Source: an uncultured Muribaculaceae bacterium (GTDB lineage Bacteria; Bacteroidota; Bacteroidia; Bacteroidales; Muribaculaceae). Taken from it: a stretch of 64,000 nt of DNA. The stretch lies in the NCBI GenBank assembly GCA_910584495.1, contig CAJUAR010000001.1, positions 15,733 to 79,732 on the forward strand, in the 5' to 3' direction. Below are positions 1-64,000 of the stretch, one piece after another. The stretch's first letter is position 1. Each line of letters begins with the position of its first letter. Made by a program: the position numbers and the translations under genes. The notes beneath the pieces were generated by a model, which saw only the letters and a list, made by a program, of their open reading frames with translations, was not told the DNA's origin and did not search any database.

Positions 1-1
1 T

Positions 2-526
2 TTTCGAAACGACATAGACAACATTATGGGCTATATCCATGTGAGCGAACTCTTCGACCCATCAGTCGACTGGAAGGAACGCATCAAGCCCGTGCTCTAT
101 ACACCTGAAAATCTCATGGCCAACACCATGATGCGCCGCCTGCTGCAGCAAAAACGCTCCATTGCCATTGTCATCGACGAGTTTGGCGGCACTGCCGGCA
201 TGCTCACCCTCGAAGACCTCATGGAAGAAATCTGCGGCGACATAGAAGACGAGCACGACACCAACAGCCTCACTGCCAAAGAAGTGGAACCGGGTGTCTA
301 CGAAATGTCGGCACGCTGCGAAATTGCCGAAATCAACGAGCATTTCCACCTCAACCTCCCGGAGGACGACAGCTACCAGACAATCGCCGGATATATTCTC
401 CACACCACCGGCACCATTCCGGCCGAAGGTGCGTCTGTGATGATTGACAATCTGCGCTTCGACATCCTCAAAAAATCGGACAACCGTCTGGAACTCATAC
501 GCATGACAGCCTCTACCGATGAATGA
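2..526 (+). CDS. Hemolysin/CorC-family membrane protein, C-terminal fragment (CBS pair + CorC_HlyC domain); N-terminus lies upstream of the window
   Basis: The frame of ORF 26..526 is open back to the window edge. The text [33 protein letters not shown] is the typical CBS-to-CorC_HlyC junction of this family. Confidence 0.75.
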
Positions 527-704
527 GCCTACAGCCGTCAAAGCATAAAAAAAATTCATATTCTGAGCGGAGAGACAAACAATAGAGGGACTGTGAACGT
601 TTAGCATTATGAAACACCCCGGTTGGCGGTGCCTATCGAGGGCTTTCGGGAACTAAGGTTCAACATCTACAATTTATTTACTCTCCAATCAATTCTCAGA
701 AATT

Positions 705-1838
705 ATGAAAACAAACTTACTTACAGCGATCGGCTTGGCTGTCGTATCCGGCTTTTCACTAGGTGCCCAAACAGTGGAAGAGCCCTCGACATTCGCCAAT
801 GTTTATATCGGCGCAGGAGGTGGCGTTGTCACACCTATGCACAATCACCCCTTCTTCGGAGCAATGCGCGGCTCGGCCGGAGTTTTCATAGGCAAACAGC
901 TGACGCCCACTTTTGGCGTGGGTATTGAAAGCGCATTCAGTGTAAACACATCATCGTGGGGCGGTCCTCGTTCGGCCAATGCGTTCGACAACAGCTATGT
1001 CGGTCTCTATGGCACGGTCGACCTCTTCAATCTTTTTGGCGGCTATCAGTGCGCCACTCGTCCTTTCAGCATCGAAGCTCTTGCCGGCGCAGGCTGGGGA
1101 CACGACTACTACCCCAAGAGCGTGGCTCAGGACTATAACTACTTCGCCACAAAATTCGGCCTCAACTTCAACTTCAACGTCACCGACAATGTTACCATCG
1201 CCCTCAAACCCGCCCTTACGTGGAATATGAATGGCGAATACGAACAAAGCAACGTGGGCTACAACATCAACGATGCCACCTTCTCGCTCTTTGCCACAGT
1301 GGCCTACCGCTTTGGCGACGGCTTCCCCTGCGTGAAGCCCTACGATGCCGCACAGGTGAACTCTCTTAATGCCCGCATCAACGAACTCCGCAACCAGGTA
1401 GCTGCCGAAAGCGCCAATGCCGAACAGTGGGCAACACGTGCCCAAAGCCTTGCCGCCGACCTCGATTCGTGCCGTGCTCACAAACCGCAGATTATAACCA
1501 AAGTTGAAAACAATCTCAGCTCGGTTCGCTTCGTCTTCTTCCGCGTAGGGTCGCACGCCATCACTGCTGACCAGCGGCCAAATGTCGAAATGATTGCCGA
1601 CTACATGAAGAACCATCCTAAATCGAATGTTGTAATCAAGGGTTACGCTTCGCCCGAAGGAAACTACGAATTCAACGTCAAACTCGCCCAGGCTCGTGCC
1701 GACGCTGTGAAAAACGTCCTAATCAGCAAATATAAAATTGCAGCAAGCCGTATCACCGCCGAAGGCGAAGGCATTGGCAAAATGTTTGAAGAAGAATCGT
1801 GGAACCGCGTAAGCATCTGCACACTCGAAACAGAATAA
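705..1838 (+). CDS. OmpA-family outer-membrane protein (beta-barrel, coiled-coil linker, C-terminal OmpA peptidoglycan-binding domain)
   Basis: Signal peptide MKTNLLTAIGLAVVSGFSLGAQ. Heptad-like linker LNARINELRNQVAAESANAEQW. C-terminal VVIKGYASPEGNYEFNVKLAQARADAV is an OmpA_C motif. Confidence 0.8.
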   Translation: MKTNLLTAIGLAVVSGFSLGAQTVEEPSTFANVYIGAGGGVVTPMHNHPFFGAMRGSAGVFIGKQLTPTFGVGIESAFSVNTSSWGGPRSANAFDNSYVGLYGTVDLFNLFGGYQCATRPFSIEALAGAGWGHDYYPKSVAQDYNYFATKFGLNFNFNVTDNVTIALKPALTWNMNGEYEQSNVGYNINDATFSLFATVAYRFGDGFPCVKPYDAAQVNSLNARINELRNQVAAESANAEQWATRAQSLAADLDSCRAHKPQIITKVENNLSSVRFVFFRVGSHAITADQRPNVEMIADYMKNHPKSNVVIKGYASPEGNYEFNVKLAQARADAVKNVLISKYKIAASRITAEGEGIGKMFEEESWNRVSICTLETE

Positions 1839-1975
1839 ATTGATAAATGCAAAAAGCACAGACATAAATAACAACATAAAACAACATTAGCAACGCGGGG
1901 CCGGCAATCACCGACCCCTCGTTGCGCAATTTAAAAACACGGCCATCAGGCCTCAAAAAATCTTCTTTCTATACT

Positions 1976-2254
1976 ATGTCAGAACTATGGATTAATATCA
2001 TCGGCTACTCGGCCAGTATCTGCATGATTCTTGGCTACTTGCCTCAGGCCTTAACCACAATACGCACACGCCAGACCGACGGCATTGCAATGCCGACATT
2101 CTGCATGCTGGGGCTCGGAAGCATATTCTTTGTCGTTCAGGGCTTTGCGCTCCACAACTGGCCATTGGTCATTACCAACGTCATTGCCACAGTGTGCTCG
2201 CTAATCACTTTCGGAATCAAAGTTTACAACGACTACTTCAAAAATAAACCTTGA
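1976..2254 (+). CDS. SemiSWEET / PQ-loop small membrane transporter (about 92 aa, 3 predicted TM helices)
   Basis: MSELWINIIGYSASICMILGYLPQALTTIRTRQTDGIAM carries the PQ motif after TM1. I chose the internal Met (codon 19 of ORF 1922..2254) because the upstream extension is basic and non-hydrophobic. Confidence 0.6.
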   Translation: MSELWINIIGYSASICMILGYLPQALTTIRTRQTDGIAMPTFCMLGLGSIFFVVQGFALHNWPLVITNVIATVCSLITFGIKVYNDYFKNKP

Positions 2255-2361
2255 ATTAAAAAAAATTAACACATCACACCGGGCTTGCTCTTTCATCTTT
2301 GCCATAAAATTGCTAACTTAGCAAGTTAGAAAGAACGCAACCCAAAAAAAATAACAGTGAA

Positions 2362-3453
2362 ATGGATCAGAAAAACCATCGATACTGCGTGATTATGTGT
2401 GGCGGAATCGGCTCGCGATTCTGGCCCTATAGCCGTGCTGCTCTTCCAAAACAGTTCATCGACTTTTTAGGAACGGGGCGCACACTTCTGCAGATGAGCT
2501 ACGACCGCATCAGCGGAATAATTCCGAAGCAGAACATCCTCATTATGACCAACGAGCGATATGCCGGCCTTGTGGCCGAACAGCTGCCCGAAATAAGCCG
2601 CGACCAGATTCTGCTCGAACCGGCACGACGGAACACCGCGCCTTGCATTGCTTGGGCGGCATGGCACATCGCCGCCCGCGACCCTGAAGCCTCTATGATT
2701 GTCATACCCTCCGACCATGTAATAACTCGCGAAAACTTGTTTGTGGAGAGTGTGCTCCAAGGCTTCGACTTTGTAGAGAGCCACAATGCCCTGCTCACAT
2801 TCGGCATCGAGCCCACACGCCCCGAAACAGGCTACGGCTACATACAGATCGGAGAACGTGTGTCGGAAAATATGAACAAGGTGAAAACATTCACCGAAAA
2901 GCCCGACCTCGAGCTTGCAAAAGTCTTTATTGCCTCAGGCGAATTCTTCTGGAATTCCGGCATTTTTCTATGGCGCACAAGCACCATCATCGAAGCCCTG
3001 CGCAAACATGTTTCCGACCTGGACTCAGTTTTTGCCGCTGCGCCCTCAAGCGTCTACACCGACCCTGCCGCCGAACGCGCCTTTATATCTGAAGCCTACC
3101 CCGGATGCGTGAGCATATCCATCGACTACTCAGTGATGGAGAAAGCCGACAATGTCTATGTGGAAACGGTGAGCTTCGGATGGAACGACCTCGGCACCTG
3201 GAGCGCGCTCTACGACCTGTCGCCAAAGAACAGCGAGACTAACGTAACCCAGAATTGCAACGTTCTGGCCTATAACAGCCGGCGCAACATATTTGCCATC
3301 CGCGGCGAGAAGCTTATTGTCGTCGACGGCCTCGAAGACTATATCGTTGCCGATGCCGACGGCGTGCTCCTTATCTGCCCCAAGGCACGCGAGCAGAAAA
3401 TCAAGAATATGGTTAATGATGCCAAACTGAAATTTGGCGACAAATACGAATAA
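2362..3453 (+). CDS. Mannose-1-phosphate guanylyltransferase (nucleotidyltransferase family)
   Basis: N-terminal CVIMCGGIGSRFWPYSRAALPKQFIDF is a sugar-nucleotidyltransferase P-loop-like motif. The 363-aa length is typical of the Bacteroidetes ManC type. Confidence 0.8.
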   Translation: MDQKNHRYCVIMCGGIGSRFWPYSRAALPKQFIDFLGTGRTLLQMSYDRISGIIPKQNILIMTNERYAGLVAEQLPEISRDQILLEPARRNTAPCIAWAAWHIAARDPEASMIVIPSDHVITRENLFVESVLQGFDFVESHNALLTFGIEPTRPETGYGYIQIGERVSENMNKVKTFTEKPDLELAKVFIASGEFFWNSGIFLWRTSTIIEALRKHVSDLDSVFAAAPSSVYTDPAAERAFISEAYPGCVSISIDYSVMEKADNVYVETVSFGWNDLGTWSALYDLSPKNSETNVTQNCNVLAYNSRRNIFAIRGEKLIVVDGLEDYIVADADGVLLICPKAREQKIKNMVNDAKLKFGDKYE

Positions 3454-3468
3454 CGCACACAAGCCCAA

Positions 3469-5253
3469 ATGATAGACAAAATAATAGCACAAGCCACGGC
3501 ACGCGCCCTGGCATCGCTCTACAATCTCAATGTCGACCCCGCCTCCATTGTTCCACAGGCCACACGAAAAGAATTTGAAGGCAACCTCACAATTGTGGTG
3601 TTTCCATGGGTGAAAGCCGCACGTCTTGCCCCGGAAGCTCTGGCAAATGCCCTGGGGCAGTACCTGGTGGAAACCGAAGCGGCTGTCGAAGCCTTCAATG
3701 TGGTGAAAGGCTTTCTCAACATTGTCATTGCCCCAACCTATTGGAACAATATCCTAAAGGACATCGAGGCCCGGCCCAACTATGGCATAAAAGAAGCCGG
3801 CAGCGATGCTCCGCTGGTGATGGTGGAATACTCCTCGCCCAACACCAACAAGCCCCTCCACCTGGGCCACCTGCGAAACATATTGCTGGGCAGCAGTTTG
3901 TCGAAAATCATTGCCGCTTGCGGAAATAAAGTTGTTAAAACCAACATTGTCAACGACCGCGGCATCCACATCTGCAAGTCGATGCTCGCATGGCAGCGAT
4001 GGTTCGACGGAAAAACGCCACAAGAAGCCGGCATCAAAGGCGACCACCTGGTGGGCGACTGCTATGTGGCTTTCGACAAGCACTATAAAGCCGAACTCAA
4101 AGAACTCAAAGCCAAAGGCATGAGCGATGAAGAGGCCGAAGCAGCCTCCACCCTCATGGCCGATGCCCGCTCCATGCTCCGCGCATGGGAGGCCGGCGAC
4201 CCCGAAGTGCGCGCCCTCTGGCAGAAGATGAACGGATGGGTATATGCAGGATTCGACGAAACATACAAACGAATGGGTGTGGGTTTCGACAAAATCTACT
4301 ATGAATCGCAAACCTATCTCGACGGTAAAAAGAAAGTGCTCGAAGGCCTCGAAAAAGGTCTGCTCTACCGCCGCGACGACGGCTCGGTGTGGGCCGACCT
4401 CACACCGCAGGGCCTCGACCACAAGCTGCTGCTGCGCTCCGACGGCACCTCTGTCTACATGACCCAGGACATAGGCACCGCCAAGCAGCGCTTCGACGAC
4501 TATCCAATCGACAAAATGATCTATGTGGTTGGCAACGAACAGAACTACCATTTCCAGGTACTCTCCATCCTTCTCGACCGTCTCGGCTTCAAATGGGGCA
4601 AAGACCTTGTCCACTTCAGCTACGGCATGGTAGAACTCCCCGAAGGCAAGATGAAGAGCCGCGAAGGAACAGTTGTCGATGCCGACGACCTTATGGCCGA
4701 AATGGTTGCTACAGCCCGCGAAGTTTCGCAGCAGCTTGGCAAGCTCGACGGACTGAGCGAAAAAGAAATCGACGACATTGCCGAAACCGTCGGCATGGGC
4801 GCTCTAAAGTATTTCCTCCTCAAGGTCGACCCACGTAAGAACATGACCTTCAACCCCAAGGAATCAATCGATTTCAACGGCAATACCGGGCCTTTCATCC
4901 AGTACACCTACGCCCGTATCCGCTCGGTGCTCCGCCGCTCTGCCGACGAAGGCTTTAATACCGCCGACTACAGCCAAGTGGTGCCCAACGAACGCGAAAT
5001 CACCCTTATACAACGGCTTGCCGACTTCCCCGACACAGTGGCACAGGCCGGCCGCGAATATTCGCCGGCCCTCATCGCCAATTATGCCTACGACCTTGTG
5101 AAGGAGTACAACCAGTTCTACCACGACTGCTCAATCCTGCGCGAGGAAGACCCGGCCAAGCGCTCGCTGCGCCTTGCCTTGTCGGATGCAACCGCCAAGA
5201 CGGTGCGCACGGCCATGAGCCTGCTCGGAATCAACGTCCCCGAACGAATGTAA
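3469..5253 (+). CDS. argS: Arginine--tRNA ligase
   Basis: 594 aa. Class I HIGH-type motif SSPNTNKPLHLGHLRN and the DALR anticodon-binding end (ALIANYAYDLVKEYNQFYH). Confidence 0.93.
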   Translation: MIDKIIAQATARALASLYNLNVDPASIVPQATRKEFEGNLTIVVFPWVKAARLAPEALANALGQYLVETEAAVEAFNVVKGFLNIVIAPTYWNNILKDIEARPNYGIKEAGSDAPLVMVEYSSPNTNKPLHLGHLRNILLGSSLSKIIAACGNKVVKTNIVNDRGIHICKSMLAWQRWFDGKTPQEAGIKGDHLVGDCYVAFDKHYKAELKELKAKGMSDEEAEAASTLMADARSMLRAWEAGDPEVRALWQKMNGWVYAGFDETYKRMGVGFDKIYYESQTYLDGKKKVLEGLEKGLLYRRDDGSVWADLTPQGLDHKLLLRSDGTSVYMTQDIGTAKQRFDDYPIDKMIYVVGNEQNYHFQVLSILLDRLGFKWGKDLVHFSYGMVELPEGKMKSREGTVVDADDLMAEMVATAREVSQQLGKLDGLSEKEIDDIAETVGMGALKYFLLKVDPRKNMTFNPKESIDFNGNTGPFIQYTYARIRSVLRRSADEGFNTADYSQVVPNEREITLIQRLADFPDTVAQAGREYSPALIANYAYDLVKEYNQFYHDCSILREEDPAKRSLRLALSDATAKTVRTAMSLLGINVPERM

Positions 5254-5277
5254 AAATTCAAAATTCAAAATTATATT

Positions 5278-5988
5278 ATGAACAACTACAACTACAGCTA
5301 TAACGTGGAGCAACCCAGCCCCGTAGCCATGGCCGCAAAAGTGAACTCGGCCATGAAGAGCGTATATCTGCGCATGACCCTTGCTCTGGTAGTGACTGCT
5401 CTCACTGCTCTCTTCTGCTCATCGAGCCAGGAATTCGTCACCTACTACATCACACACAGCTGGCTGATGTGGGTTCTTATCATCGCCGAATTCGGCCTTG
5501 TGATCGGCATCTCGGCCGGTATCAACAAGCTCAGCAGCCCGGCAGCCACTGCCTTGTTCTTCCTCTTTGCCATGGTCAACGGCATGATGCTCAGCACCAT
5601 CTTCCTGGTATACAGCGCCACAGCCATCACCAAGACATTTTTCATCACCGCCGGCACATTCGGCGCTATGAGCGTCTACGGCTATTTCACCGACCGCGAC
5701 CTCTCAAAGATAGGCTCATACCTCTTCATGGGCCTGATCGGCCTGATTATTGCCTCGTTGGTCAACATCTTCCTGCACAGCTCAACGCTCGACTGGATTG
5801 TGTCGATTGCCGGCGTTGCCATCTTCATCGGCCTGACAGCATGGGACACCCAGCAAATAAAAGCCATGGCCATGACCGCTCCGCGCGAAAGCATAGGCCG
5901 TCTTGCAACAATCGGCGCACTGTCGCTCTATCTCGATTTCATCAATCTGTTCCTCTATCTGTTGCGCATCTTCGGCAACCGCGACTAA
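5278..5988 (+). CDS. BAX inhibitor-1/YccA family membrane protein
   Basis: 236 aa with about 7 TM helices. The C-terminal DFINLFLYLLRIFG motif is typical of the Bax1-I family. Confidence 0.8.
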   Translation: MNNYNYSYNVEQPSPVAMAAKVNSAMKSVYLRMTLALVVTALTALFCSSSQEFVTYYITHSWLMWVLIIAEFGLVIGISAGINKLSSPAATALFFLFAMVNGMMLSTIFLVYSATAITKTFFITAGTFGAMSVYGYFTDRDLSKIGSYLFMGLIGLIIASLVNIFLHSSTLDWIVSIAGVAIFIGLTAWDTQQIKAMAMTAPRESIGRLATIGALSLYLDFINLFLYLLRIFGNRD

Positions 5989-6007
5989 AAACACCTGTTT
6001 TTAACAA

Positions 6008-7363
6008 ATGGACTTCCGGAAGCGTTATGCTCCCACATATAAGGCTATCCTCTGGTTAGCCTTTCCTTTGCTCCTTGGCCAGCTGGGGAACATTGCCGTG
6101 AGTTTTGCCGACAACATTATGGTGGGCCATTACTCGCGGCAAGCCCTCGCTTCGGCCTCTTTTGTCAACAACATCTTCAACATAGCCATTTTTGCATCGC
6201 TGGGCTTCACCTACGGCCTCACACCCATTGTGGGCGCAATGTTTGCCCGTGGCGAAGACAGGGGCATCGGACGGACAGTGCGTGTGGGTCTCATTGTCAG
6301 CATTGTATTCACCATCGTGCTGTCGCTGCTCATGCTCCTGCTCTACTTCAACGTCCACCGGCTTGGCCAACCCGAGCACCTGCTACCGCTCATCCGGCCC
6401 TACTTTCTGACAGTACTCGCCGGCATGTTGCCTGTGGCAATTTTCAATGTCCTGGCCCAATGGAGTTTCGGCATAGGACGCACAGGCTTGCCGACATGGA
6501 TAATTCTGGGATGCAACGTGCTCAACATCGCCGGCAACTATATCTTGATATTCGGCAAGCTCGGGGCTCCCGAGATGGGGCTCCTCGGCGCGGGCTACAG
6601 CACATTGTTTTCGCGCATTGTCGGCGCCGTGGTCATTGCCCTGGTGTTTTTCTATGGCCGTGCGGGTCGTAAGTTTATAGGCGGCTTTGTCCACGACCGC
6701 ACCCTTGCCGGCGAACCACGCGAGATTTTTTCCAAAGGCTTCCCTGTCGCTATACAGATGGCCTGCGAGACAGCCTCCTTCTCGGGTTCGGCAGTCATCG
6801 CCGGATGGCTCGGCGAGGTGAGCCTTGCCGCCTTCCAGGTGTTTGTAACCAGCAGCATGCTTGGCTTCTGCCTATACTACAGCATAGGAGCCGCCATGGC
6901 CATACCGGTGAGCCATGCCGCCGGCCGTGCCGACAACGCCGCCATGCGTCACACAGCACGTGCAGGCTATCACATTATCCTTGTCACAATGCTTGCTGTG
7001 TGCGTTATGCTCTATTTCTGCGCACGCCACATCATGGGCCTCTTCACCTCCGATGCCGAAGTCGTTGGTCTGGCAGTGTCGGTAATAATACCCATGATAC
7101 TCTACCAGTTCGGCGACGCTACTCAGATTACATTTGCCAACGCCCTTCGTGGCACAGCCAACGTCGGCCCCATGCTGTGGATTGCCGTGGTGAGCTATCT
7201 CATCATCGGACTGCCGGCATCGTGGTTCTTTGCATTGCCTCTGGGACTGGGGCTATATGGCATAGTGCTCAGTTTCTCGGTGTGCCTCCTCTTGGCCGCC
7301 GGTGCATATTTCTATTTCTTTATGCGCACCACCGGAGCAAAATTAAAACAGGCCACAAAATAA
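6008..7363 (+). CDS. MATE family efflux transporter
   Basis: 451 aa with 12 TM helices. The start ILWLAFPLLLGQLGNIAVSFADNIMVGH is the MatE signature. Confidence 0.85.
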   Translation: MDFRKRYAPTYKAILWLAFPLLLGQLGNIAVSFADNIMVGHYSRQALASASFVNNIFNIAIFASLGFTYGLTPIVGAMFARGEDRGIGRTVRVGLIVSIVFTIVLSLLMLLLYFNVHRLGQPEHLLPLIRPYFLTVLAGMLPVAIFNVLAQWSFGIGRTGLPTWIILGCNVLNIAGNYILIFGKLGAPEMGLLGAGYSTLFSRIVGAVVIALVFFYGRAGRKFIGGFVHDRTLAGEPREIFSKGFPVAIQMACETASFSGSAVIAGWLGEVSLAAFQVFVTSSMLGFCLYYSIGAAMAIPVSHAAGRADNAAMRHTARAGYHIILVTMLAVCVMLYFCARHIMGLFTSDAEVVGLAVSVIIPMILYQFGDATQITFANALRGTANVGPMLWIAVVSYLIIGLPASWFFALPLGLGLYGIVLSFSVCLLLAAGAYFYFFMRTTGAKLKQATK

Positions 7364-7374
7364 GTCCACAATTT

Positions 7375-7406
7375 TTTGCACTTGAAGCGCAATTGTATTA
7401 ACTTTG
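7375..7406 (+). promoter_or_regulatory. Candidate pyrH-frr promoter (-33 TTTG, 20-nt spacer, -7 TAACTTTG)
   Basis: TTTG at 7375..7378 and TAACTTTG at 7399..7406, 16 nt upstream of the pyrH ATG. Confidence 0.45.
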
Positions 7407-7422
7407 CCAAAAACAGTAGAAC

Positions 7423-8133
7423 ATGACACCGAAATATACACGAATTCTTCTCAAGCTCAGCGGCGAATCGCTCATGGGCGCCCAAGGTTATGGCATAGAT
7501 GCCGAACATCTTGCATTGTATGCACGTCAGATAGCTGCCCTGTCGGACAGCGGCGTTGAAGTGGCTATCGTCATTGGCGGCGGCAACATTTTCCGCGGCC
7601 TCAGCGGTGCTGCCAAAGGATTCGACCGTGTGAAAGGCGACCAGATGGGCATGCTTGCCACAGTCATCAACTCGCTGGCCCTCAGCTCGGCTCTCGAAAG
7701 CCTCGGCCATGCAGCCCGCGTGCTCACCGCCGTCAACATGTTCCCCATCGGCGAGCCCTACAGCCCCGCACGAGCCCTCGAAACCCTCAAAGACGGTCGC
7801 ATAGCCATCATTGCCGGAGGCACGGGCAACCCCTTCTTCACCACCGATACAGCTTCGGCACTCCGCGCCGTCGAGACCCGCGCCCAGGTGATGCTCAAAG
7901 GCACACGCGTGGACGGCATCTACACCGCCGACCCCGAAAAGGACCCCACGGCCACCAAGTTCGACAAAATTACCTACGACGAAATCTACAACCGGGGCCT
8001 GCGCATCATGGACCTTACGGCCACAACTCTCTGTCGCGAGAATGGCATGAAAATCATTGTCTTCGACATGGACACTCCCGGCAACCTCGAAAAAGTGGTA
8101 AGCGGCGAGCCTATCGGCACTCTTGTATATTAA
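7423..8133 (+). CDS. pyrH: UMP kinase
   Basis: YTRILLKLSGESLMG and AIVIGGGNIFRG motifs; 236 aa. It is followed by frr, the conserved pyrH-frr pair. Confidence 0.93.
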   Translation: MTPKYTRILLKLSGESLMGAQGYGIDAEHLALYARQIAALSDSGVEVAIVIGGGNIFRGLSGAAKGFDRVKGDQMGMLATVINSLALSSALESLGHAARVLTAVNMFPIGEPYSPARALETLKDGRIAIIAGGTGNPFFTTDTASALRAVETRAQVMLKGTRVDGIYTADPEKDPTATKFDKITYDEIYNRGLRIMDLTATTLCRENGMKIIVFDMDTPGNLEKVVSGEPIGTLVY

Positions 8134-8153
8134 TTTAAAAAAAACATACAACC

Positions 8154-8714
8154 ATGACAGACCCCAAGACCTATATCGACCCGGCCGAAGAGAAGATGAT
8201 GATGGCCATCGAATACCTCGACGAGACCCTGGCACGCATTCGCGCCGGCAAAGCCAATCCTAAAATTCTCGACGGTGTGAAAGTTGACTATTACGGCTCG
8301 CTGGCCCCTATATCGAATGTGGCAAACATCAGCGTGCCCGATGCCCGCACAATTGTCATCACTCCATGGGAGAAGGCAATGTTCAAAGTAATTGAAAAGG
8401 CTATTATCAACTCCGAAGTGGGCATCACCCCCGAAAACAACGGCGAGGTGATCCGTCTGTCCATTCCACCGCTCACCGAGGACCGTCGCAAAGCCCTTGT
8501 AAAACAATGCAAGGCCGAAGCCGAGAACGCCAAGGTGTCGGTGCGCAACGCTCGCCGCGACGCTATCGACGGACTGAAGAAAGCTGTGAAACAAGGCATG
8601 CCCGAGGACGTGGAAAAGGATGCCGAAGCAAAGGTGCAGAAAATACACGACAAATATCTCAAACGCATCGACGAAATATTCGGTGCCAAGGAAAAAGAAA
8701 TTCTCACAGTATAG
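8154..8714 (+). CDS. frr: Ribosome recycling factor
   Basis: 186 aa. [20 protein letters not shown] and [31 protein letters not shown] are typical RRF text. Confidence 0.93.
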
Positions 8715-8737
8715 AATTTACTTTTCAAGCCAAAGAA

Positions 8738-8765
8738 GGGCGGCCTTGCGGTCGCCCTTTTCTAT
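8738..8765 (+). terminator. Intrinsic terminator of pyrH-frr
   Basis: GGGCGGCC-TTGC-GGTCGCCC forms an 8 bp stem with one G.U pair, followed by TTTTCTATTCT. Confidence 0.7.
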
Positions 8766-8788
8766 TCTAATTTTGCAGCCCTACAGGC

Positions 8789-8819
8789 AAAAAGTCAGCC
8801 CGGCGACTTGGCCGGGCTG
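8789..8819 (-). terminator. Intrinsic terminator of carAB
   Basis: Perfect 9-bp stem CAGCCCGGC/GCCGGGCTG with a 6-nt loop. The minus-strand RNA continues ACUUUUUGCC. Confidence 0.7.
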
Positions 8820-8862
8820 AAAAGTATGTAGGTTTACCTTTAAAAATTTGCTGAAATTATTC

Positions 8863-11800
8863 TCAATATTCTTCCCACGATTTGATTTCGATTTCGCTAA
8901 GCGGAATCGTTGTGAATGCGCGTATGAACGCCGATGCAAGACGCGAGTTCGTAATCAAAGGAATGTTGAGATCCACAGCCACACGGCGTATCTTACGTCC
9001 GTTGCTCAGCTCGTGACCGGTGAAGTTCTTGGGCATGTTCACCACCAGGTCTACCTGACGGTTGTGGAGCAGGTCGAGCACCTGGGGCTGCAGCTCGGGG
9101 GTGTCGGGCGTATAGACACGTACTGCCGGAATGCCGTTCTCGTTGAGGAAGGCGCAGGTGCCGGCGGTGGCATATATTGTCAGGCCCGAACGATGGAGCA
9201 GATGAGCAGCCTCGAGCATGTCGGTCTTCTGACGCGACGAGCCATTGCTCATGAGCACAGCCTTTTTGGGCACACGCAGCCCCACAGCGAGAAGCGATGT
9301 GAGAATTGCGGCATCGGTGTCGTCGCCAAGACAACCAACCTCGCCTGTCGAAGCCATGTCGACACCAAGCACGGGGTCGGCCCCGCCAAGACGGCTGAAG
9401 GAGAACTGCGAAGCTTTGATGCCCACATAGTCCAGGTCGAAGGCACTCTTGGCAGGTTTGTCGACATGCTGGCCGAGCATCACTCGCGTTGCAAGGTCGA
9501 TAAAGTTGATTTTCAGCACCTTCGACACGAATGGGAAGGAACGCGAAGCACGCAGGTTACATTCAATCACCTTGATGTCGTTGTTCTTGGCAAGGAACTG
9601 GATGTTGAACGGACCGCTGATGTCGAGAGCCTTGGCAATGGCGTTCGACACTTTTTTGATGCGGCGCATTGTTTCGACATATAGTTTTTGCGGCGGGAAC
9701 TGAATAGTGGCATCGCCGCTGTGCACGCCGGCAAACTCAATGTGTTCGGAAATGGCGTAAGCCTTGATTTCGCCGTGCTCGGCCACGGCATCCATCTCTA
9801 TTTCCTTTGCATACTGAATAAATTCGCTCACCACCACCGGGTGTTTCTTGCTCACATTAGCGGCAAGGGTGAGGAAGCGGCGCAATTCGTCGGGATTGGA
9901 GCACACGTTCATGGCAGCCCCGGAGAGCACGTAGCTCGGACGCACCAGCACGGGGTAGCCCACCTCGTCGACAAAATCCTCGATTCCGGCAAAGTCGGTA
10001 AGCTCACGCCAACGCGGCTGGTCAATGCCCAGGCTGTCGAGCATGGCAGAGAACTTGTTGCGGTCCTCGGCGCGGTCGATGCTCTGTGCCGAAGTGCCGA
10101 GAATGTTTACACCGGCACCGTCGAGGCGTGTTGCAAGGTTGTTGGGAATCTGGCCGCCCACCGACAGAATGACACCGTGCGGATTCTCCATTTCGAGAAT
10201 ATCCATCACACGTTCGTAAGTCAGCTCGTCAAAATAGAGGCGGTCGCAAATATCGTAGTCGGTAGAAACGGTCTCGGGGTTATAGTTGATCATCACCGAA
10301 CGCCACCCCTCGCGTCGAGCTGTCTGCAGGGCGTTGACCGAGCACCAGTCGAATTCCACGGACGAACCAATGCGGTAGGCACCGGAGCCGAGGACAACAA
10401 CCGAACGATGGTCGCCGATATATTCAACATCGTTTTCCGAACCGTTATATGTGAGATAGAGGTAGTTTGTAGCAGCAGGATATTCGGCGGCAAGAGTGTC
10501 GATTTGTTTCACCACCGGCACAATACCCAGCTCTTTGCGGCGGCTTCGCACTGAGGCCATCAAGGCATCGGTATCGACCGAGAAAGCCTGTTTATATAGC
10601 GAACGGCCTATCTGGAAGTCGCTGAAGCCCTGCTGTTTGGCAATTTTCAGCAAGTCGTAGGGCACATCTTCGATCGAACCGTATTTAGCAAGTTCGCCGG
10701 CAGTGGCCATGATGCTGCGCAGCTTGTAGAGGAACCAACGGTCGATTTTTGTGAGTTCGTGGATGCGGTCCACGCTGTAGCCGTCGGCCAGAGCCTTGGC
10801 AATGACAAAGATGCGTCGGTCGGTAGGCTGCTTGAGAGCTGCTTCCACATCGGTGATGTTTATGTCGCGGTTCTCGACAAAGCCGTGCATACCCTGCCCT
10901 ATCATGCGGAGACCTTTCTGAATAGCTTCCTCAAAAGTGCGGCCTATGGCCATCACTTCGCCCACCGATTTCATCGACGAGCCTATGTGGCGGTCGACAC
11001 CGTTGAACTTGCCAAGGTCCCAACGAGGAATTTTGACAACGACATAGTCGAGCGCAGGTTCGAAGAAGGCCGAAGTGCACTGTGTGACATTGTTCTTCAG
11101 CTCGAACAGCCCGGCACCGAGAGCAAGCTTTGCAGCCACGAAAGCCAGGGGATAGCCCGTAGCCTTCGAAGCCAAGGCCGACGAGCGGCTGAGGCGGGCG
11201 TTCACCTCGATTACGCGATAGTCCATCGACGAGGGGTCGTAGGCGTACTGCACATTACATTCGCCAACAATGCCTATGTGGCGTATAATCTTTATAGCCA
11301 GCGAGCGCAGATAATGGTAGTCGTCGTTGGACAGGGTCTGCGATGGAGCGACGACAATCGATTCGCCTGTGTGGATGCCCAGGGGGTCGAAGTTCTCCAT
11401 ATTGCAGACAGTGATGCAGTTGTCGTAGCGGTCGCGGACCACTTCATACTCCACTTCTTTCCAGCCTTTGAGCGATTTCTCAACAAGAACCTGCGGCGAG
11501 AACGAAAGAGCTTTTTCGACAAGCGAGCGAAGTTCGGCATCATTGTCGCAGAAACCGCTTCCCAGACCGCCCAGGGCGTAGGCTGCGCGGACAATCACCG
11601 GATATCCAAGGTGGTTGGCAACGCGGAGCGCGCTATCGACCGATTCCACAGCTTCGGAGCTGATGGTTTTAACATCGATTTCGTTAAGTTTTTCAACAAA
11701 GAGCTCGCGGTCCTCGGTGTCCATAATGGCCTGAACGGGAGTTCCGAGCACTTCCACGCCATATTTTTCGAGCACGCCGTTTCGCCACAGGTCGACGCCG

Positions 11801-12084
11801 CAGTTGAGGGCAGTCTGACCACCGAAAGCAAGGAGAATACCGTCGGGACGTTCTTTTTCGATGACACGCTCCACAAAGTAGGGCGTAACGGGCAGGAAAT
11901 AGACCTTGTCGGCCATACCCTCCGAGGTCTGTACCGTTGCGATATTGGGGTTGACAAGTATTGTGTTCACGCCTTCCTCGCGCAGTGCTTTGAGGGCCTG
12001 TGCTCCGGAATAGTCAAACTCACCGGCTTCGCCGATTTTCAATGCACCGCTGCCGAGCAGCAGGACTTTAGATGGTTTGGTCAT
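8863..12084 (-). CDS. carB: Carbamoyl-phosphate synthase large subunit
   Basis: 1073 aa with duplicated ATP-grasp halves (KVLLLGSGALKIGEAGEFDYSG and VVVLGSGAYRIGSSVEFDWC) and an MGS-like C-terminus. Confidence 0.95.
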   Translation of the reverse strand: MTKPSKVLLLGSGALKIGEAGEFDYSGAQALKALREEGVNTILVNPNIATVQTSEGMADKVYFLPVTPYFVERVIEKERPDGILLAFGGQTALNCGVDLWRNGVLEKYGVEVLGTPVQAIMDTEDRELFVEKLNEIDVKTISSEAVESVDSALRVANHLGYPVIVRAAYALGGLGSGFCDNDAELRSLVEKALSFSPQVLVEKSLKGWKEVEYEVVRDRYDNCITVCNMENFDPLGIHTGESIVVAPSQTLSNDDYHYLRSLAIKIIRHIGIVGECNVQYAYDPSSMDYRVIEVNARLSRSSALASKATGYPLAFVAAKLALGAGLFELKNNVTQCTSAFFEPALDYVVVKIPRWDLGKFNGVDRHIGSSMKSVGEVMAIGRTFEEAIQKGLRMIGQGMHGFVENRDINITDVEAALKQPTDRRIFVIAKALADGYSVDRIHELTKIDRWFLYKLRSIMATAGELAKYGSIEDVPYDLLKIAKQQGFSDFQIGRSLYKQAFSVDTDALMASVRSRRKELGIVPVVKQIDTLAAEYPAATNYLYLTYNGSENDVEYIGDHRSVVVLGSGAYRIGSSVEFDWCSVNALQTARREGWRSVMINYNPETVSTDYDICDRLYFDELTYERVMDILEMENPHGVILSVGGQIPNNLATRLDGAGVNILGTSAQSIDRAEDRNKFSAMLDSLGIDQPRWRELTDFAGIEDFVDEVGYPVLVRPSYVLSGAAMNVCSNPDELRRFLTLAANVSKKHPVVVSEFIQYAKEIEMDAVAEHGEIKAYAISEHIEFAGVHSGDATIQFPPQKLYVETMRRIKKVSNAIAKALDISGPFNIQFLAKNNDIKVIECNLRASRSFPFVSKVLKINFIDLATRVMLGQHVDKPAKSAFDLDYVGIKASQFSFSRLGGADPVLGVDMASTGEVGCLGDDTDAAILTSLLAVGLRVPKKAVLMSNGSSRQKTDMLEAAHLLHRSGLTIYATAGTCAFLNENGIPAVRVYTPDTPELQPQVLDLLHNRQVDLVVNMPKNFTGHELSNGRKIRRVAVDLNIPLITNSRLASAFIRAFTTIPLSEIEIKSWEEY

Positions 12085-12096
12085 ACTTCGGGGGAA

Positions 12097-13251
12097 TTAT
12101 TTGGAGAGGTCTTTGATAAATTCGTCAAAAAGGAATTCGGTGTCGCGAGGGCCGCTTGAAGCCTCGGGATGGAACTGAGCCGACCAGAATGGAAGGGTTT
12201 TGTGACGCACTCCTTCGTTGGTGCCGTCGTTCATGTTGACGAACAGCGCCTCCCAGTCGGGACCGAGCGATTCGGTGTCGACGGCAAAACCGTGGTTCTG
12301 CGAGGTGATGAAACAGCGGTTGGAGCCCACAAGGCGCACGGGCTGGTTGTGGCTGCGATGGCCGTATTTCAATTTGTATGTGCGTCCGCCGGCGGCTTTT
12401 GCCAGCAGCTGGTTGCCCATGCAGATGCCGCATATTGGTTTGCGGCGCTCCATGGCGCGGCGAATATTGTCGACAGTTGTGGTAGCAAAATCGGGGTTGC
12501 CCGGCCCGTTGCTGATAAACAGGCCGTCCCATTCAAGGGTGTTGAAATCGAAATCCCAAGGCACACGCACCACACGCACTCCGCGATGGAGCAGACAGCG
12601 GATAATATTGTGCTTAATGCCGCAGTCCACCAGGACAACGGTCTTCAAACCTTTCGGAGCCGGACCGGCTTGGGCGAGCGGAACGGGCCGGCAGCCGATG
12701 CCGTCGTAAACCAAAGGCTCGCCAATAGAGGTCATCGCTATGAGGTTGTAGGCATTGGGATCGTAGAAATCTATATCGTCGCCGTCCTCAAAAGTAATTT
12801 TGCCAAGCATCGAGCCATGGTTGCGCAGATGTTTGGTCAGGGCTCGGGTGTCAATATCGTAAAGACCGGGAATTTTTTCCTGCTTGAGCCATTCGGCAAG
12901 CGACTTGTCGGCCAGCCAGTGGCTGAAATAGAAGGCATAGTCCTGGGCGATGATAGCGCGACAGTGAATGCGCGACCCTTCAAGATAGGTTTTAAGGTCG
13001 TCATCGCCAAGTGTCGGCGGCACGCCGTAGTTGCCAAGTTGTGGGAAGGTTGTCACCAGAATCTGCCCTTCGTAGGATGGGTCGGTAAGACTTTCGGGAT
13101 AGCCCGTCATTGCGGTGTTGAACACTACTTCGCCGGCAGCGGGACCTTCATAGCCAAAGCTGCGGCCTGCATAAGTTGTGCCGTCCTCGAGGGTGAGAAC
13201 GGCTTTTTTGCTCGCCTGCATAGATGTTGTTATCAGTTGTGAGGGGTTCAT
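12097..13251 (-). CDS. carA: Carbamoyl-phosphate synthase small (glutamine-hydrolysing) subunit
   Basis: AVLTLEDGTTYAGRSFG start, and a GATase triad region ICGICMGNQLL with HGFAV. It lies 12 nt upstream of carB. The start could instead be the Met at 13221. Confidence 0.9.
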   Translation of the reverse strand: MNPSQLITTSMQASKKAVLTLEDGTTYAGRSFGYEGPAAGEVVFNTAMTGYPESLTDPSYEGQILVTTFPQLGNYGVPPTLGDDDLKTYLEGSRIHCRAIIAQDYAFYFSHWLADKSLAEWLKQEKIPGLYDIDTRALTKHLRNHGSMLGKITFEDGDDIDFYDPNAYNLIAMTSIGEPLVYDGIGCRPVPLAQAGPAPKGLKTVVLVDCGIKHNIIRCLLHRGVRVVRVPWDFDFNTLEWDGLFISNGPGNPDFATTTVDNIRRAMERRKPICGICMGNQLLAKAAGGRTYKLKYGHRSHNQPVRLVGSNRCFITSQNHGFAVDTESLGPDWEALFVNMNDGTNEGVRHKTLPFWSAQFHPEASSGPRDTEFLFDEFIKDLSK

Positions 13252-13281
13252 ACTTCAACGGCCCCTTTTGGGAAGACCATG

Positions 13282-13313
13282 CAAAGTTACGACATATATT
13301 CCGCAACTGCAAA
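13282..13313 (-). promoter_or_regulatory. Candidate carAB promoter (-33 TTTG, 20-nt spacer, -7 TAACTTTG)
   Basis: On the minus strand, TAACTTTG sits at 13282..13289 and TTTG at 13310..13313, 30 nt upstream of the carA ATG. Confidence 0.45.
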
Positions 13314-13383
13314 AAAAACTGAACCCGTCAGGCAGAAAAGCATATTCAAGGACGGAGAGTGTGGCAGAATGACAAAAACTTTG

Positions 13384-13391
13384 TAACTTTG
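13384..13391 (+). promoter_or_regulatory. Candidate -7 box (TAACTTTG) for the flippase-like gene, divergent from the carAB promoter
   Basis: Exact TAnnTTTG match 44 nt upstream of the ATG at 13436. No well-spaced -33 TTTG was found. Confidence 0.3.
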
Positions 13392-13435
13392 CAAGTTGAA
13401 GCGGTATAGGTGCCGCGGCAAAGAAATTTAAAATT

Positions 13436-14470
13436 ATGTCCCAATCCAAGAAGCGTCGTTTTTGGCGCGACATCATCAAATATATTATCCCGCTGGTAAT
13501 CAGCGTAGGACTATGCTATTTGCTGTTTACCGACATCGACTTTGGCGAGATGGTGGACATCATTCGCCACGAATGTGACTTCCGTTGGATACTTTTGGGC
13601 TTCGTATTCTCGATATTTGCGCAGATTTGCCGAGGCCTCAGATGGGGAATACAGCTTCGGGCTCTCGGCATCCATGCACCGCTGCATGCCTTGGTGCTGA
13701 GTATTTTCGGAACGTATGCCGTCAATCTTGTTTTTCCCCGTCTTGGCGAAGTGTGGCGCACAGGCTATATAGCTCAACGCCAATCGGCACCGTTTACTAC
13801 CGTCTTCGGGTCGATGGTTGCCGACCGACTGGCCGACACCGTATTTGTGCTCTTGCTCACAGGTTTTACGTTCATAATTGCCTCAGGCTCGATATTGAGC
13901 TTCCTGCACGAGAACGGCGAAAGCTATGCAGCCATAGCACGTATTCTTGAATCGCCATGGTTGTGGACGACCTTAGTGCTCTGCGTGGCCGGAGTTTGGG
14001 CTTTTATGCGTTGGACAACAGAAAATCAGGCAGTCAGGAAAATTCAGCATGCCGTAGTAGAACTGTGGCAAGGTTTTGCCGTGGTTGCAAAAATGCCCGG
14101 CAAAGGACGCTGGCTGCTGCTGACCCTCGGCATATGGGGCGGCTATTTCACTCAGACCTATGTTGTGTTCTATGCCTTTCCCTTCACAGCCGAGCTATTG
14201 TCAGCCCATGGCATAGAACTTGCCCTTGTCACATTTGTTCTGGGCAGCATTGCAATGGGTGTGCCCTCAAACGGCGGCATAGGTCCATGGCAGTGGGCAA
14301 CAATGTTTGCACTGGGCATCTACGGCCTTGGAGAGACACAGGGCGGAGCCTGGGCCAACCTTGTGCTGGGAACCAATACATTGATGACAATAGTACTGGG
14401 CATCATCACCTTTGTGTGGATAGCCCTCGACAAAAAGAAAACAAAACGGGTCGAAATCCCGACAACATAA
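13436..14470 (+). CDS. Flippase-like / lysylphosphatidylglycerol-synthase-TM-region family membrane protein
   Basis: 344 aa and polytopic. The start KKRRFWRDIIKYIIPLVISVGLCYLLF is typical of the LPG_synthase_TM (UPF0104) family. Confidence 0.65.
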   Translation: MSQSKKRRFWRDIIKYIIPLVISVGLCYLLFTDIDFGEMVDIIRHECDFRWILLGFVFSIFAQICRGLRWGIQLRALGIHAPLHALVLSIFGTYAVNLVFPRLGEVWRTGYIAQRQSAPFTTVFGSMVADRLADTVFVLLLTGFTFIIASGSILSFLHENGESYAAIARILESPWLWTTLVLCVAGVWAFMRWTTENQAVRKIQHAVVELWQGFAVVAKMPGKGRWLLLTLGIWGGYFTQTYVVFYAFPFTAELLSAHGIELALVTFVLGSIAMGVPSNGGIGPWQWATMFALGIYGLGETQGGAWANLVLGTNTLMTIVLGIITFVWIALDKKKTKRVEIPTT

Positions 14471-14503
14471 TACTTAACAAACCTTTTTCAACGAAACGGA
14501 AAA

Positions 14504-15703
14504 ATGGCAAAAGTCATAATTATAGGTGCCGGCGGAGTTGGGTCGGTAGTGGCGCACAAATGTGCCAAGCATCCCGAAGTGTTCACCGAAATTGTTATTG
14601 CCTCGCGCACTCGCAGCAAATGCGATGCTTTGGCAGCGGCCATAGACGCTCCTAACATCAGCACCGACAGCGTCGATGCCGACAGTGTGGCCCAGCTCGA
14701 AGAACTCTTCCGCCGCCACAAGCCTGACATGGTAATTAATGTGGCCCTTCCCTATCAGGACCTCACCATCATGGAAGCCTGCCTGAGCTGTGGGGTGAAC
14801 TACCTGGACACTGCCAACTACGAGCCCAAGGATGTTGCTCACTTTGAATATTCCTGGCAGTGGGCCTACCGCGAACGTTTTGAGAAAGCCGGACTTACGG
14901 CAATTCTCGGCTGCGGTTTCGACCCCGGTGTGAGCGGCGTGTTCACCGCCTATGCAGCAAAGCACTGGTTCTCGGAGATGGAATATCTCGACATTGTGGA
15001 CTGCAACGCCGGAAATCACGGCAAGGCTTTTGCCACAAACTTCAACCCCGAAATCAACATCCGCGAAATTACCCAGAACGGACGCTACTACGAAGATGGC
15101 AAATGGGTGACAACCAAACCCTTGGAAATACATCGCACACTGACATACCCCAACATCGGCGGCCGCGATTCCTACCTTCTCTATCACGAAGAGCTTGAAT
15201 CGCTTGTGCTCAACTATCCCACTATCAAGCGTGCACGCTTCTGGATGACTTTCGGACAGGAATACCTCACCCATCTTCGTGTGATTCAGGATATAGGCAT
15301 GGCCCGCATCGACGAGGTGGACTACAACGGCACCAAAATTGTGCCCCTGCAGTTCCTCAAAGCCGTTCTTCCCAATCCCCAGGACCTTGGCAAGAACTAT
15401 ACCGGCGAAACTTCGATTGGTTGCCGCATTTCCGGCAAGGGCAAGGACGGAGAGCCGATGACCTACTACATCTACAACAACTGCTCGCACCACGAGGCTT
15501 ATCTCGAAACCGGCATGCAGGCTGTCAGCTATACCACCGGCGTTCCGGCCATGGTGGGCGCCATGATGTTCCTCACCGGCAAATGGAACAAGCCCGGCGT
15601 GCACAATGTTGAAGAATTCGACCCCGATCCATTCCTCGCCGCTCTTGCCGAAAACGGTCTGCCCTGGCATGAGATTGTGAACCAAGACCTGGAGCTGGAT
15701 TGA
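14504..15703 (+). CDS. Saccharopine-dehydrogenase-family protein, probable carboxynorspermidine synthase
   Basis: Rossmann start MAKVIIIGAGGVGSVVAHKCA. The 399-aa length and overall text match the Bacteroidetes carboxy(nor)spermidine dehydrogenase type. Confidence 0.75.
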   Translation: MAKVIIIGAGGVGSVVAHKCAKHPEVFTEIVIASRTRSKCDALAAAIDAPNISTDSVDADSVAQLEELFRRHKPDMVINVALPYQDLTIMEACLSCGVNYLDTANYEPKDVAHFEYSWQWAYRERFEKAGLTAILGCGFDPGVSGVFTAYAAKHWFSEMEYLDIVDCNAGNHGKAFATNFNPEINIREITQNGRYYEDGKWVTTKPLEIHRTLTYPNIGGRDSYLLYHEELESLVLNYPTIKRARFWMTFGQEYLTHLRVIQDIGMARIDEVDYNGTKIVPLQFLKAVLPNPQDLGKNYTGETSIGCRISGKGKDGEPMTYYIYNNCSHHEAYLETGMQAVSYTTGVPAMVGAMMFLTGKWNKPGVHNVEEFDPDPFLAALAENGLPWHEIVNQDLELD

Positions 15704-15754
15704 GGCTGACGCAATTACAGCAACAGGATAGGATTGAAAATTTTGCACTTTTAA

Positions 15755-16534
15755 TTGAATAATATGGTATCGGCAGCAATCATCACCTATAACGAGGCTC
15801 GCAATATTGAGCGCTGTCTCAATTCGCTCATCGGCGTTGTCGATGAAATTGTCGTTGTGGATTCGTTTTCTACCGATGCCACCGTGGAAATATGCCGCCG
15901 TTACGGAGCTGTGGTTACAAGCCGCAGCTTCGACGGCTATGGCTCGCAGAGGCAGTATGCCGCCGGCCTGACACATGGGCGCTATGTGCTGTCGATCGAT
16001 GCCGACGAGGTGCTCGACGAGCAGCTGCGCAACAACATCATAGCCCTCAAAAAACGTGGATTCGACCACCGCATGTATGCTTTCAAAGTTGTGCACCTCA
16101 TCTGCGGACACCCTATGCGCGGCAGCGGCATGAAGCCGGACATTCAGACACGTCTTTTCGACAAACGTTATGCCTCGTGGAATCTTGCCGATGTCGACGA
16201 GCGTGTGACATATCCCGGCAGTGTCAATCCGTGCATCATAGGCGGTGAAATGCACCACTACCGCTGCAACGACCTCGAAGAGCTTGCCTACAAAGAATTG
16301 CGCAACGCCGAGCTGCGCGGGCGCACCCTTGCCGCCGCCGGCATCAATGCCCCCGGTCCGTTATGCTGGTTTCGCGCAGCCTGCGCTTTCCTCAACTGCC
16401 ACACTCGGCAAGGGGCTCTTCTCGACGGAGCCACGGGTAATAAGGTGGCCATGTTGCGATTCCGCACCACCCTTGCCACCTACCGTTCGGCCCATCGCAT
16501 AGCAAACCAACTTAAGGAGGACTCCGGACGATGA
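15755..16534 (+). CDS. Family 2 glycosyltransferase (LPS-core type)
   Basis: VSAAIITYNEARNIERCLNSL and VVVDSFSTDAT, with a DxD-like SIDADE motif. Confidence 0.8.
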   Translation: MNNMVSAAIITYNEARNIERCLNSLIGVVDEIVVVDSFSTDATVEICRRYGAVVTSRSFDGYGSQRQYAAGLTHGRYVLSIDADEVLDEQLRNNIIALKKRGFDHRMYAFKVVHLICGHPMRGSGMKPDIQTRLFDKRYASWNLADVDERVTYPGSVNPCIIGGEMHHYRCNDLEELAYKELRNAELRGRTLAAAGINAPGPLCWFRAACAFLNCHTRQGALLDGATGNKVAMLRFRTTLATYRSAHRIANQLKEDSGR

Positions 16535-17298
16535 TTCACATCACTGTCAGCCCGGCACACGAAGATGTGCGCCCCATTGTCGAGGATATTGCCCGAAACG
16601 GCATCCCCGACGATGTTGTTTTTATCCATCGAGGACGCAATACCATTGCCTATATTCCCGACCCTCCGCTCAACATCAAGGCCTATCGTCCTCCCTCGGG
16701 CCTCAAAAGCCTGATATACGGCACCATGCGGGCACCCAAGGCCAGGAGGGCTTATCTTTTTGCCCAACGGCTTATATCTTTGGGTTTCAACACGCCCGAG
16801 CCTATAGCCTTTGTCGAAGAACACCAAGGACCTCGTCTTGTACGTTCATATTTCATAAGCCGCCAGCTTTTTGGCTGGCGCGAAATCCGCAACATAGAAT
16901 TCGACCCCATTTTCGACGATTTGGTAGAGCCTCTGGCCCGATTTGTTGCCGACCTTCATGCCAAGGGTGTGAATATGAAAGATATGACCCCCGGCAATAT
17001 CCTTTTCAAGAAGAATGACGAAGGCCGTTGGGATTTCTGTCTGGTAGACATCAACCGCATGGCCTTCGAGAATATCGACAAAGCCACAGTGCTCTCCAAC
17101 TTTGCAGGCGTTCTGAACACCCGCCATGCCGTCGTGCGCGTGGCCAGGGCCTATGCCGAGGTCCGCGGCTGGGATGCCGATGCCTTCGCGGACGAAGTGT
17201 CGAAGGCGGTACTCGACCGCAGGGCCGCGCGACTTCGCAAACGCGCTCTCAAACGCCGCTTCCTTCCCAAGCCCAAACCACGCCAAATAATACGCTGA
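16531..17298 (+). CDS. Lipopolysaccharide kinase (Kdo/WaaP/InaA) family protein
   Basis: Its ATGA start overlaps the stop of the glycosyltransferase. The kinase catalytic-loop-like GVNMKDMTPGNILF and LVDINRM fit the family. Confidence 0.65.
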   Translation: MIHITVSPAHEDVRPIVEDIARNGIPDDVVFIHRGRNTIAYIPDPPLNIKAYRPPSGLKSLIYGTMRAPKARRAYLFAQRLISLGFNTPEPIAFVEEHQGPRLVRSYFISRQLFGWREIRNIEFDPIFDDLVEPLARFVADLHAKGVNMKDMTPGNILFKKNDEGRWDFCLVDINRMAFENIDKATVLSNFAGVLNTRHAVVRVARAYAEVRGWDADAFADEVSKAVLDRRAARLRKRALKRRFLPKPKPRQIIR

Positions 17299-18558
17299 TT
17301 ATCTGGGACGCTGCTGCTGTTTGAGAAGCAGGCGCAAACCGGCAGAAAATGTGAAATAGTTCCACATCCAGTTGATGAACACCACAGTGCGATTGCGCAT
17401 GCCCAGAATGGAGCGCAGATGCACAAACAGCCATGCCGCCCATGCCAGCCGGCCGCTAAGGTGAAACTTGCCCACATCGGCAACGGCACGATTGCGGCCA
17501 ATGGTGGCCATAGTGCCAAAATTGCGATAGACAAAGGGATGCCGCTCGCTGCCGCCGTTGAGATTACGTGCAAGGTTCTCGCCTTGCTGTAGAGCCACTT
17601 GTGCCAGCTGCGGATGCCCCTTCGGATATTTTTCGCTCATCATCAAGGCAATATCGCCTATTGCATATACGTCCGTCATCCCTCTGACGGCATTATACTC
17701 ATCAACAATAAAACGACGGCCCGGCCCCGGTTCGACTTCGGAGCCTCGCAGCTCGAATGGAACGCCCGTAACACCTGCTGTCCATATCACCGTCGAGGCA
17801 TTGAGAAGTTGGCCGTCGGCAAACTGTGTAACGCCGTGACGGTAGCTTTTGAGCTGCTTGCCAAGCCAAATGTCGACAAGCAGCTGCCTGAGACCCTTCT
17901 CGGCATCAGCCGACGACCTTGCACCCATGGAGGCCAGCAGCACGCCGGACCCCTCGGCAAGAATCACCCTCACCTCGTCGGGCGAGATTGTCGGGTATTC
18001 GCGCTTTATGACAAAACGCTTCATTTCGCCCAGCGCACCGGCCATTTCAACACCGGCGGGGCCGCCACCCACCACCACGAAGGTGAGAAGGCTGCGACGC
18101 TCCTCGCCCGGCGGCAGCAGGGCTGCGCGTTCGAGGCGTGCAAGCACCTTGTTGCGCACGCGGATTGCTTCCGAAGTGCTTTTGAGTGTCACCACACTCT
18201 CGGCAAGACCTTCGATACCGAAAAAATTGTTTGTGGTGCCGCAGGCAATTACCAGACGGTCATAGGGAATCTCCTCGTACTGTGTCACCACAACTTTGCG
18301 TTCCACATCGATAGAGCCAACCTCACCCAGATGGAACGAACACCCTTTATAGCGGCGGCCGCGAACTTCGCGCCGCAGCGGAAAAGAAATGCTCGCCGGC
18401 TCAAGACCGGACGATGCGACCTGGTAGAACAATGGAGGAAAGCTGTGGTAATTGTTGCGGTCCACAATCACCACTTCATATTGTTTTTTGTCGAGGGCGC
18501 GGGCGAGTTTCAGACCTCCAAAGCCGCCGCCGATGACCACTATACGTTGTTTAGCCAT
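17299..18558 (-). CDS. ndh: Type II NADH dehydrogenase (NDH-2), FAD/NAD(P)-dependent oxidoreductase
   Basis: Two dinucleotide folds are present (KQRIVVIGGGFGG and FVVVGGGPAGVEMAG). I chose the start at MAKQRIVV because a TAAATTTG -7 box sits at 18579..18586 on this strand. Confidence 0.85.
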   Translation of the reverse strand: MAKQRIVVIGGGFGGLKLARALDKKQYEVVIVDRNNYHSFPPLFYQVASSGLEPASISFPLRREVRGRRYKGCSFHLGEVGSIDVERKVVVTQYEEIPYDRLVIACGTTNNFFGIEGLAESVVTLKSTSEAIRVRNKVLARLERAALLPPGEERRSLLTFVVVGGGPAGVEMAGALGEMKRFVIKREYPTISPDEVRVILAEGSGVLLASMGARSSADAEKGLRQLLVDIWLGKQLKSYRHGVTQFADGQLLNASTVIWTAGVTGVPFELRGSEVEPGPGRRFIVDEYNAVRGMTDVYAIGDIALMMSEKYPKGHPQLAQVALQQGENLARNLNGGSERHPFVYRNFGTMATIGRNRAVADVGKFHLSGRLAWAAWLFVHLRSILGMRNRTVVFINWMWNYFTFSAGLRLLLKQQQRPR

Positions 18559-18651
18559 AAAAATAATCGATAAAAGCACAAATTTACAACATCATAGGGC
18601 GGCAATATGTTTGAAAATGCTTATTTTTGCGGTAGTAAAAATATTCACTGC

Positions 18652-19842
18652 ATGAATCTCTACAATTTTGACACCATTATCGACCGCCACGGCACCTCCG
18701 CGGCGAAGTTCGAACGCCTCGATGCGGTCTTTGGCCGGCACGATGTTACACCTCTGTGGATTGCCGACCTCGATTTCGCAGTCTGTCCCAAGATAACCGA
18801 AGCCTTGCTTCACCGTCTGAACCATCCTGTATTCGGCTACTCCGATGCCTCGGACGGCTACTGGCAGTCGATTATCAACTGGAACTATCGCCGGCATAAT
18901 TTTCTGATTGCCCGCGACGAATTGAGTTTCATTCCGGGTGTTGTCAAAGGCATAGCCCTGGCAGTGAACTTTTTCACCCGCGAAGGCGACGGCGTTGTCA
19001 TACAGCCGCCAATCTACACGCCCTTCCGCACTGTTGTCGAGGGCAACCACCGCCGTGTGATAGAGAACCCACTGTTGACCGACGGCGACAACTATACCAT
19101 GGACCTCGACGGTCTCGAAGAAATAGTAGCCCGCGAGAAGCCCAAGATGCTCATTCTCTGCAACCCCCACAACCCGATCGGAATCCAGTGGGATGCCGAC
19201 ACTATGGCGCGCCTGGCAGCTATATGCCGCCGTGCCGGCATGATTGTGGTGAGCGACGAAATCCACGGCGACCTTGTGCTCGGCGGCAATCCGCATATCC
19301 CCTTCCTCAGCGTGAGCGATGATGCCCGCGCCGTGGGCATAATGCTCGGGGCACCCTCCAAAACATTCAACATCCCCGGCCTCGTAAGTTCGTGGATGGT
19401 GGTCAAGAATCCCGAATTGCGCCGCGACTTCTATGGCTGGATGGAGGTGAACGAGTTCAACGCGCCCGTTCTCATTTCGACAATTGGCGCCGAAGCCGCC
19501 TATAACAACGGCGAGGAATGGCTCGACCAAATGCTGGCCTATGTGGAGAATAACATCAATTTCGTTCAGGAATATACCGCTAAATATATTCCCGATCTTA
19601 AAATTGTCCGTCCGCAGGCCTCGTTCCTGGTATGGCTCGATTTCCGCAAGCTCCATCTGTGCCAGCGAGAAATCATGGACCTGCTGCTGGACAAAGCACA
19701 CCTTGCCCTCAACGACGGCTCGATGTTCGGCACTCAGGGCGAAGGCTTCGCACGCCTCAACGTAGGCACGCCTCGCTGCGTTCTTGCCAACGCTCTCGAA
19801 AGCTTGCGCATGGCAGTAGAATGCCAATGTCATAAGAAATAA
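18652..19842 (+). CDS. MalY/PatB-family PLP-dependent cystathionine beta-lyase (aminotransferase class I/II)
   Basis: MNLYNFDTIIDRHGTSAAKFE is the family's typical start. The ORF-track Met at 18607 lies upstream of a TATTTTTG box (18622..18629), so I prefer the start at 18652. Confidence 0.85.
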   Translation: MNLYNFDTIIDRHGTSAAKFERLDAVFGRHDVTPLWIADLDFAVCPKITEALLHRLNHPVFGYSDASDGYWQSIINWNYRRHNFLIARDELSFIPGVVKGIALAVNFFTREGDGVVIQPPIYTPFRTVVEGNHRRVIENPLLTDGDNYTMDLDGLEEIVAREKPKMLILCNPHNPIGIQWDADTMARLAAICRRAGMIVVSDEIHGDLVLGGNPHIPFLSVSDDARAVGIMLGAPSKTFNIPGLVSSWMVVKNPELRRDFYGWMEVNEFNAPVLISTIGAEAAYNNGEEWLDQMLAYVENNINFVQEYTAKYIPDLKIVRPQASFLVWLDFRKLHLCQREIMDLLLDKAHLALNDGSMFGTQGEGFARLNVGTPRCVLANALESLRMAVECQCHKK

Positions 19843-19845
19843 ACC

Positions 19846-21117
19846 ATGGATTATAGAATATTTCCTCCCGAAGACCTTTTCGAGCTTGAAATCCAACTTC
19901 CTCTGAGCAAAAGCCTGGCGGTGAGGACAATCATGCTCGACTATCTTGCCGGGCATGTCGAAAACTCCGAGGCCCTTGCCGATGTTTGCACCGACACGCG
20001 CACGCTCTACGACATACTCATGGCCCGCCTGCCCGAGGACGGCGGCATTACCGATGCCGGAGCTGCAGGCACGGCCATGCGCTTCTTGTGCGCCCTTGCC
20101 GCCGCCACGCCGCAAACCCACACTCTGCTGACCGGCAGCGAGCGCATGCTCCGGCGCCCCATAGGGCATCTTGTCGATGCTCTCCGCACTCTTGGCACCG
20201 ACATCGAATACCGTGGCGAAGAAGGATTTCCACCACTCGAAATCAAGGGTAAAACCCTTAAAGGCGGTGATGTGGAAATCGATGCATCTGTCAGCTCGCA
20301 GTTCATTTCGGCATTGATGATGGTGGCCCCGCTTATGGCCGAACCGCTCAAAATCAGCCTTAAAGGCGAGGTGAAATCCCAACCGTATTTGCGAATGACC
20401 GCCGCAATGATGGAACGCTGTGGAGCCAAAGTGGAGCTCGCGCCTTATTCTGTGGACGTGAGCGGCAAAACCTACACCGCAGTGTGCCACAACGACGAGC
20501 CCGACTGGAGTGCGGCCGCGTTTTGGTATGAAATCGTAGCTATTTCGGCAGCATGGGTAACCCTTAAAGGCCTGCAGCCTAAGTCGCTCCAGGGCGACAG
20601 CATGGCGGCGGAGCTGTTTGGCCGCCTTGGTGTCAACACCGAGTTTACCGACGAAGGGGCCGAGCTATCGGCCAACCCCGATTTGTTCAACCGCCTCGAG
20701 GCCGATCTTTCGGGTACGCCCGATCTTGCTCCCGCCCTTGCTGTTTGCGCCGCCATGGTGGGTGTTCCCTTTAGTCTGTCCGGCCTTGGAGCCCTCCACG
20801 ACAAAGAATGCGACCGCATGCAGGCCCTCGTCGACGAACTTGCCAAGGCCGGCGTGCTGTGCGAGGTTGAAGCCTATGGCACAGTGCTTTCGTGGGACGG
20901 CCGTCGCATGCCCCTTCACGAGGTGCCCGTTTTCGACAGCCACAACGACCACCGCATGGCCATGGCTCTTGCCCCGACGGCAATCTTCATGCCCGGCATT
21001 GTCATAAAGGATGTCGAAGTTGTCGACAAATCCTATCCCGCCTATTGGGCCGACCTGCAGAAAGCCGGCTTTACCTTTGTAGACCCCGAAAAATATCCAA
21101 GCCCCGAACAAGCGTGA
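19846..21117 (+). CDS. aroA: 3-phosphoshikimate 1-carboxyvinyltransferase (EPSP synthase)
   Basis: 423 aa. LPLSKSLAVRTIML, GAAGTAMRFL and DHRMAMALA motifs. Confidence 0.92.
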   Translation: MDYRIFPPEDLFELEIQLPLSKSLAVRTIMLDYLAGHVENSEALADVCTDTRTLYDILMARLPEDGGITDAGAAGTAMRFLCALAAATPQTHTLLTGSERMLRRPIGHLVDALRTLGTDIEYRGEEGFPPLEIKGKTLKGGDVEIDASVSSQFISALMMVAPLMAEPLKISLKGEVKSQPYLRMTAAMMERCGAKVELAPYSVDVSGKTYTAVCHNDEPDWSAAAFWYEIVAISAAWVTLKGLQPKSLQGDSMAAELFGRLGVNTEFTDEGAELSANPDLFNRLEADLSGTPDLAPALAVCAAMVGVPFSLSGLGALHDKECDRMQALVDELAKAGVLCEVEAYGTVLSWDGRRMPLHEVPVFDSHNDHRMAMALAPTAIFMPGIVIKDVEVVDKSYPAYWADLQKAGFTFVDPEKYPSPEQA

Positions 21118-21539
21118 CTGTAGCACTGATACTTTTAGCAGCCATTGTCGGCGTAGGGGCTTTGTTGTGGTTTCTCGACCGCCGACACAAAGGAACAGAT
21201 GCCGAGGAGGCGCAAAATGTCGAAGAACTCGCCGAATGTTGCGGGCAGCACGAGGTGTGCGAACGCGATTCGCTCCTTGCCGCCGTGTCGAAACAGATTG
21301 AATACTACGATGATGAGGAACTCGACCGCTTTGCCGGCCGTGAAGCCGATGAATATTCCGACGAGGAGATTGAAGAATTTCGCGATGTGCTTCTCACCCT
21401 CCGGAGCGACGACATTGCCGGCTGGGCACGAAGTATACAGCTGAGGGGTATTAAGCTGCCCGCCGACGTGCGCGAGGAATTAATCATGATGGTGTCCGAA
21501 AATCGTGCCATGCGAAAGAATAATGTTGCAGTTTCTTGA
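21114..21539 (+). CDS. Hypothetical N-terminally membrane-anchored acidic protein with a CCGxHxxCE motif
   Basis: An in-frame GTG at 21114 overlaps the aroA stop (GTGA). It is followed by a TM helix VTVALILLAAIVGVGALLWFL, then ECCGQHEVCE and an acidic YYDDEELD/EYSDEEIEEF region. The upstream part of ORF 20892..21539 lies inside aroA in another frame. Confidence 0.5.
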   Translation: MTVALILLAAIVGVGALLWFLDRRHKGTDAEEAQNVEELAECCGQHEVCERDSLLAAVSKQIEYYDDEELDRFAGREADEYSDEEIEEFRDVLLTLRSDDIAGWARSIQLRGIKLPADVREELIMMVSENRAMRKNNVAVS

Positions 21540-22359
21540 ATATTCTTTTTTTGTCAATGCCCTCATCGGGGTATTGCTCATTAGTGTAAGTGCCGCAATA
21601 ATCGGCACTTACATAATTACTCGCCGTCTGGTGGCCATTTGCGGCGGCATTACGCACGCATGCTTCGGCGGCCTCGGTCTGGGCTATTTTCTTGGCTTCT
21701 CGCCCATAGTCATGGCCGGTGTGTTCGCCGTAGGCTCTTCGCTGTCGGTCGAACTGATGTCGCGCCGTTTCAGACTGCGCGAAGATTCGGCAATTGCCGT
21801 GATTTGGGCTTTGGGCATGGCCCTTGGTGTGCTGTTTGTGTTTATGACCCCCGGCTATGTACCTGAACTCAATTCGTTCCTCTTCGGCAACATCCTCACA
21901 GTCAACATTGCCGACCTCGAGGCCCTGGCAGTATTCACCGTTGTGCTTGCCTTGTTCACCGCCTGGCAATGGCGGCATATCATAGCCGTGGCGTTCGACC
22001 ACGACTTCGCCGTTGTCACCGGCATGCCGGTGCGCCTTGTCTCATATTCGATGACTGTTCTCGTTGCACTTGCCATAGTGCTGACCATCAGGCTTGCGGG
22101 CATCATGCTGCTGCTCTCGCTGCTCTCGCTGCCGGTGCTCACTGCCGAAATATTCTGCCGGCGCTACATGAGTGTTATGTGGTGTGCCATGGCGGTGTGC
22201 ATGCTCACTTCCGTTATCGGGCTATTCCTGTCGGCTATTGTCGATGTCCCTTGTTCGGCGTTGATTGTGCTTGTCATGGTCGGTGTCTTTATCCTTGCAA
22301 GGGTGGGAAATTCGCTCCGGCAATCTTGCCAAAAAATTAAGCTTCAAGCAAAGAAATGA
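21523..22359 (+). CDS. Metal ABC transporter permease (ABC-3 / ZnuB-MntB type)
   Basis: MLQFLEYSFFVNALIGVLLISVSAAIIGTYIITRRL is the family's typical start. The protein is polytopic. Confidence 0.8.
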   Translation: MLQFLEYSFFVNALIGVLLISVSAAIIGTYIITRRLVAICGGITHACFGGLGLGYFLGFSPIVMAGVFAVGSSLSVELMSRRFRLREDSAIAVIWALGMALGVLFVFMTPGYVPELNSFLFGNILTVNIADLEALAVFTVVLALFTAWQWRHIIAVAFDHDFAVVTGMPVRLVSYSMTVLVALAIVLTIRLAGIMLLLSLLSLPVLTAEIFCRRYMSVMWCAMAVCMLTSVIGLFLSAIVDVPCSALIVLVMVGVFILARVGNSLRQSCQKIKLQAKK

Positions 22360-25325
22360 AAAAAATAATACTTATCACCTTCCTGGCCGCAGCACTTTGG
22401 GCCGAGGGGCAGAATACTGCCGTCGATGCCCGGGGACTGATGGCGCGAGGTTGCCACTTTCTCAATCTCGACATTCCTGCCGCCACCGTCGACGATTTGT
22501 CGGCTTTCGATATAGATGTACTCGATGTGCCTCAGCTGCAGAAAGCTCTGTACGTCGAAGCATCGGCACTCTTCCGCCAGGGCGACTACCAGGCCGCATA
22601 TATCGCCTTTGCCGAACTCTACGACCGCTATCCGTCGTCGCGGCTCGCTGCTGCGGCTCGCATAGGGGCCGGAGATTGTTTCTTTGTCCGCAACAATTTT
22701 GCCGCCGCTTTCGAGGAATACGCCCGCGTAGGTGTCGATGCCCTTTCGGCCGAAGATGCCGCATTGGTAAATTTCAGAAAAGGTGTCTGTGCCTATCGCC
22801 AGGGAAACACAGCCCCGGCAAAAGCCCTGCTTGCTGCCGCTGCCGCCAACAGTGTCCAGGCAGCCCCGGCAAATTACTATCTCGGCATAATACATTATGA
22901 CGAAGACGACTACGAAACTGCAAAGCGTTACTTTGCCGCCGTGGCCCCTGCAACAGTGCCGGGGCGCCGCGCAAGCTACTACATCACTTTGATTGACTTT
23001 CGGCAAGGGGCGTGGAACAAAGCCCTCAACAGTGCCAAAGCCCAGCTCGCAATGCCTGCCGACAACTTCGACCGCACCGAGATGCTGCGTGTTGCCGGCG
23101 AATGTCTTGTGCACCTCAACAATAAAGCTGAAGGCATGGAATATCTGCGCAAATATCTCGACCAGTCTTCCAACCCGCAGCTGTCGGCTCTCTATCTTGT
23201 GGGCATGGACGAGTACGAAAACGGACGGTACAGCGCGGCCCTCGCACGTCTGGAGCCTGTTACCAAAGGCAACGACCCGCTGCTCTCCCAGTCTGCTTTT
23301 CTCTACATAGGCCAGACACTGATGCGCACCGGCGACCGCGATGCCGCAATCGTGGCCTTCAAAAATGCCATCGACATAGAAGCCGACCCCAAGGCTCGCG
23401 AAGCTGCATACTACAATTATGTCGTGGCTCGTCTTGGCGGGGCCTCGGTGCCCTTTGTGTCGTCGGCAAAAATTCTCGACGAATTTCTCCGTGCATATCC
23501 CAAAGGCCCCTACAGCGCTCGCGTGGCACAATATCTTGCCGACGGCTACCTTGCCGACAAGGACTATGCCCGGGCCATCGATTATATAAATAAGGTCAAG
23601 AATCCTTCGGCCGAGCTTTTGGCGACAAAGAAAATGGCACTCTGCGAGCTTGCCCGCCAAAGCCTTGAAAACGGCGATGTAGCTGCTGCTCAAACATTCA
23701 TTTCCCAATTGCCCGAAAGTGGCAAAAACACCAAACCCGACCGCGAGACAGACCTCCTTCGCGCCCAGGTGCTCAACTACGACGGCCGTGCTGCCCAGGC
23801 CGTACCTCTCTACACCGGCTATCTGCGATATGCCGGAGCCGGGGCCCCGAACCGCCATACGGCACACTACGGTCTTGCTTATGCCTACTATCAGCTCAAA
23901 CAGCTCGACAAAGCCTCGGAAGCGTTTGGCCAAGCTCTCGAAGGAGCCGCTACGGCTAATATACGTGCCGACATACTTGCACGCCTTGCCGACATTGCAT
24001 TTGCGAAAGGCGACTTCCATACGGCCGCCGACTACTATGGACAGGCTTATCATGCCCGCGGCACAACTGCCGACTATGCGCTCTTCAACCGTGCACGCAT
24101 GGAAGGTTTCGAACGCAACTATGCCGCCAAATTGTCGACGCTCAACACATTCCGCGGCGAGTTTGCCAATTCGCGTCTTATGCCCGAAGCCCTGCTCGAA
24201 GTGGCCCAAGCCCAAATCAGCCTTGGCCGCAACCAGGATGCCATCGAGACTTTCGATACTCTTATCAAACGTCATCCCGAAACAGGAGCCGAGCGCAAGG
24301 CTTATCTGCAGAAAGCCATGACGCAGCGCGATATGGGCAAAAACAACGAAGCCGTCGGAACATATAAACAGCTTATTACAAAATATCCTTCGTCGGAAGA
24401 AGCCGCTCAGGCCACTTCAATTCTCAGAAGCATATATGCCGATGCCGGACGTGCCGACGATTTTCTGGCTTTTGTCAACAGCGTGCCGGCTGCCCCGCAG
24501 CTTGATGCCGGCGATGCCGAACAGCTGAGCTACGATTCGGCAATGAGCATTTACAATAAAAACGGCGACACAAAGCAACTGCAGAACTTTGCCGAACGCT
24601 ATACCACCAGCCTGCATGCTCCCGAAGCCCTGCTACTTACACTCAAAAGTGCCAGAAAGAAAGGCAACACCGACGACTGCGATGCTGTTGCGGCAAAGAT
24701 TGTGGAGCGTTATCCCCACCACACAGCAGCAGAGAGCGCTATGGCATGGCAGGCTCAGTCCTTATTCGACAAGGGCGACACTCCTGCAGCTATTGTGCTG
24801 TGGCAGAAGCTGCTCAAACAGACTGCCGACGACGACCTCTCGACCGAAGCTGCCCTGGGCATAATGCGGGGGACGCGTGATATGGGCGAAGACCTGGCCG
24901 TAATTGCCGCTGCCGACCGTCTGCTCGACGAATGTGACGAGCCGGCAGTGCTCAATGAGGCACGTTTCACCAAAGCCGCGGCCCTCGAAGGCCTTGACAA
25001 AACCGACGATGCCATAGACCTTTGGCTCGAAGTGGCCGGGAATACATCCGACATTTACGGGGCCAAGAGTGCTTTCCGTGCTGCAGAGGCCCTCAACGAA
25101 GCCGGACGAAACGAAAAAGCTCTCGAAACCGCGAAAGCCCTCACCCAGTCGGGCTCGCCGCACAGCTACTGGGTGGCACGCGCATTTATCCTGATGAGCG
25201 ACATATACCGCGCCAAGGGCAAAACCTACGAAGCCGAGGAATATCTTCGTGTTCTCCGCGAGAACTATCCCGGCAAAGAAAAGGATATTTTTATGATGAT
25301 TGATTCCCGAATGGGCAAAAAATAA
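22356..25325 (+). CDS. Large secreted tetratricopeptide-repeat protein (989 aa)
   Basis: Signal peptide MKKIILITFLAAALWAEGQ. TPR-like units recur throughout (for example A..Y.LA.AYY.L..LDKA). Its start overlaps the permease stop (ATGA). Confidence 0.7.
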   Translation: MKKIILITFLAAALWAEGQNTAVDARGLMARGCHFLNLDIPAATVDDLSAFDIDVLDVPQLQKALYVEASALFRQGDYQAAYIAFAELYDRYPSSRLAAAARIGAGDCFFVRNNFAAAFEEYARVGVDALSAEDAALVNFRKGVCAYRQGNTAPAKALLAAAAANSVQAAPANYYLGIIHYDEDDYETAKRYFAAVAPATVPGRRASYYITLIDFRQGAWNKALNSAKAQLAMPADNFDRTEMLRVAGECLVHLNNKAEGMEYLRKYLDQSSNPQLSALYLVGMDEYENGRYSAALARLEPVTKGNDPLLSQSAFLYIGQTLMRTGDRDAAIVAFKNAIDIEADPKAREAAYYNYVVARLGGASVPFVSSAKILDEFLRAYPKGPYSARVAQYLADGYLADKDYARAIDYINKVKNPSAELLATKKMALCELARQSLENGDVAAAQTFISQLPESGKNTKPDRETDLLRAQVLNYDGRAAQAVPLYTGYLRYAGAGAPNRHTAHYGLAYAYYQLKQLDKASEAFGQALEGAATANIRADILARLADIAFAKGDFHTAADYYGQAYHARGTTADYALFNRARMEGFERNYAAKLSTLNTFRGEFANSRLMPEALLEVAQAQISLGRNQDAIETFDTLIKRHPETGAERKAYLQKAMTQRDMGKNNEAVGTYKQLITKYPSSEEAAQATSILRSIYADAGRADDFLAFVNSVPAAPQLDAGDAEQLSYDSAMSIYNKNGDTKQLQNFAERYTTSLHAPEALLLTLKSARKKGNTDDCDAVAAKIVERYPHHTAAESAMAWQAQSLFDKGDTPAAIVLWQKLLKQTADDDLSTEAALGIMRGTRDMGEDLAVIAAADRLLDECDEPAVLNEARFTKAAALEGLDKTDDAIDLWLEVAGNTSDIYGAKSAFRAAEALNEAGRNEKALETAKALTQSGSPHSYWVARAFILMSDIYRAKGKTYEAEEYLRVLRENYPGKEKDIFMMIDSRMGKK

Positions 25326-25332
25326 AATAGCT

Positions 25333-27060
25333 ATGAATCTGCGAAACATATCTTTGGCTATTGCCGCTGCTGCCGCCTTTGCCGCTGCCGGACAAAAACT
25401 TGCCACCGAAGTGGTGGTCGACCGCAGCGTCGACGCCGAGCTGCCCAAAGCAAGCATGCTGCCGGGCATTGTGCCCGCCGGTCCCGACAAAGGGAGGACA
25501 CCGGTCCTTCCGCGCACCAGCGAATATTCCTTGTGGGCCGACTTCGACCCATCGGTAGCACACAGCGGCGGTGTCGACTACACCGGCCTTGCCGCTCCCG
25601 ACACCTTGCCGGGCTATTTGTCGGCGGGCTATCTGCCGGCCTACAACCTCGGCATCCAGGCCGGCTACCGCCTGCGTTTCGGCAACACCGCAGCCCGCGC
25701 CGCCGTGATGTTCGACGGACTGAATTACCACAGCGATTCTCATACGGTCCGACGCAATACCTTAGGCATAATGCTGGGGCTGTCTCATAGGTTCAAGAAC
25801 AATACTGTTTTCGGAGCCCAGATTGCAGTAAACCATTCCGACCTTCGAAATCCGGCATATTCAAGAATTGAATCGGACAAGCAAGCCATTACCACACTGC
25901 TTGCAAGCGCGCAAGTGGCCCGGCGCTCGGCCGATATTTCCTATAAGGGAAATTTCACTTTCCGACACACAGGACTTGACAAAAAGGTTAACGCAGTATA
26001 TGCCTACCGTGATGATATATCCAATCAATGGAGCTATGATGACTTTGGTACCCTTACAGGCTCCAACCCCTTCCATGTGGGAGCTTATGAATTCGACCCT
26101 GCGGAAGAAAACCTTCTCCATTTCGACGGTCGCGCATCGTATGCCGTGGGGCATGATGCAGCTTTTTCGTTCGATGTCGATGCCGACATGCTTCATTCCA
26201 AAGGTTTACATGCGGTAAACCAAGGATTTGAGCATGAAGACAAGACCTCATTCATAGTGGGGGCTGCACCCGCCTTCGATTTCGACTACAATGGCATAGC
26301 CTTGCATCTTGGCCTGCGTGTCGACTGGTCTATAAACACTCCCGGGGCTTCGGTGCATGTGGCCCCCGAAGTTAGCGCACGCTGGCGATTCTTCGGCAAA
26401 GGGTCGCTCTATGCGTCGGCAACAGGCGGTCAGAGGTTCTATACGCTCTACGACCTGATGCAGTACAGCATTTTTGCCCCCGGCTTCCAGGTGTTCTCGC
26501 CAACGGTTACACCTATCGATTTTGTTGTCGGTGTCCGCCTTGGCTCTTTTGGCGGTTTCACAGCCGACGCCCATTTGGGCTATCAGTCGACGCGCCATGC
26601 CGTTATGCCGGCAATGGATAAATTATTTTACTTTCGGACCGGCGATATGAAAGGTTTCTGCATGGGATTGCGCCTCGACTATCAACCGTCGGCAGTCATC
26701 GCTCTGTCGGTCGATGCAAATGTCTACGAAAGAGACAACGACCGCGGCCGGGCCTCAAACATGGACAGGGCGCAGTTCACCCTCGACAGCCGTGTGACGC
26801 TCAAGCCCATGAAACATCTGGACATTAGCGTAAACCACGAATTCCGCTACGGGCGCCGTTACTATGACTATACCTACGGTTGTCGTGCCTATAACATGGG
26901 CAATATTTCAGACCTCGGAATCGATGCTTCCTACCGCTTTTCGGACAACTTCTCGGTGTTCTGCCAGGCTCGGAATCTGCTGGGTCGCCGCGTGCTCATC
27001 CTGCCCCGACTGTACACTCCCTCCATCACCGGACTGGCAGGTGTGAACCTGCGCTTTTAG
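25333..27060 (+). CDS. Putative outer-membrane beta-barrel protein (about 575 aa)
   Basis: Signal peptide MNLRNISLAIAAAAAFAAAGQ, alternating-hydrophobicity strands, and a C-terminal GLAGVNLRF ending in an aromatic residue. It starts 7 nt after the TPR gene. Confidence 0.45.
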   Translation: MNLRNISLAIAAAAAFAAAGQKLATEVVVDRSVDAELPKASMLPGIVPAGPDKGRTPVLPRTSEYSLWADFDPSVAHSGGVDYTGLAAPDTLPGYLSAGYLPAYNLGIQAGYRLRFGNTAARAAVMFDGLNYHSDSHTVRRNTLGIMLGLSHRFKNNTVFGAQIAVNHSDLRNPAYSRIESDKQAITTLLASAQVARRSADISYKGNFTFRHTGLDKKVNAVYAYRDDISNQWSYDDFGTLTGSNPFHVGAYEFDPAEENLLHFDGRASYAVGHDAAFSFDVDADMLHSKGLHAVNQGFEHEDKTSFIVGAAPAFDFDYNGIALHLGLRVDWSINTPGASVHVAPEVSARWRFFGKGSLYASATGGQRFYTLYDLMQYSIFAPGFQVFSPTVTPIDFVVGVRLGSFGGFTADAHLGYQSTRHAVMPAMDKLFYFRTGDMKGFCMGLRLDYQPSAVIALSVDANVYERDNDRGRASNMDRAQFTLDSRVTLKPMKHLDISVNHEFRYGRRYYDYTYGCRAYNMGNISDLGIDASYRFSDNFSVFCQARNLLGRRVLILPRLYTPSITGLAGVNLRF

Positions 27061-27123
27061 CCTTTTAGCCCCCTGTACACTAAAAAAGAACGGCTGAATG
27101 TCGGCTAATTCAATAATAATTGC

Positions 27124-27131
27124 TATATTTG
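27124..27131 (+). promoter_or_regulatory. Candidate -7 box (TATATTTG) upstream of secDF
   Basis: Exact TAnnTTTG match 54 nt upstream of the ATG at 27186. No well-spaced -33 element was found. Confidence 0.3.
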
Positions 27132-27185
27132 CGAGCCGAATTAAAACCTGAAATAATTTATTAATAATTAAACCATAAAAGTTAC

Positions 27186-30074
27186 ATGCAAAGCAAAGGA
27201 AAATTAGGAAGCATCGTTGCCGGTGTTATCGCTATTTTCTTGGTATTGGTATGCCTGTTCTATCTTTCATTCACTTACATCTCGAATAAGTATGAAAGCC
27301 AGGCTGTAACCTATGCCTTGATTGAATCGGGCGACAACGACGATGCTGCCTACAACCGCGCCTATAAGCACTACATGGACTCGCTGGGCGAGGAAAAAGT
27401 GTATATGGGCTATTACACTCTCAATGAAGTACGCAAATGGGGCGTGGGCCTCGGCCTCGACCTCAAGGGAGGTATGAACGTTATTCTGCAGGTCGACATG
27501 CCCGACATGCTCCGTTCCATGAAGGCCGGCCAGACCGATTCAGTCTTCGAAGCAGCCCTCAAAGGTGCCGAGAAGATGGTGTCGACCCACGAAAGCGACG
27601 ACTTTGTCAGCAGCTTCGTAAACCTCTACCGCCAGGCCAAGCCTCAAGCCGATTTCTCGGTAGTATTTCAGGACATAGTCCCCACCGGTGCTAACGATGA
27701 TGCTGTGCGCAGCACCCTCAAAGCTCAGGTTAAGGACCGTGTAGACAACTCGGCCACCAACGTGCTTCGCAACCGTATCGACCAGTTCGGCGTTGTTTCG
27801 CCAAACATCCAGGTTCTTCAGGGCAAGGACGGCCAGATTCTTCTGGAACTTCCCGGTGTCAAGGACCACGAACGTGTGCGCGACCTCCTTCAGCGTTCGG
27901 CCAACCTCGAATTCTACGAGACATACCGCGCCGAAGAGCTCCAGAACTCATTCAGCACTCTCATCAACCGTCTGGCCAACGATTCCACCGTCAATGTTCA
28001 GCCCCTTGCCACCCTTCTGTCGATGGGCGGCTATGGCGCAACCCTGGGCTATGCTCCCGATGCCAAGGCAGCAGCCGCTGTCGACGAAGTTCTTGCAAGC
28101 CCGGCAGCAAAAAATATTCTTCCCTCCGACCTTCGTCTGCGCTGGGCCGTTAAACCCACAGTTCAGACCGATGCCCAGGGCAAGGAACACGTAATAGGCA
28201 TCGCCCTCTACGCCCTCCGTGCCAACGGCGGCAAGCCCGCCCTCGACGGCAAGGCTGTGAGTGACGCCTCGTCGAACTACGACCCTCTGCGCGGCAATGA
28301 AGTGTCGATGCGCATGAACTCCGAAGGAGCCCGCAACTGGGCCCGTATCACCGGCCAGAACATCAACAAGCAGGTGGCTATTGTCCTCGACGACAAAGTA
28401 TATTCAGCTCCTAACGTAAACGACAAAATCGAAGGCGGCCAGTCGTCCATCACCGGCGACTTCTCAATTGAAGAAGCCCGCGACCTTGCCAACGTGCTCA
28501 AGTCCGGTAAGATGGATGCCAAAGTGCACATCATTTCCGACATGGTTGTTGGTCCTTCGCTGGGTAAACAGGCCATCGAATCGGGCTTCATCTCGTTCGT
28601 AGTGGCTCTTGTGCTCCTTATGGCGTTTATGATTGCCTTCTATGGCTTTATTCCCGGTCTCGTTGCCAACATCTGCCTGCTGTGCAACCTCTTCTTCACC
28701 ATCGGTATTCTTGCCTCGTTCCAGGCAGTGCTCACCATGAGCGGTATTGCCGGTATCGTGCTGTCGCTCGGTATGGCCGTCGATGCCAACGTGCTTATCT
28801 TCGAACGTACCAAGGAAGAACTCCGTGCCGGCAAAACTGTGCGCAACGCCCTTGCCGACGGTTACAGCAACGCCTTCTCGGCTATCTTCGACTCCAACCT
28901 CACCTCGATTATCACAGGCATCATCCTTCTCCTCTTCGGCACCGGTCCTATCAAGGGCTTTGCCACCACTCTTATCATCGGCCTTGTCTGCTCGTTCTTC
29001 ACAGCAGTATATCTGAGCCGTCTGTTCTTCCTCTGGTTCTCCAAGAGCGATGGCTTTGCCAAACTCACCTTCTCGACCAGCCTTGGACGCAAGATGTTTG
29101 TCAACTCCAACATCAACTTCCTCGGCCAGCGCAAGGCAAGCTTCATCGCTGTAGCTGTCATCGCAGCCATAGTGGTTGTTTCGCTCTTTGCCCGCGGCCT
29201 CAACCAGGGCATCGACTTCTCCGGTGGTCGCAACTACATTGTCAAGTTCGAGAAACCCGTCAGCACCGTAGAGCTTCAGGAAGTGCTCTCGCAGCAGTTC
29301 CCCGGAGCATCCACCTCGGTAATCACCATCGAAAGCTCCAACCAGGTGCGTGTGTCGACCAACTACAAAATCAACGACGAGAACGCCGACACCGAGCGTG
29401 AAATCACAGGCAAACTCTACGAAGCCCTCAAACCCTTCCTGCGCGACGGCATGACAGCCGCCGAGTTCTCTACCACCGACGCAAGTCAGGGTATTGTAAG
29501 CTCGCAAAAAGTTGGTCCTTCGGTTGCCGACGATATGCGCACCGATGCCTACATCGCCGTTGCCATCGCACTCGCTGCAATGTTCCTCTACATCCTGCTC
29601 CGTTTCCGCAACGTGGCCTTCTCGATCGGTGCTCTCGCAGCGGTAGCCTTCACTGCCTTCACAATCATCGGTTTCTTCTCGCTCTTCTATGGAGTGCTGC
29701 CATTTGCAATGGAAATCGACCAGACGTTCATAGCGGCCATATTGACAGTTATCGGTTATCAGATCAACGATACTGTGGTGGTCTTCGACCGTGTGCGTGA
29801 AAACACAGCCCTCTTCCCCAAACAGGACTTCTTCACCACCGTCAACAAATCGATCAACACCACACTGTCGCGTACCATCATGACATCGGCCTCCACCATC
29901 CTGGTGCTCCTCTGCATCTTCATCCTCGGTGGCGACGCCATCCGCAGCTTCACATTTGCAATGCTCTTCGGTGTAATCATCGGCACACTCGCAACAATCT
30001 ATGTTGCCTGCCCCGTGGCTTACCTCACCGATTCGCGCCGCAAAGCCGCGAGTGCCAAAGCTGTCAAAGCATAA
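27186..30074 (+). CDS. secDF: Protein translocase subunit SecDF (fused)
   Basis: 962 aa with two SecD/SecF-type 6-TM modules and a periplasmic P1 domain (LGLDLKGGMNVILQVD). Confidence 0.92.
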   Translation: MQSKGKLGSIVAGVIAIFLVLVCLFYLSFTYISNKYESQAVTYALIESGDNDDAAYNRAYKHYMDSLGEEKVYMGYYTLNEVRKWGVGLGLDLKGGMNVILQVDMPDMLRSMKAGQTDSVFEAALKGAEKMVSTHESDDFVSSFVNLYRQAKPQADFSVVFQDIVPTGANDDAVRSTLKAQVKDRVDNSATNVLRNRIDQFGVVSPNIQVLQGKDGQILLELPGVKDHERVRDLLQRSANLEFYETYRAEELQNSFSTLINRLANDSTVNVQPLATLLSMGGYGATLGYAPDAKAAAAVDEVLASPAAKNILPSDLRLRWAVKPTVQTDAQGKEHVIGIALYALRANGGKPALDGKAVSDASSNYDPLRGNEVSMRMNSEGARNWARITGQNINKQVAIVLDDKVYSAPNVNDKIEGGQSSITGDFSIEEARDLANVLKSGKMDAKVHIISDMVVGPSLGKQAIESGFISFVVALVLLMAFMIAFYGFIPGLVANICLLCNLFFTIGILASFQAVLTMSGIAGIVLSLGMAVDANVLIFERTKEELRAGKTVRNALADGYSNAFSAIFDSNLTSIITGIILLLFGTGPIKGFATTLIIGLVCSFFTAVYLSRLFFLWFSKSDGFAKLTFSTSLGRKMFVNSNINFLGQRKASFIAVAVIAAIVVVSLFARGLNQGIDFSGGRNYIVKFEKPVSTVELQEVLSQQFPGASTSVITIESSNQVRVSTNYKINDENADTEREITGKLYEALKPFLRDGMTAAEFSTTDASQGIVSSQKVGPSVADDMRTDAYIAVAIALAAMFLYILLRFRNVAFSIGALAAVAFTAFTIIGFFSLFYGVLPFAMEIDQTFIAAILTVIGYQINDTVVVFDRVRENTALFPKQDFFTTVNKSINTTLSRTIMTSASTILVLLCIFILGGDAIRSFTFAMLFGVIIGTLATIYVACPVAYLTDSRRKAASAKAVKA

Positions 30075-30099
30075 CCCTCCATTTCATTCATCATAGCCG

Positions 30100-30128
30100 G
30101 CGGCCGGAAGTCCTCGACTTCCGGCCGC
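30100..30128 (+). terminator. Hairpin terminator after secDF
   Basis: Perfect 13-bp stem GCGGCCGGAAGTC/GACTTCCGGCCGC with a 3-nt loop, 25 nt after the stop codon. The T-tract (ACTATTTCT) is weak. Confidence 0.55.
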
Positions 30129-30170
30129 ACTATTTCTCCAACAGACTGAACAAACTCGCAGCACACTACA

Positions 30171-30202
30171 TTTGCTTTGTTGATATTTTTTTCATAGATT
30201 TG
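30171..30202 (+). promoter_or_regulatory. Candidate promoter of the AAA-ATPase/PD-(D/E)XK gene (-33 TTTG, 20-nt spacer, -7 TAGATTTG)
   Basis: TTTG at 30171..30174 and TAGATTTG at 30195..30202, 17 nt upstream of the ATG at 30220. Confidence 0.4.
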
Positions 30203-30219
30203 TACAAAAATCAGACAAC

Positions 30220-31773
30220 ATGGAAAAGATTATAAGATACCCGGTTGGCGAGCAGTCGTTCATTTCTCTTCGAAAGAGAAATTGCCTCTATATCGACAAA
30301 ACTCACTATGTGGAAAAACTACTTAGCCATGGCAGTAAGTACTACTTCCTCGGGCGTCCGCGGCGTTTCGGCAAAAGTCTTTTTCTGTCCATGCTGCAAT
30401 GTTTTTTTCAAGGTAAACGAGACTTATTCAAGGGTCTCTATGCCTACACCATGAACTGGGACTGGCAACCCAGGCCGGTGCTCTATCTCGATCTGAACAT
30501 TGAATCATATAGGCAAAAAGAATCCCTTGACCAAATACTTGATAATGTCATCAGTAGCTGGGAGAAAGAATACGACATTACCTTCCCATCCGACAATATC
30601 TCAGCAAGATTCAAGAATGTTATCGAAGCGGCATATAAAAAGACCGGGCAAGGTGTAATAATTCTTGTCGATGAATACGACAAACCCTTGGTCAACAACC
30701 TCCACGACAGCGAACTGTTCGATCACTTCCGCGAACAGCTCACCGCGGTCTACTCCAATTTAAAAAGCAGCGCCGAATTTATACGTATGGTTTTCCTCAC
30801 CGGGGTGAGTCGTTTTGCTCATCTGTCAGTGTTCTCGGGTCTTAATAATATTACCGACATCACCTTCCTCGACCAATATGCCGACATCTGCGGCATCACC
30901 GAGAAAGAACTTGCAGACAATTTTCAGCCCGGCATGATAGCTATCGCCGAAAAAGAAGGAAGCACGGCCCGGGATGTTCACGACCAGCTCAAACGACTGT
31001 ATGATGGTTACCATTTTGCCAAACGTTGCCCCGACATCTACAATCCATATTCCTTACTCAACGTGATGGAGAGTTGCGACATGCAAAACTACTGGATTAA
31101 GTCGGGCATGCCAACGCTTCTCGAACAGCAACTCAAGCGTTTCCAAGTCAATCTACAAGACCTTTTCGAAACAGAGTGTAGCCAACAAATGCTCGAAGGT
31201 CTCGACTTCGACAACCCGAATCCTGTGGCGCTGCTCTACCAGACAGGCTATCTCACCATCAAAGACTTCGACAGCGGCATCTTCACCCTCGGACTGCCTA
31301 ATCAGGAAGTGAAAGAAGGTTTTCTCGGATACCTTCTGCCACGCTATGCCAACGTCCATAACGGAGACACCGAATTTTTCATCTACAAGTTTGTCAAGGA
31401 GTTGAAAAGTGGTAAAGTCGACGACTTCATGAAACGTATGCAGAGCCTCTTTGCCGCCGTACCCTACCAGATGGAACTACACAACGAGCGCAATCTTCAC
31501 AACGTCATGCTGATGCTCGTACTGCTCTTAGGCATCAAGGTGAAAGCCGAATATGCCACCTCCGCAGGCCGCATCGACATGCTCCTCGAAACGGAGCAAT
31601 ACCTCTACATCATAGAACTTAAAATAGACAAGTCAGCTCAGGAAGCTCTGAACCAAATAAATGCCAAAGACTACGCTCAACCATTCGCTGCCAACGGTCG
31701 CCAAGTGGTGAAAATCGGTGTCAACTTTTCCACCCAAACGCGCACCATCACCGACTGGCTGGTTGAGCGGTGA
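30220..31773 (+). CDS. AAA-ATPase-like N-terminal domain fused to a PD-(D/E)XK nuclease-like C-terminal domain (AAA-ATPase_like + PDDEXK_9 architecture)
   Basis: YPVGEQSFISLRKRNCLYIDKTHYVEKLL and YYFLGRPRRFGKSLFLSML at the N-terminus. SAGRIDMLLETEQYLYIIELKIDKS at the C-terminus is a D..ExK core. Confidence 0.8.
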   Translation: MEKIIRYPVGEQSFISLRKRNCLYIDKTHYVEKLLSHGSKYYFLGRPRRFGKSLFLSMLQCFFQGKRDLFKGLYAYTMNWDWQPRPVLYLDLNIESYRQKESLDQILDNVISSWEKEYDITFPSDNISARFKNVIEAAYKKTGQGVIILVDEYDKPLVNNLHDSELFDHFREQLTAVYSNLKSSAEFIRMVFLTGVSRFAHLSVFSGLNNITDITFLDQYADICGITEKELADNFQPGMIAIAEKEGSTARDVHDQLKRLYDGYHFAKRCPDIYNPYSLLNVMESCDMQNYWIKSGMPTLLEQQLKRFQVNLQDLFETECSQQMLEGLDFDNPNPVALLYQTGYLTIKDFDSGIFTLGLPNQEVKEGFLGYLLPRYANVHNGDTEFFIYKFVKELKSGKVDDFMKRMQSLFAAVPYQMELHNERNLHNVMLMLVLLLGIKVKAEYATSAGRIDMLLETEQYLYIIELKIDKSAQEALNQINAKDYAQPFAANGRQVVKIGVNFSTQTRTITDWLVER

Positions 31774-31794
31774 CACACATTCGGAAGTGCACAG

Positions 31795-34272
31795 TTAATT
31801 TGATGTGGTCGGTTTATAGTAATTGTCGTTTACGTAAGTATAGTCAGTTATTGTTGAAATATCTACTGTGGTCTCAATATTGTTATGACTGAATTTGATA
31901 TTATTCATAGTTACCGGCACATCATAATATACACTTGTCAATCCATATTGATACATCTTCGGATTACCTGCCAAGGGGCTATTATCCCATTGGCACGATA
32001 AACCGTCCGATGGTGCATTTCGTACAATTATTCGTTTGCGGTTTGTGCCCGGGTCGGGGATATCCCAACCATCAGGAACTTCCGGACCATGCAGGCAGCG
32101 CACGGTCATGGCTCTCGGTTCGCCGCCTCGTGTGCGAATTCGGGTATTGCCGAGGGTGTTGCGCTCGCCATAGAGGTCGAGATAACGGAACCACCATCCA
32201 TATTCTTCGGAGTCTTCAGAAAAACCTTGGTTGCCGGACAAAAGCGATTTAGACCACAGACACGTATGTGCCTCGTCCTTGTGCACAAACCCTTCCATAT
32301 ATCCCGCAATCGGCAAGGTGATATAGCCGAAAGCACCATCGCTGACCGCAATATTAGGTATTGCATCGACATTGTTGGACAGATTCACCGGCAACTGCTG
32401 CAGATGGTAGGCCGCCGGCACCTCGAATCCTTCGGGAGCGATGCCTTCTATAAGTGTGTTATCAAACCTTGTTTCAGCAATTTTGAAGTAGCCGCCTCTT
32501 GCGTCGGAATTTTCAGAATAGAGCGTCGACGAAACCGAGTAAGGTCGGTTGGAAGAAGCTCCCATATTACGATCCAATATGTGATATGTCTTTCCGTCTT
32601 CGCCAATAATGCTGACCTGTTCGTAGTAGAACCATCCCTTGCGCACTACGCTCTCGCCGGGTCCTTCAATCTGATAGCTGCCGCCAAGTTTATGGAAGAG
32701 GCCGCGATGGCATACGTCATAGCTTAATCTATTATTATCCGTGCTGTTGCTTATGACAAATTTACCTTCCCACAGCGCATAGTTATCATTCCCCAAAGAG
32801 CTTACTTTCCAGTTACTCCCATCGCGGACAACCGAGAAACGGCCGGCACCTTCGGCTATGTTGACAACATCGCCATCCTTATATGGAATTGTGTAATAGT
32901 ACTGATTATTATACACCCTGAAATGCAGGCAGTTATTGCGTTCAAGAGTCATGGCTTCCTCCGTAGCGCCTTGCAGTTCGGTGTCAATAAACGCAAAATA
33001 GTCCTGCTCTGAGGCGTTACCGTTGAGATTGTGGATATACGCCTTGCGTCCGCGCTTGAGGTCGGTACCTTCCTGAACAATTCTCACGGTCCGGCTAAGG
33101 TCGCCGGAGCGGACAGAGACGGTGAACTCACGTTCTTCCTCGGAAAGCAAGTTAGTTTCTATAGTGAAACTAACTTTGTAATGACGAGCTTCTGACTGCG
33201 TGTCGGATTGAACAATCTCCACCCCGGATTGTATTGAAGATTTCACCCACGGTGTTCCTTTTAAGTCGTAGTCAAGCACATAGGTTCCGTCAGGATATGA
33301 AGTGAGAATATCAATCACTGCTTCAGTAGCGTTGGCAGCGACAACTACATCTTTGCTCACTCCAAGTTCGTAGTCGCGGCAAGCAATCATATTATAGATG
33401 GCTTCGTTGTTGTCTTTGAGGTCGACAATCATGCGGTTGTCGGGCTTTGCAACAATCGCTTCCTGCTTCGTGGGCCAACCAAAATCGTTTACTTCAGCAA
33501 TGTTGAACTGATAGTGATGGTTGCGCAACAGAGCAATTTCCTTGCCGGCTGGATCTGAGGCCGGGATATATGCGGCCTTATACCATCCCTCCGTGCCCCG
33601 GTAGGAACCATGAATGAGGATATAGCACTTGCCAGCCTCGGTTTCGTAGAAATAATATGGCGTGCCGACATCCAGGAGGCGTTCGCCCTCGGTTGTCACA
33701 CCCCCGGGAATATTTACCACACCCTCTGTTTCGGGGGCAAGCGTTCCCGATGTCGATGCGCCGTAGTGGATTATCTCGCTAATGGTGAAATCGGCAGCAG
33801 TGCACGTCACTGTGGTTTTGGCACTTGCCCTCAGCAAGTAAATCTTGGGCGAGGCTTTTTTGAGATCCTCAACAGTGATTGCGCCCCACATCACTATGTT
33901 CTTGTCAGGAAGGCCTTCGACAGAGCTTGCCGACGGTGTTCCTCCGACAGCCTTACCATAGTTGGCTACCAGTTCGACTCTCGAAGCGGAAGGAGGAACC
34001 GCCAGTGTCACTTGATAATCGGGATGTTTTCCTGTAATTTTCTGAGGGTCAACCACATCCTCAAAGATATAGCCATCGGCATTGAAAAAGAGAACCCGTA
34101 AGTCGTTGATAGCGTTTTCGTCGACGGCACGCGAGCCGACGGCAAAGCCCGGCAGACGCAATGTCAGCGTCAACTCATCGCCATCGCCGCCGAGGTCGAA
34201 CACCCCGCTGTCATCGCTACACGCCGCAAACATCACGGCCATCATAAATATAGATATTAGTCTTCGTATCAT
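31795..34272 (-). CDS. Giant pilin-like lipoprotein (825 aa): fimbrillin-like N-terminus, FISUMP/DUF1566-like lectin-type region, degenerate C-terminal module
   Basis: Lipobox MFAAC. LTLTLRLPGFAVGSRAVDENAINDLRVLFF resembles the first strand and Arg site of type V pilins. The C-terminal part ILDRNMGAS..GGYF..APEGFEVPAAYHLQQL..CLWS..AMTVRCL is FISUMP-like. The gene starts 3 nt after the upstream gene. Confidence 0.6.
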   Translation of the reverse strand: MIRRLISIFMMAVMFAACSDDSGVFDLGGDGDELTLTLRLPGFAVGSRAVDENAINDLRVLFFNADGYIFEDVVDPQKITGKHPDYQVTLAVPPSASRVELVANYGKAVGGTPSASSVEGLPDKNIVMWGAITVEDLKKASPKIYLLRASAKTTVTCTAADFTISEIIHYGASTSGTLAPETEGVVNIPGGVTTEGERLLDVGTPYYFYETEAGKCYILIHGSYRGTEGWYKAAYIPASDPAGKEIALLRNHHYQFNIAEVNDFGWPTKQEAIVAKPDNRMIVDLKDNNEAIYNMIACRDYELGVSKDVVVAANATEAVIDILTSYPDGTYVLDYDLKGTPWVKSSIQSGVEIVQSDTQSEARHYKVSFTIETNLLSEEEREFTVSVRSGDLSRTVRIVQEGTDLKRGRKAYIHNLNGNASEQDYFAFIDTELQGATEEAMTLERNNCLHFRVYNNQYYYTIPYKDGDVVNIAEGAGRFSVVRDGSNWKVSSLGNDNYALWEGKFVISNSTDNNRLSYDVCHRGLFHKLGGSYQIEGPGESVVRKGWFYYEQVSIIGEDGKTYHILDRNMGASSNRPYSVSSTLYSENSDARGGYFKIAETRFDNTLIEGIAPEGFEVPAAYHLQQLPVNLSNNVDAIPNIAVSDGAFGYITLPIAGYMEGFVHKDEAHTCLWSKSLLSGNQGFSEDSEEYGWWFRYLDLYGERNTLGNTRIRTRGGEPRAMTVRCLHGPEVPDGWDIPDPGTNRKRIIVRNAPSDGLSCQWDNSPLAGNPKMYQYGLTSVYYDVPVTMNNIKFSHNNIETTVDISTITDYTYVNDNYYKPTTSN

Positions 34273-34275
34273 TGC

Positions 34276-37203
34276 TTATGGGCGTTCTGAGGTTATGCCT
34301 TTAACATCATAGTAACTGTCTCCTTTACTCAGCACAAGGTCTTTGGTCTGACTAGCTCCACCATTGCTGAATATTATTTTTTCATACATAGCATCGACTT
34401 CAATTTTAAACCAGCCGGAACCAATATTTGTCATTTCCTCACCAGGCCATCCATTGTTGGAAGCACCAGTCCAGCAGTAGGCATTTACCTTTCCCCAGTT
34501 ATTGGTATCCTTGTAGTACACCACATTTTTGGGCACTGCCGATAAATTCGGCTTGGAATGGCTCCAAATGCCGTTATTGTACGACCCCGAGCTATTGTTT
34601 TGGTCATCGACATAGTTGGCACCTCCAAACATGATACTTTCGGAATTATCTTCAAAGACTATTGTTATATACTTGTCATATTGACCTTCGGGCGCTTTGA
34701 ACACCATGCCACTTGTCTTATACCAAATTGTTCCGTCAGCATCTTGTCCGGCTTCTGCGATAATATTTGCACCAACGGTAAAAACTCCGTTATCATTAGC
34801 CTTTCCATAGTTTCTATACCATCTAACAGGTCTTTTGGTTGCGTATATAGTATAGTTCACATTTAGTATCTCAGGGCGGCTGTCAAAAACAGTATAATAT
34901 GGCATCTGAATCAAAGGGTCATACAGAATCCAGCCTTCGCGGTCTTCGTAGTCGAAAAGCTGCAGACCCGGGTCGAGATGGTGTGTACAACGATGACGTG
35001 CGGTACCGGGATTCTCGTTTCCGGGTGTATTTGCATTAAACATCAGCAGGGTTTCGCCGGGCTTGATATTTTTCTCCGATTCAGGATAGCCTGTGGCTTC
35101 TTTATTTGTAGCTTTTGCGTTGGAGTCAATTTCTTTCAAGTACCATCCGGGGAAGGAAGACTTAGTCATTTCATCGCCGGGCCATTGTTTTGAAAAAAGC
35201 CATACATAATATTTGGGAATATTACCACTTAGAGTCTCTCCAATTTGGGTGTAGACATAAATATTGTGATTACCCGACCATCCGTCGTCCCAGTTATCGT
35301 CACCTCCCTCTGTTAACGGGGTTGCAAAGGTTACAAGATACCCATCACCATTATGAGCACCCTGACGGTCGTTGATTGCGCGGAAAAGGATGCGGTAGTT
35401 GCCCACCGGTGGTTTGACGGTTACATGGATCTGACGGTTAAAGGATTCAAAATCAGGATCGCGAGGTCCGACAGAAAACACATGTACTTCTTCATGCACA
35501 GGATTGCAAGTTGCTGTGACAGTGAATGTTCCTATTGACTTTGTAGGGTCGGCACAGTGGATTTCGACCTGTGAAGAACCTTGTGTGAGGGTGAAGGGCA
35601 ACGAGTCATGGTCGATAAAGGACACCCCGCCAAGATTGGTTTCGTAGGCGAAAGTCTTGATGTAGGTGGGGCTCGCAGTTTCGTTCTCGAGCCAGTTTAT
35701 TGTTACGTCGAGAGGCTTTACAATGAACATGGGCGTAACGTCATATTCCACGTCGAGGTACTTGCGTAGGTTGTTTGCCTGAATCCACACTTTGGTCGAG
35801 CCTTGGGGAGGGAATTCGGAACCTTTGCGGAATGCACTGACCGGGATTTCGGGGTTGATGCGGAAAGTGAGGATGCCTTTTTCCACATTGTGATTGTACT
35901 GCACAATAACGGGTTTGTCGTCAATCTTATCGTCGCATCCCATAGCCACCGTCGGAGCGTTCGACACATAACATATGGAATCGTAGGTAAGCGAGCCCAC
36001 TTTGGCCCTGGTTTTATCCACAGCCAGGGTAGTGTGCCTAAAATCGGCCATAGCCACCGGCACCCAGTCGCGGACATGAACCTCGGTCTGGTACTCGGTG
36101 AATTCCGTGGTCTCGATGCGGCCGATAATTTCGTAGTAGGTGCCGCGAGGAAACTGACGTGGCTGGTCGTCGGCATTCTTGTGGCCCAGCGGTATGTGGT
36201 AGGTGTTTTTAGAGCCCGATGGGAGCGATGGAGCGACGCTGCCGTCGTCCTCAGGAGCAAGAGTTTTGTCGACTGTGATGGCCTCGATGGTGAGCACAGA
36301 CTGCCCCTCGTCGTTGCTCAGATAGCGTTCGGGCAGATAGAGCGTGCCCTGGTAGACCCACCGGTCGGCATAGCTTGAGGGTACATCGGTGCCGTTGACA
36401 GCAATCACATCCTCGTCGGCCGAAGCATTCTGGTTTTCGGACCAGGAGGCAAAATATCGTCCGGCAGCGAGAGGTGCCGTGAAGGAATCACCGGAATTGA
36501 TGTCGCTCATGGCCCCGCCAAGCACCAGGTGGGTGGAGGCTGTGAGACTTTCGCCCTTGATGGACGAAATGAGCAGACCTGTCTCACCGAAATTTTGCGC
36601 CGTGGTCTTATTGTTGACTTTGTCAAAAATAAGATTATATCGCACCTTGACGCATGTAAACTGCAGATTGGCCGTCACATCGGTGCCGGCGGGACCAATT
36701 TCGGTTGTCTCGCGAGGTTCGAAGACCATGGGCAGACTGCCCGGCACGGGCAATGTTTTTACGGAATAGGTGAGCAGCCGTTTCTTGAGGGCGGCTTCGG
36801 TTGTCACATCGGCACAAGATGGCTGATTTGCGATGACATATATGCGGTATTTGCCCGGTTTGACATTCTCTATCACATAGTTTTTATACTGTTCATCGGC
36901 AGTCTCTGCCACAGTTGGCAGCGGTGTTAGAGCCACTTTGAGCAGCTCGCCGCCGTCGACGGGAAAGGCATAGAGCCTCAAGTCGTTGATTCGCCGCTCA
37001 TCATCGGTGGCCGGCGACAGCATGTCGGGGCTCGCGGGAATGTCGGCACGCGACAGCCCCCCGACGGCGCCCGTAACGAGGCGCACCGTCAGAGTGCCGG
37101 GCTGAATGGGAGCGTCGCAGCCCAAACCGTCAGAGCATGCGCCGGCCAGCAGGCACAGTACAAAGACCAAACAAAATGCAATATATCGCAGCAATGACAG
37201 CAT
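34276..37203 (-). CDS. Giant pilin-like lipoprotein (975 aa) with C-terminal CBM25/26-like carbohydrate-binding modules; candidate pilus tip adhesin
   Basis: Lipobox LLAGAC. LTVRLVTGAVGGLSRADIP, INDLRLYAF and YRIYVIAN are fimbrillin-like. The last 330 aa contain two WPG..M modules (YVWLFSKQWPGDEMTKSSFPGWYLKEI..LLMFNAN and VVYYKDTNNWGKVNAYCWTGASNNGWPGEEMTNIGSGWFKIEV..KIIFSNGGASQTKDL). Confidence 0.65.
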   Translation of the reverse strand: MLSLLRYIAFCLVFVLCLLAGACSDGLGCDAPIQPGTLTVRLVTGAVGGLSRADIPASPDMLSPATDDERRINDLRLYAFPVDGGELLKVALTPLPTVAETADEQYKNYVIENVKPGKYRIYVIANQPSCADVTTEAALKKRLLTYSVKTLPVPGSLPMVFEPRETTEIGPAGTDVTANLQFTCVKVRYNLIFDKVNNKTTAQNFGETGLLISSIKGESLTASTHLVLGGAMSDINSGDSFTAPLAAGRYFASWSENQNASADEDVIAVNGTDVPSSYADRWVYQGTLYLPERYLSNDEGQSVLTIEAITVDKTLAPEDDGSVAPSLPSGSKNTYHIPLGHKNADDQPRQFPRGTYYEIIGRIETTEFTEYQTEVHVRDWVPVAMADFRHTTLAVDKTRAKVGSLTYDSICYVSNAPTVAMGCDDKIDDKPVIVQYNHNVEKGILTFRINPEIPVSAFRKGSEFPPQGSTKVWIQANNLRKYLDVEYDVTPMFIVKPLDVTINWLENETASPTYIKTFAYETNLGGVSFIDHDSLPFTLTQGSSQVEIHCADPTKSIGTFTVTATCNPVHEEVHVFSVGPRDPDFESFNRQIHVTVKPPVGNYRILFRAINDRQGAHNGDGYLVTFATPLTEGGDDNWDDGWSGNHNIYVYTQIGETLSGNIPKYYVWLFSKQWPGDEMTKSSFPGWYLKEIDSNAKATNKEATGYPESEKNIKPGETLLMFNANTPGNENPGTARHRCTHHLDPGLQLFDYEDREGWILYDPLIQMPYYTVFDSRPEILNVNYTIYATKRPVRWYRNYGKANDNGVFTVGANIIAEAGQDADGTIWYKTSGMVFKAPEGQYDKYITIVFEDNSESIMFGGANYVDDQNNSSGSYNNGIWSHSKPNLSAVPKNVVYYKDTNNWGKVNAYCWTGASNNGWPGEEMTNIGSGWFKIEVDAMYEKIIFSNGGASQTKDLVLSKGDSYYDVKGITSERP

Positions 37204-37206
37204 GTT

Positions 37207-38289
37207 TCAGAGTTTTATGTTCTGTATACGTTTAGACCAGGCGAGGACAGAGATGGACAGCTCGACATATTGCCACGTGTCGCCACGGAGGAAGAAATCA
37301 AGTTTATAGTCGTGCTCGCGGTCGAGGAATTCCTGCGGTGAGTAGTTGAGATGCTCAAATGCTCCGCGTCCCTGAGCCAGACAGTCGGGCAGATTGATAC
37401 GGGCCACGGTTTTGCCCGTGGTGCGGTTGGTGATGGTGAGCATGGCGTTTCGGGCGTTGTCGGCAGCCGCCGGATAGTGCATTATGCGGTTGAAGGCCAG
37501 CGCGGCATGCGCAGTGCGTTCCAGGTGGTCGGTGTCGTCGGTGGTTTCGCCCTCGGCACGTCCGGCTGTGCCGAACTCAGTATTCCAGAGAGCGTAGGGG
37601 GTATAGGTTAGAGCTTCGTCGTCGAGCAGTGTGTTGTCGTAGCCTATCTTGCCGTTTGCGGCGGTGATGGAAATGTCAAAATCCTGAATGTCGATATTGG
37701 CTGGAGCGTCAAGGTTGTGAAGGCTCACTGTCAGGTTTTTGGTGTCGCGCATCAGGCTGATGGTCTGCGATGCCGCCTCCATGTCGCGAACCACTATGGG
37801 TTGTGCACCCATGCCGTGCCACAGTGTGTCGAGCGGGGCCGAAGAATCAACAAAGCCTTCTGTGCGGTCTAAGGTCACGCCAAGGTCTGTCATGGCATGT
37901 GTGGTGTTGAGTACTGTGCGTCGATATTTTGCTCCCTTGCCTGCAAGACATTCGTTGTAGCTGCGCTGGTGAGCGAGGGCTATAAAGCTATACTTGCCCG
38001 GCTCAAGGTCGAGGTGCATAGTGTAGAGCGGCGAGGCAAGCGGACGATTGGTGGCGGTGTTATATTCCTCTTTAGAAGTCAGGAACTTACCCTGCTCGTC
38101 GAAGACATAGACAGTGACAGCGCCCACGTGGGCAGGGAACATGTCGGCGCGGTCGATATTATAGTCGTAGACAAACTTCAGATCTACGCCCGACGGACAC
38201 TCCTCGAGGTCGTCGTGCATCAGCGAGCATCCGCTCGCAGCCACCGCCAGGGCTGCAAACAGGGGCAATATGCGTTTTTTTACTGTCAT
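37207..38289 (-). CDS. FimB/Mfa2-family fimbrial anchor subunit
   Basis: Lipobox AASGC followed by DDLEECPSGVDLKFVYDYNIDRADMF and VTVYVFDEQGKFL, the typical Mfa2-family opening. 360 aa. Confidence 0.75.
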   Translation of the reverse strand: MTVKKRILPLFAALAVAASGCSLMHDDLEECPSGVDLKFVYDYNIDRADMFPAHVGAVTVYVFDEQGKFLTSKEEYNTATNRPLASPLYTMHLDLEPGKYSFIALAHQRSYNECLAGKGAKYRRTVLNTTHAMTDLGVTLDRTEGFVDSSAPLDTLWHGMGAQPIVVRDMEAASQTISLMRDTKNLTVSLHNLDAPANIDIQDFDISITAANGKIGYDNTLLDDEALTYTPYALWNTEFGTAGRAEGETTDDTDHLERTAHAALAFNRIMHYPAAADNARNAMLTITNRTTGKTVARINLPDCLAQGRGAFEHLNYSPQEFLDREHDYKLDFFLRGDTWQYVELSISVLAWSKRIQNIKL

Positions 38290-38365
38290 TTTCGATTGGT
38301 TTATATACCTCCGGGGCCTTAAAAGTATGCCCCGGAGGTCATTTTTAAGTAATCTTAGCCTAAAA

Positions 38366-40075
38366 TTAGAGAACTACATTCTGCACTCGCTTAGCCCATG
38401 AATGAACATTGCAACGCACACTGATATAGTAATTATTTTCATCATCGGGGGTTGAAGGAGCCTCTGGCACATCAGGTTTACCCAGCGACTTGATGCCTGA
38501 AACTTCGAGAGAATACCAGTTGTTACGGAGCACGCCGTAACGGCCGAGATAATTATCATCGACATCTTCAGTACCATAAGCTGCCGAACCGGGAATCCAG
38601 GGAGTATACGTTTCGCCAAAGTGTTGAACACGTGCCACATAGAAACATTCACCGTTCAGATAGGTGTTGATGTTCTTACCCTCTGCATCGCTACCAAAAG
38701 CATCATTCAGAATCTGGATTTCGGTCTCCGAAAGTGCTACCGCTGTTTCCTTCGTTTCGCCATATTTTACATCAGCCGGCGAAAGTTTATGTTTACCACG
38801 TGTTTTGGATACAGTTTCGGTACCGTCGACAAAATATTTAGCCTGGTCTTTCTTATCCTCAAGCAGCTCAACAGCCTTGCTAATAATGTAGTTACGAAGA
38901 CCTTCTTTGTTGTAGATAGTATTGGACTGTCCGAATGTATAGAATGTAGATGCTTTGTCTTCTCCTTCAGCCTTGAATTCGGCTTTCAGAATGACACGTG
39001 TGGTCTCATCGCGATTCTGGTGCGCTACATTGAATGTGTTTTCACGGCAATAGACATATTTCCCGGGATCGGTAGTAAATTTAGTATCCTTATTCTTATC
39101 ATTTACAAGACTGTATAAGTCTCCTACAGCCGGATAAGTATTATAGTTGGGATCTTTAGCCCAAAATATGCGTTCTGAGGAAGAACTATAGAAACGAGTT
39201 CCCGTCTTAGCTCCTGTCACTTTAGATGCAAGATTTTTCCAGGAATCAAAGTCGCTGACATTGCGCACAAGATACGATTTGTTATTTGTAAGGTCAATAG
39301 CCCATTTAGTAATGGTTGCAGTGTAGTTCTTTCGGTCTGCTGCACCTTCGCCGTTGTCAAATGGAAGATTCTCAATTTTGTTTGTTGTTCCGGCTGTATT
39401 CTTATCAACAACCTGTACTTTTGCCACAGCACGCTCTACAAAGACATTAATAGCAGTCGAACCCAGAGCAGCTTCCTGAGTGCTCTTTATATCTTCTTTC
39501 GCTATTTTAACAAGAGTCTGTGCTTTTTCGTTTTTATAGAGAGGTGCATTGGTCATAAAGATACCGTTTGCGGTGAAGTCCATATCGCTAGCCACTCCGG
39601 TAAGATTGGAGAATTTAGTGCCCTTGGCGAAATGAGTATTAGCATCATTGTCATTGAGAACAATAAGTACCCAGAGGTTATCTGCAGGAGCGTCATTGAT
39701 TCTTTGCACTGTCTGAGCTGTCGTTGTAACATTTCCGATAGTGGTTTGCTGATTCCAAGGTTTGAGAGTGGTCATTTCGTATATATTCTTAACCACGGCT
39801 TCCGCTTCGGAATCACCTTGGAAAATGACAAGATGTGCCTTGTTGACAGCGTACTCACTTGCTTCGCCGTCGTCGAAATGATCGTTTCCTTGACCTTCAT
39901 AGGGATCGCCCTCGGCACGACTTCCGTCAGCATCGACAGAAGGCAGATTGATGCTCACATTAAGGTAGCTCGTTCCGGTTTCTGAGCCGGGATTCTGAGC
40001 TGGTTCGTCGCTGCTGCAAGATGCCAGCGAGAGCATTGCGGCGGCTGCGATGAACGGGAGTGATTTGAATTTCAT
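38366..40075 (-). CDS. Mfa1-family major (stalk) fimbrial subunit
   Basis: Lipobox SLASC, then YLNVSINLPSVDADGSRAEG (first strand plus Arg site). The 569-aa length and its position directly upstream of the Mfa2-like anchor gene fit the family. Confidence 0.7.
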   Translation of the reverse strand: MKFKSLPFIAAAAMLSLASCSSDEPAQNPGSETGTSYLNVSINLPSVDADGSRAEGDPYEGQGNDHFDDGEASEYAVNKAHLVIFQGDSEAEAVVKNIYEMTTLKPWNQQTTIGNVTTTAQTVQRINDAPADNLWVLIVLNDNDANTHFAKGTKFSNLTGVASDMDFTANGIFMTNAPLYKNEKAQTLVKIAKEDIKSTQEAALGSTAINVFVERAVAKVQVVDKNTAGTTNKIENLPFDNGEGAADRKNYTATITKWAIDLTNNKSYLVRNVSDFDSWKNLASKVTGAKTGTRFYSSSSERIFWAKDPNYNTYPAVGDLYSLVNDKNKDTKFTTDPGKYVYCRENTFNVAHQNRDETTRVILKAEFKAEGEDKASTFYTFGQSNTIYNKEGLRNYIISKAVELLEDKKDQAKYFVDGTETVSKTRGKHKLSPADVKYGETKETAVALSETEIQILNDAFGSDAEGKNINTYLNGECFYVARVQHFGETYTPWIPGSAAYGTEDVDDNYLGRYGVLRNNWYSLEVSGIKSLGKPDVPEAPSTPDDENNYYISVRCNVHSWAKRVQNVVL

Positions 40076-40088
40076 CGTTTGTAAGAAA

Positions 40089-41453
40089 TTAATGATTAGT
40101 ATTTTGTTTGTTTATCTCTCGGATTAAATCGATTGCGCGGCGCACTTGCCGGGCCTCTTCGCAATCGGGCACTTTTTCAATGTATTGCTCAGCCGAAACG
40201 ATGTCGTGGCGGTTTGCGGCATTGATGGCGGCATTTAGGTTTGCCGTGGGGTCCTTTGGAAATAGGTGCACAGCCACGTCGAACACTCGGTTGAACTCGT
40301 CGCTTCCTGCAGGATAGCTCTGAGCCACAAGGAAAAGCTCCTGAAGGCTTAGCTGCCCCGGTTTATCGACAAAGATGCGACGCGCCTCTTCGAGGTTGAA
40401 GGCACGCACAGTGTAGTGGACGGTATAGTCGGAGTGTCGCAGTGCCGGATAGACGTTCTCAAGCAAGTAGGCATACTGGGCGGGGAAACGCTGCCTGAGT
40501 CGACGGTCGCGAGCATCGGGAGCAAGCGTGCTGTCGTTGATTACGGCAAGCAAGCCCTGAGTGTTGTCGAGGTGCAGCGAATCGGCCACATAGCGTCGCA
40601 GTCCGTCCCAGTCCTCAGGTGTCGAGGCAACGTTGAAAATCGAACGGTCGAAGTTCCTCAACCTTGCCACATAGTCGGCCAGAGCCTTGGCACGGCCTTG
40701 AGCAAGACGCACGTTGTTGGCGTATGGACCTTCGGGCGAAGCATATCCGTGGATGTCGATAGCGGTTATTGTTACGTTCGAATCGTTCCTGACAAGGTCG
40801 ACGGTTGATATAATCTTGGCCAGCTCCACGGTGTTGCGACGATAATCCGGGCGAATCTCGGTGCGGTTCACACGGAAATCGATAAATGCGCTTCCGCTCT
40901 CGCTGCGGTCCTTGATTCCCTCGGCTTTAGGCTCGACATAGCAGGTAAGAGGCTTGAAGAAGAGTTGTGGCCTACGGCGGTCGATTACATCGAGAGTGTC
41001 CTTGCGGCGGTCCAGAATGTCGCCGCATCCGCAGTAGTCGTTGGAGAGCGTCAGGAAGGCATGCTCCATCCATGGCTGATAGTCGACTGAAGCGGAGTAG
41101 TCGAAGCTCTGGGGCTTACCGTCGTGGCGTCGAATCTCGAGCCCCTCGAAATCGCCCCTGTTGCGTTCGAAGCTGATGTGCTGACGGCGTCCGTTAACCA
41201 TCAGTGGAGTGAACGCGGCCTCGCCGATGCTGTCGATGCCGGTGAGCACGGGCGTATAGACAATGCGGCGGTTCGATGTCACACGGAGTGAATCGAAACG
41301 CAAGGTCATATCAAGAAAAAGCTTGCCGTTTGCAACACCGGTTACAACCGAATCGACAATAATACCTGTAGGAGCAGCCTCGTTGCGTGCATCTGTAGCT
41401 CCGGCGGTCAGTGCCATAGCCACAGCAAAAATGATGGAAATAATCTTTCTCAT
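40089..41453 (-). CDS. DUF3868-type protein with an OmpA-like peptidoglycan-binding segment
   Basis: I chose the start at MRKIISIIFAVAMALTAGA (signal peptide); the longer ORF-track start would overlap the upstream gene. IHGYASPEGPYANNVRLAQGRAKALADYV is an OmpA_C-like motif. The position between DUF3575 and Mfa1 genes matches the usual Bacteroidales layout. Confidence 0.65.
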   Translation of the reverse strand: MRKIISIIFAVAMALTAGATDARNEAAPTGIIVDSVVTGVANGKLFLDMTLRFDSLRVTSNRRIVYTPVLTGIDSIGEAAFTPLMVNGRRQHISFERNRGDFEGLEIRRHDGKPQSFDYSASVDYQPWMEHAFLTLSNDYCGCGDILDRRKDTLDVIDRRRPQLFFKPLTCYVEPKAEGIKDRSESGSAFIDFRVNRTEIRPDYRRNTVELAKIISTVDLVRNDSNVTITAIDIHGYASPEGPYANNVRLAQGRAKALADYVARLRNFDRSIFNVASTPEDWDGLRRYVADSLHLDNTQGLLAVINDSTLAPDARDRRLRQRFPAQYAYLLENVYPALRHSDYTVHYTVRAFNLEEARRIFVDKPGQLSLQELFLVAQSYPAGSDEFNRVFDVAVHLFPKDPTANLNAAINAANRHDIVSAEQYIEKVPDCEEARQVRRAIDLIREINKQNTNH

Positions 41454-41461
41454 GGCGGCAA

Positions 41462-42031
41462 TCAGAAAATATAAAGGACAGACAAAGCGGCCTTGGTCGG
41501 ACCGACGTAATTGCGGTGCTTGCGGTCGAGGCAACGGTCGCAGCGGCCATAGAGCTTATAGGGGCTGTAGGCGTAGCCCAGACCGATGGAGGCCTCTATG
41601 TTCCAATGGCGCGAAATCATCCACTGGTAGCCGTAGGTAAGACCGGCACCTATATACCAGCCTTCGTAGTGCCGACCCTTTTCTGTTTTGGGGAGGGTGC
41701 CGAAAGGCAGGTCGACATTGCGCACGTTGTACTCGCCGCCAAGTGCATGTACACCGAGGAAGTGTCCGTTAAAAGCTTCACAGAACCAATGGCGCAATTC
41801 AGGCTGCACAGTCCAGAAACGCGCCCGTTTGTCGCCCGAGAAAGTCCAGGGGTTGAGAGCGCCAAAAATCTGAACGGTCTGCCGGTGTGACACAGCAGCT
41901 TCCGCTCCGAAGTTAAGAGTTGTGGAGGCCCACGCTAATGCGTTGGTCTTCATTGCCACGGTCTGTGCCGCCGTTTTAACCAACAAAGAAGCCATCATGG
42001 CAAAGGTCAAAAAAAGAGTCACCTTTTTCAT
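41462..42031 (-). CDS. DUF3575-family small outer-membrane beta-barrel protein
   Basis: 189 aa. KTNALAWASTTLNFGAEAAVS, QPELRHWFCEAFNGHFLG and GPTKAALSVLYIF match my recollection of the DUF3575 pattern. Confidence 0.75.
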   Translation of the reverse strand: MKKVTLFLTFAMMASLLVKTAAQTVAMKTNALAWASTTLNFGAEAAVSHRQTVQIFGALNPWTFSGDKRARFWTVQPELRHWFCEAFNGHFLGVHALGGEYNVRNVDLPFGTLPKTEKGRHYEGWYIGAGLTYGYQWMISRHWNIEASIGLGYAYSPYKLYGRCDRCLDRKHRNYVGPTKAALSVLYIF

Positions 42032-42202
42032 GCAAAATATGAGCTAACTACACGGAAGCTGCCAACGGCACCATCCATTATAAGCGGTATGATTTATAAT
42101 CTCAAATTAATTAATAACAGCCGAGGGGTCGACTATTCCTAATCCTTATTATTAGATTTAATGTATAATCCTTGTAAAAAATATCCTTTCTTGTTTTCGT
42201 CG

Positions 42203-42234
42203 CAAAAATACGTAAAAAAAATACCCCCCCCAAA
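42203..42234 (-). promoter_or_regulatory. Candidate promoter of the pilus locus (-33 TTTG, 20-nt spacer containing G7 and T8 runs, -7 TATTTTTG)
   Basis: The minus strand reads TTTG-GGGGGGGTATTTTTTTTACG-TATTTTTG. The -7 box lies 172 nt upstream of the DUF3575 ATG. Confidence 0.35.
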
Positions 42235-42242
42235 AAATTTTT
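42214..42242. repeat. Adjacent homopolymer tracts A8-TA-C8-A6-T5
   Basis: Counted directly: A 42214..42221, C 42224..42231, A 42232..42237, T 42238..42242. Confidence 0.95.
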
Positions 42243-42376
42243 AACACACTTTAACCTTACGCATGTCAATGGTTGATGATTTTATCAATCACCTTTATCC
42301 GGAGCCGTAAAAAAAACATCTTTCTTGTCGGTTTGTTATATTTTTAGTAACTTAGGCAATTCAATTACATACAACA

Positions 42377-43042
42377 ATGAAACGATTCTGTATTTTGAGC
42401 CTCATCCTTGCAGCCGCTGCCACGTTTACAGCCCGCGGACAGTACTATGAAATTGCCAACCAGCTGCCACAACTTCTGCGTCCGGCCCTATCGGGTTCGG
42501 CCAACTACAAGGGTTTTGTCGAAATCTCGGGCCTCGCAGGCGTGGGACACAACCGCGCCAATGTCATCGACTTCTCCACCAGCCAGGGCTTTCAGTACAA
42601 CTCGTGGTTCTACATGGGCGTGGGAGTGGGAGTTGACATTGCCATGGCACAGCAGCCTTCGCTGCGTGACAACGATCCCGACTACGGCTATCTTGACCGC
42701 GACAACAAGAAGACCAAAGTGATGATTCCTCTATTCAGCGACTTCCGCTTCAACATCGGCAGCCGCGAGAGCACCTCGTTCTTTGCCGACATCAGACTTG
42801 GTGCCGCATGGATGGTGGGCAACGGCTATCTGCGCATGGCTGATGCATGTATGAGCAACAGCACACAGTTCTACCTGCGACCTACAATAGGTGTGCGTAT
42901 GCCTGTCAAGGCCGGCGACACAAGGCATGCCTTCAACATTGGCATCACCTACCAGTTGCTGACATCGAACAACAACTACTACCGCGATTCCAACTCGGTG
43001 AGCCTCAACAACTTCGGCGCATCAATAAGTTACGAGTGGTAG
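42377..43042 (+). CDS. Small outer-membrane beta-barrel (porin-family-like) protein
   Basis: Signal peptide MKRFCILSLILAAAATFTARGQ, alternating strands, and an aromatic C-terminus SISYEW. Confidence 0.5.
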   Translation: MKRFCILSLILAAAATFTARGQYYEIANQLPQLLRPALSGSANYKGFVEISGLAGVGHNRANVIDFSTSQGFQYNSWFYMGVGVGVDIAMAQQPSLRDNDPDYGYLDRDNKKTKVMIPLFSDFRFNIGSRESTSFFADIRLGAAWMVGNGYLRMADACMSNSTQFYLRPTIGVRMPVKAGDTRHAFNIGITYQLLTSNNNYYRDSNSVSLNNFGASISYEW

Positions 43043-43071
43043 CAGCCGTTGGAGGTTTGGCCAAAATTTTG

Positions 43072-43079
43072 TAACTTTG
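43072..43079 (+). promoter_or_regulatory. Candidate -7 box (TAACTTTG) only 7 nt upstream of the sigma-54 activator ATG
   Basis: Exact TAnnTTTG match. If it is used, the mRNA would be leaderless or nearly so. Confidence 0.3.
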
Positions 43080-43086
43080 CTCTCTG

Positions 43087-44304
43087 ATGAAAGAAAGTTC
43101 GACAACCATACCTCCTCAAGTTCTGCAGGCCAAGCAACGCTTCGGCATCATCGGTAACGCCCCAGCCCTGGTGGCGGCAGTGGAACGCGCCCTTCGCGTG
43201 GCCCCAATCGATCTGTCGGTGCTCGTCACCGGCGAGAGTGGTGCCGGCAAGGAGTTTTTTCCACAGATAATCCATGCCTACAGTGCCCGAAAGCACGCTA
43301 AATACATAGCCGTCAACTGCGGTGCCATCCCCGAAGGCACCATCGACTCCGAACTCTTCGGACATGAAAAAGGCGCCTTCACCGGGGCTGTGGATTCGCG
43401 AAAAGGCTACTTCGAGGAAGCTGACGGCGGCACCATTTTTCTCGACGAAGTGGCCGAAATGCCTCTCACCACCCAGGCACGCCTGCTGCGCGTGCTCGAA
43501 AGCGGCGAATATATCAAGGTGGGTTCGTCGACGGTGCAGAAAACCAATGTGCGCATCGTTGCCGCTACAAATGTCGACCTCCTTGCCGCAGTGTCGCAGG
43601 GCAAGTTCCGAGAAGACCTCTACTACCGTCTGTCCACGGTCCAGATTCATGTGCCTCCGCTCCGCGACCGAGGCATGGACATACGACTGCTAACACGCAA
43701 ATTTGCCGCCGATTTTTCGGAGCGTTACCGCATGCCCTCCATCAGTTTCACCGAAGAAAGCGATGACGCACTGCGCCACTACCGCTGGCCGGGCAATGTG
43801 CGCCAGCTCAAAAACGTGGTAGAGCAATTAGCCTTGTTCGAGGGCGGAAACACAATATCGGTAAGCACGCTCGAAGAATATCTGCCGTCGGTCAACACCT
43901 CGTATATGCCCGTGGCCGGAGGCGACCTCCACAGCTACCAGCGCGAACGTGAAATGCTTTTCGGCATGATTTTCAACCTGCAGAGCCGAATCGACGAACT
44001 TCAGCAGCAAATGGCAAAAAATTCCTTTCACTCCTCGCTTATGGTACACCCCAAGGAAGTGGAAACCAACGCCGCACCGCCATGCAGCGAGGTGAGCTAC
44101 TCCGAAGTGACAGAGCAGCCACGGATTCCGACAACGGCAATAGTCCGCTCGCCGCAACCGCCGGCGAGCCTCGAAGACAACGAACGCGAGATGATTCGCC
44201 GGGCTCTCGAACGTAACGAAGGCCGACGCAAAGCCGCAGCTGCCGAACTACAGATTTCAGAACGCACACTATACCGCAAAATCAAAGAATATGGCATGGA
44301 ATAA
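43087..44304 (+). CDS. Sigma-54-dependent transcriptional activator (AAA+ domain plus C-terminal Fis-type HTH, no N-terminal sensory domain)
   Basis: Walker A GESGAGKE, the sigma-54 contact loop GHEKGAFTGA, Walker B GGTIFLDEV, and C-terminal AAAELQISERTLYRKIKEYG. Confidence 0.88.
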   Translation: MKESSTTIPPQVLQAKQRFGIIGNAPALVAAVERALRVAPIDLSVLVTGESGAGKEFFPQIIHAYSARKHAKYIAVNCGAIPEGTIDSELFGHEKGAFTGAVDSRKGYFEEADGGTIFLDEVAEMPLTTQARLLRVLESGEYIKVGSSTVQKTNVRIVAATNVDLLAAVSQGKFREDLYYRLSTVQIHVPPLRDRGMDIRLLTRKFAADFSERYRMPSISFTEESDDALRHYRWPGNVRQLKNVVEQLALFEGGNTISVSTLEEYLPSVNTSYMPVAGGDLHSYQREREMLFGMIFNLQSRIDELQQQMAKNSFHSSLMVHPKEVETNAAPPCSEVSYSEVTEQPRIPTTAIVRSPQPPASLEDNEREMIRRALERNEGRRKAAAAELQISERTLYRKIKEYGME

Positions 44305-44812
44305 ATTCATCCGTCCGCTCCTCACAGCTCTCTGCCTTGTCGCCGCCATGCCGGCATGCAAGGTGACTTTCACCATGAACGGCTCGGCAATAGACTATAA
44401 CATCTATAAAACAGTGGGCGTTGGCGAATTTCCCATTCGCGCAGCCCTTGTCTACCCTCCGCTGCAGCAGATGTTCCAAAATGCCCTGCTCGACTATATA
44501 GACCGCAACACCCGTCTGCGCACCGTCGACCAAGGAGCCGACCTGCAAATCGACGGCGAAATTACAGGCTACAGCCTCTCGCCACAGGCCGTTACTGAAG
44601 ATGCCTACGCCTCGCAGACGCGCCTCACCATCACCGTCCGCGTAAAATATACCGACAGCAAACAAGAGGGCAAAGACTTAGACCAGACATTCTCGGCCTA
44701 TCGCGATTTCCCGGCCACAGAAATGCTCACCGACGTGCAGGACCAGCTCTGCGAAGAAATCAGCAAAGAACTCGTGGAACTAATCTTCAACGCCACCCTC
44801 GGCAACTGGTAA
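44291..44812 (+). CDS. lptE: Probable LPS-assembly lipoprotein LptE
   Basis: Lipobox AAMPAC; 173 aa. It overlaps the activator gene by 14 nt, and I recall the activator-LptE pair as conserved in Bacteroidetes. The assignment rests on context and size only. Confidence 0.5.
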   Translation: MAWNKFIRPLLTALCLVAAMPACKVTFTMNGSAIDYNIYKTVGVGEFPIRAALVYPPLQQMFQNALLDYIDRNTRLRTVDQGADLQIDGEITGYSLSPQAVTEDAYASQTRLTITVRVKYTDSKQEGKDLDQTFSAYRDFPATEMLTDVQDQLCEEISKELVELIFNATLGNW

Positions 44813-44820
44813 AAAACAAC

Positions 44821-44880
44821 CCCGATTATTCCCAATTAAACCCGATTAATCAGGATTAATCCAGATAAATCCCAAAAAAA
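44821..44880. repeat. Six 10-bp phased units (CCCGATTATT / CCCAATTAAA / CCCGATTAAT / CAGGATTAAT / CCAGATAAAT / CCCAAAAAAA) that include the palindromes GATTAATC and GGATTAATCC
   Basis: Read directly from the sequence. The array lies between the lptE-like stop (44812) and the TlpA-like ATG (44888). Confidence 0.8.
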
Positions 44881-44887
44881 CAATACA

Positions 44888-46738
44888 ATGAAAAAACTCT
44901 TTGCCATGTGCATGGCTGCCGCTCTTCTGGTGTGCGCTTGCTCAAGCCCCAAGGAACGAACCATCGAAATGCCGGCTATGGCTGCCGTCAACACAACTGA
45001 CCTCGATGTCAAAAAGGTGGAACTCACCGATTCGAACACCGTTCTGACCATGAACGTCAATTTCCGTCCCGGGTGGTGGATTCGCATTGCCGGCACGAGC
45101 AAAATTGTGGCCGACGGCAAGGAATATGCCATGCTCACGGCCGACGGCATAACACCCGACGAACAATTCATCATGCCCGAGAGCGGGGAGACAGAATTCA
45201 AACTCACCTTCCCGGCGATACCTCTGTCAACACAACAAATCGACTTTACCGAAGGTACTGACGATGGCTGGAGGATATGGGGAATTGATGTCAGCGGTGA
45301 AACAGTCGACATGCAGGGATACCCCTCAAGCCTGCCAAAATCATTCATAAACAAAGACTTGGCGACAATCAATCTAAAGCCCGAGATGAAAGCCGAGGAA
45401 TCGACAATAACATTTAAGGTGCTTGACTACAATCCCGAATATGGCAACAAGCTCGAAGTGGTGATGCTGGACATGGCCGGCCAAAACACCGAAAGTCTCA
45501 AACTCGACGGCTCGGGCACTGCCACGCTCATCAAAACCATCTACGGGCCGACAACCATAATGGCCAGCCTCGACAATCTCACTCCATATTGGCCGACAGG
45601 CATCACCGTTCTTCCAGGAGAAAATGTTGAAATGCTTCTCGACCCTCGAATTTCCGTCACCGCACAGATGAACCGTCGCGACGAAAATTTCAGACTTCCT
45701 GCAAGTACCTACGACAACGGCTCGCTTGCCGCACTGAACCAAAATTCCGCACTAATCAACAAATATGAACTCAGCGTTTTCGACCCGGAGAAATTCAGTT
45801 GGAAGCTCGATGCCGACGAATTTACCGACAAGCTCATTGCAATGCACAATGAAATGGCTGATTCTATCAAGGCTTCTACAGAACTTCCTGAAAACATCAA
45901 GCAATACCTACTTGCCGACCTCGACCTGAACACACTCTCCGGCCTGGCAAATGCCAAACACGTACTGGCTAATTCATTCTACTACACACATAGGAACGAA
46001 CGCAATGCCGATGCTCGCGATTCGATTAAATGCGAACTCGGCGACGAACACTATGCCCGGGTGGCCAAAGCTGTGAACCTCGACAACCCCTATCTGCCCA
46101 TGAGCAGCACAATGCACGAGGCTTTCCAGACCGACTGGAGCAAATATGTGCCATCGAAACAGGCGGCAGAGCTTTATGCCTTTACCAAACTATACAAGGA
46201 CGCTTCGAAAGGCCAGCTCTCGGAAACGCAGATTGACGAGGCCAAAAAGATGTCTTCGCCCTTCTATGCTGACGCAGCCGTCAAACGCAACGCCGAGGCT
46301 CTGAAAGCAATCGAGGCTTCCGCCGACCTAATTGCCAAGCTTCCGGATGCCGACAACGACAAACTTTTTGAAGCAATCGTCGAGCCTTACAAAGGCAAGG
46401 TGGTGCTCGTCGACCTGTGGAACACCTGGTGCGGGCCTTGCCGTGCCGCCCTCAAAGCAAACGAGCCCCTCAAAAGCGGCGAACTTGCAAACGACGACAT
46501 TGTGTGGATTTATATCGCCGACGAATCGTCGGAACTCAACAAATATTTGAAGATGATTCCCGACATAAAAGGCATACACCACATGGTGAACAGCGACCAG
46601 ATACAGACAATTCGCAAACAGTTCGATGTCGACGGGATTCCATTCTATATCCTTGTCGACCGCAACGGTAAAGCAACTGGCCATCCCGACTTCCGCGACC
46701 ACAGCAAACTTGTGGAAGGTATAAAGAGCGCACTATAA
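44888..46738 (+). CDS. TlpA-family thiol-disulfide oxidoreductase lipoprotein with a long N-terminal extension
   Basis: Lipobox LLVCAC. The C-terminal thioredoxin fold carries VLVDLWNTWCGPCR. The roughly 480-aa N-terminal region has unknown function. Confidence 0.75.
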   Translation: MKKLFAMCMAAALLVCACSSPKERTIEMPAMAAVNTTDLDVKKVELTDSNTVLTMNVNFRPGWWIRIAGTSKIVADGKEYAMLTADGITPDEQFIMPESGETEFKLTFPAIPLSTQQIDFTEGTDDGWRIWGIDVSGETVDMQGYPSSLPKSFINKDLATINLKPEMKAEESTITFKVLDYNPEYGNKLEVVMLDMAGQNTESLKLDGSGTATLIKTIYGPTTIMASLDNLTPYWPTGITVLPGENVEMLLDPRISVTAQMNRRDENFRLPASTYDNGSLAALNQNSALINKYELSVFDPEKFSWKLDADEFTDKLIAMHNEMADSIKASTELPENIKQYLLADLDLNTLSGLANAKHVLANSFYYTHRNERNADARDSIKCELGDEHYARVAKAVNLDNPYLPMSSTMHEAFQTDWSKYVPSKQAAELYAFTKLYKDASKGQLSETQIDEAKKMSSPFYADAAVKRNAEALKAIEASADLIAKLPDADNDKLFEAIVEPYKGKVVLVDLWNTWCGPCRAALKANEPLKSGELANDDIVWIYIADESSELNKYLKMIPDIKGIHHMVNSDQIQTIRKQFDVDGIPFYILVDRNGKATGHPDFRDHSKLVEGIKSAL

Positions 46739-46748
46739 CAATCTATCT

Positions 46749-48749
46749 ATGAACAAACTTAGCATCATCACTTTGGCCTCGCTGCTGACGGTATCGGCAG
46801 CGAGCGCCAAACAATCGACCCAGACCCTCAGCTCTCCCGACGGCAAAATCACCGTAACTGTCAACACCGGCGACAAACTGGCCTACTCCATAGCCCTCAA
46901 CGGCCGCACCGTGCTCGAACAGACACCTATTTCTATCGACATTGCCGGCGGCAAAAGCATAGGCACATCTCTCAAAGGTGTTTCGGCTCGCAAAGGCAAA
47001 GTAGATGGCACTGTGCCTTCGCCATTCTATCGCTCTACGTCAATTGCCGAAAAATATAACAGCCTTACCCTCAAAGTCGACCGCGAATGGAATGTGGACT
47101 TCCGCGCCTACGACGACGGCGTGGCCTACCGCTTTGAATATACCGGCAAAAAGCCTCTCGACATTGCTGCCGAGAATGCCCGTTTCACCTTCACGGGCGA
47201 TGCCGTGGCAACTGTGCCCTACGTCAAGGCCGAAGAAGGTGCTTCGTTCGAAAAACAGTTCTTCAACTCATTTGAGAACACCTACACCACAGCCAAACTG
47301 TCGGCCCTCGACAGTCGCCGCCTCATCTTCACCCCGGCTGTTGTGGAAGCCGTGCCCGGTGTCAAACTGATGTTTATGGAGAGCGGTCTGCTCAACTATC
47401 CGGGAATGTACCTTAACAAAACCGACGGCAACGCCCTTCGCGCCATGTTCGCCCCCTACCCCAAAACAACGCAGCAGGGCGGCCACAACAAGTTGCAAAG
47501 CCTCGTCAAGAGCCGCGAGACCTATATTGCCCACATCGACGGACCCCGCGCACTGCCTTGGCGAGTATGCGTTGTAGCCGACGACGACCGCACACTTGCC
47601 TCTACCGAACTTTCCTACCTCCTGGCCGAACCATCGCGTGTGACCGACACTTCGTGGATCAAGCCCGGCAAGGTGGCATGGGACTGGTGGAACGCCTGGA
47701 ACATCGACGGAGTCGATTTCGAAGCCGGCATCAACAATCAGACATATAAATTCTACATCGACTTCGCATCGAAGTACGGCATCGAATATGTGATTCTCGA
47801 CGAAGGCTGGGCTGTCAACAAGAAGGCCGACTTATTCCAGGTTGTGCCCGAAATCAACCTTGAGGAACTTGTGGAATATGCCCGCACCAAAAACGTGGGT
47901 CTTATTCTCTGGGCCGGATATTATGCCTTCAACCGCGACATGGAGCATGTGTGCAAGCACTATTCCGAAATGGGCATCAAAGGTTTCAAAGTCGATTTCA
48001 TGGACCGCGACGACCAGCAGATGACCGACTTCGAGGACCGTGCCGCAGCCATGGCGGCAAAATACGGCCTTGTGCTCGACCTCCACGGCAGCTACAAACC
48101 TGCCGGCATGAACCGCACCTATCCCAACGTTCTCAACTTCGAGGGCGTTCACGGCCTTGAACAGATGAAATGGAGCAAACAGGGTGTAGACCAGGTTACT
48201 TACGACGTTCAGCTGCCCTTCATCCGTCAGGCTTCAGGCCCGATGGACTACACACAGGGCGCAATGCGAAACGCTACGAAGAAAAACTATGCCCCCGTCA
48301 ACAGCGAACCTATGAGCCAGGGCACACGCTGCCGCCAGCTGGCAATGTACATGGTGTTCGACGCTCCTCTCAACATGCTCTGCGACAGTCCTTCGGCCTA
48401 TATGCGCGAGCCCGAATGTACAGAGTTCATCGCCGGTGTGCCAACCTACTGGGACGAAACTCGCATCCTCGCCGGCAAAATGGGCGAATATATCATCACT
48501 GCACGCCGCAAGGGCGACAATTGGTATATAGGCGGCATGACCAACTGGGATGCCCGCGACATGGAGCTTGATCTCAGTTTCCTCGAAAGCGGCAAGACAT
48601 ACGAGGCCGACATCTTTGCCGACGGTGTGAACGCACACCGCATAGCACGCGACTTCCGCCACTATTCCACCACCGTCGAGGCCGGCACCAAACTGCCCCT
48701 CCACGCAGCCCCCGGCGGTGGCTTCGCCCTCAAACTGACTTTGAATTAA
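46749..48749 (+). CDS. Glycoside hydrolase family 97 (SusB-like alpha-glucosidase)
   Basis: 666 aa. SSPDGKITVTVNTGDKLAYSIALNGRTVLEQTPISIDI is the typical GH97 N-terminus, and the catalytic-domain text GIEYVILDEGW and GFKVDFMDRDDQ also fits. Confidence 0.85.
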   Translation: MNKLSIITLASLLTVSAASAKQSTQTLSSPDGKITVTVNTGDKLAYSIALNGRTVLEQTPISIDIAGGKSIGTSLKGVSARKGKVDGTVPSPFYRSTSIAEKYNSLTLKVDREWNVDFRAYDDGVAYRFEYTGKKPLDIAAENARFTFTGDAVATVPYVKAEEGASFEKQFFNSFENTYTTAKLSALDSRRLIFTPAVVEAVPGVKLMFMESGLLNYPGMYLNKTDGNALRAMFAPYPKTTQQGGHNKLQSLVKSRETYIAHIDGPRALPWRVCVVADDDRTLASTELSYLLAEPSRVTDTSWIKPGKVAWDWWNAWNIDGVDFEAGINNQTYKFYIDFASKYGIEYVILDEGWAVNKKADLFQVVPEINLEELVEYARTKNVGLILWAGYYAFNRDMEHVCKHYSEMGIKGFKVDFMDRDDQQMTDFEDRAAAMAAKYGLVLDLHGSYKPAGMNRTYPNVLNFEGVHGLEQMKWSKQGVDQVTYDVQLPFIRQASGPMDYTQGAMRNATKKNYAPVNSEPMSQGTRCRQLAMYMVFDAPLNMLCDSPSAYMREPECTEFIAGVPTYWDETRILAGKMGEYIITARRKGDNWYIGGMTNWDARDMELDLSFLESGKTYEADIFADGVNAHRIARDFRHYSTTVEAGTKLPLHAAPGGGFALKLTLN

Positions 48750-48773
48750 TCCGCACATCCCTCAACGAAAACC

Positions 48774-49940
48774 ATGAGCGACCAAAAGAACACAGACCTG
48801 ACAAGCAAACCAAGATATGAAATACTCGACGGACTGCGCGGCGTAGCGGCCCTGATTGTGGTGGCATTCCACCTCTTCGAAGCTTACGCCCCGCATCCGT
48901 CGCTCCAAATCATCAATCACGGCTATCTGGCTGTAGACTTTTTCTTTGCCCTGTCGGGCTTTGTCATCGGCTACGCCTACGACGACCGCTGGAGCCGAGG
49001 CCTTACCGTGGGACGATTCTTCATGCGCCGCCTCGTGCGCCTTCAGCCAATGGTGCTGATGGGCGCAACTCTGGGCATGCTGCTCTATTTCTTCGGCATG
49101 GCCGACATTGCAAACACCACCGTAGGCACCCTTCTGCTGGTGTGGGTGCTGAGCTGTCTGCTGCTGCCTGTGGGCAAGTCGCTCGACATCCGCGGATGGG
49201 ACGAGGGCTACCCTCTCGACGGTCCGCAATGGTCGCTGGCTTTCGAATATATTGCCAATGTGCTCTATGCCACCATCATCCGCCGTTTCCCTCTGTGGCT
49301 GTTGGGTTTGTTTGTGGCGCTCGCAGCAATGCTCTCGCTCGACCTTGGCCTTAATCTCGACCTCTTCGACATGCTCGACGGCCGCGAAATGCAACGTTTC
49401 ACCTATATTGGAGGTTGGTCGCTCGACCCGACGCAGCTCTATGTAGGGTTTACCCGTCTGCTCTACCCCTTCTTTGCCGGCCTGCTTGTCTACCGCCTGG
49501 GGTGGCGGCTCCGTGCGGGACAGTCGTCATTCCTCATTTGCTCGCTCATCATTGCCGCCGTGCTGATGATGCCGCGTGTCGGGCTTGGGGAAGAAGGCTG
49601 GGGTAATGGTCTCTACGAAGCTCTGTGCGTGCTGCTGGTGTTCCCTCTCGTGCTTATGATCGGCTCCGGGGCCAATATCGGAGGTGGCCGCCAACTCGCC
49701 GTCTGCCGCTGGCTCGGGCGCATCTCCTACCCGCTCTACATCACTCACTATCCATTGATATACATGGCCTTTGAATGGCGGGTAAAAAACGATGCGCTCC
49801 CACTGTCGTCGCACATTATGATGTGTGTCAGCATCTTTATCCTCGCCATTGGGCTTGCCGTGGCATGCGAACGCCTCTACGACGCACCAATCCGCCAACG
49901 CCTCTCGCAATGGCTCCGTAAACGCTCATCGCAAAAGTAA
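48774..49940 (+). CDS. Acyltransferase family 3 membrane protein
   Basis: YEILDGLRGVAALIVVAFHL is the acyltransferase_3 start. About 10 TM helices. Confidence 0.8.
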   Translation: MSDQKNTDLTSKPRYEILDGLRGVAALIVVAFHLFEAYAPHPSLQIINHGYLAVDFFFALSGFVIGYAYDDRWSRGLTVGRFFMRRLVRLQPMVLMGATLGMLLYFFGMADIANTTVGTLLLVWVLSCLLLPVGKSLDIRGWDEGYPLDGPQWSLAFEYIANVLYATIIRRFPLWLLGLFVALAAMLSLDLGLNLDLFDMLDGREMQRFTYIGGWSLDPTQLYVGFTRLLYPFFAGLLVYRLGWRLRAGQSSFLICSLIIAAVLMMPRVGLGEEGWGNGLYEALCVLLVFPLVLMIGSGANIGGGRQLAVCRWLGRISYPLYITHYPLIYMAFEWRVKNDALPLSSHIMMCVSIFILAIGLAVACERLYDAPIRQRLSQWLRKRSSQK

Positions 49941-49968
49941 AGCACAGACCTTGATTTCATGAACAAGA

Positions 49969-50000
49969 TTTGTGTCAGTGGAAAATTTGGTTTATATTTG
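49969..50000 (+). promoter_or_regulatory. Candidate promoter of the Rpn-like gene (-33 TTTG, 20-nt spacer, -7 TATATTTG)
   Basis: TTTG at 49969..49972 and TATATTTG at 49993..50000, 25 nt upstream of the ATG at 50026. Confidence 0.4.
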
Positions 50001-50025
50001 CAAAAGTAATCAACAGTCTTTAGCT

Positions 50026-50985
50026 ATGGCGCAAGAGAACACATATATTCGGTTTGACTGGGCAATGAAACATATGCTCAGAGATAAAAGCAACTTCGGA
50101 ATCCTCGAAGGGTTTATCTCTGTCCTCTTAGGCGAAGATGTGAAAATTGTCGAACTACTCGAAAGCGAATCGAATCAGGAAAATGAATCGGACAAATTCA
50201 ACAGAGTGGACATTAAGGCCAAAAACAGCAAGGGTCATCTCATAATAGTGGAAGTTCAGCTCACCCGCCAGCTGTATTATCTCCAGCGTATACTTTATGG
50301 CACATGCAAGGCCATTACCGAGCATATCAACATAGGGGAGAAATACGACCAGGTGAAAAAGGTGTATTCAATCAGCATCCTCTATTGCGACTATGGGCAG
50401 GGCGATGACTATGTCTACCATGGCCAAACTCGCTTCAAGGGAATCCATACAGGCAATGACCTATTAGTGAATATTAAAGAGGACGGTGTAATTGTGCCTC
50501 ATCTTCCTCGCGAGGTGTTCCCGGAGTATTATCTGGTGCGCGTAAATGTCTATGACAAGATACCGGAAACACCCCTCGATGAATGGATGACATACCTGAA
50601 GACCGGCAAAGTGAAAGAGGACACACGCACTCCCGGCCTTCAGGAAGTGAAGAAGAAACTGCAGTATTTATCGATGTCTCCAAAGGAACGTCGTGCTTAC
50701 GAAGAACACATGGACACGATTATGGTTCAGAACGATGTGCTCGACACTGCCAGAGACGAAGGTCGTGCCGAAGGACGCGCCGAAGGTCGTGCCGAAGGTC
50801 GTGCCGAAGGTCGCGCCGAAGGTCGTGCCGAAGGTCGTGCTGAAGGTCGTGCCGAAGGGCGTGCCGAAGGCATAACAAGCGTAGCGAAAAAGATGATTGC
50901 CAAAGGCATGGACAATGCTACTATTTGCGCTTTAACCGGACTTTCTGCCAAAGACCTCGACGACCTCCGAAATCAATGTAGATAA
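50026..50985 (+). CDS. Rpn-family / PD-(D/E)XK nuclease-family putative transposase-like protein with an internal (EGRA)9 repeat
   Basis: YIRFDWAMKHMLRDKSNFGILEGF, NRVDIKAKNSKGHLIIVEVQ (a D..E.Q/K core) and a C-terminal helical region. The start at 50026 follows a TTTG-20nt-TATATTTG promoter candidate (49969..50000). Confidence 0.7.
   Translation: MAQENTYIRFDWAMKHMLRDKSNFGILEGFISVLLGEDVKIVELLESESNQENESDKFNRVDIKAKNSKGHLIIVEVQLTRQLYYLQRILYGTCKAITEHINIGEKYDQVKKVYSISILYCDYGQGDDYVYHGQTRFKGIHTGNDLLVNIKEDGVIVPHLPREVFPEYYLVRVNVYDKIPETPLDEWMTYLKTGKVKEDTRTPGLQEVKKKLQYLSMSPKERRAYEEHMDTIMVQNDVLDTARDEGRAEGRAEGRAEGRAEGRAEGRAEGRAEGRAEGRAEGITSVAKKMIAKGMDNATICALTGLSAKDLDDLRNQCR
50758..50871 (+). repeat. 12-bp in-frame tandem repeat, 9 full copies plus a partial one (GAAGGTCGTGCC, encoding EGRA)
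   Basis: Counted copy by copy from the sequence. Only synonymous third-position or Arg-codon variants distinguish the copies. Confidence 0.95.
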
Positions 50986-51083
50986 GAGTAGGGACGCGCA
51001 ATGGCGCGTCCACCGAACGAGCTATTAACACAAAGATGCACAAGCACTCAGCGTTAGTTCGACTGTTATTGACAAGCCGCCTC

Positions 51084-51863
51084 TTACGGAGTGGAGATGT
51101 TGTGACGCACGCGCTCGAGAAAGCCGGCCATGGCTTCGCTGTCGCGGGCGGCGATAATTCCCCGCAACTCGGACAAGGCATCGCTGATGCGGTCGAGCTG
51201 CGCTATTGATTCCTTGTTGAAAAGTATTTCGCTCAGCAGGAAATCGTCCTCGCTCATCAAGCCCTTGGCAATGGCAAGATGGCGTTTGAACGTTGTGCCG
51301 GGGGCCGGCTGGTGCTTCATTGCCGAGCCGAAGACGAGCGACGATGCAAAGGGAACCGACAACGAATAGGCGATGGTCTTGTCATGGCCTTCGAAAGTAT
51401 AGGTCTCGACATGGAGGCCGAGACGGCGGTAGAGGCTTTCGAAAAAAGCTATCCCCAGCGCATCGCCCTCGCTGATGATGATTGCGTTTTCGCTGCTCAG
51501 GCTCGACAGGCTGGCGAATGTTGGACCGAACATGGGGTGGGTCGACACAAAGGGATGCCCCGACGAGGCATAGAACTCCGGCAGCCCGGCCTTGACCGAG
51601 GCAATATCGGCAAGCATAGCCCCGGGACGAATGTGTGGAAGCACCTGCCGGAAAGCATCGAGAGTATATTTCACCGTGGCGGCATTTAGAACCATGTCGG
51701 GGTCGAACTCATCGACTTCGTCGAGTTGTGAAAACCGGCGGCAGTTGTAGGTGAAACGAAGACGTTCGGGTTCGCGGTCGTAAACGGCAACATCGTGGTC
51801 GAACGAAAGGACATCGCAGAAAAAAGAGCCCATTTTTCCCGCTCCGAGAATCAATATTTTCAT
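51084..51863 (-). CDS. tyrA: Prephenate dehydrogenase
   Basis: MKILILGAGKMGSFF Rossmann start; 259 aa. It is the last gene of the aromatic amino-acid operon and overlaps the upstream gene by 4 nt. Confidence 0.8.
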   Translation of the reverse strand: MKILILGAGKMGSFFCDVLSFDHDVAVYDREPERLRFTYNCRRFSQLDEVDEFDPDMVLNAATVKYTLDAFRQVLPHIRPGAMLADIASVKAGLPEFYASSGHPFVSTHPMFGPTFASLSSLSSENAIIISEGDALGIAFFESLYRRLGLHVETYTFEGHDKTIAYSLSVPFASSLVFGSAMKHQPAPGTTFKRHLAIAKGLMSEDDFLLSEILFNKESIAQLDRISDALSELRGIIAARDSEAMAGFLERVRHNISTP

Positions 51864-52966
51864 AACTGCTTATCTAATAGTGTTTCGGCACAAATTTCAA
51901 GTTGCTGGCGCACAGATTCTTCGTGTATTGCCGAAAGGACGTTGCGCATAAATTCGGCATCCATGTCGAGCGACACGGCAGTGTCGACACGACGCTGCAT
52001 CAGGTCGTTGTAACGCCCCGGCTGCACTACGGGCATGCGGTGCTCCTTTTTGAAACGGCCAATGTCGCGGGCAACACGCATACGTTTTGCCAAAATTTCG
52101 ATAAGTTCGTCGTCGATGCGGTCGATTTGCTGTCGCAGCAAGGCAAGACTTTCGGTTGAAGTCGATTGCTCCGGTTTGACAAGTGTGCTGACAATGTACT
52201 GCAGCACTTCGGGCGTAATCTGCTGGGCTTTATCGCTCAGAGCGGCATCGGGGTTGCTGTGCGTTTCGATGATAAGTCCGTCGAAATTCATGTCGAGGGC
52301 TTGTTGCGAAAGAGAAGCGATAAGTTCGCGTTTGCCACCTATGTGACTTGGGTCGCAGATGATTGGCAGGTCGGGCAAGCGACGGTGCAGCTCGATGGGT
52401 ATGCGCCATTTTGGAGGATTGCGGTAGATATGTTTGCCGTAGCTTGTGAAGCCTCGATGTATGGCACCCAAACGGCGCACCCCGGCACCATAGATGCGTT
52501 CCAATGCGCCTATCCACAACTCAAGGTCGGGATTCACCGGGTTCTTGACGAGAACTGTGAGCTGATTGCGGCGATGGTCGGGCAAAGAGGCAAGCACGTC
52601 GGCAATTTCCTGCACAGCAAAAGGATTTGCCGAAGTGCGGGCTCCAATCCAAAGCACATCGACACCGGCATGGAGAGCCTCGTGGACATGACGCTCGGTG
52701 GCTACTTCGGTTGCTACGAGCATACCGGTTTCTTCCTTCACCTTGGAAAGCCATTCGAGAGCCGGGGTCCCGATGCCCTCAAACCCACCGGGTTTGGTGC
52801 GCGGTTTCCACACACCGGCACGAAACACACGCACACCGGCTGCGGCCAACGCACAAGCTGTGTCCAAAGTCTGCTGCTCGCTCTCGGCGCTGCAAGGACC
52901 GGCAATGATAAGCGGCGAAGTCATTTTCTCATCGCCAAAAAGAGGCAATAAATCTGTTATAGGCAT
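51860..52966 (-). CDS. Bifunctional 3-deoxy-7-phosphoheptulonate (DAHP) synthase / chorismate mutase type II
   Basis: The N-terminal part is a class I-beta DAHPS/KDO8PS-like barrel (IIAGPCSAESEQQ, RAGVWKPRT). The C-terminal LLRQQIDRIDDELIEILAKRMRVARDIGRFK is a CM_2 motif. Confidence 0.85.
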   Translation of the reverse strand: MPITDLLPLFGDEKMTSPLIIAGPCSAESEQQTLDTACALAAAGVRVFRAGVWKPRTKPGGFEGIGTPALEWLSKVKEETGMLVATEVATERHVHEALHAGVDVLWIGARTSANPFAVQEIADVLASLPDHRRNQLTVLVKNPVNPDLELWIGALERIYGAGVRRLGAIHRGFTSYGKHIYRNPPKWRIPIELHRRLPDLPIICDPSHIGGKRELIASLSQQALDMNFDGLIIETHSNPDAALSDKAQQITPEVLQYIVSTLVKPEQSTSTESLALLRQQIDRIDDELIEILAKRMRVARDIGRFKKEHRMPVVQPGRYNDLMQRRVDTAVSLDMDAEFMRNVLSAIHEESVRQQLEICAETLLDKQL

Positions 52967-54126
52967 GATTCTATTCTGTGTAAAGCTTCGTTTAAAATTG
53001 ATTCGGGAGCGCAGAGAGAGATGCGCACATAACGGTCGCCGGCACTACCGAAAATAAAACCGGGAGTGACGAAAACGCGGGCCTTGGCAAGGACCTTATC
53101 GGCAAAAGCCTCGGCTCCCTGCTCTGTGTCGGGGATACGGCCCCAAAGGAACAGCCCCTGCTGCCCCGGGCTGCAGGTGCACCCAAGGGCGTCCATAATC
53201 CGGGCTGCAACAGTCTGCCGACGGCGATAGGTTTCGTTAAGTTTATCGTACCACTCGCGCCCACTGTCCAAGGCCGCGATGGCGCCTTCCATAACAGCCC
53301 GAGGCTGGCCGGAATCGATATTGCTCTTCACCTTGAGCACCCACTCCACGAATTGCGGATTCGACACCAACATGCCCACACGCCATCCGGCCATGTTGAG
53401 ACATTTGCTGAGCGAGTTCATTTCGATGCATACATCGGTGGCTCCGGGCACGTTGAGAATGCTCAGCGGACGGTCGTTGAGAATAAAACTATAGGGGTTG
53501 TCGTTGACAATGACTATGCCGTGTCGACGGCCGAAATCAACGAGTTTTTCGAAGAGCTCGCTTGTGGCCGGTGTGCCCGTGGGCATGTGGGGATAGTTGA
53601 CCCACATCAGCTTGATGCAGTCCAATGGCAGACGCTCCAAAGCCTCGAAATCGGGCATCCAGCCACGTTCGGCACAAAGATCGTAGGTAAACACCTCGGC
53701 TTGTACCAGCCGCGAGGCCGAGGAATAGGTCGGGTAGCCGGGGTTTGGCACCAACACACCGTCGCCGGCATTGAGGAAGGCCATGGCAATATTGAGCACA
53801 CCTTCCTTGGAGCCTATCAAGGGCAGTATCTGGCGGTCCTGGTCGAGACCTTCAACGCCATACCATGCCGCATACCAGCGAGCAAAGGCACGGCGCAGCT
53901 CGGGCAGACCGACAGTCATCTGGTAGCTGTGGGAGTCGGGACGTCGCCAGCATTCCACAGCAGCGTCGACCGCTGCCTGTGGCGGAGGCATGTCGGGGCC
54001 TCCTATGCCCAGCGAAACAATGTCAACGCCCTGTGCCCGCAGAGCGGCTATTTCTTTGAGTTTGCGCGAAAAATAATATTCGCTCACGGCATCGAGCCGC
54101 TTGGCCGGTACAATATCTTTTGTCAT
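52957..54126 (-). CDS. Class I/II PLP-dependent aminotransferase (probable aromatic/prephenate aminotransferase, by context)
   Basis: 389 aa. NPGYPTYS and the SLSKCLNMAGWRVG (PLP lysine) motifs. It overlaps both neighbouring genes. Confidence 0.8.
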   Translation of the reverse strand: MTKDIVPAKRLDAVSEYYFSRKLKEIAALRAQGVDIVSLGIGGPDMPPPQAAVDAAVECWRRPDSHSYQMTVGLPELRRAFARWYAAWYGVEGLDQDRQILPLIGSKEGVLNIAMAFLNAGDGVLVPNPGYPTYSSASRLVQAEVFTYDLCAERGWMPDFEALERLPLDCIKLMWVNYPHMPTGTPATSELFEKLVDFGRRHGIVIVNDNPYSFILNDRPLSILNVPGATDVCIEMNSLSKCLNMAGWRVGMLVSNPQFVEWVLKVKSNIDSGQPRAVMEGAIAALDSGREWYDKLNETYRRRQTVAARIMDALGCTCSPGQQGLFLWGRIPDTEQGAEAFADKVLAKARVFVTPGFIFGSAGDRYVRISLCAPESILNEALHRIESCL

Positions 54127-55007
54127 ACTCCAGTGTCATTTTTAGGATCGGAAACGGCGCAGTATTCGCCCAGCAGACGGAAGTCGTTGATCAGAGGCCG
54201 CACGGCATCTATCGCCTGATGATAACGCACCACATTGTCAAAAGTTAAATCGACATAGAAACGGTACTCCCATTCGCGGCCAATGATGGGTGTCGATTGT
54301 ATTTTGGACAGATTCATGTCGTAGAACGAAAGTATGGTGAGCACCTTTGACAGCGCACCCTGTGTGTGCGGCAATGTGAACATGACCGAAGCCTTGTCGA
54401 CTGCCGTCGGAGCCGGCCCTGTCTCGGCAGCAAGCAAGGGGTCGGCAATCACCAGAAAACGAGTGAAATTTCGCTTGTTGGTCTCTATGCCTTCGGCAAG
54501 AATGTCGAGCCCATAGAGTTCGGCCGCAAGACGCGGGCACACAGCGGCATGGCCTTTGAGCCTGTCGCGTGCAATCTCCATGGCACTTCCGGCAGTGTCG
54601 AAACGCTCAACCATCTTCATGCGCGGTTGCCGCCGCAGCCACTGCTCGCACTGCATAAGAGCCATGGGATGGGAATTGACTTCGAAAACATCATCAATCG
54701 AAGTGCCGGGCAGAGCGGCAAGAACGTGCGAAATCCGTTTCTTATGCTCGCCAATGATGCGTACCTCGGCCGTGCGCAGCAGCTCGTGGTTGGCCAGCAA
54801 ACTGCCGGCTATTGTATTTTCGATCGCCACAATGCCCAGCAGCGAGGCATCGTAGTGTACGGCCTCGAAAAGCTCAGAAAAGGTATCGAAACCAACAGTT
54901 TCCACCTCCATGCCGTGCGCGCCGAAGTACTCGCGGGCCGCCGCATCGTGGAAGCATCCGGCAACTCCCTGGATTGCCACTCTCGGTTTGTTTTTGCTAT
55001 CTGCCAT
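54123..55007 (-). CDS. pheA: Prephenate dehydratase
   Basis: The start MADSKNKPRVAIQGVAGCFHD, TRFLVI and the C-terminal ACT domain (LSKIQSTPI..EYRFYVD). I chose the start at 55007 because the longer ORF-track start would fall inside the terminator T-tract. Confidence 0.85.
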   Translation of the reverse strand: MADSKNKPRVAIQGVAGCFHDAAAREYFGAHGMEVETVGFDTFSELFEAVHYDASLLGIVAIENTIAGSLLANHELLRTAEVRIIGEHKKRISHVLAALPGTSIDDVFEVNSHPMALMQCEQWLRRQPRMKMVERFDTAGSAMEIARDRLKGHAAVCPRLAAELYGLDILAEGIETNKRNFTRFLVIADPLLAAETGPAPTAVDKASVMFTLPHTQGALSKVLTILSFYDMNLSKIQSTPIIGREWEYRFYVDLTFDNVVRYHQAIDAVRPLINDFRLLGEYCAVSDPKNDTGV

Positions 55008-55020
55008 ATAATTAAAATTA

Positions 55021-55051
55021 AAAAGCACTCATCTTTGCGGGACGAGTGCTT
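55021..55051 (-). terminator. Attenuator-type intrinsic terminator between the leader peptide and pheA
   Basis: Minus-strand RNA AAGCACUCGUC-CCGCAAA-GAUGAGUGCUU forms an 11 bp stem with one G.U pair and a 7-nt loop, followed by UUUAAUUUUAAUU. It ends 14 nt before the pheA ATG. Confidence 0.7.
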
Positions 55052-55078
55052 GGAATATCTTCAATTGCTCAATGTCAA

Positions 55079-55159
55079 TTACAGCCGCACCGTCTCGCTC
55101 TTACCTGCAAAGTAAAAGTAATAATACGAAAACTGGTAAAACGACGAGAACGAGTTCAT
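55079..55159 (-). CDS. Phe/Tyr-rich leader peptide of the aromatic amino-acid operon (26 codons: MNSFSSFYQFSYYYFYFAGKSETVRL)
   Basis: I translated this by hand from the minus strand; it is too short for the ORF track. It has 5 Phe and 5 Tyr, all within codons 4-17. A promoter candidate precedes it, and a terminator hairpin and pheA follow it. Confidence 0.7.
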   Translation of the reverse strand: MNSFSSFYQFSYYYFYFAGKSETVRL

Positions 55160-55179
55160 TTTGACAATGGTTTATGCTG

Positions 55180-55210
55180 CAAAGTTACACATTTCCATCA
55201 TACCTGCAAA
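55180..55210 (-). promoter_or_regulatory. Candidate promoter of the Phe/Tyr operon (-33 TTTG, 19-nt spacer, -7 TAACTTTG)
   Basis: On the minus strand, TTTG sits at 55207..55210 and TAACTTTG at 55180..55187, about 21 nt upstream of the leader ATG. This matches the Bacteroides consensus TTTG/TAnnTTTG. Confidence 0.5.
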
Positions 55211-55281
55211 ATTTTCGAACAAAAAGTTTTTTTATTTTTATTTGGAGAGACAAGCGGCAAACATTGTGTGTTAATGTCCTG

Positions 55282-55316
55282 AATAAAAATAGTGCGGCTC
55301 TTATGCAGAACCGCAC
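55282..55316 (-). terminator. Intrinsic terminator of the T9SS-cargo gene
   Basis: Minus-strand RNA GUGCGGUUC-UGCAUAA-GAGCCGCAC forms a 9 bp stem with one G.U pair, followed by UAUUUUUAUUC. Confidence 0.6.
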
Positions 55317-55340
55317 CTTTTGTTCTAATATATTCTGTGA

Positions 55341-56651
55341 TTATTTCACAATTTTGCGAACAGAGCCGTCGCTCATGCGCACAATGTTGATGCCTTTAGC
55401 CAGACGTGCACGCTGAGAGCCGTCGACCGAGTAGATTTGAGCAACAGAGACGTTGCCGGCAGTCTCGATCGATTCCACTCCGGAAGTGCCTTTGACATCG
55501 ATGAGGAAGGTTGTAAAATAGGCAAGAGATTCCGGGTCTTCGAAGTTTTCAATGAAGAAGCCATAGCCGAGAATATAGCGGCCGTCGGCCGACATGCCTG
55601 TTGGCAGACAGTAGCCAATGGAATCGGCAACGCCAAACATTTCGTCATAGGCTGCAAAAGCCTGTCCCAACAACTGGGCCTGGTCTTTGCCAGCTTCCCA
55701 GATGAAGCTGCCGAAGCTTTCGAACAGAGGCTGCGTGCCAACGATTCCAACCATGGTGCCGTTGTCGGCAATAGCTGTGGGAAGAAGCCCTGTTCCGTTT
55801 TGGTCAATTTCCTGAGGTTCGCTGTAGATTGTCAATTCTTTAGATTCCACGTCGTAGACAACCGGCACTCTCATGGGTATATCGCCTTCGACAATAGTTC
55901 CTTGAAAAAGAGCATATTTGCCATTGTTGCTCAGACCGGCGGGATGCAGGCCGTAGAGAGTCTTTTCGCCGGCGGCCATGTCTTCGTCGGTCATAATCAC
56001 ATATTTGCTGAAGAGAGGGTCAACAACATATTCGCCATTGTCGCCGAGAGTCCACAGAACAGCGGGGCCGAAGTTGCCAATCGAGCCAAGGATAACCTTG
56101 CCGTCGCCGCTGATATATTTTGCAGCCGAGCCTGTGCCGACATATTCGCCAAGCAGGGCTTCGTCGGCTTCGGGGAGGAGTGTCCATTCGCCGCCGTCTT
56201 TGGAATAAGCAGCATAGGTAAGATAGCCTTTGGCCACAAGCGAGCCTACCAAGATGGAGCCATCATTGGTCAGGGCTTCGCCCAGCACATATTTATATTC
56301 GTCGGACGGGGTGGCGAGCACGGTTTCGACACCTTCGAACGAGTAGGTCACGCCCGGACCGTTGTAGCCAATGGCAAGGCCGTTGTTGTCGACATGGCGC
56401 AGCTCGGCTCCTTCGGGGTCTTCGGTGAGTTCAAACATAAAATCGTTGTTTACGAGGTCGGCAACGAAATAGCCCGAGGCCATATCTAAAGAGCCGCAGG
56501 CATATCTGCCATCGGGCGAAATGCTCAGGCCCATAAACTGGGGTTCGTCGAGGCCGGGAGTGCCGAGGCCCATTGTAAGCATTCTGACGGTTTGCGCGTT
56601 CATGGTCGAACACAGTGCAAATCCAAGAAATAGAGTAAAGAGTTTTTTCAT
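55341..56651 (-). CDS. Secreted repeat (beta-propeller-like) protein with a T9SS C-terminal sorting domain
   Basis: Signal peptide MKKLFTLFLGFALCSTMNAQ. Seven spaced S/N-x-D/N-G-x4-G motifs. The C-terminal VSVAQIYSVDGSQRARLAKGINIVRMSDGSVRKIVK resembles a type A T9SS CTD. Confidence 0.6.
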   Translation of the reverse strand: MKKLFTLFLGFALCSTMNAQTVRMLTMGLGTPGLDEPQFMGLSISPDGRYACGSLDMASGYFVADLVNNDFMFELTEDPEGAELRHVDNNGLAIGYNGPGVTYSFEGVETVLATPSDEYKYVLGEALTNDGSILVGSLVAKGYLTYAAYSKDGGEWTLLPEADEALLGEYVGTGSAAKYISGDGKVILGSIGNFGPAVLWTLGDNGEYVVDPLFSKYVIMTDEDMAAGEKTLYGLHPAGLSNNGKYALFQGTIVEGDIPMRVPVVYDVESKELTIYSEPQEIDQNGTGLLPTAIADNGTMVGIVGTQPLFESFGSFIWEAGKDQAQLLGQAFAAYDEMFGVADSIGYCLPTGMSADGRYILGYGFFIENFEDPESLAYFTTFLIDVKGTSGVESIETAGNVSVAQIYSVDGSQRARLAKGINIVRMSDGSVRKIVK

Positions 56652-56794
56652 AGGAATGACATTGGCTCTGTTGGTAAGAATACGACGAAGGCCGAGCCTT
56701 TATGCCTATCGCCATACCATCTTATCTGCATTTTTCCGGAAAAGACCTTGCAAAGGTACATCTTTCCGCTCAATAATGCAAATTTTTAACCACA

Positions 56795-56830
56795 AATTCT
56801 TCTTTTGTCACACAAAAGAAGAATTTTTTT
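56795..56830 (+). terminator. Strong orphan intrinsic terminator in a divergent intergenic region
   Basis: Perfect 14-bp stem AATTCTTCTTTTGT/ACAAAAGAAGAATT with a 3-nt loop, followed by a T run. No plus-strand gene lies upstream. It sits 175 nt before the ATG at 57005. Confidence 0.6.
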
Positions 56831-57004
56831 GGCAGCGAGGACAATAATGCACCTAAATTATCGTAAATAAAATATACAGAAAAGTTGTTGAGTGTTTTAC
56901 ATATGCATAGAATGTTTCCATGTGTAAGCTTGAACTGACAGCTATTAAGAAACTCACCACCGGCATCTATATCAACCGACAAGGGAAAAAGTTCCATAAC
57001 CACC

Positions 57005-58102
57005 ATGAACCTCAATGAAATAGCACAACAATTCTCGCTCACCGGCAAAATAGCGGAAATCAAACCTCTCGGCGACGGATTCATCAACGACACCTTCATC
57101 ATCCGCACCGAAGGCACAAGCCCGGACTATATTCTCCAGCGCAAGAACAAGAATATTTTCCCCAATGTTCCGGCCATGATGGAAAACATCAGAAAAGTGA
57201 CCGACCACATCCGAAAAAAAGTGCTTGCCGAAGGAGGCAATCCTACACGTGAAGTGATGACCGTTGTGCCCGCCGCCGACGGACAACTCTTCTTTGTCGA
57301 CGACCAAGGAGAGTACTGGGCTGTATCTGTTTTCATCGACGACACCACGGCCTATAACAGAGCCGATTCTCCGGCACTCGCCCGAAAAGGAGGTGAAGGA
57401 ATAGGCCGTTTCCAAGCCCAGCTGTCCGATTTTCACGAAGAGCTCACCGAGACAATCGAAGGCTTCCACAACATGACACACCGCTTCCGCCAGTGGGATG
57501 CGTCGGTACGTGCCGATGCTGCCGGCAGAGTGAAAGACATTGCCGAAGAAATTGGATGGATCGAAAGCCGACGCGACAAAATGCTGGCATACCGCAAGCT
57601 CGTCGACGACGGCACAATTCCCACACGAGTGACTCACAACGACACCAAAATCAACAACATTCTCTTCGACAAGGATGGGAATGTGCTCTGCGTGATAGAC
57701 CTCGACACGGTGATGCCGGCCCCTGTCCACAACGATTTCGGCGATGCCATCCGCACTTATGCCAACACCGGAGCCGAAGACGACGAAGACCTTGACCGCG
57801 TGAGCCTCTCGCTGGAAATGTTCAGGGCCTATGCCGACGGATATCTTTCGCAACAGGCTTCCAAACTGACCCAAGCCGAAATCGACTGGATGGCATTCTC
57901 GGCAATCTACATCACCTTCGAACAAGTGCTTCGCTTCCTGATGGACTATATCGATGGTGACAAGTACTATAAAATCAAATCGCCCAAGCACAATCTGCAA
58001 CGGACCCACGCCCAGTTCCGGCTGCTACGCAGCATGGAGGAACAGTACCCGCAGATGTGCCAAATAATCAAAGAAACTACCGAAAACTACCGTAAATGCT
58101 GA
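57005..58102 (+). CDS. APH-family phosphotransferase resembling N-acetylhexosamine 1-kinase (NahK)
   Basis: AEIKPLGDGFINDTFIIRTEG..DYILQRKNKNIFPNVPAMMENIRKVTDHI parallels my recollection of the NahK N-terminus. Catalytic THNDTKINNILF and IDLDT motifs are present. Confidence 0.65.
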   Translation: MNLNEIAQQFSLTGKIAEIKPLGDGFINDTFIIRTEGTSPDYILQRKNKNIFPNVPAMMENIRKVTDHIRKKVLAEGGNPTREVMTVVPAADGQLFFVDDQGEYWAVSVFIDDTTAYNRADSPALARKGGEGIGRFQAQLSDFHEELTETIEGFHNMTHRFRQWDASVRADAAGRVKDIAEEIGWIESRRDKMLAYRKLVDDGTIPTRVTHNDTKINNILFDKDGNVLCVIDLDTVMPAPVHNDFGDAIRTYANTGAEDDEDLDRVSLSLEMFRAYADGYLSQQASKLTQAEIDWMAFSAIYITFEQVLRFLMDYIDGDKYYKIKSPKHNLQRTHAQFRLLRSMEEQYPQMCQIIKETTENYRKC

Positions 58103-58701
58103 TTCGACGCATACCTATAGAACAAGCCGCATGGCACAATCTCGACTTCTGCGACTGGCCCGAAGAGTTTCCTTACAAGCCGGATGTAAAATTCCGCATG
58201 TGTCATTGCGGCGATGCGCTGACAATAGACTTTTCGGTGAGCGAAGACTGCTGCGCCGCTACCACCGACAAAGACAACGGTGAGGTGTGGAACGACTCAT
58301 GCGTGGAGTTTTTCTTCCGTATGCCCGGTGATGCCGGCTACTACAACATCGAAACCAATTGTATAGGCACCGTTCTGATGGCCCACCGCCTTGGCAAGAA
58401 CAAGGAAGTGAAGATGGCTCCGCCACAGGTACTATCCACCATCCTGCGCAAACCCTCGCTGGGGCGTGAACCATTTGCCGAAAAGAAAACGCCGACACAA
58501 TGGTCTCTGCGGCTCGTCATTCCTGCTTCGGCATTCTTCATGCACGCAGTGAAAGACTTCTCGCAGCTGGAGGCAACGTGCAATGTATATAAATGCGGAG
58601 ATTTGCTCTCCATGCCGCATTTCTTATCGTGGGAACCCGTAGAGACACCTGCTCCCGATTTCCACAGACCCGAGTTTTTCGGCAATGTCAAATTTGAATA
58701 G
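58096..58701 (+). CDS. Carbohydrate-binding family 9-like (CBM9_2/DOMON-like) protein
   Basis: 201 aa. GEVWNDSCVEFFF..YYNIETNCIGT is the pattern I associate with CBM9-like proteins. Its start overlaps the kinase stop by 7 nt. Confidence 0.6.
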   Translation: MLIRRIPIEQAAWHNLDFCDWPEEFPYKPDVKFRMCHCGDALTIDFSVSEDCCAATTDKDNGEVWNDSCVEFFFRMPGDAGYYNIETNCIGTVLMAHRLGKNKEVKMAPPQVLSTILRKPSLGREPFAEKKTPTQWSLRLVIPASAFFMHAVKDFSQLEATCNVYKCGDLLSMPHFLSWEPVETPAPDFHRPEFFGNVKFE

Positions 58702-58851
58702 CCCTTGCCATAAAGCATGATTTAGAAAATATTCCATTCGTTGAATTCCGCAACAACAGTGACCTTATCGAAGATTATTCTAAAAAATAATATACAAAAC
58801 GCGCCCATGCGTGTCTTATTATCGTAAACATGATAAACCAATCCCCATACC

Positions 58852-60882
58852 ATGAAAACCTCTGCTTTTGCCCTTTCGGTTGTGTTGTGTCTTAGTGCTA
58901 ACGCAGCCACCTTGCCCTCTCTGATTCCAGCACCAAAAACATACGAGCTTTCCAGAGACAAAGGCCTAAAACCGTCCGATATAAAATATATAGTGGCGAA
59001 CGGAGCCGAGATGCCGGTTCTCTATGGGCATCTCGACAAGCTGCCGAGAATGGAAACAGACGCCCCCGGAGTGAAACTTGTGCTGGACACAACCATGAGC
59101 CTGCCCTCTGCCGAAGGCTACACTCTGTCGGTCTCCGCTAAAGGTGCGGTGGTAGGAGCCCCGTCCGAGGCCGGCCTCTTCTATGGAGCCGTCTCCCTGG
59201 CAAGACTGCTCGAAGAAGCCGAAGAGAAGGGACTACCCGTCGACGCGGCGGTAATCACCGACTATCCGTCGCTTCCTGTTCGCGCCATACACTTCGACAC
59301 CAAGCACCACCTCGACCGCACGGAGTACTACTACAGTCTCATCGACCGTCTGGCACAGTGGAAAATCAACACCATCATCTGGGAGCTGGAAGACAAGCTG
59401 CAATATGAACGCCGCCCCGAATGCTCTGCGCCCAACGCATTGAGCAAACAGGAAATGCGGGCCATCTGCGACTATGCCAAGGAACGGCACATCGACATCA
59501 ACCCGCTTGTTCAGGGCCTCGGACACGCCGGTTTCATACTCAAAAAGCACTGGGAACTGAGAGAAAACCCCGGGAGCGACTGGGAATTCTGCCCGTCGAA
59601 CCCTGAAACCTACGAGTTGCAGTTCGACCTCTACCTCGATGCCATCGAAGCAATGCCCCATGGCAAATTTCTCCACATCGGAGGCGATGAGATTACCGAA
59701 ATCGGCATCGACGAACGGTGCAAGGCCACCGGACTGTCGCCATTCCAGCTACAGATGGTATGGCTCAACAAGGTGTGCAATTTTGCCAAAGAACACGGCC
59801 GCACGCCCATTTTCTGGGACGACATGCCTCTCAAATACGGAAACCTGTGGTGGGTATTCCACCGTGGACTGTCCGACGAAGAGGTAGATGCCAACTGGCA
59901 TACCGAGATGCTCGACCAGGCTGTGGAACTGTTTCCTAAAGACTGCATCTATATGCGGTGGCACTATGGCGACCCTACGATATACGCACACTTGAAAGTG
60001 CTCGAATGGTACAAAAACAAAGGTCTGAAAGTGATGGCCGCAACAGCGGCCGCCGACGGAGGCAGTCCATATATGCCCCGCTACGGGTCCAAAATAGAGC
60101 ACATCTATGCTTTCTGCAAGCTGGCTGTGGACAATAATTTGAACGAAGGCATTCTGGCAACATGCTGGGACGATGGTTCCCCTCACTGGGAGACTGTACT
60201 GCGCGGTTTTGCCGCCTTGGGCGAATTCAGCTGGAACCCGTCGAGTCGAAGTACGAGCAGCTTCAAAGAGGTTTTCGAACAAAACCACTTCGGCCTCTAC
60301 AACGGCGAGGCAGGCTTTATAGAGGATTTGGAAGCAGCAGCAAGTTTTTTCGACGGAGCTTTGATTACAGAAGGACGTCGCAATCCGGCCTGGCAAGTTA
60401 GGAAATACCGGTTAATCGACCTTCCCGACCCTGAAAAGCCCGGCGAATGGACGAAGAAATATGCCGAACGGATTGAAGCGGCCGCAAAACAGAAGAAACT
60501 TTGCGAACAGCTGAAAATCCGCATCGACCAAGCATCCAAAAAGGCCCTGAGGAATCGCTATCCCTTAGAAATATACAGCCGCAACAACGAACTTTTCGAA
60601 TTTCCGGCCAACATACTCCTGGCCCTGAAGGATGTGGATCTTGCCAAGAATGCAGACCAACGCAGAAAAGCGCTGGACAAACTCTCCGCCGAGTGCGAAG
60701 CATTGGACACTATCAAGAAAAACCTGATCAGGAGCTACGGCAAAACACGATTCATGGAGCTACCTAAAGGCTATATACAGGACCAAAACCACCATAAACA
60801 CCTGGCCGCACTCACGCCCGATGCCGAATGGCTATTCCTTTACGAAAACGACATAGTGCGACAAATCAAAAAACTAAAATGA
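58852..60882 (+). CDS. Glycoside hydrolase family 20-like beta-N-acetylhexosaminidase
   Basis: Signal peptide. DYPSLPVRAIHFDTKHHL and the catalytic-type FLHIGGDEI (H-x-G-G-D-E) motif. 676 aa. Confidence 0.7.
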   Translation: MKTSAFALSVVLCLSANAATLPSLIPAPKTYELSRDKGLKPSDIKYIVANGAEMPVLYGHLDKLPRMETDAPGVKLVLDTTMSLPSAEGYTLSVSAKGAVVGAPSEAGLFYGAVSLARLLEEAEEKGLPVDAAVITDYPSLPVRAIHFDTKHHLDRTEYYYSLIDRLAQWKINTIIWELEDKLQYERRPECSAPNALSKQEMRAICDYAKERHIDINPLVQGLGHAGFILKKHWELRENPGSDWEFCPSNPETYELQFDLYLDAIEAMPHGKFLHIGGDEITEIGIDERCKATGLSPFQLQMVWLNKVCNFAKEHGRTPIFWDDMPLKYGNLWWVFHRGLSDEEVDANWHTEMLDQAVELFPKDCIYMRWHYGDPTIYAHLKVLEWYKNKGLKVMAATAAADGGSPYMPRYGSKIEHIYAFCKLAVDNNLNEGILATCWDDGSPHWETVLRGFAALGEFSWNPSSRSTSSFKEVFEQNHFGLYNGEAGFIEDLEAAASFFDGALITEGRRNPAWQVRKYRLIDLPDPEKPGEWTKKYAERIEAAAKQKKLCEQLKIRIDQASKKALRNRYPLEIYSRNNELFEFPANILLALKDVDLAKNADQRRKALDKLSAECEALDTIKKNLIRSYGKTRFMELPKGYIQDQNHHKHLAALTPDAEWLFLYENDIVRQIKKLK

Positions 60883-60883
60883 G

Positions 60884-60909
60884 AAAAAGCCGGCAATGCC
60901 GGCTTTTTT
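60884..60909. terminator. Bidirectional terminator between GH20 (+) and trxA (-)
   Basis: AAAAAGCCGGCAATGCCGGCTTTTTT: a GC-rich 7-bp stem flanked by an A5 run and a T6 run. Confidence 0.75.
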
Positions 60910-60929
60910 GTTGCGTAAACGCGAAATTA

Positions 60930-61226
60930 TTAAATGTGCTCGCGAATTTTGGCTTCGATGAAGTCGGCCTGCTGCACACCGACAGTGCGCCAGAGAGCTT
61001 CGCCCTTTTTGAAGAGGATGAGAGTTGGCACAGAACGAACATTGTATTGTGCGGCCAGACGGGTGTTTTGGTCAATGTCGACTTTCACAATATTTGCTTC
61101 ATCGCCAACTTTTTTCTTAACTTCTTCGAGGATAGGGGCCTGCATGCGGCAAGGACCGCACCATGTTGCAAAGAAGTCGACGAGAGTAGGCTTGTCGTCG
61201 TTAATCATTTCGTTGAAATCGCTCAT
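60930..61226 (-). CDS. trxA: Thioredoxin
   Basis: 98 aa. VDFFATWCGPCRM active site. Confidence 0.92.
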   Translation of the reverse strand: MSDFNEMINDDKPTLVDFFATWCGPCRMQAPILEEVKKKVGDEANIVKVDIDQNTRLAAQYNVRSVPTLILFKKGEALWRTVGVQQADFIEAKIREHI

Positions 61227-61298
61227 AATAAAATATGTGTTTTATGTTTTTACAATCGTATGTCGCTATTATAACACACTTCAAAGACAAAAAGTTCG

Positions 61299-61964
61299 TT
61301 ATTCAAGGAGCAACTTGCGCTCGCAGTGAAGCACGCGTCCCGGGAACTGGCGAGGGAAGATGTGGTTGTGAGTTGCCACTACAATAGCTGCTCCTGTCGA
61401 CTGCGAAATTTCGTAAAGATGCCGTATAATCAGACCGCTCGTTTCGGGGTCGAGGTTGCCCGTAGGCTCATCGGCAATAATCAGGCCCGGTTCGTTGAGC
61501 AATGCGCGGGCAATGACAATGCGCTGCTGTTCGCCGCCCGAGAGTTCGTGGGGCATCTTGGCAGCTTTGGTCTCCATGCCCACCTGGCGGAGCACATTGT
61601 CGATGCGGGCCTCGCGCTCGTCGCGGTTGCCCCAACCGGTGGCGCGGAGCACAAAGTCGAGATTGGCCCATGCCGTTCGGTCGGTGAGAAGCTGAAAGTC
61701 CTGAAATACAATGCCGATGCGTCGGCGCAGATAGGGAATCTCCCTGCGCCTTATGTCGGTGAGGTCGAAATCGAACACCGAGGCTTGACCATCGGCAATA
61801 GGCACCTCGGCATATACAGTTTTGAGGAGCGACGACTTTCCGCTGCCCACCTTTCCCAGAAGGTAGACAAATTCGCCTCCCGACACCTGCCAGTCAACGT
61901 TTTTGAGGGCTACATGTTCGTTGCGCAGTATTTCCACGCCTTTATAGTCGATGATTTTGTCCAT
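61299..61964 (-). CDS. ftsE: Cell-division ABC ATPase FtsE-like protein
   Basis: Walker [10 protein letters not shown], signature LSGGEQQR, Walker [13 protein letters not shown]. 221 aa. Confidence 0.8.
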
Positions 61965-62035
61965 TTTACCACTTGCACAGACGGTGCTGTTTCATTAATT
62001 TTGTAAAACTAATAAAAAAAAATGACACAAGCGGT

Positions 62036-62767
62036 ATGACAGTAGAAAAAAATGAGTTTTTCGGCCGCACAGCCCTCGTAGCCGGTGCGGAGATGATGGA
62101 ACGCATGGCCGACACATCGGTCATTATCTTCGGGCTGGGAGGCGTGGGTTCATGGTGCGCCGAGGCCCTGGTGCGCTGCGGCATAGGACGCATTACACTC
62201 GTCGACCCCGATGCAGTGGCAGCAAGCAATGTCAACCGTCAGCTTCCGGCCCTAACGAGCACCATAGGGCGGCCAAAAATCGAGGTGCTCGCCGAGCGTT
62301 TTTCCCAAATCAACCCCGACATCTCACTTTCTCTTCGCATCGAGCCATATACTGCCGAGAGTGCGGCATCGTTTGGCATATCGGCCTACGACTATGCCAT
62401 CGATGCCATAGACAGCCTTGCAGACAAGGCTGCTCTCATTCTCGAATCCACCGACCCGGTCACAGCTCCTGAGCGCGCTTTCTATTCGTCGATGGGAGCA
62501 GCCCGGAAAATCGACCCCTCGAAAATAAGCACTGCAGATTTCTGGCGAGTGGAAGGCTGCCCCTTGGCGCGTGCCCTTCGCCAGCGTTTCCGCCGTTCGG
62601 GCGAGTTTCCTCGCCGCAAGTTCACATGTGTCTACAGCCCCGAGACACTGCCACACCGGCAAGAAGGGCCGGCGGGAGTCAACGGCACCTTTGCCCCGGC
62701 TACAATGATGTTCGGCACCACCCTTGCCTCGCTGCTGATTATGAATGAGCTTAAGCATCATTCATAG
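62036..62767 (+). CDS. tcdA: tRNA threonylcarbamoyladenosine dehydratase (ThiF/E1-like)
   Basis: VIIFGLGGVGSWCAEALVRCGIGRITLVDPDAVAASNVNRQ. I chose the start at MTVEKNEFFGR because the upstream extension is Cys-rich, basic and non-homologous-looking. Confidence 0.8.
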   Translation: MTVEKNEFFGRTALVAGAEMMERMADTSVIIFGLGGVGSWCAEALVRCGIGRITLVDPDAVAASNVNRQLPALTSTIGRPKIEVLAERFSQINPDISLSLRIEPYTAESAASFGISAYDYAIDAIDSLADKAALILESTDPVTAPERAFYSSMGAARKIDPSKISTADFWRVEGCPLARALRQRFRRSGEFPRRKFTCVYSPETLPHRQEGPAGVNGTFAPATMMFGTTLASLLIMNELKHHS

Positions 62768-62995
62768 TCCTTTCTACTGCGGCCTAAGGGCACCACATGC
62801 GGCAAAGGAGTATTCTCCCTTTGCTGCCCACCTAATTAAGACCCATCTTTACGGAAGGCTATGAATAATGCGGATTAGGCACTAAACAAATTTTTTCAAA
62901 AAAAATATGAAAATAGTTTAGGGTGTGTTTAGGATTGAAGTGTCTATAGACATGTAAGAGCACCAAAAACGGAGCTATAAAACGATAGACAGACC

Positions 62996-63775
62996 ATGAA
63001 ATTGAAGCACATCATCACATTAGTCCTTGCGGCGGCAGCCCTTGTTGCCCAGGCACAGCCAAAAGTTATAGCCCACCGAGGCTTCTGGAAAACCGACGGC
63101 TCGGCTCAGAACACCCTCACCTCCTTTGCCAAGGCCGATTCGATAGGCTGCTATGGTTCGGAAATAGATGTTTGGCTCACCACCGACGGTCATCTGCTGG
63201 TGAACCACGACCGTGTGTTCAGAGGCCATGAGATGGAGTTCACACCATCGAAAACCTTGCGCAAACTGCGTTTGGACAACGGCGAGAGAATACCCACATT
63301 AGATGAGTATCTGGCTTGCGTTCGCCAACATCCCGACACGCGCCTGGTGCTCGAAATGAAATCGCTCTCCGACTATAAACGCGAAGACCGCGAGGCTCGC
63401 ATGATATTCGAAAAACTGCAGAAATACGGCCTCACCGACCGTACCGACATCATAGTGTTCTCCATTAATGCCGCCATGGCTTTCAAGAAACTATATCCGG
63501 CAGGAATGAAGATATATTATCTCGACGGCGACCTCTCGCCCAAGAAACTGAAAAAACTGGGGCTTGCCGGCCTCGACTATTCTGTGAAGGTGATGAAAAA
63601 ACATCCGGAATGGGTGGAAGAGGCTCACAAACAAGGCCTTGAAGTGAATGTGTGGACCGTCAACACTCCCGAAGATATGAAATATTTTCAGGAATTGGGC
63701 GTGGACTATATAACCACCGACCATCCCGATATGGCCCTCAAACTTTACGGACAGAAAAAATCAGATAAGAAATAG
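62996..63775 (+). CDS. Glycerophosphodiester phosphodiesterase family protein (secreted)
   Basis: Signal peptide. KVIAHRGFW, SEIDVWLTTDG, and the C-terminal VWTVN and DYITTDHP motifs. Confidence 0.8.
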   Translation: MKLKHIITLVLAAAALVAQAQPKVIAHRGFWKTDGSAQNTLTSFAKADSIGCYGSEIDVWLTTDGHLLVNHDRVFRGHEMEFTPSKTLRKLRLDNGERIPTLDEYLACVRQHPDTRLVLEMKSLSDYKREDREARMIFEKLQKYGLTDRTDIIVFSINAAMAFKKLYPAGMKIYYLDGDLSPKKLKKLGLAGLDYSVKVMKKHPEWVEEAHKQGLEVNVWTVNTPEDMKYFQELGVDYITTDHPDMALKLYGQKKSDKK

Positions 63776-63820
63776 TTGGATTAAAGTGTGTTAGGTTTGC
63801 GATAGCAAAGAGTTATTGAA

Positions 63821-63858
63821 AATTGTTGTCGCGTTTCCAAAAAAAAGCGACAACAATT
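63821..63858 (+). terminator. Hairpin after the glycerophosphodiesterase gene
   Basis: Perfect 12-bp stem AATTGTTGTCGC/GCGACAACAATT with a 14-nt A-rich loop. The downstream T-tract is weak. Confidence 0.45.
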
Positions 63859-63886
63859 ATTTAAGCAATATCGCAAAAAGCCTGCG

Positions 63887-64000
63887 CATGAATACAATGA
63901 CAACAAAACAACAAATAGACTGCAAGACGATTGTAGATTTTATCTACAACAGTCCCGACCTGCCTCTCGACCTGCGCGACAAGCTGGCCGAGTGGCTGCT
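63887..64000 (+). CDS. 5' end of an unidentified ORF that runs off the window (MNTMTTKQQIDCKTIVDFIYNSPDLPLDLRDKLAEWL...)
   Basis: The frame is open from the ATG at 63887 to the window end, and a hairpin terminator from the previous gene precedes it. It is too short to assign a function. Confidence 0.35.

Follow-up and report, generated by a model that had tools for sequence, protein, structure and literature searches.

Dozens of operons for type V pili are found in gut Bacteroidales. Very little is known of type V pilus ligands (2025 review, PMC12632263), and ligand identification was named an open need in a study of DGR-diversified pilins (bioRxiv 10.1101/2024.11.15.621889). Tip pilins typically carry C-terminal ligand-binding domains, some of them lectin-like (PMC12632263; bioRxiv 10.1101/2024.11.15.621889). 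Donor strands are absent from tip pilins; Mfa3 is regarded as an adaptor that possesses them (PMC13655056). The Arg site in the loop that follows the anchor strand of type V pilins serves in processing (PMC13655056, PMC5789003).

The protein described here is a 975-aa pilin encoded in a 64-kb stretch of Muribaculaceae DNA (the window). It resembles Mfa3 and BdiFim1C/BovFim2C in its lipoprotein precursor, its anchor strand with an Arg/Lys site, its two-beta-sandwich core (for which they are among the best Foldseek matches), its place as the third pilin gene after those of stalk and anchor, and the presence of extra sequence past the core. A conserved Trp closes the core, W341 in Mfa3 (PMC5789003) and W380 here; only ~105 residues follow it in Mfa3, whereas here ~595 residues follow, in five further domains. 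No CBM has been reported in Mfa3, BdiFim1C or BovFim2C, and their identity to the 975-aa pilin is only 12–14%.

The DGR-diversified tip adhesins BfrT, BthT and BunT of Bacteroides are likewise built from a pilin part and a C-terminal head for ligand binding, joined by a connecting domain, and, as here, their genes are found at the end of operons for anchor and stalk subunits (bioRxiv 10.1101/2024.11.15.621889). Their head, however, is a C-type-lectin fold made hypervariable by a retroelement, whereas the CBM26 head described here is static and belongs to a family whose ligand class is known. Tip lectins of the FimH type, from chaperone-usher pili, follow the same logic, with a fibre-joining pilin domain and a distal glycan-binding domain, but only by analogy: neither their assembly system and fold nor their ligand, mannose, is related to those here. 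SusE and SusF of Bacteroides thetaiotaomicron are non-catalytic lipoproteins of the cell surface whose starch-binding domains are beta-sandwiches in tandem; unlike the present protein, they are encoded in a polysaccharide utilisation locus with SusC/D, and they neither are pilins nor carry CBM26. Sas6 and Sas20 of the Ruminococcus bromii amylosome are non-catalytic proteins that hold cells on starch and combine a CBM26, with the same aromatic triad as here, with Ig-like spacers and a second starch-binding module (bioRxiv 10.1101/2022.11.20.514607). They differ in being displayed by a Gram-positive organism through a dockerin-cohesin scaffold rather than by a strand-exchange pilus of the Bacteroidota outer membrane, and in having CBM74 as the partner module, where the pilin has the module called mid1 below.

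Operon and relatives of the CBM26 pilin

The pilin gene lies in a six-gene operon, listed here in order of transcription:

41462-42031, minus strand: DUF3575 gene (Pfam DUF3575, E 1.4e-66)
40089-41534, minus strand: DUF3868/OmpA-like gene (weak Pfam DUF3868 and OmpA matches)
38366..40075, minus strand: Mfa1-family major (stalk) pilin gene (NCBIfam fim_Mfa1_fam, 183.8 bits against a cut-off of 130)
37207..38289, minus strand: Mfa2-family anchor pilin gene (Pfam Mfa2, E 1.7e-55), 3 nt upstream of the CBM26 pilin gene
34276..37203, minus strand: whole gene of the accessory pilin with C-terminal starch-binding-type modules, 975 aa, stop codon included (ORF list and translation)
31795..34272, minus strand: second large accessory pilin, 825 aa (Pfam P_gingi_FimA, 22.4 bits against a cut-off of 21.4)

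The Mfa1 and Mfa2 genes are separated by 76 nt, and each of the last three genes from the next by 3 nt. The Mfa1-family gene also matches Pfam Fimbrillin_C (E 4.9e-27), and its product ends in ...SWAKRVQNVVL; the true start of the DUF3868/OmpA-like gene is probably further downstream than that of its ORF. The 825-aa pilin is composed of a pilin N-terminus with lipobox and GSRA site, a BACON-like domain (18 bits in Pfam; 25.8–26.3 bits in homologues) and a C-terminal half of no recognised family. Sequence search gave no PDB relative of this protein, and Pfam gave no match in its C-terminus or in four homologues. To the eye that C-terminus recalls CBM26 (VYYDVPV..NIKFSHNN..T.DI), an assignment that its score of only 4.3 bits against the tail HMM does not support.

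No inverted repeats were found in 41950-43100, and there is thus no sign of an invertible promoter upstream of the operon. The flanking genes encode SecDF, an AAA-ATPase/PDDEXK protein, a sigma-54 activator, a thioredoxin-like protein and a GH97 enzyme (46749..48749, plus strand), the last lying outside the operon, as a preliminary description of this DNA had stated; a GH20 gene is also a neighbour, and the neighbours other than GH97 and GH20 are of the housekeeping kind. Among the ORFs scanned in the 64-kb window there was neither a SusC/D pair nor a GH13 gene, nor any locus for starch utilisation.

An identical 975-aa protein is called on 24 contigs that were examined, including NCBI GCA_948527755.1, and homologues at 47–50% identity are labelled Muribaculaceae, Duncaniella or Porphyromonadaceae. 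The fusion of CBM26 to a pilin is common, with more than 2000 relatives, mainly assigned to Muribaculaceae. The six-gene operon recurs across genera at the Muribaculaceae loci L003, L004, L006 and L002, a match confirmed by Pfam for L003 and judged by ORF order and sizes for the other three. At L003 the same DUF3575 and DUF3868/OmpA pair precedes the operon, and a GH13 amylase bearing three repeats of CBM26 is encoded 2.3 kb downstream of it; such an amylase is not a general feature of these loci, being found at one of the four examined and absent at L004 and L006. The preliminary description knew of no such module on a type V pilus subunit, and a search of the literature on pili and fimbriae, Muribaculaceae, CBM26 and starch or glycan binding likewise found no description of the pilin-CBM26 fusion. 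The idea of C-terminal ligand-binding or lectin domains on tip pilins is already in print; what is new is the specific CBM26 module and the ligand that it implies.

The pilin half and the spacers

The translation contains INDLRLYAF, YRIYVIAN and the final unit VVYYKDTNNWGKVNAYCWTG...QTKDLVL, as had been quoted for this ORF, and the interval singled out in the preliminary description (34279..35268) encodes aa 646-975. The parts of the protein are encoded as follows:

37135..37203, minus strand: signal peptide and lipobox, LAGA-C23 (aa 1-23), then S24-D25 (sequence reading, conservation)
37045..37101, minus strand: anchor (first) beta-strand GTLTVRLV and loop with putative processing site Arg52-Ala53 (aa 35-53; AF2, conservation)
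36064..37014, minus strand: type V pilin core of two beta-sandwich domains, ending at invariant W380 (aa 64-380; Pfam, Foldseek)
35404..36027, minus strand: two Ig-like beta-sandwich spacer domains (aa 393-600; full-length AF2 model, DSSP)
34864..35403, minus strand: mid1 module, largely family-restricted (aa 601-780; AF2, Foldseek, Pfam of homologues, hhalign)
34534..34863, minus strand: mid2 beta-sandwich of no recognisable family (aa 781-890; AF2 strands)
34279..34533, minus strand: terminal CBM26 starch-binding module (aa 891-975, Pfam match aa 895-956; Pfam, PDB search)

By sequence and model, the protein is a FimA-type pilin with a predicted lipoprotein signal, anchor strand, Arg52 site and pilin core, which bears out the earlier reading of its N-terminal half as type V pilin-like. 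Pfam P_gingi_FimA matches aa 64-160 at 27.6 bits (cut-off 21.4), and the best Foldseek matches of the core are 4jg5 BdiFim1C (E 3.8e-12), 3up6 BovFim2C, 4gpv, 5nf4 Mfa3, 4rdb and 5nfi. Over all six, E runs between ~4e-12 and 2e-6; for BdiFim1C, BovFim2C and Mfa3 it lies between ~1e-12 and 1e-9. The lipobox reads ...LLAGA-C23-SD; among 53 homologues C23 and R52 are invariant and S24/D25 nearly so, and R52-A53 and W380 are likewise invariant in homologues of the pilin. AF2 predicts a strand at aa 36-43. The segment after W380 is flexible in the AF2 model (pLDDT below 50) and could serve as an internal donor; the C-terminus of the protein is a folded CBM26, not the W-x-K-R-x-Q-N-x-x-L tail of Mfa1- and Mfa2-like proteins. 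The proposal that the protein is a candidate pilus tip holds as far as an accessory pilin is concerned, of the Mfa3/BdiFim1C type by gene position and fold. The place at the tip itself is not established. Another large accessory pilin comes next in the operon and either of the two might be distal, a point that we count against our preferred explanation, together with the likeness to the presumed adaptor Mfa3 and the possible internal donor after W380.

The two Ig-like spacers are all-beta by DSSP in the full-length AF2 model (pLDDT ~80–92), and a Pfam search assigned them to no family. This model, built from an alignment of close homologues, had poor confidence at aa 600-780, which a diverse representative alignment mended.

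The C-terminal modules

The C-terminal region had been described as two CBM25/26-type units; the last is formally a CBM26, and the first falls below the Pfam cut-off and has only a remote CBM26-like core. A CBM search of this region gave a significant match, Pfam CBM26 (PF16738) at aa 895-956, with 59 bits against a gathering cut-off of 28.1 (E=5e-16); fragments covering the terminal module score 60–63 bits. In a search of PDB sequences, Ruminococcus bromii Amy16 (9qf9) was matched at both of its CBM26 repeats (E=1.6e-18). The match is far above chance and, judged by its sequence, aa 891-975 is a genuine CBM26, with alpha-glucan as its putative ligand. A profile of the family's tails matches only starch-active proteins in the PDB: Amy16, Amy10, Amy4, Amy13K, Sas6, Amy12 and 2c3g, the alpha-amylase G-6 of B. 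halodurans. The module is 34–35% identical to the three CBM26 repeats of a GH13 amylase from Duncaniella (Muribaculaceae), and aa 892-966 form all-beta strands at a pLDDT of ~85 in the full-length AF2 model. The aromatic triad for alpha-glucan is intact (Y909-C-W911 and W919-P-G), and Q952 is also present; Y909, W911 and W919 align with Y53, Y55 and W63 of Sas6, in its VYAY...EWPG segment, and with Amy16. The binding platform of the family consists of Y-x-Y/W in strand 2 and the Trp of WPG. The roles of these residues come from work on Sas6, which also reports W32, the counterpart of W63, to be essential in LaCBM26; binding of isolated RbCBM26 to granular starch was undetectable (bioRxiv 10.1101/2022.11.20.514607), which we count against our preferred explanation. 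The terminal CBM26 is less conserved than mid1 and is missing or replaced in many distant members of the family, so that the conserved core function of the family may lie elsewhere, a further point against that explanation.

The CBM26-like core of mid1 (~aa 645-732) contains Y649-x-Y651 and W674-P-G, and the module also bears the highly conserved segment RHRCTHHLDPGLQLFDYEDREGW; the 'QT.DL' element of the pattern given in the preliminary description is absent from it. Against Pfam CBM26 this unit scores 13.8–15.2 bits (cut-off 28.1; E 0.02–0.07), and a strict HMM built from tails only gives it 13–20 bits. Pfam CBM26 is matched in mid1 by 11 of 28 homologues (best E 9e-6), and hhalign of mid1 against the CBM26 tails gives a probability of 89% and E 2e-6 over 44 columns. 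The top match of a PDB profile search is Amy13K (E 0.035), and the top seven Foldseek matches are all CBM25 or CBM26, though weak (E 0.13–0.3, TM 0.46–0.58 relative to the target); the AF2 model of mid1 from a diverse alignment has a pLDDT of 82 and a pTM of 0.81. A jackhmmer search seeded with the terminal CBM26 pulled in mid1 at E 3e-25, a figure that was given no weight, as iterative searches may drift and this one ran on a tiny database. The residues that align with the binding triad, Y649, Y651 and W674, are invariant in closer homologues; in the wider family only the two tyrosines stay invariant, and the Trp of WPG is not conserved. Mid1 further carries large and very conserved N- and C-terminal additions that are absent from CBM26, including RHRCxHH...DREGW, and the stretch aa 601-890 occurs in only 99 of 1.84 billion representative clusters, nearly all of them pilin fusions. 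These comparisons support mid1 as a predicted remote CBM26-like core within a 180-aa, largely family-restricted module, not as a formal member of CBM26.

Mid2 (aa 781-890) is modelled as strands (AF2, pLDDT ~80) and gave no PDB match. It was considered as a third CBM-like unit and set aside, with no consistent Pfam match among 24 homologues and an hhalign probability of 9.6% against CBM26.

Proposed role, alternatives and meaning

We favour, with a probability of about 0.62, the reading in which the product of this gene is an accessory subunit, part of the tip complex, of an Mfa-type type V pilus and bears alpha-glucan-binding modules at its far end. The subunit would probably tether cells to starch or another alpha-glucan, an interpretation already put forward in the preliminary description and supported by the CBM26 match and by the pilin half within an Mfa1/Mfa2 operon. 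From the domain identities, operon, conservation and predicted folds established computationally, we infer how the protein would be processed, incorporated into the pilus, positioned in the fibre and bound to its ligand. It would be exported, lipidated at C23 and set on the cell surface, where a protease would cleave after R52, so that the anchor strand is lost and a groove opened; a strand donated by the C-terminus of the Mfa1-like stalk subunit would fill this groove and place the protein at the distal end of a fibre that the Mfa2-like subunit closes off and anchors. The Ig-like spacers would project mid1, mid2 and the canonical CBM26 outward, and the Y909/W911/W919 platform would bind alpha-1,4-glucan chains, whether of starch, glycogen or malto-oligosaccharides, as the equivalent Y649, Y651 and W674 of mid1 possibly do too. 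Because single CBM26 modules bind weakly, adhesion would rely on multivalency, with two modules in each subunit and many pili on each cell. The outcome would be a cell tethered to starch particles, or alpha-glucan held near its surface.

The same protein might instead work as a surface glycan-binding lipoprotein that never polymerises, anchored by its lipid in the outer membrane or on vesicles and using pilin fold and Ig-like domains as a stalk, as in SusE/SusF. The lipobox with its S-D motif after the Cys and the long multi-domain stalk before the binding modules suit such a protein, and pilin-like proteins outside pili have been reported (periplasmic BovT and BfiT; bioRxiv 10.1101/2024.11.15.621889). 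We consider this improbable: an invariant R52 in the loop after the first strand is a hallmark of processed type V pilins, the gene begins 3 nt past that of the Mfa2 anchor and downstream of that of the Mfa1 stalk, in an operon maintained in different genera, and the ORFs scanned in the window include no SusC/D pair. No better are the chances of a pilus subunit whose ligand is not dietary starch but another glycan or cell surface, such as a bacterial exopolysaccharide or capsule or a host glycan, serving co-aggregation or colonisation rather than nutrient capture. The type V pili of P. gingivalis are known for co-aggregation and host adhesion (PMC13655056). A non-starch ligand is also favoured by the greater conservation of mid1, by the loss or replacement of the terminal CBM26 in many distant relatives and by the lack of a starch locus in the window. 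We count this lack, and the presence of an amylase neighbour at only one of the four related loci, against our preferred explanation. The non-starch reading is opposed by the intact aromatic triad, by the starch-active nature of every PDB protein matched by the tail profile and by the CBM26-bearing amylase adjoining one related locus (L003); to our knowledge, CBM26 has been described so far as an alpha-glucan binder only.

A further alternative concerns mid1, which might be a structural or protein-interaction domain, for example one docking the 825-aa partner, its WPGxxM...GWY likeness to CBM26 reflecting distant ancestry or convergence. We give this possibility somewhat less than even odds. 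It draws on the sub-threshold Pfam score of 15.2 bits, the Foldseek and tail-only HMM values, the conserved additions foreign to CBM26 and the loss of the WPG Trp across the family; against it, four independent comparisons (Pfam in homologues, PDB profile search, hhalign and Foldseek) rank starch-binding CBMs first, and the residues aligned with the triad are invariant in closer homologues.

On the favoured reading, of an accessory pilin with alpha-glucan-binding modules, the protein supplies a specific and testable ligand for gut pili, the ligands of which are almost all unidentified; the prediction of alpha-glucan is directly testable because the ligand-binding end comes from a family with a well-defined ligand class, and a CBM26 that failed to bind starch would itself inform on the breadth of CBM26 specificity. 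On the same reading mid1, a largely family-restricted module, is a candidate new carbohydrate-binding domain. A bolder proposal, which we regard as rather unlikely, is that Muribaculaceae and their relatives among gut Bacteroidales possess a type V pilus dedicated to 'starch-grappling', its tip complex having a bipartite alpha-glucan site made of the canonical CBM26 and of mid1 as a CBM26-derived, lineage-specific and hitherto unrecognised starch-binding module. If it were true, mid1 with its RHRCxHH...DREGW addition could qualify as a new CBM family, and the pilus would give access to starch granules in a way that does not depend on polysaccharide utilisation loci. It would be to Bacteroidota what the adherence proteins of the amylosome are to R. 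bromii, and could help to explain the response of Muribaculaceae to starch-rich diets. The favoured reading, if true, would by itself link pili to the capture of dietary polysaccharide in Muribaculaceae, an abundant and poorly studied gut family.

Pilin fold and starch-binding-type C-terminus of the 975-aa protein

The 975-aa protein is encoded by the ORF at 34276..37203 on the minus strand, which matches the product quoted in the preliminary description; the segment highlighted there (34279..35268) corresponds to residues 646–975. Two families exceed the Pfam curated cut-offs: P_gingi_FimA at residues 64–160 (27.6 bits vs. 21.4) and CBM26 (PF16738) at residues 895–956 (E 5e-16; 59 bits vs. 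28.1). In a PDB sequence search, the last 330 residues match Ruminococcus bromii Amy16 (9qf9) at both of its CBM26 repeats (E 1.6e-18). These matches go well beyond chance, so the fusion is real, and the proposal of a pilin-like N-terminus joined to a starch-binding-type C-terminus holds. Of the two CBM25/26-type units proposed, the terminal one is CBM26, and the first, taken alone, remains below the Pfam threshold for CBM26 (13.8–15.2 bits).

The pilin character of the N-terminal half, which the preliminary description named as a point to check, is borne out by fold as well as by family. The N-terminus reads LLAGA-C23-SD, followed by the strand GTLTVRLV (predicted by AlphaFold2 at residues 36–43) and then a loop carrying R52-A53; all 53 homologues keep C23, R52, and A53. 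Searched against the PDB, the full-length AlphaFold2 model (mean pLDDT 69.5) has type V pilins as its best fold matches: 4jg5 (E 3.8e-12), 3up6, 4gpv, 5nf4 (Mfa3), 4rdb, 3r4r, and 5nfi (Mfa2). Of these, 4jg5 is the tip pilin BdiFim1C and 3up6 is BovFim2C, the closest relatives of Mfa3, i.e., third-gene accessory pilins (PMC5789003); this likeness agrees with the position of the 975-aa pilin gene, which is the third pilin gene and stands fifth in a compact series of six genes on one strand.

Genes of the pilus operon
41462–42031, minus strand: DUF3575 gene (Pfam E 1.4e-66)
40089–41534, minus strand: DUF3868/OmpA-like gene (weak Pfam matches)
38366–40075, minus strand: Mfa1-family stalk pilin gene (NCBIfam 183.8 bits vs. 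130; Fimbrillin_C)
37207–38289, minus strand: Mfa2 anchor pilin gene (Pfam E 1.7e-55)
34276–37203, minus strand: CBM26 pilin gene, 975 aa (Pfam CBM26 and P_gingi_FimA)
31795–34272, minus strand: second accessory pilin gene, 825 aa (P_gingi_FimA 22.4 bits; BACON-like)

Adjacent genes among the last three lie 3 nt apart. The flanks hold SecDF, an AAA-ATPase/PDDEXK_9 gene, a sigma-54 activator, a thioredoxin-like protein, and GH97 (46749–48749, plus strand), which lies outside the operon, as first reported; housekeeping genes and GH20 lie beyond. No SusC/D pair or GH13 was found among the window ORFs scanned, and no inverted repeat points to an invertible promoter for the operon. Two genes of the PD-(D/E)XK family lie some way off on either side of the region: the AAA-ATPase_like/PDDEXK_9 gene (30220–31773) and a PDDEXK_2 transposase-like gene (49972–50985). 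A 221-aa ORF without a Pfam match (42377–43042, plus strand) is divergent from the operon, just before the sigma-54-dependent activator (43087–44304); it may encode an operon regulator or be no gene at all. Features of the 825-aa pilin are a lipobox, a GSRA site, an INDLRVLFF motif, and a BACON-like domain; for the ~400 aa past that domain, no PDB relative was found by sequence. The last 60 residues of this pilin resemble by eye the second half of CBM26, but they score only 4.3 bits and have no Pfam match.

Modules of the C-terminal extension

The pilin core ends in a conserved Trp, W341 in Mfa3 and W554 in Mfa1 (PMC5789003), and the 975-aa protein has W380 at this place, invariant in the 53 homologues. 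Donor-strand pilins end shortly past this Trp, as do the Mfa1-like (SWAKRVQNVVL) and Mfa2-like (AWSKRIQNIKL) proteins of the operon, whereas the 975-aa protein runs on for 595 residues, an extension that the AlphaFold2 model splits into four parts.

Parts of the extension in the AlphaFold2 model
Residues 393–600: two confident Ig-like domains
Residues 601–780: mid1, holding the first unit
Residues 781–890: mid2
Residues 891–975: terminal CBM26

A profile of the C-terminal CBM26 segments (tails) of the family matches only starch-active proteins in the PDB (R. bromii Amy16, Amy10, Amy4, and Amy12; E. rectale Amy13K; Sas6; B. halodurans alpha-amylase G-6, 2c3g). In Sas6 CBM26, Y55 and W63 provide CH/pi stacking and Y53 hydrogen bonds, and in LaCBM26 the counterpart of W63 is an essential Trp (bioRxiv 10.1101/2022.11.20.514607). 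The predicted binding platform of the terminal CBM26 is intact, since Y909, W911, and W919 align with Sas6 Y53, Y55, and W63. The DNA coding for this module (34279–34545) has a lower G+C content (42.7%) than the window (52.6%) or the operon (50.2%), which could reflect domain acquisition or simply an Asn-, Lys-, and Tyr-rich composition.

The stretch holding mid1 is, as judged by sequence searches, largely limited to this pilin family, because residues 601–890 found only 99 matches among 1.84 billion cluster representatives, almost all of 850–1100 aa with the same order of pilin, Ig-like, and mid1. An AlphaFold2 model of mid1 built from a diverse alignment of 28 sequences (pLDDT 82, pTM 0.81) has CBM25/CBM26 structures as its seven best PDB fold matches (2c3x, 2laa, 2c3w, 2c3h, 2lab, 2c3v), albeit weak ones (E 0.13–0.3). 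Pfam finds CBM26 in 11 of the 28 sequences (best E 9e-6) and no other recurring family. In a PDB search, the mid1 profile matches best to the starch-binding module of Amy13K (E 0.035). Alignment of mid1 with the tails by hhalign (89% probability, E 2e-6) pairs Y649-x-Y651 and W674-P-G with Y909-x-W911 and W919-P-G, and a strict tail-only HMM scores 13–20 bits at the mid1 place in 117 proteins. Profiles and model together point to a remote CBM26-like core in mid1, which is not a formal CBM26 member. The core is extended by a strand on its N-terminal side (YRILFRAIND), an insert of 20 residues, and a very conserved C-terminal segment, RHRCTHHLDPGLQLFDYEDREGWILYDP. This segment (34915–35007, minus strand; residues 733–763) is the most conserved stretch in the whole family, above the canonical CBM26, and its His, Cys, Asp, and Glu residues might serve in metal binding or at an interface. 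For mid2, no relationship to CBM26 or any other family was found.

Distribution among relatives

Among the candidates scored were 2026 relatives of the full-length protein, the best 120 of which are all ~975 aa with PF16738. An identical protein is present in GCA_948527755.1, and among named genomes, homologues at 47–50% identity are carried by MAGs labeled Muribaculaceae, Duncaniella, or 'Porphyromonadaceae'. The six-gene operon is kept at four related Muribaculaceae loci (L002, L003, L004, and L006), as judged by Pfam at L003 and by ORF order and size at the other three. L003 comes from a Duncaniella MAG; there, 2.3 kb downstream of the operon, lies a GH13 alpha-amylase of 1647 aa (L003 17772–22715) whose three CBM26 repeats are 34–35% identical to the pilin CBM26. 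L004 and L006 lack this neighbor and have unrelated ones. The terminal CBM26 occurs in 14 of the 47 wider-family members scanned; other members end after mid2 (~14 representatives directly so, with no extra module) or have a CBM-like unit nested within it. In distant members (P0165, P0173, P0175, P0176, and others), this CBM25/26-like unit (YIYxxxxxxW..xM..YYYxVPxGYxxGxVIF) appears to lie inside mid2 and not after it.

Proposed role and ligand

[quoted passage not shown] It could instead be an Mfa3-like adaptor rather than the true tip: a second large accessory pilin comes after it in the operon, and the flexible segment past W380 is a candidate internal donor. The predicted ligand of the CBM26 pilin is most probably alpha-1,4-glucan, and the target may be dietary starch or another alpha-glucan. 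RbCBM26 has no detectable binding to granular starch (bioRxiv 10.1101/2022.11.20.514607), and because single CBM26 modules bind weakly, adhesion would depend on avidity.

C-lectin tip adhesins diversified by DGR have already been described (bioRxiv 10.1101/2024.11.15.621889). Full-text searches found no literature link of type V pili or fimbrillins to CBM26 or starch-binding modules; precomputed Pfam annotations do show the pilin and CBM26 domains together, but the combination appears to be undescribed in the literature. Mid1 is a candidate new binding module. With the CBM26 pilin, the question of what gut type V pili bind can be put to a simple binding experiment.
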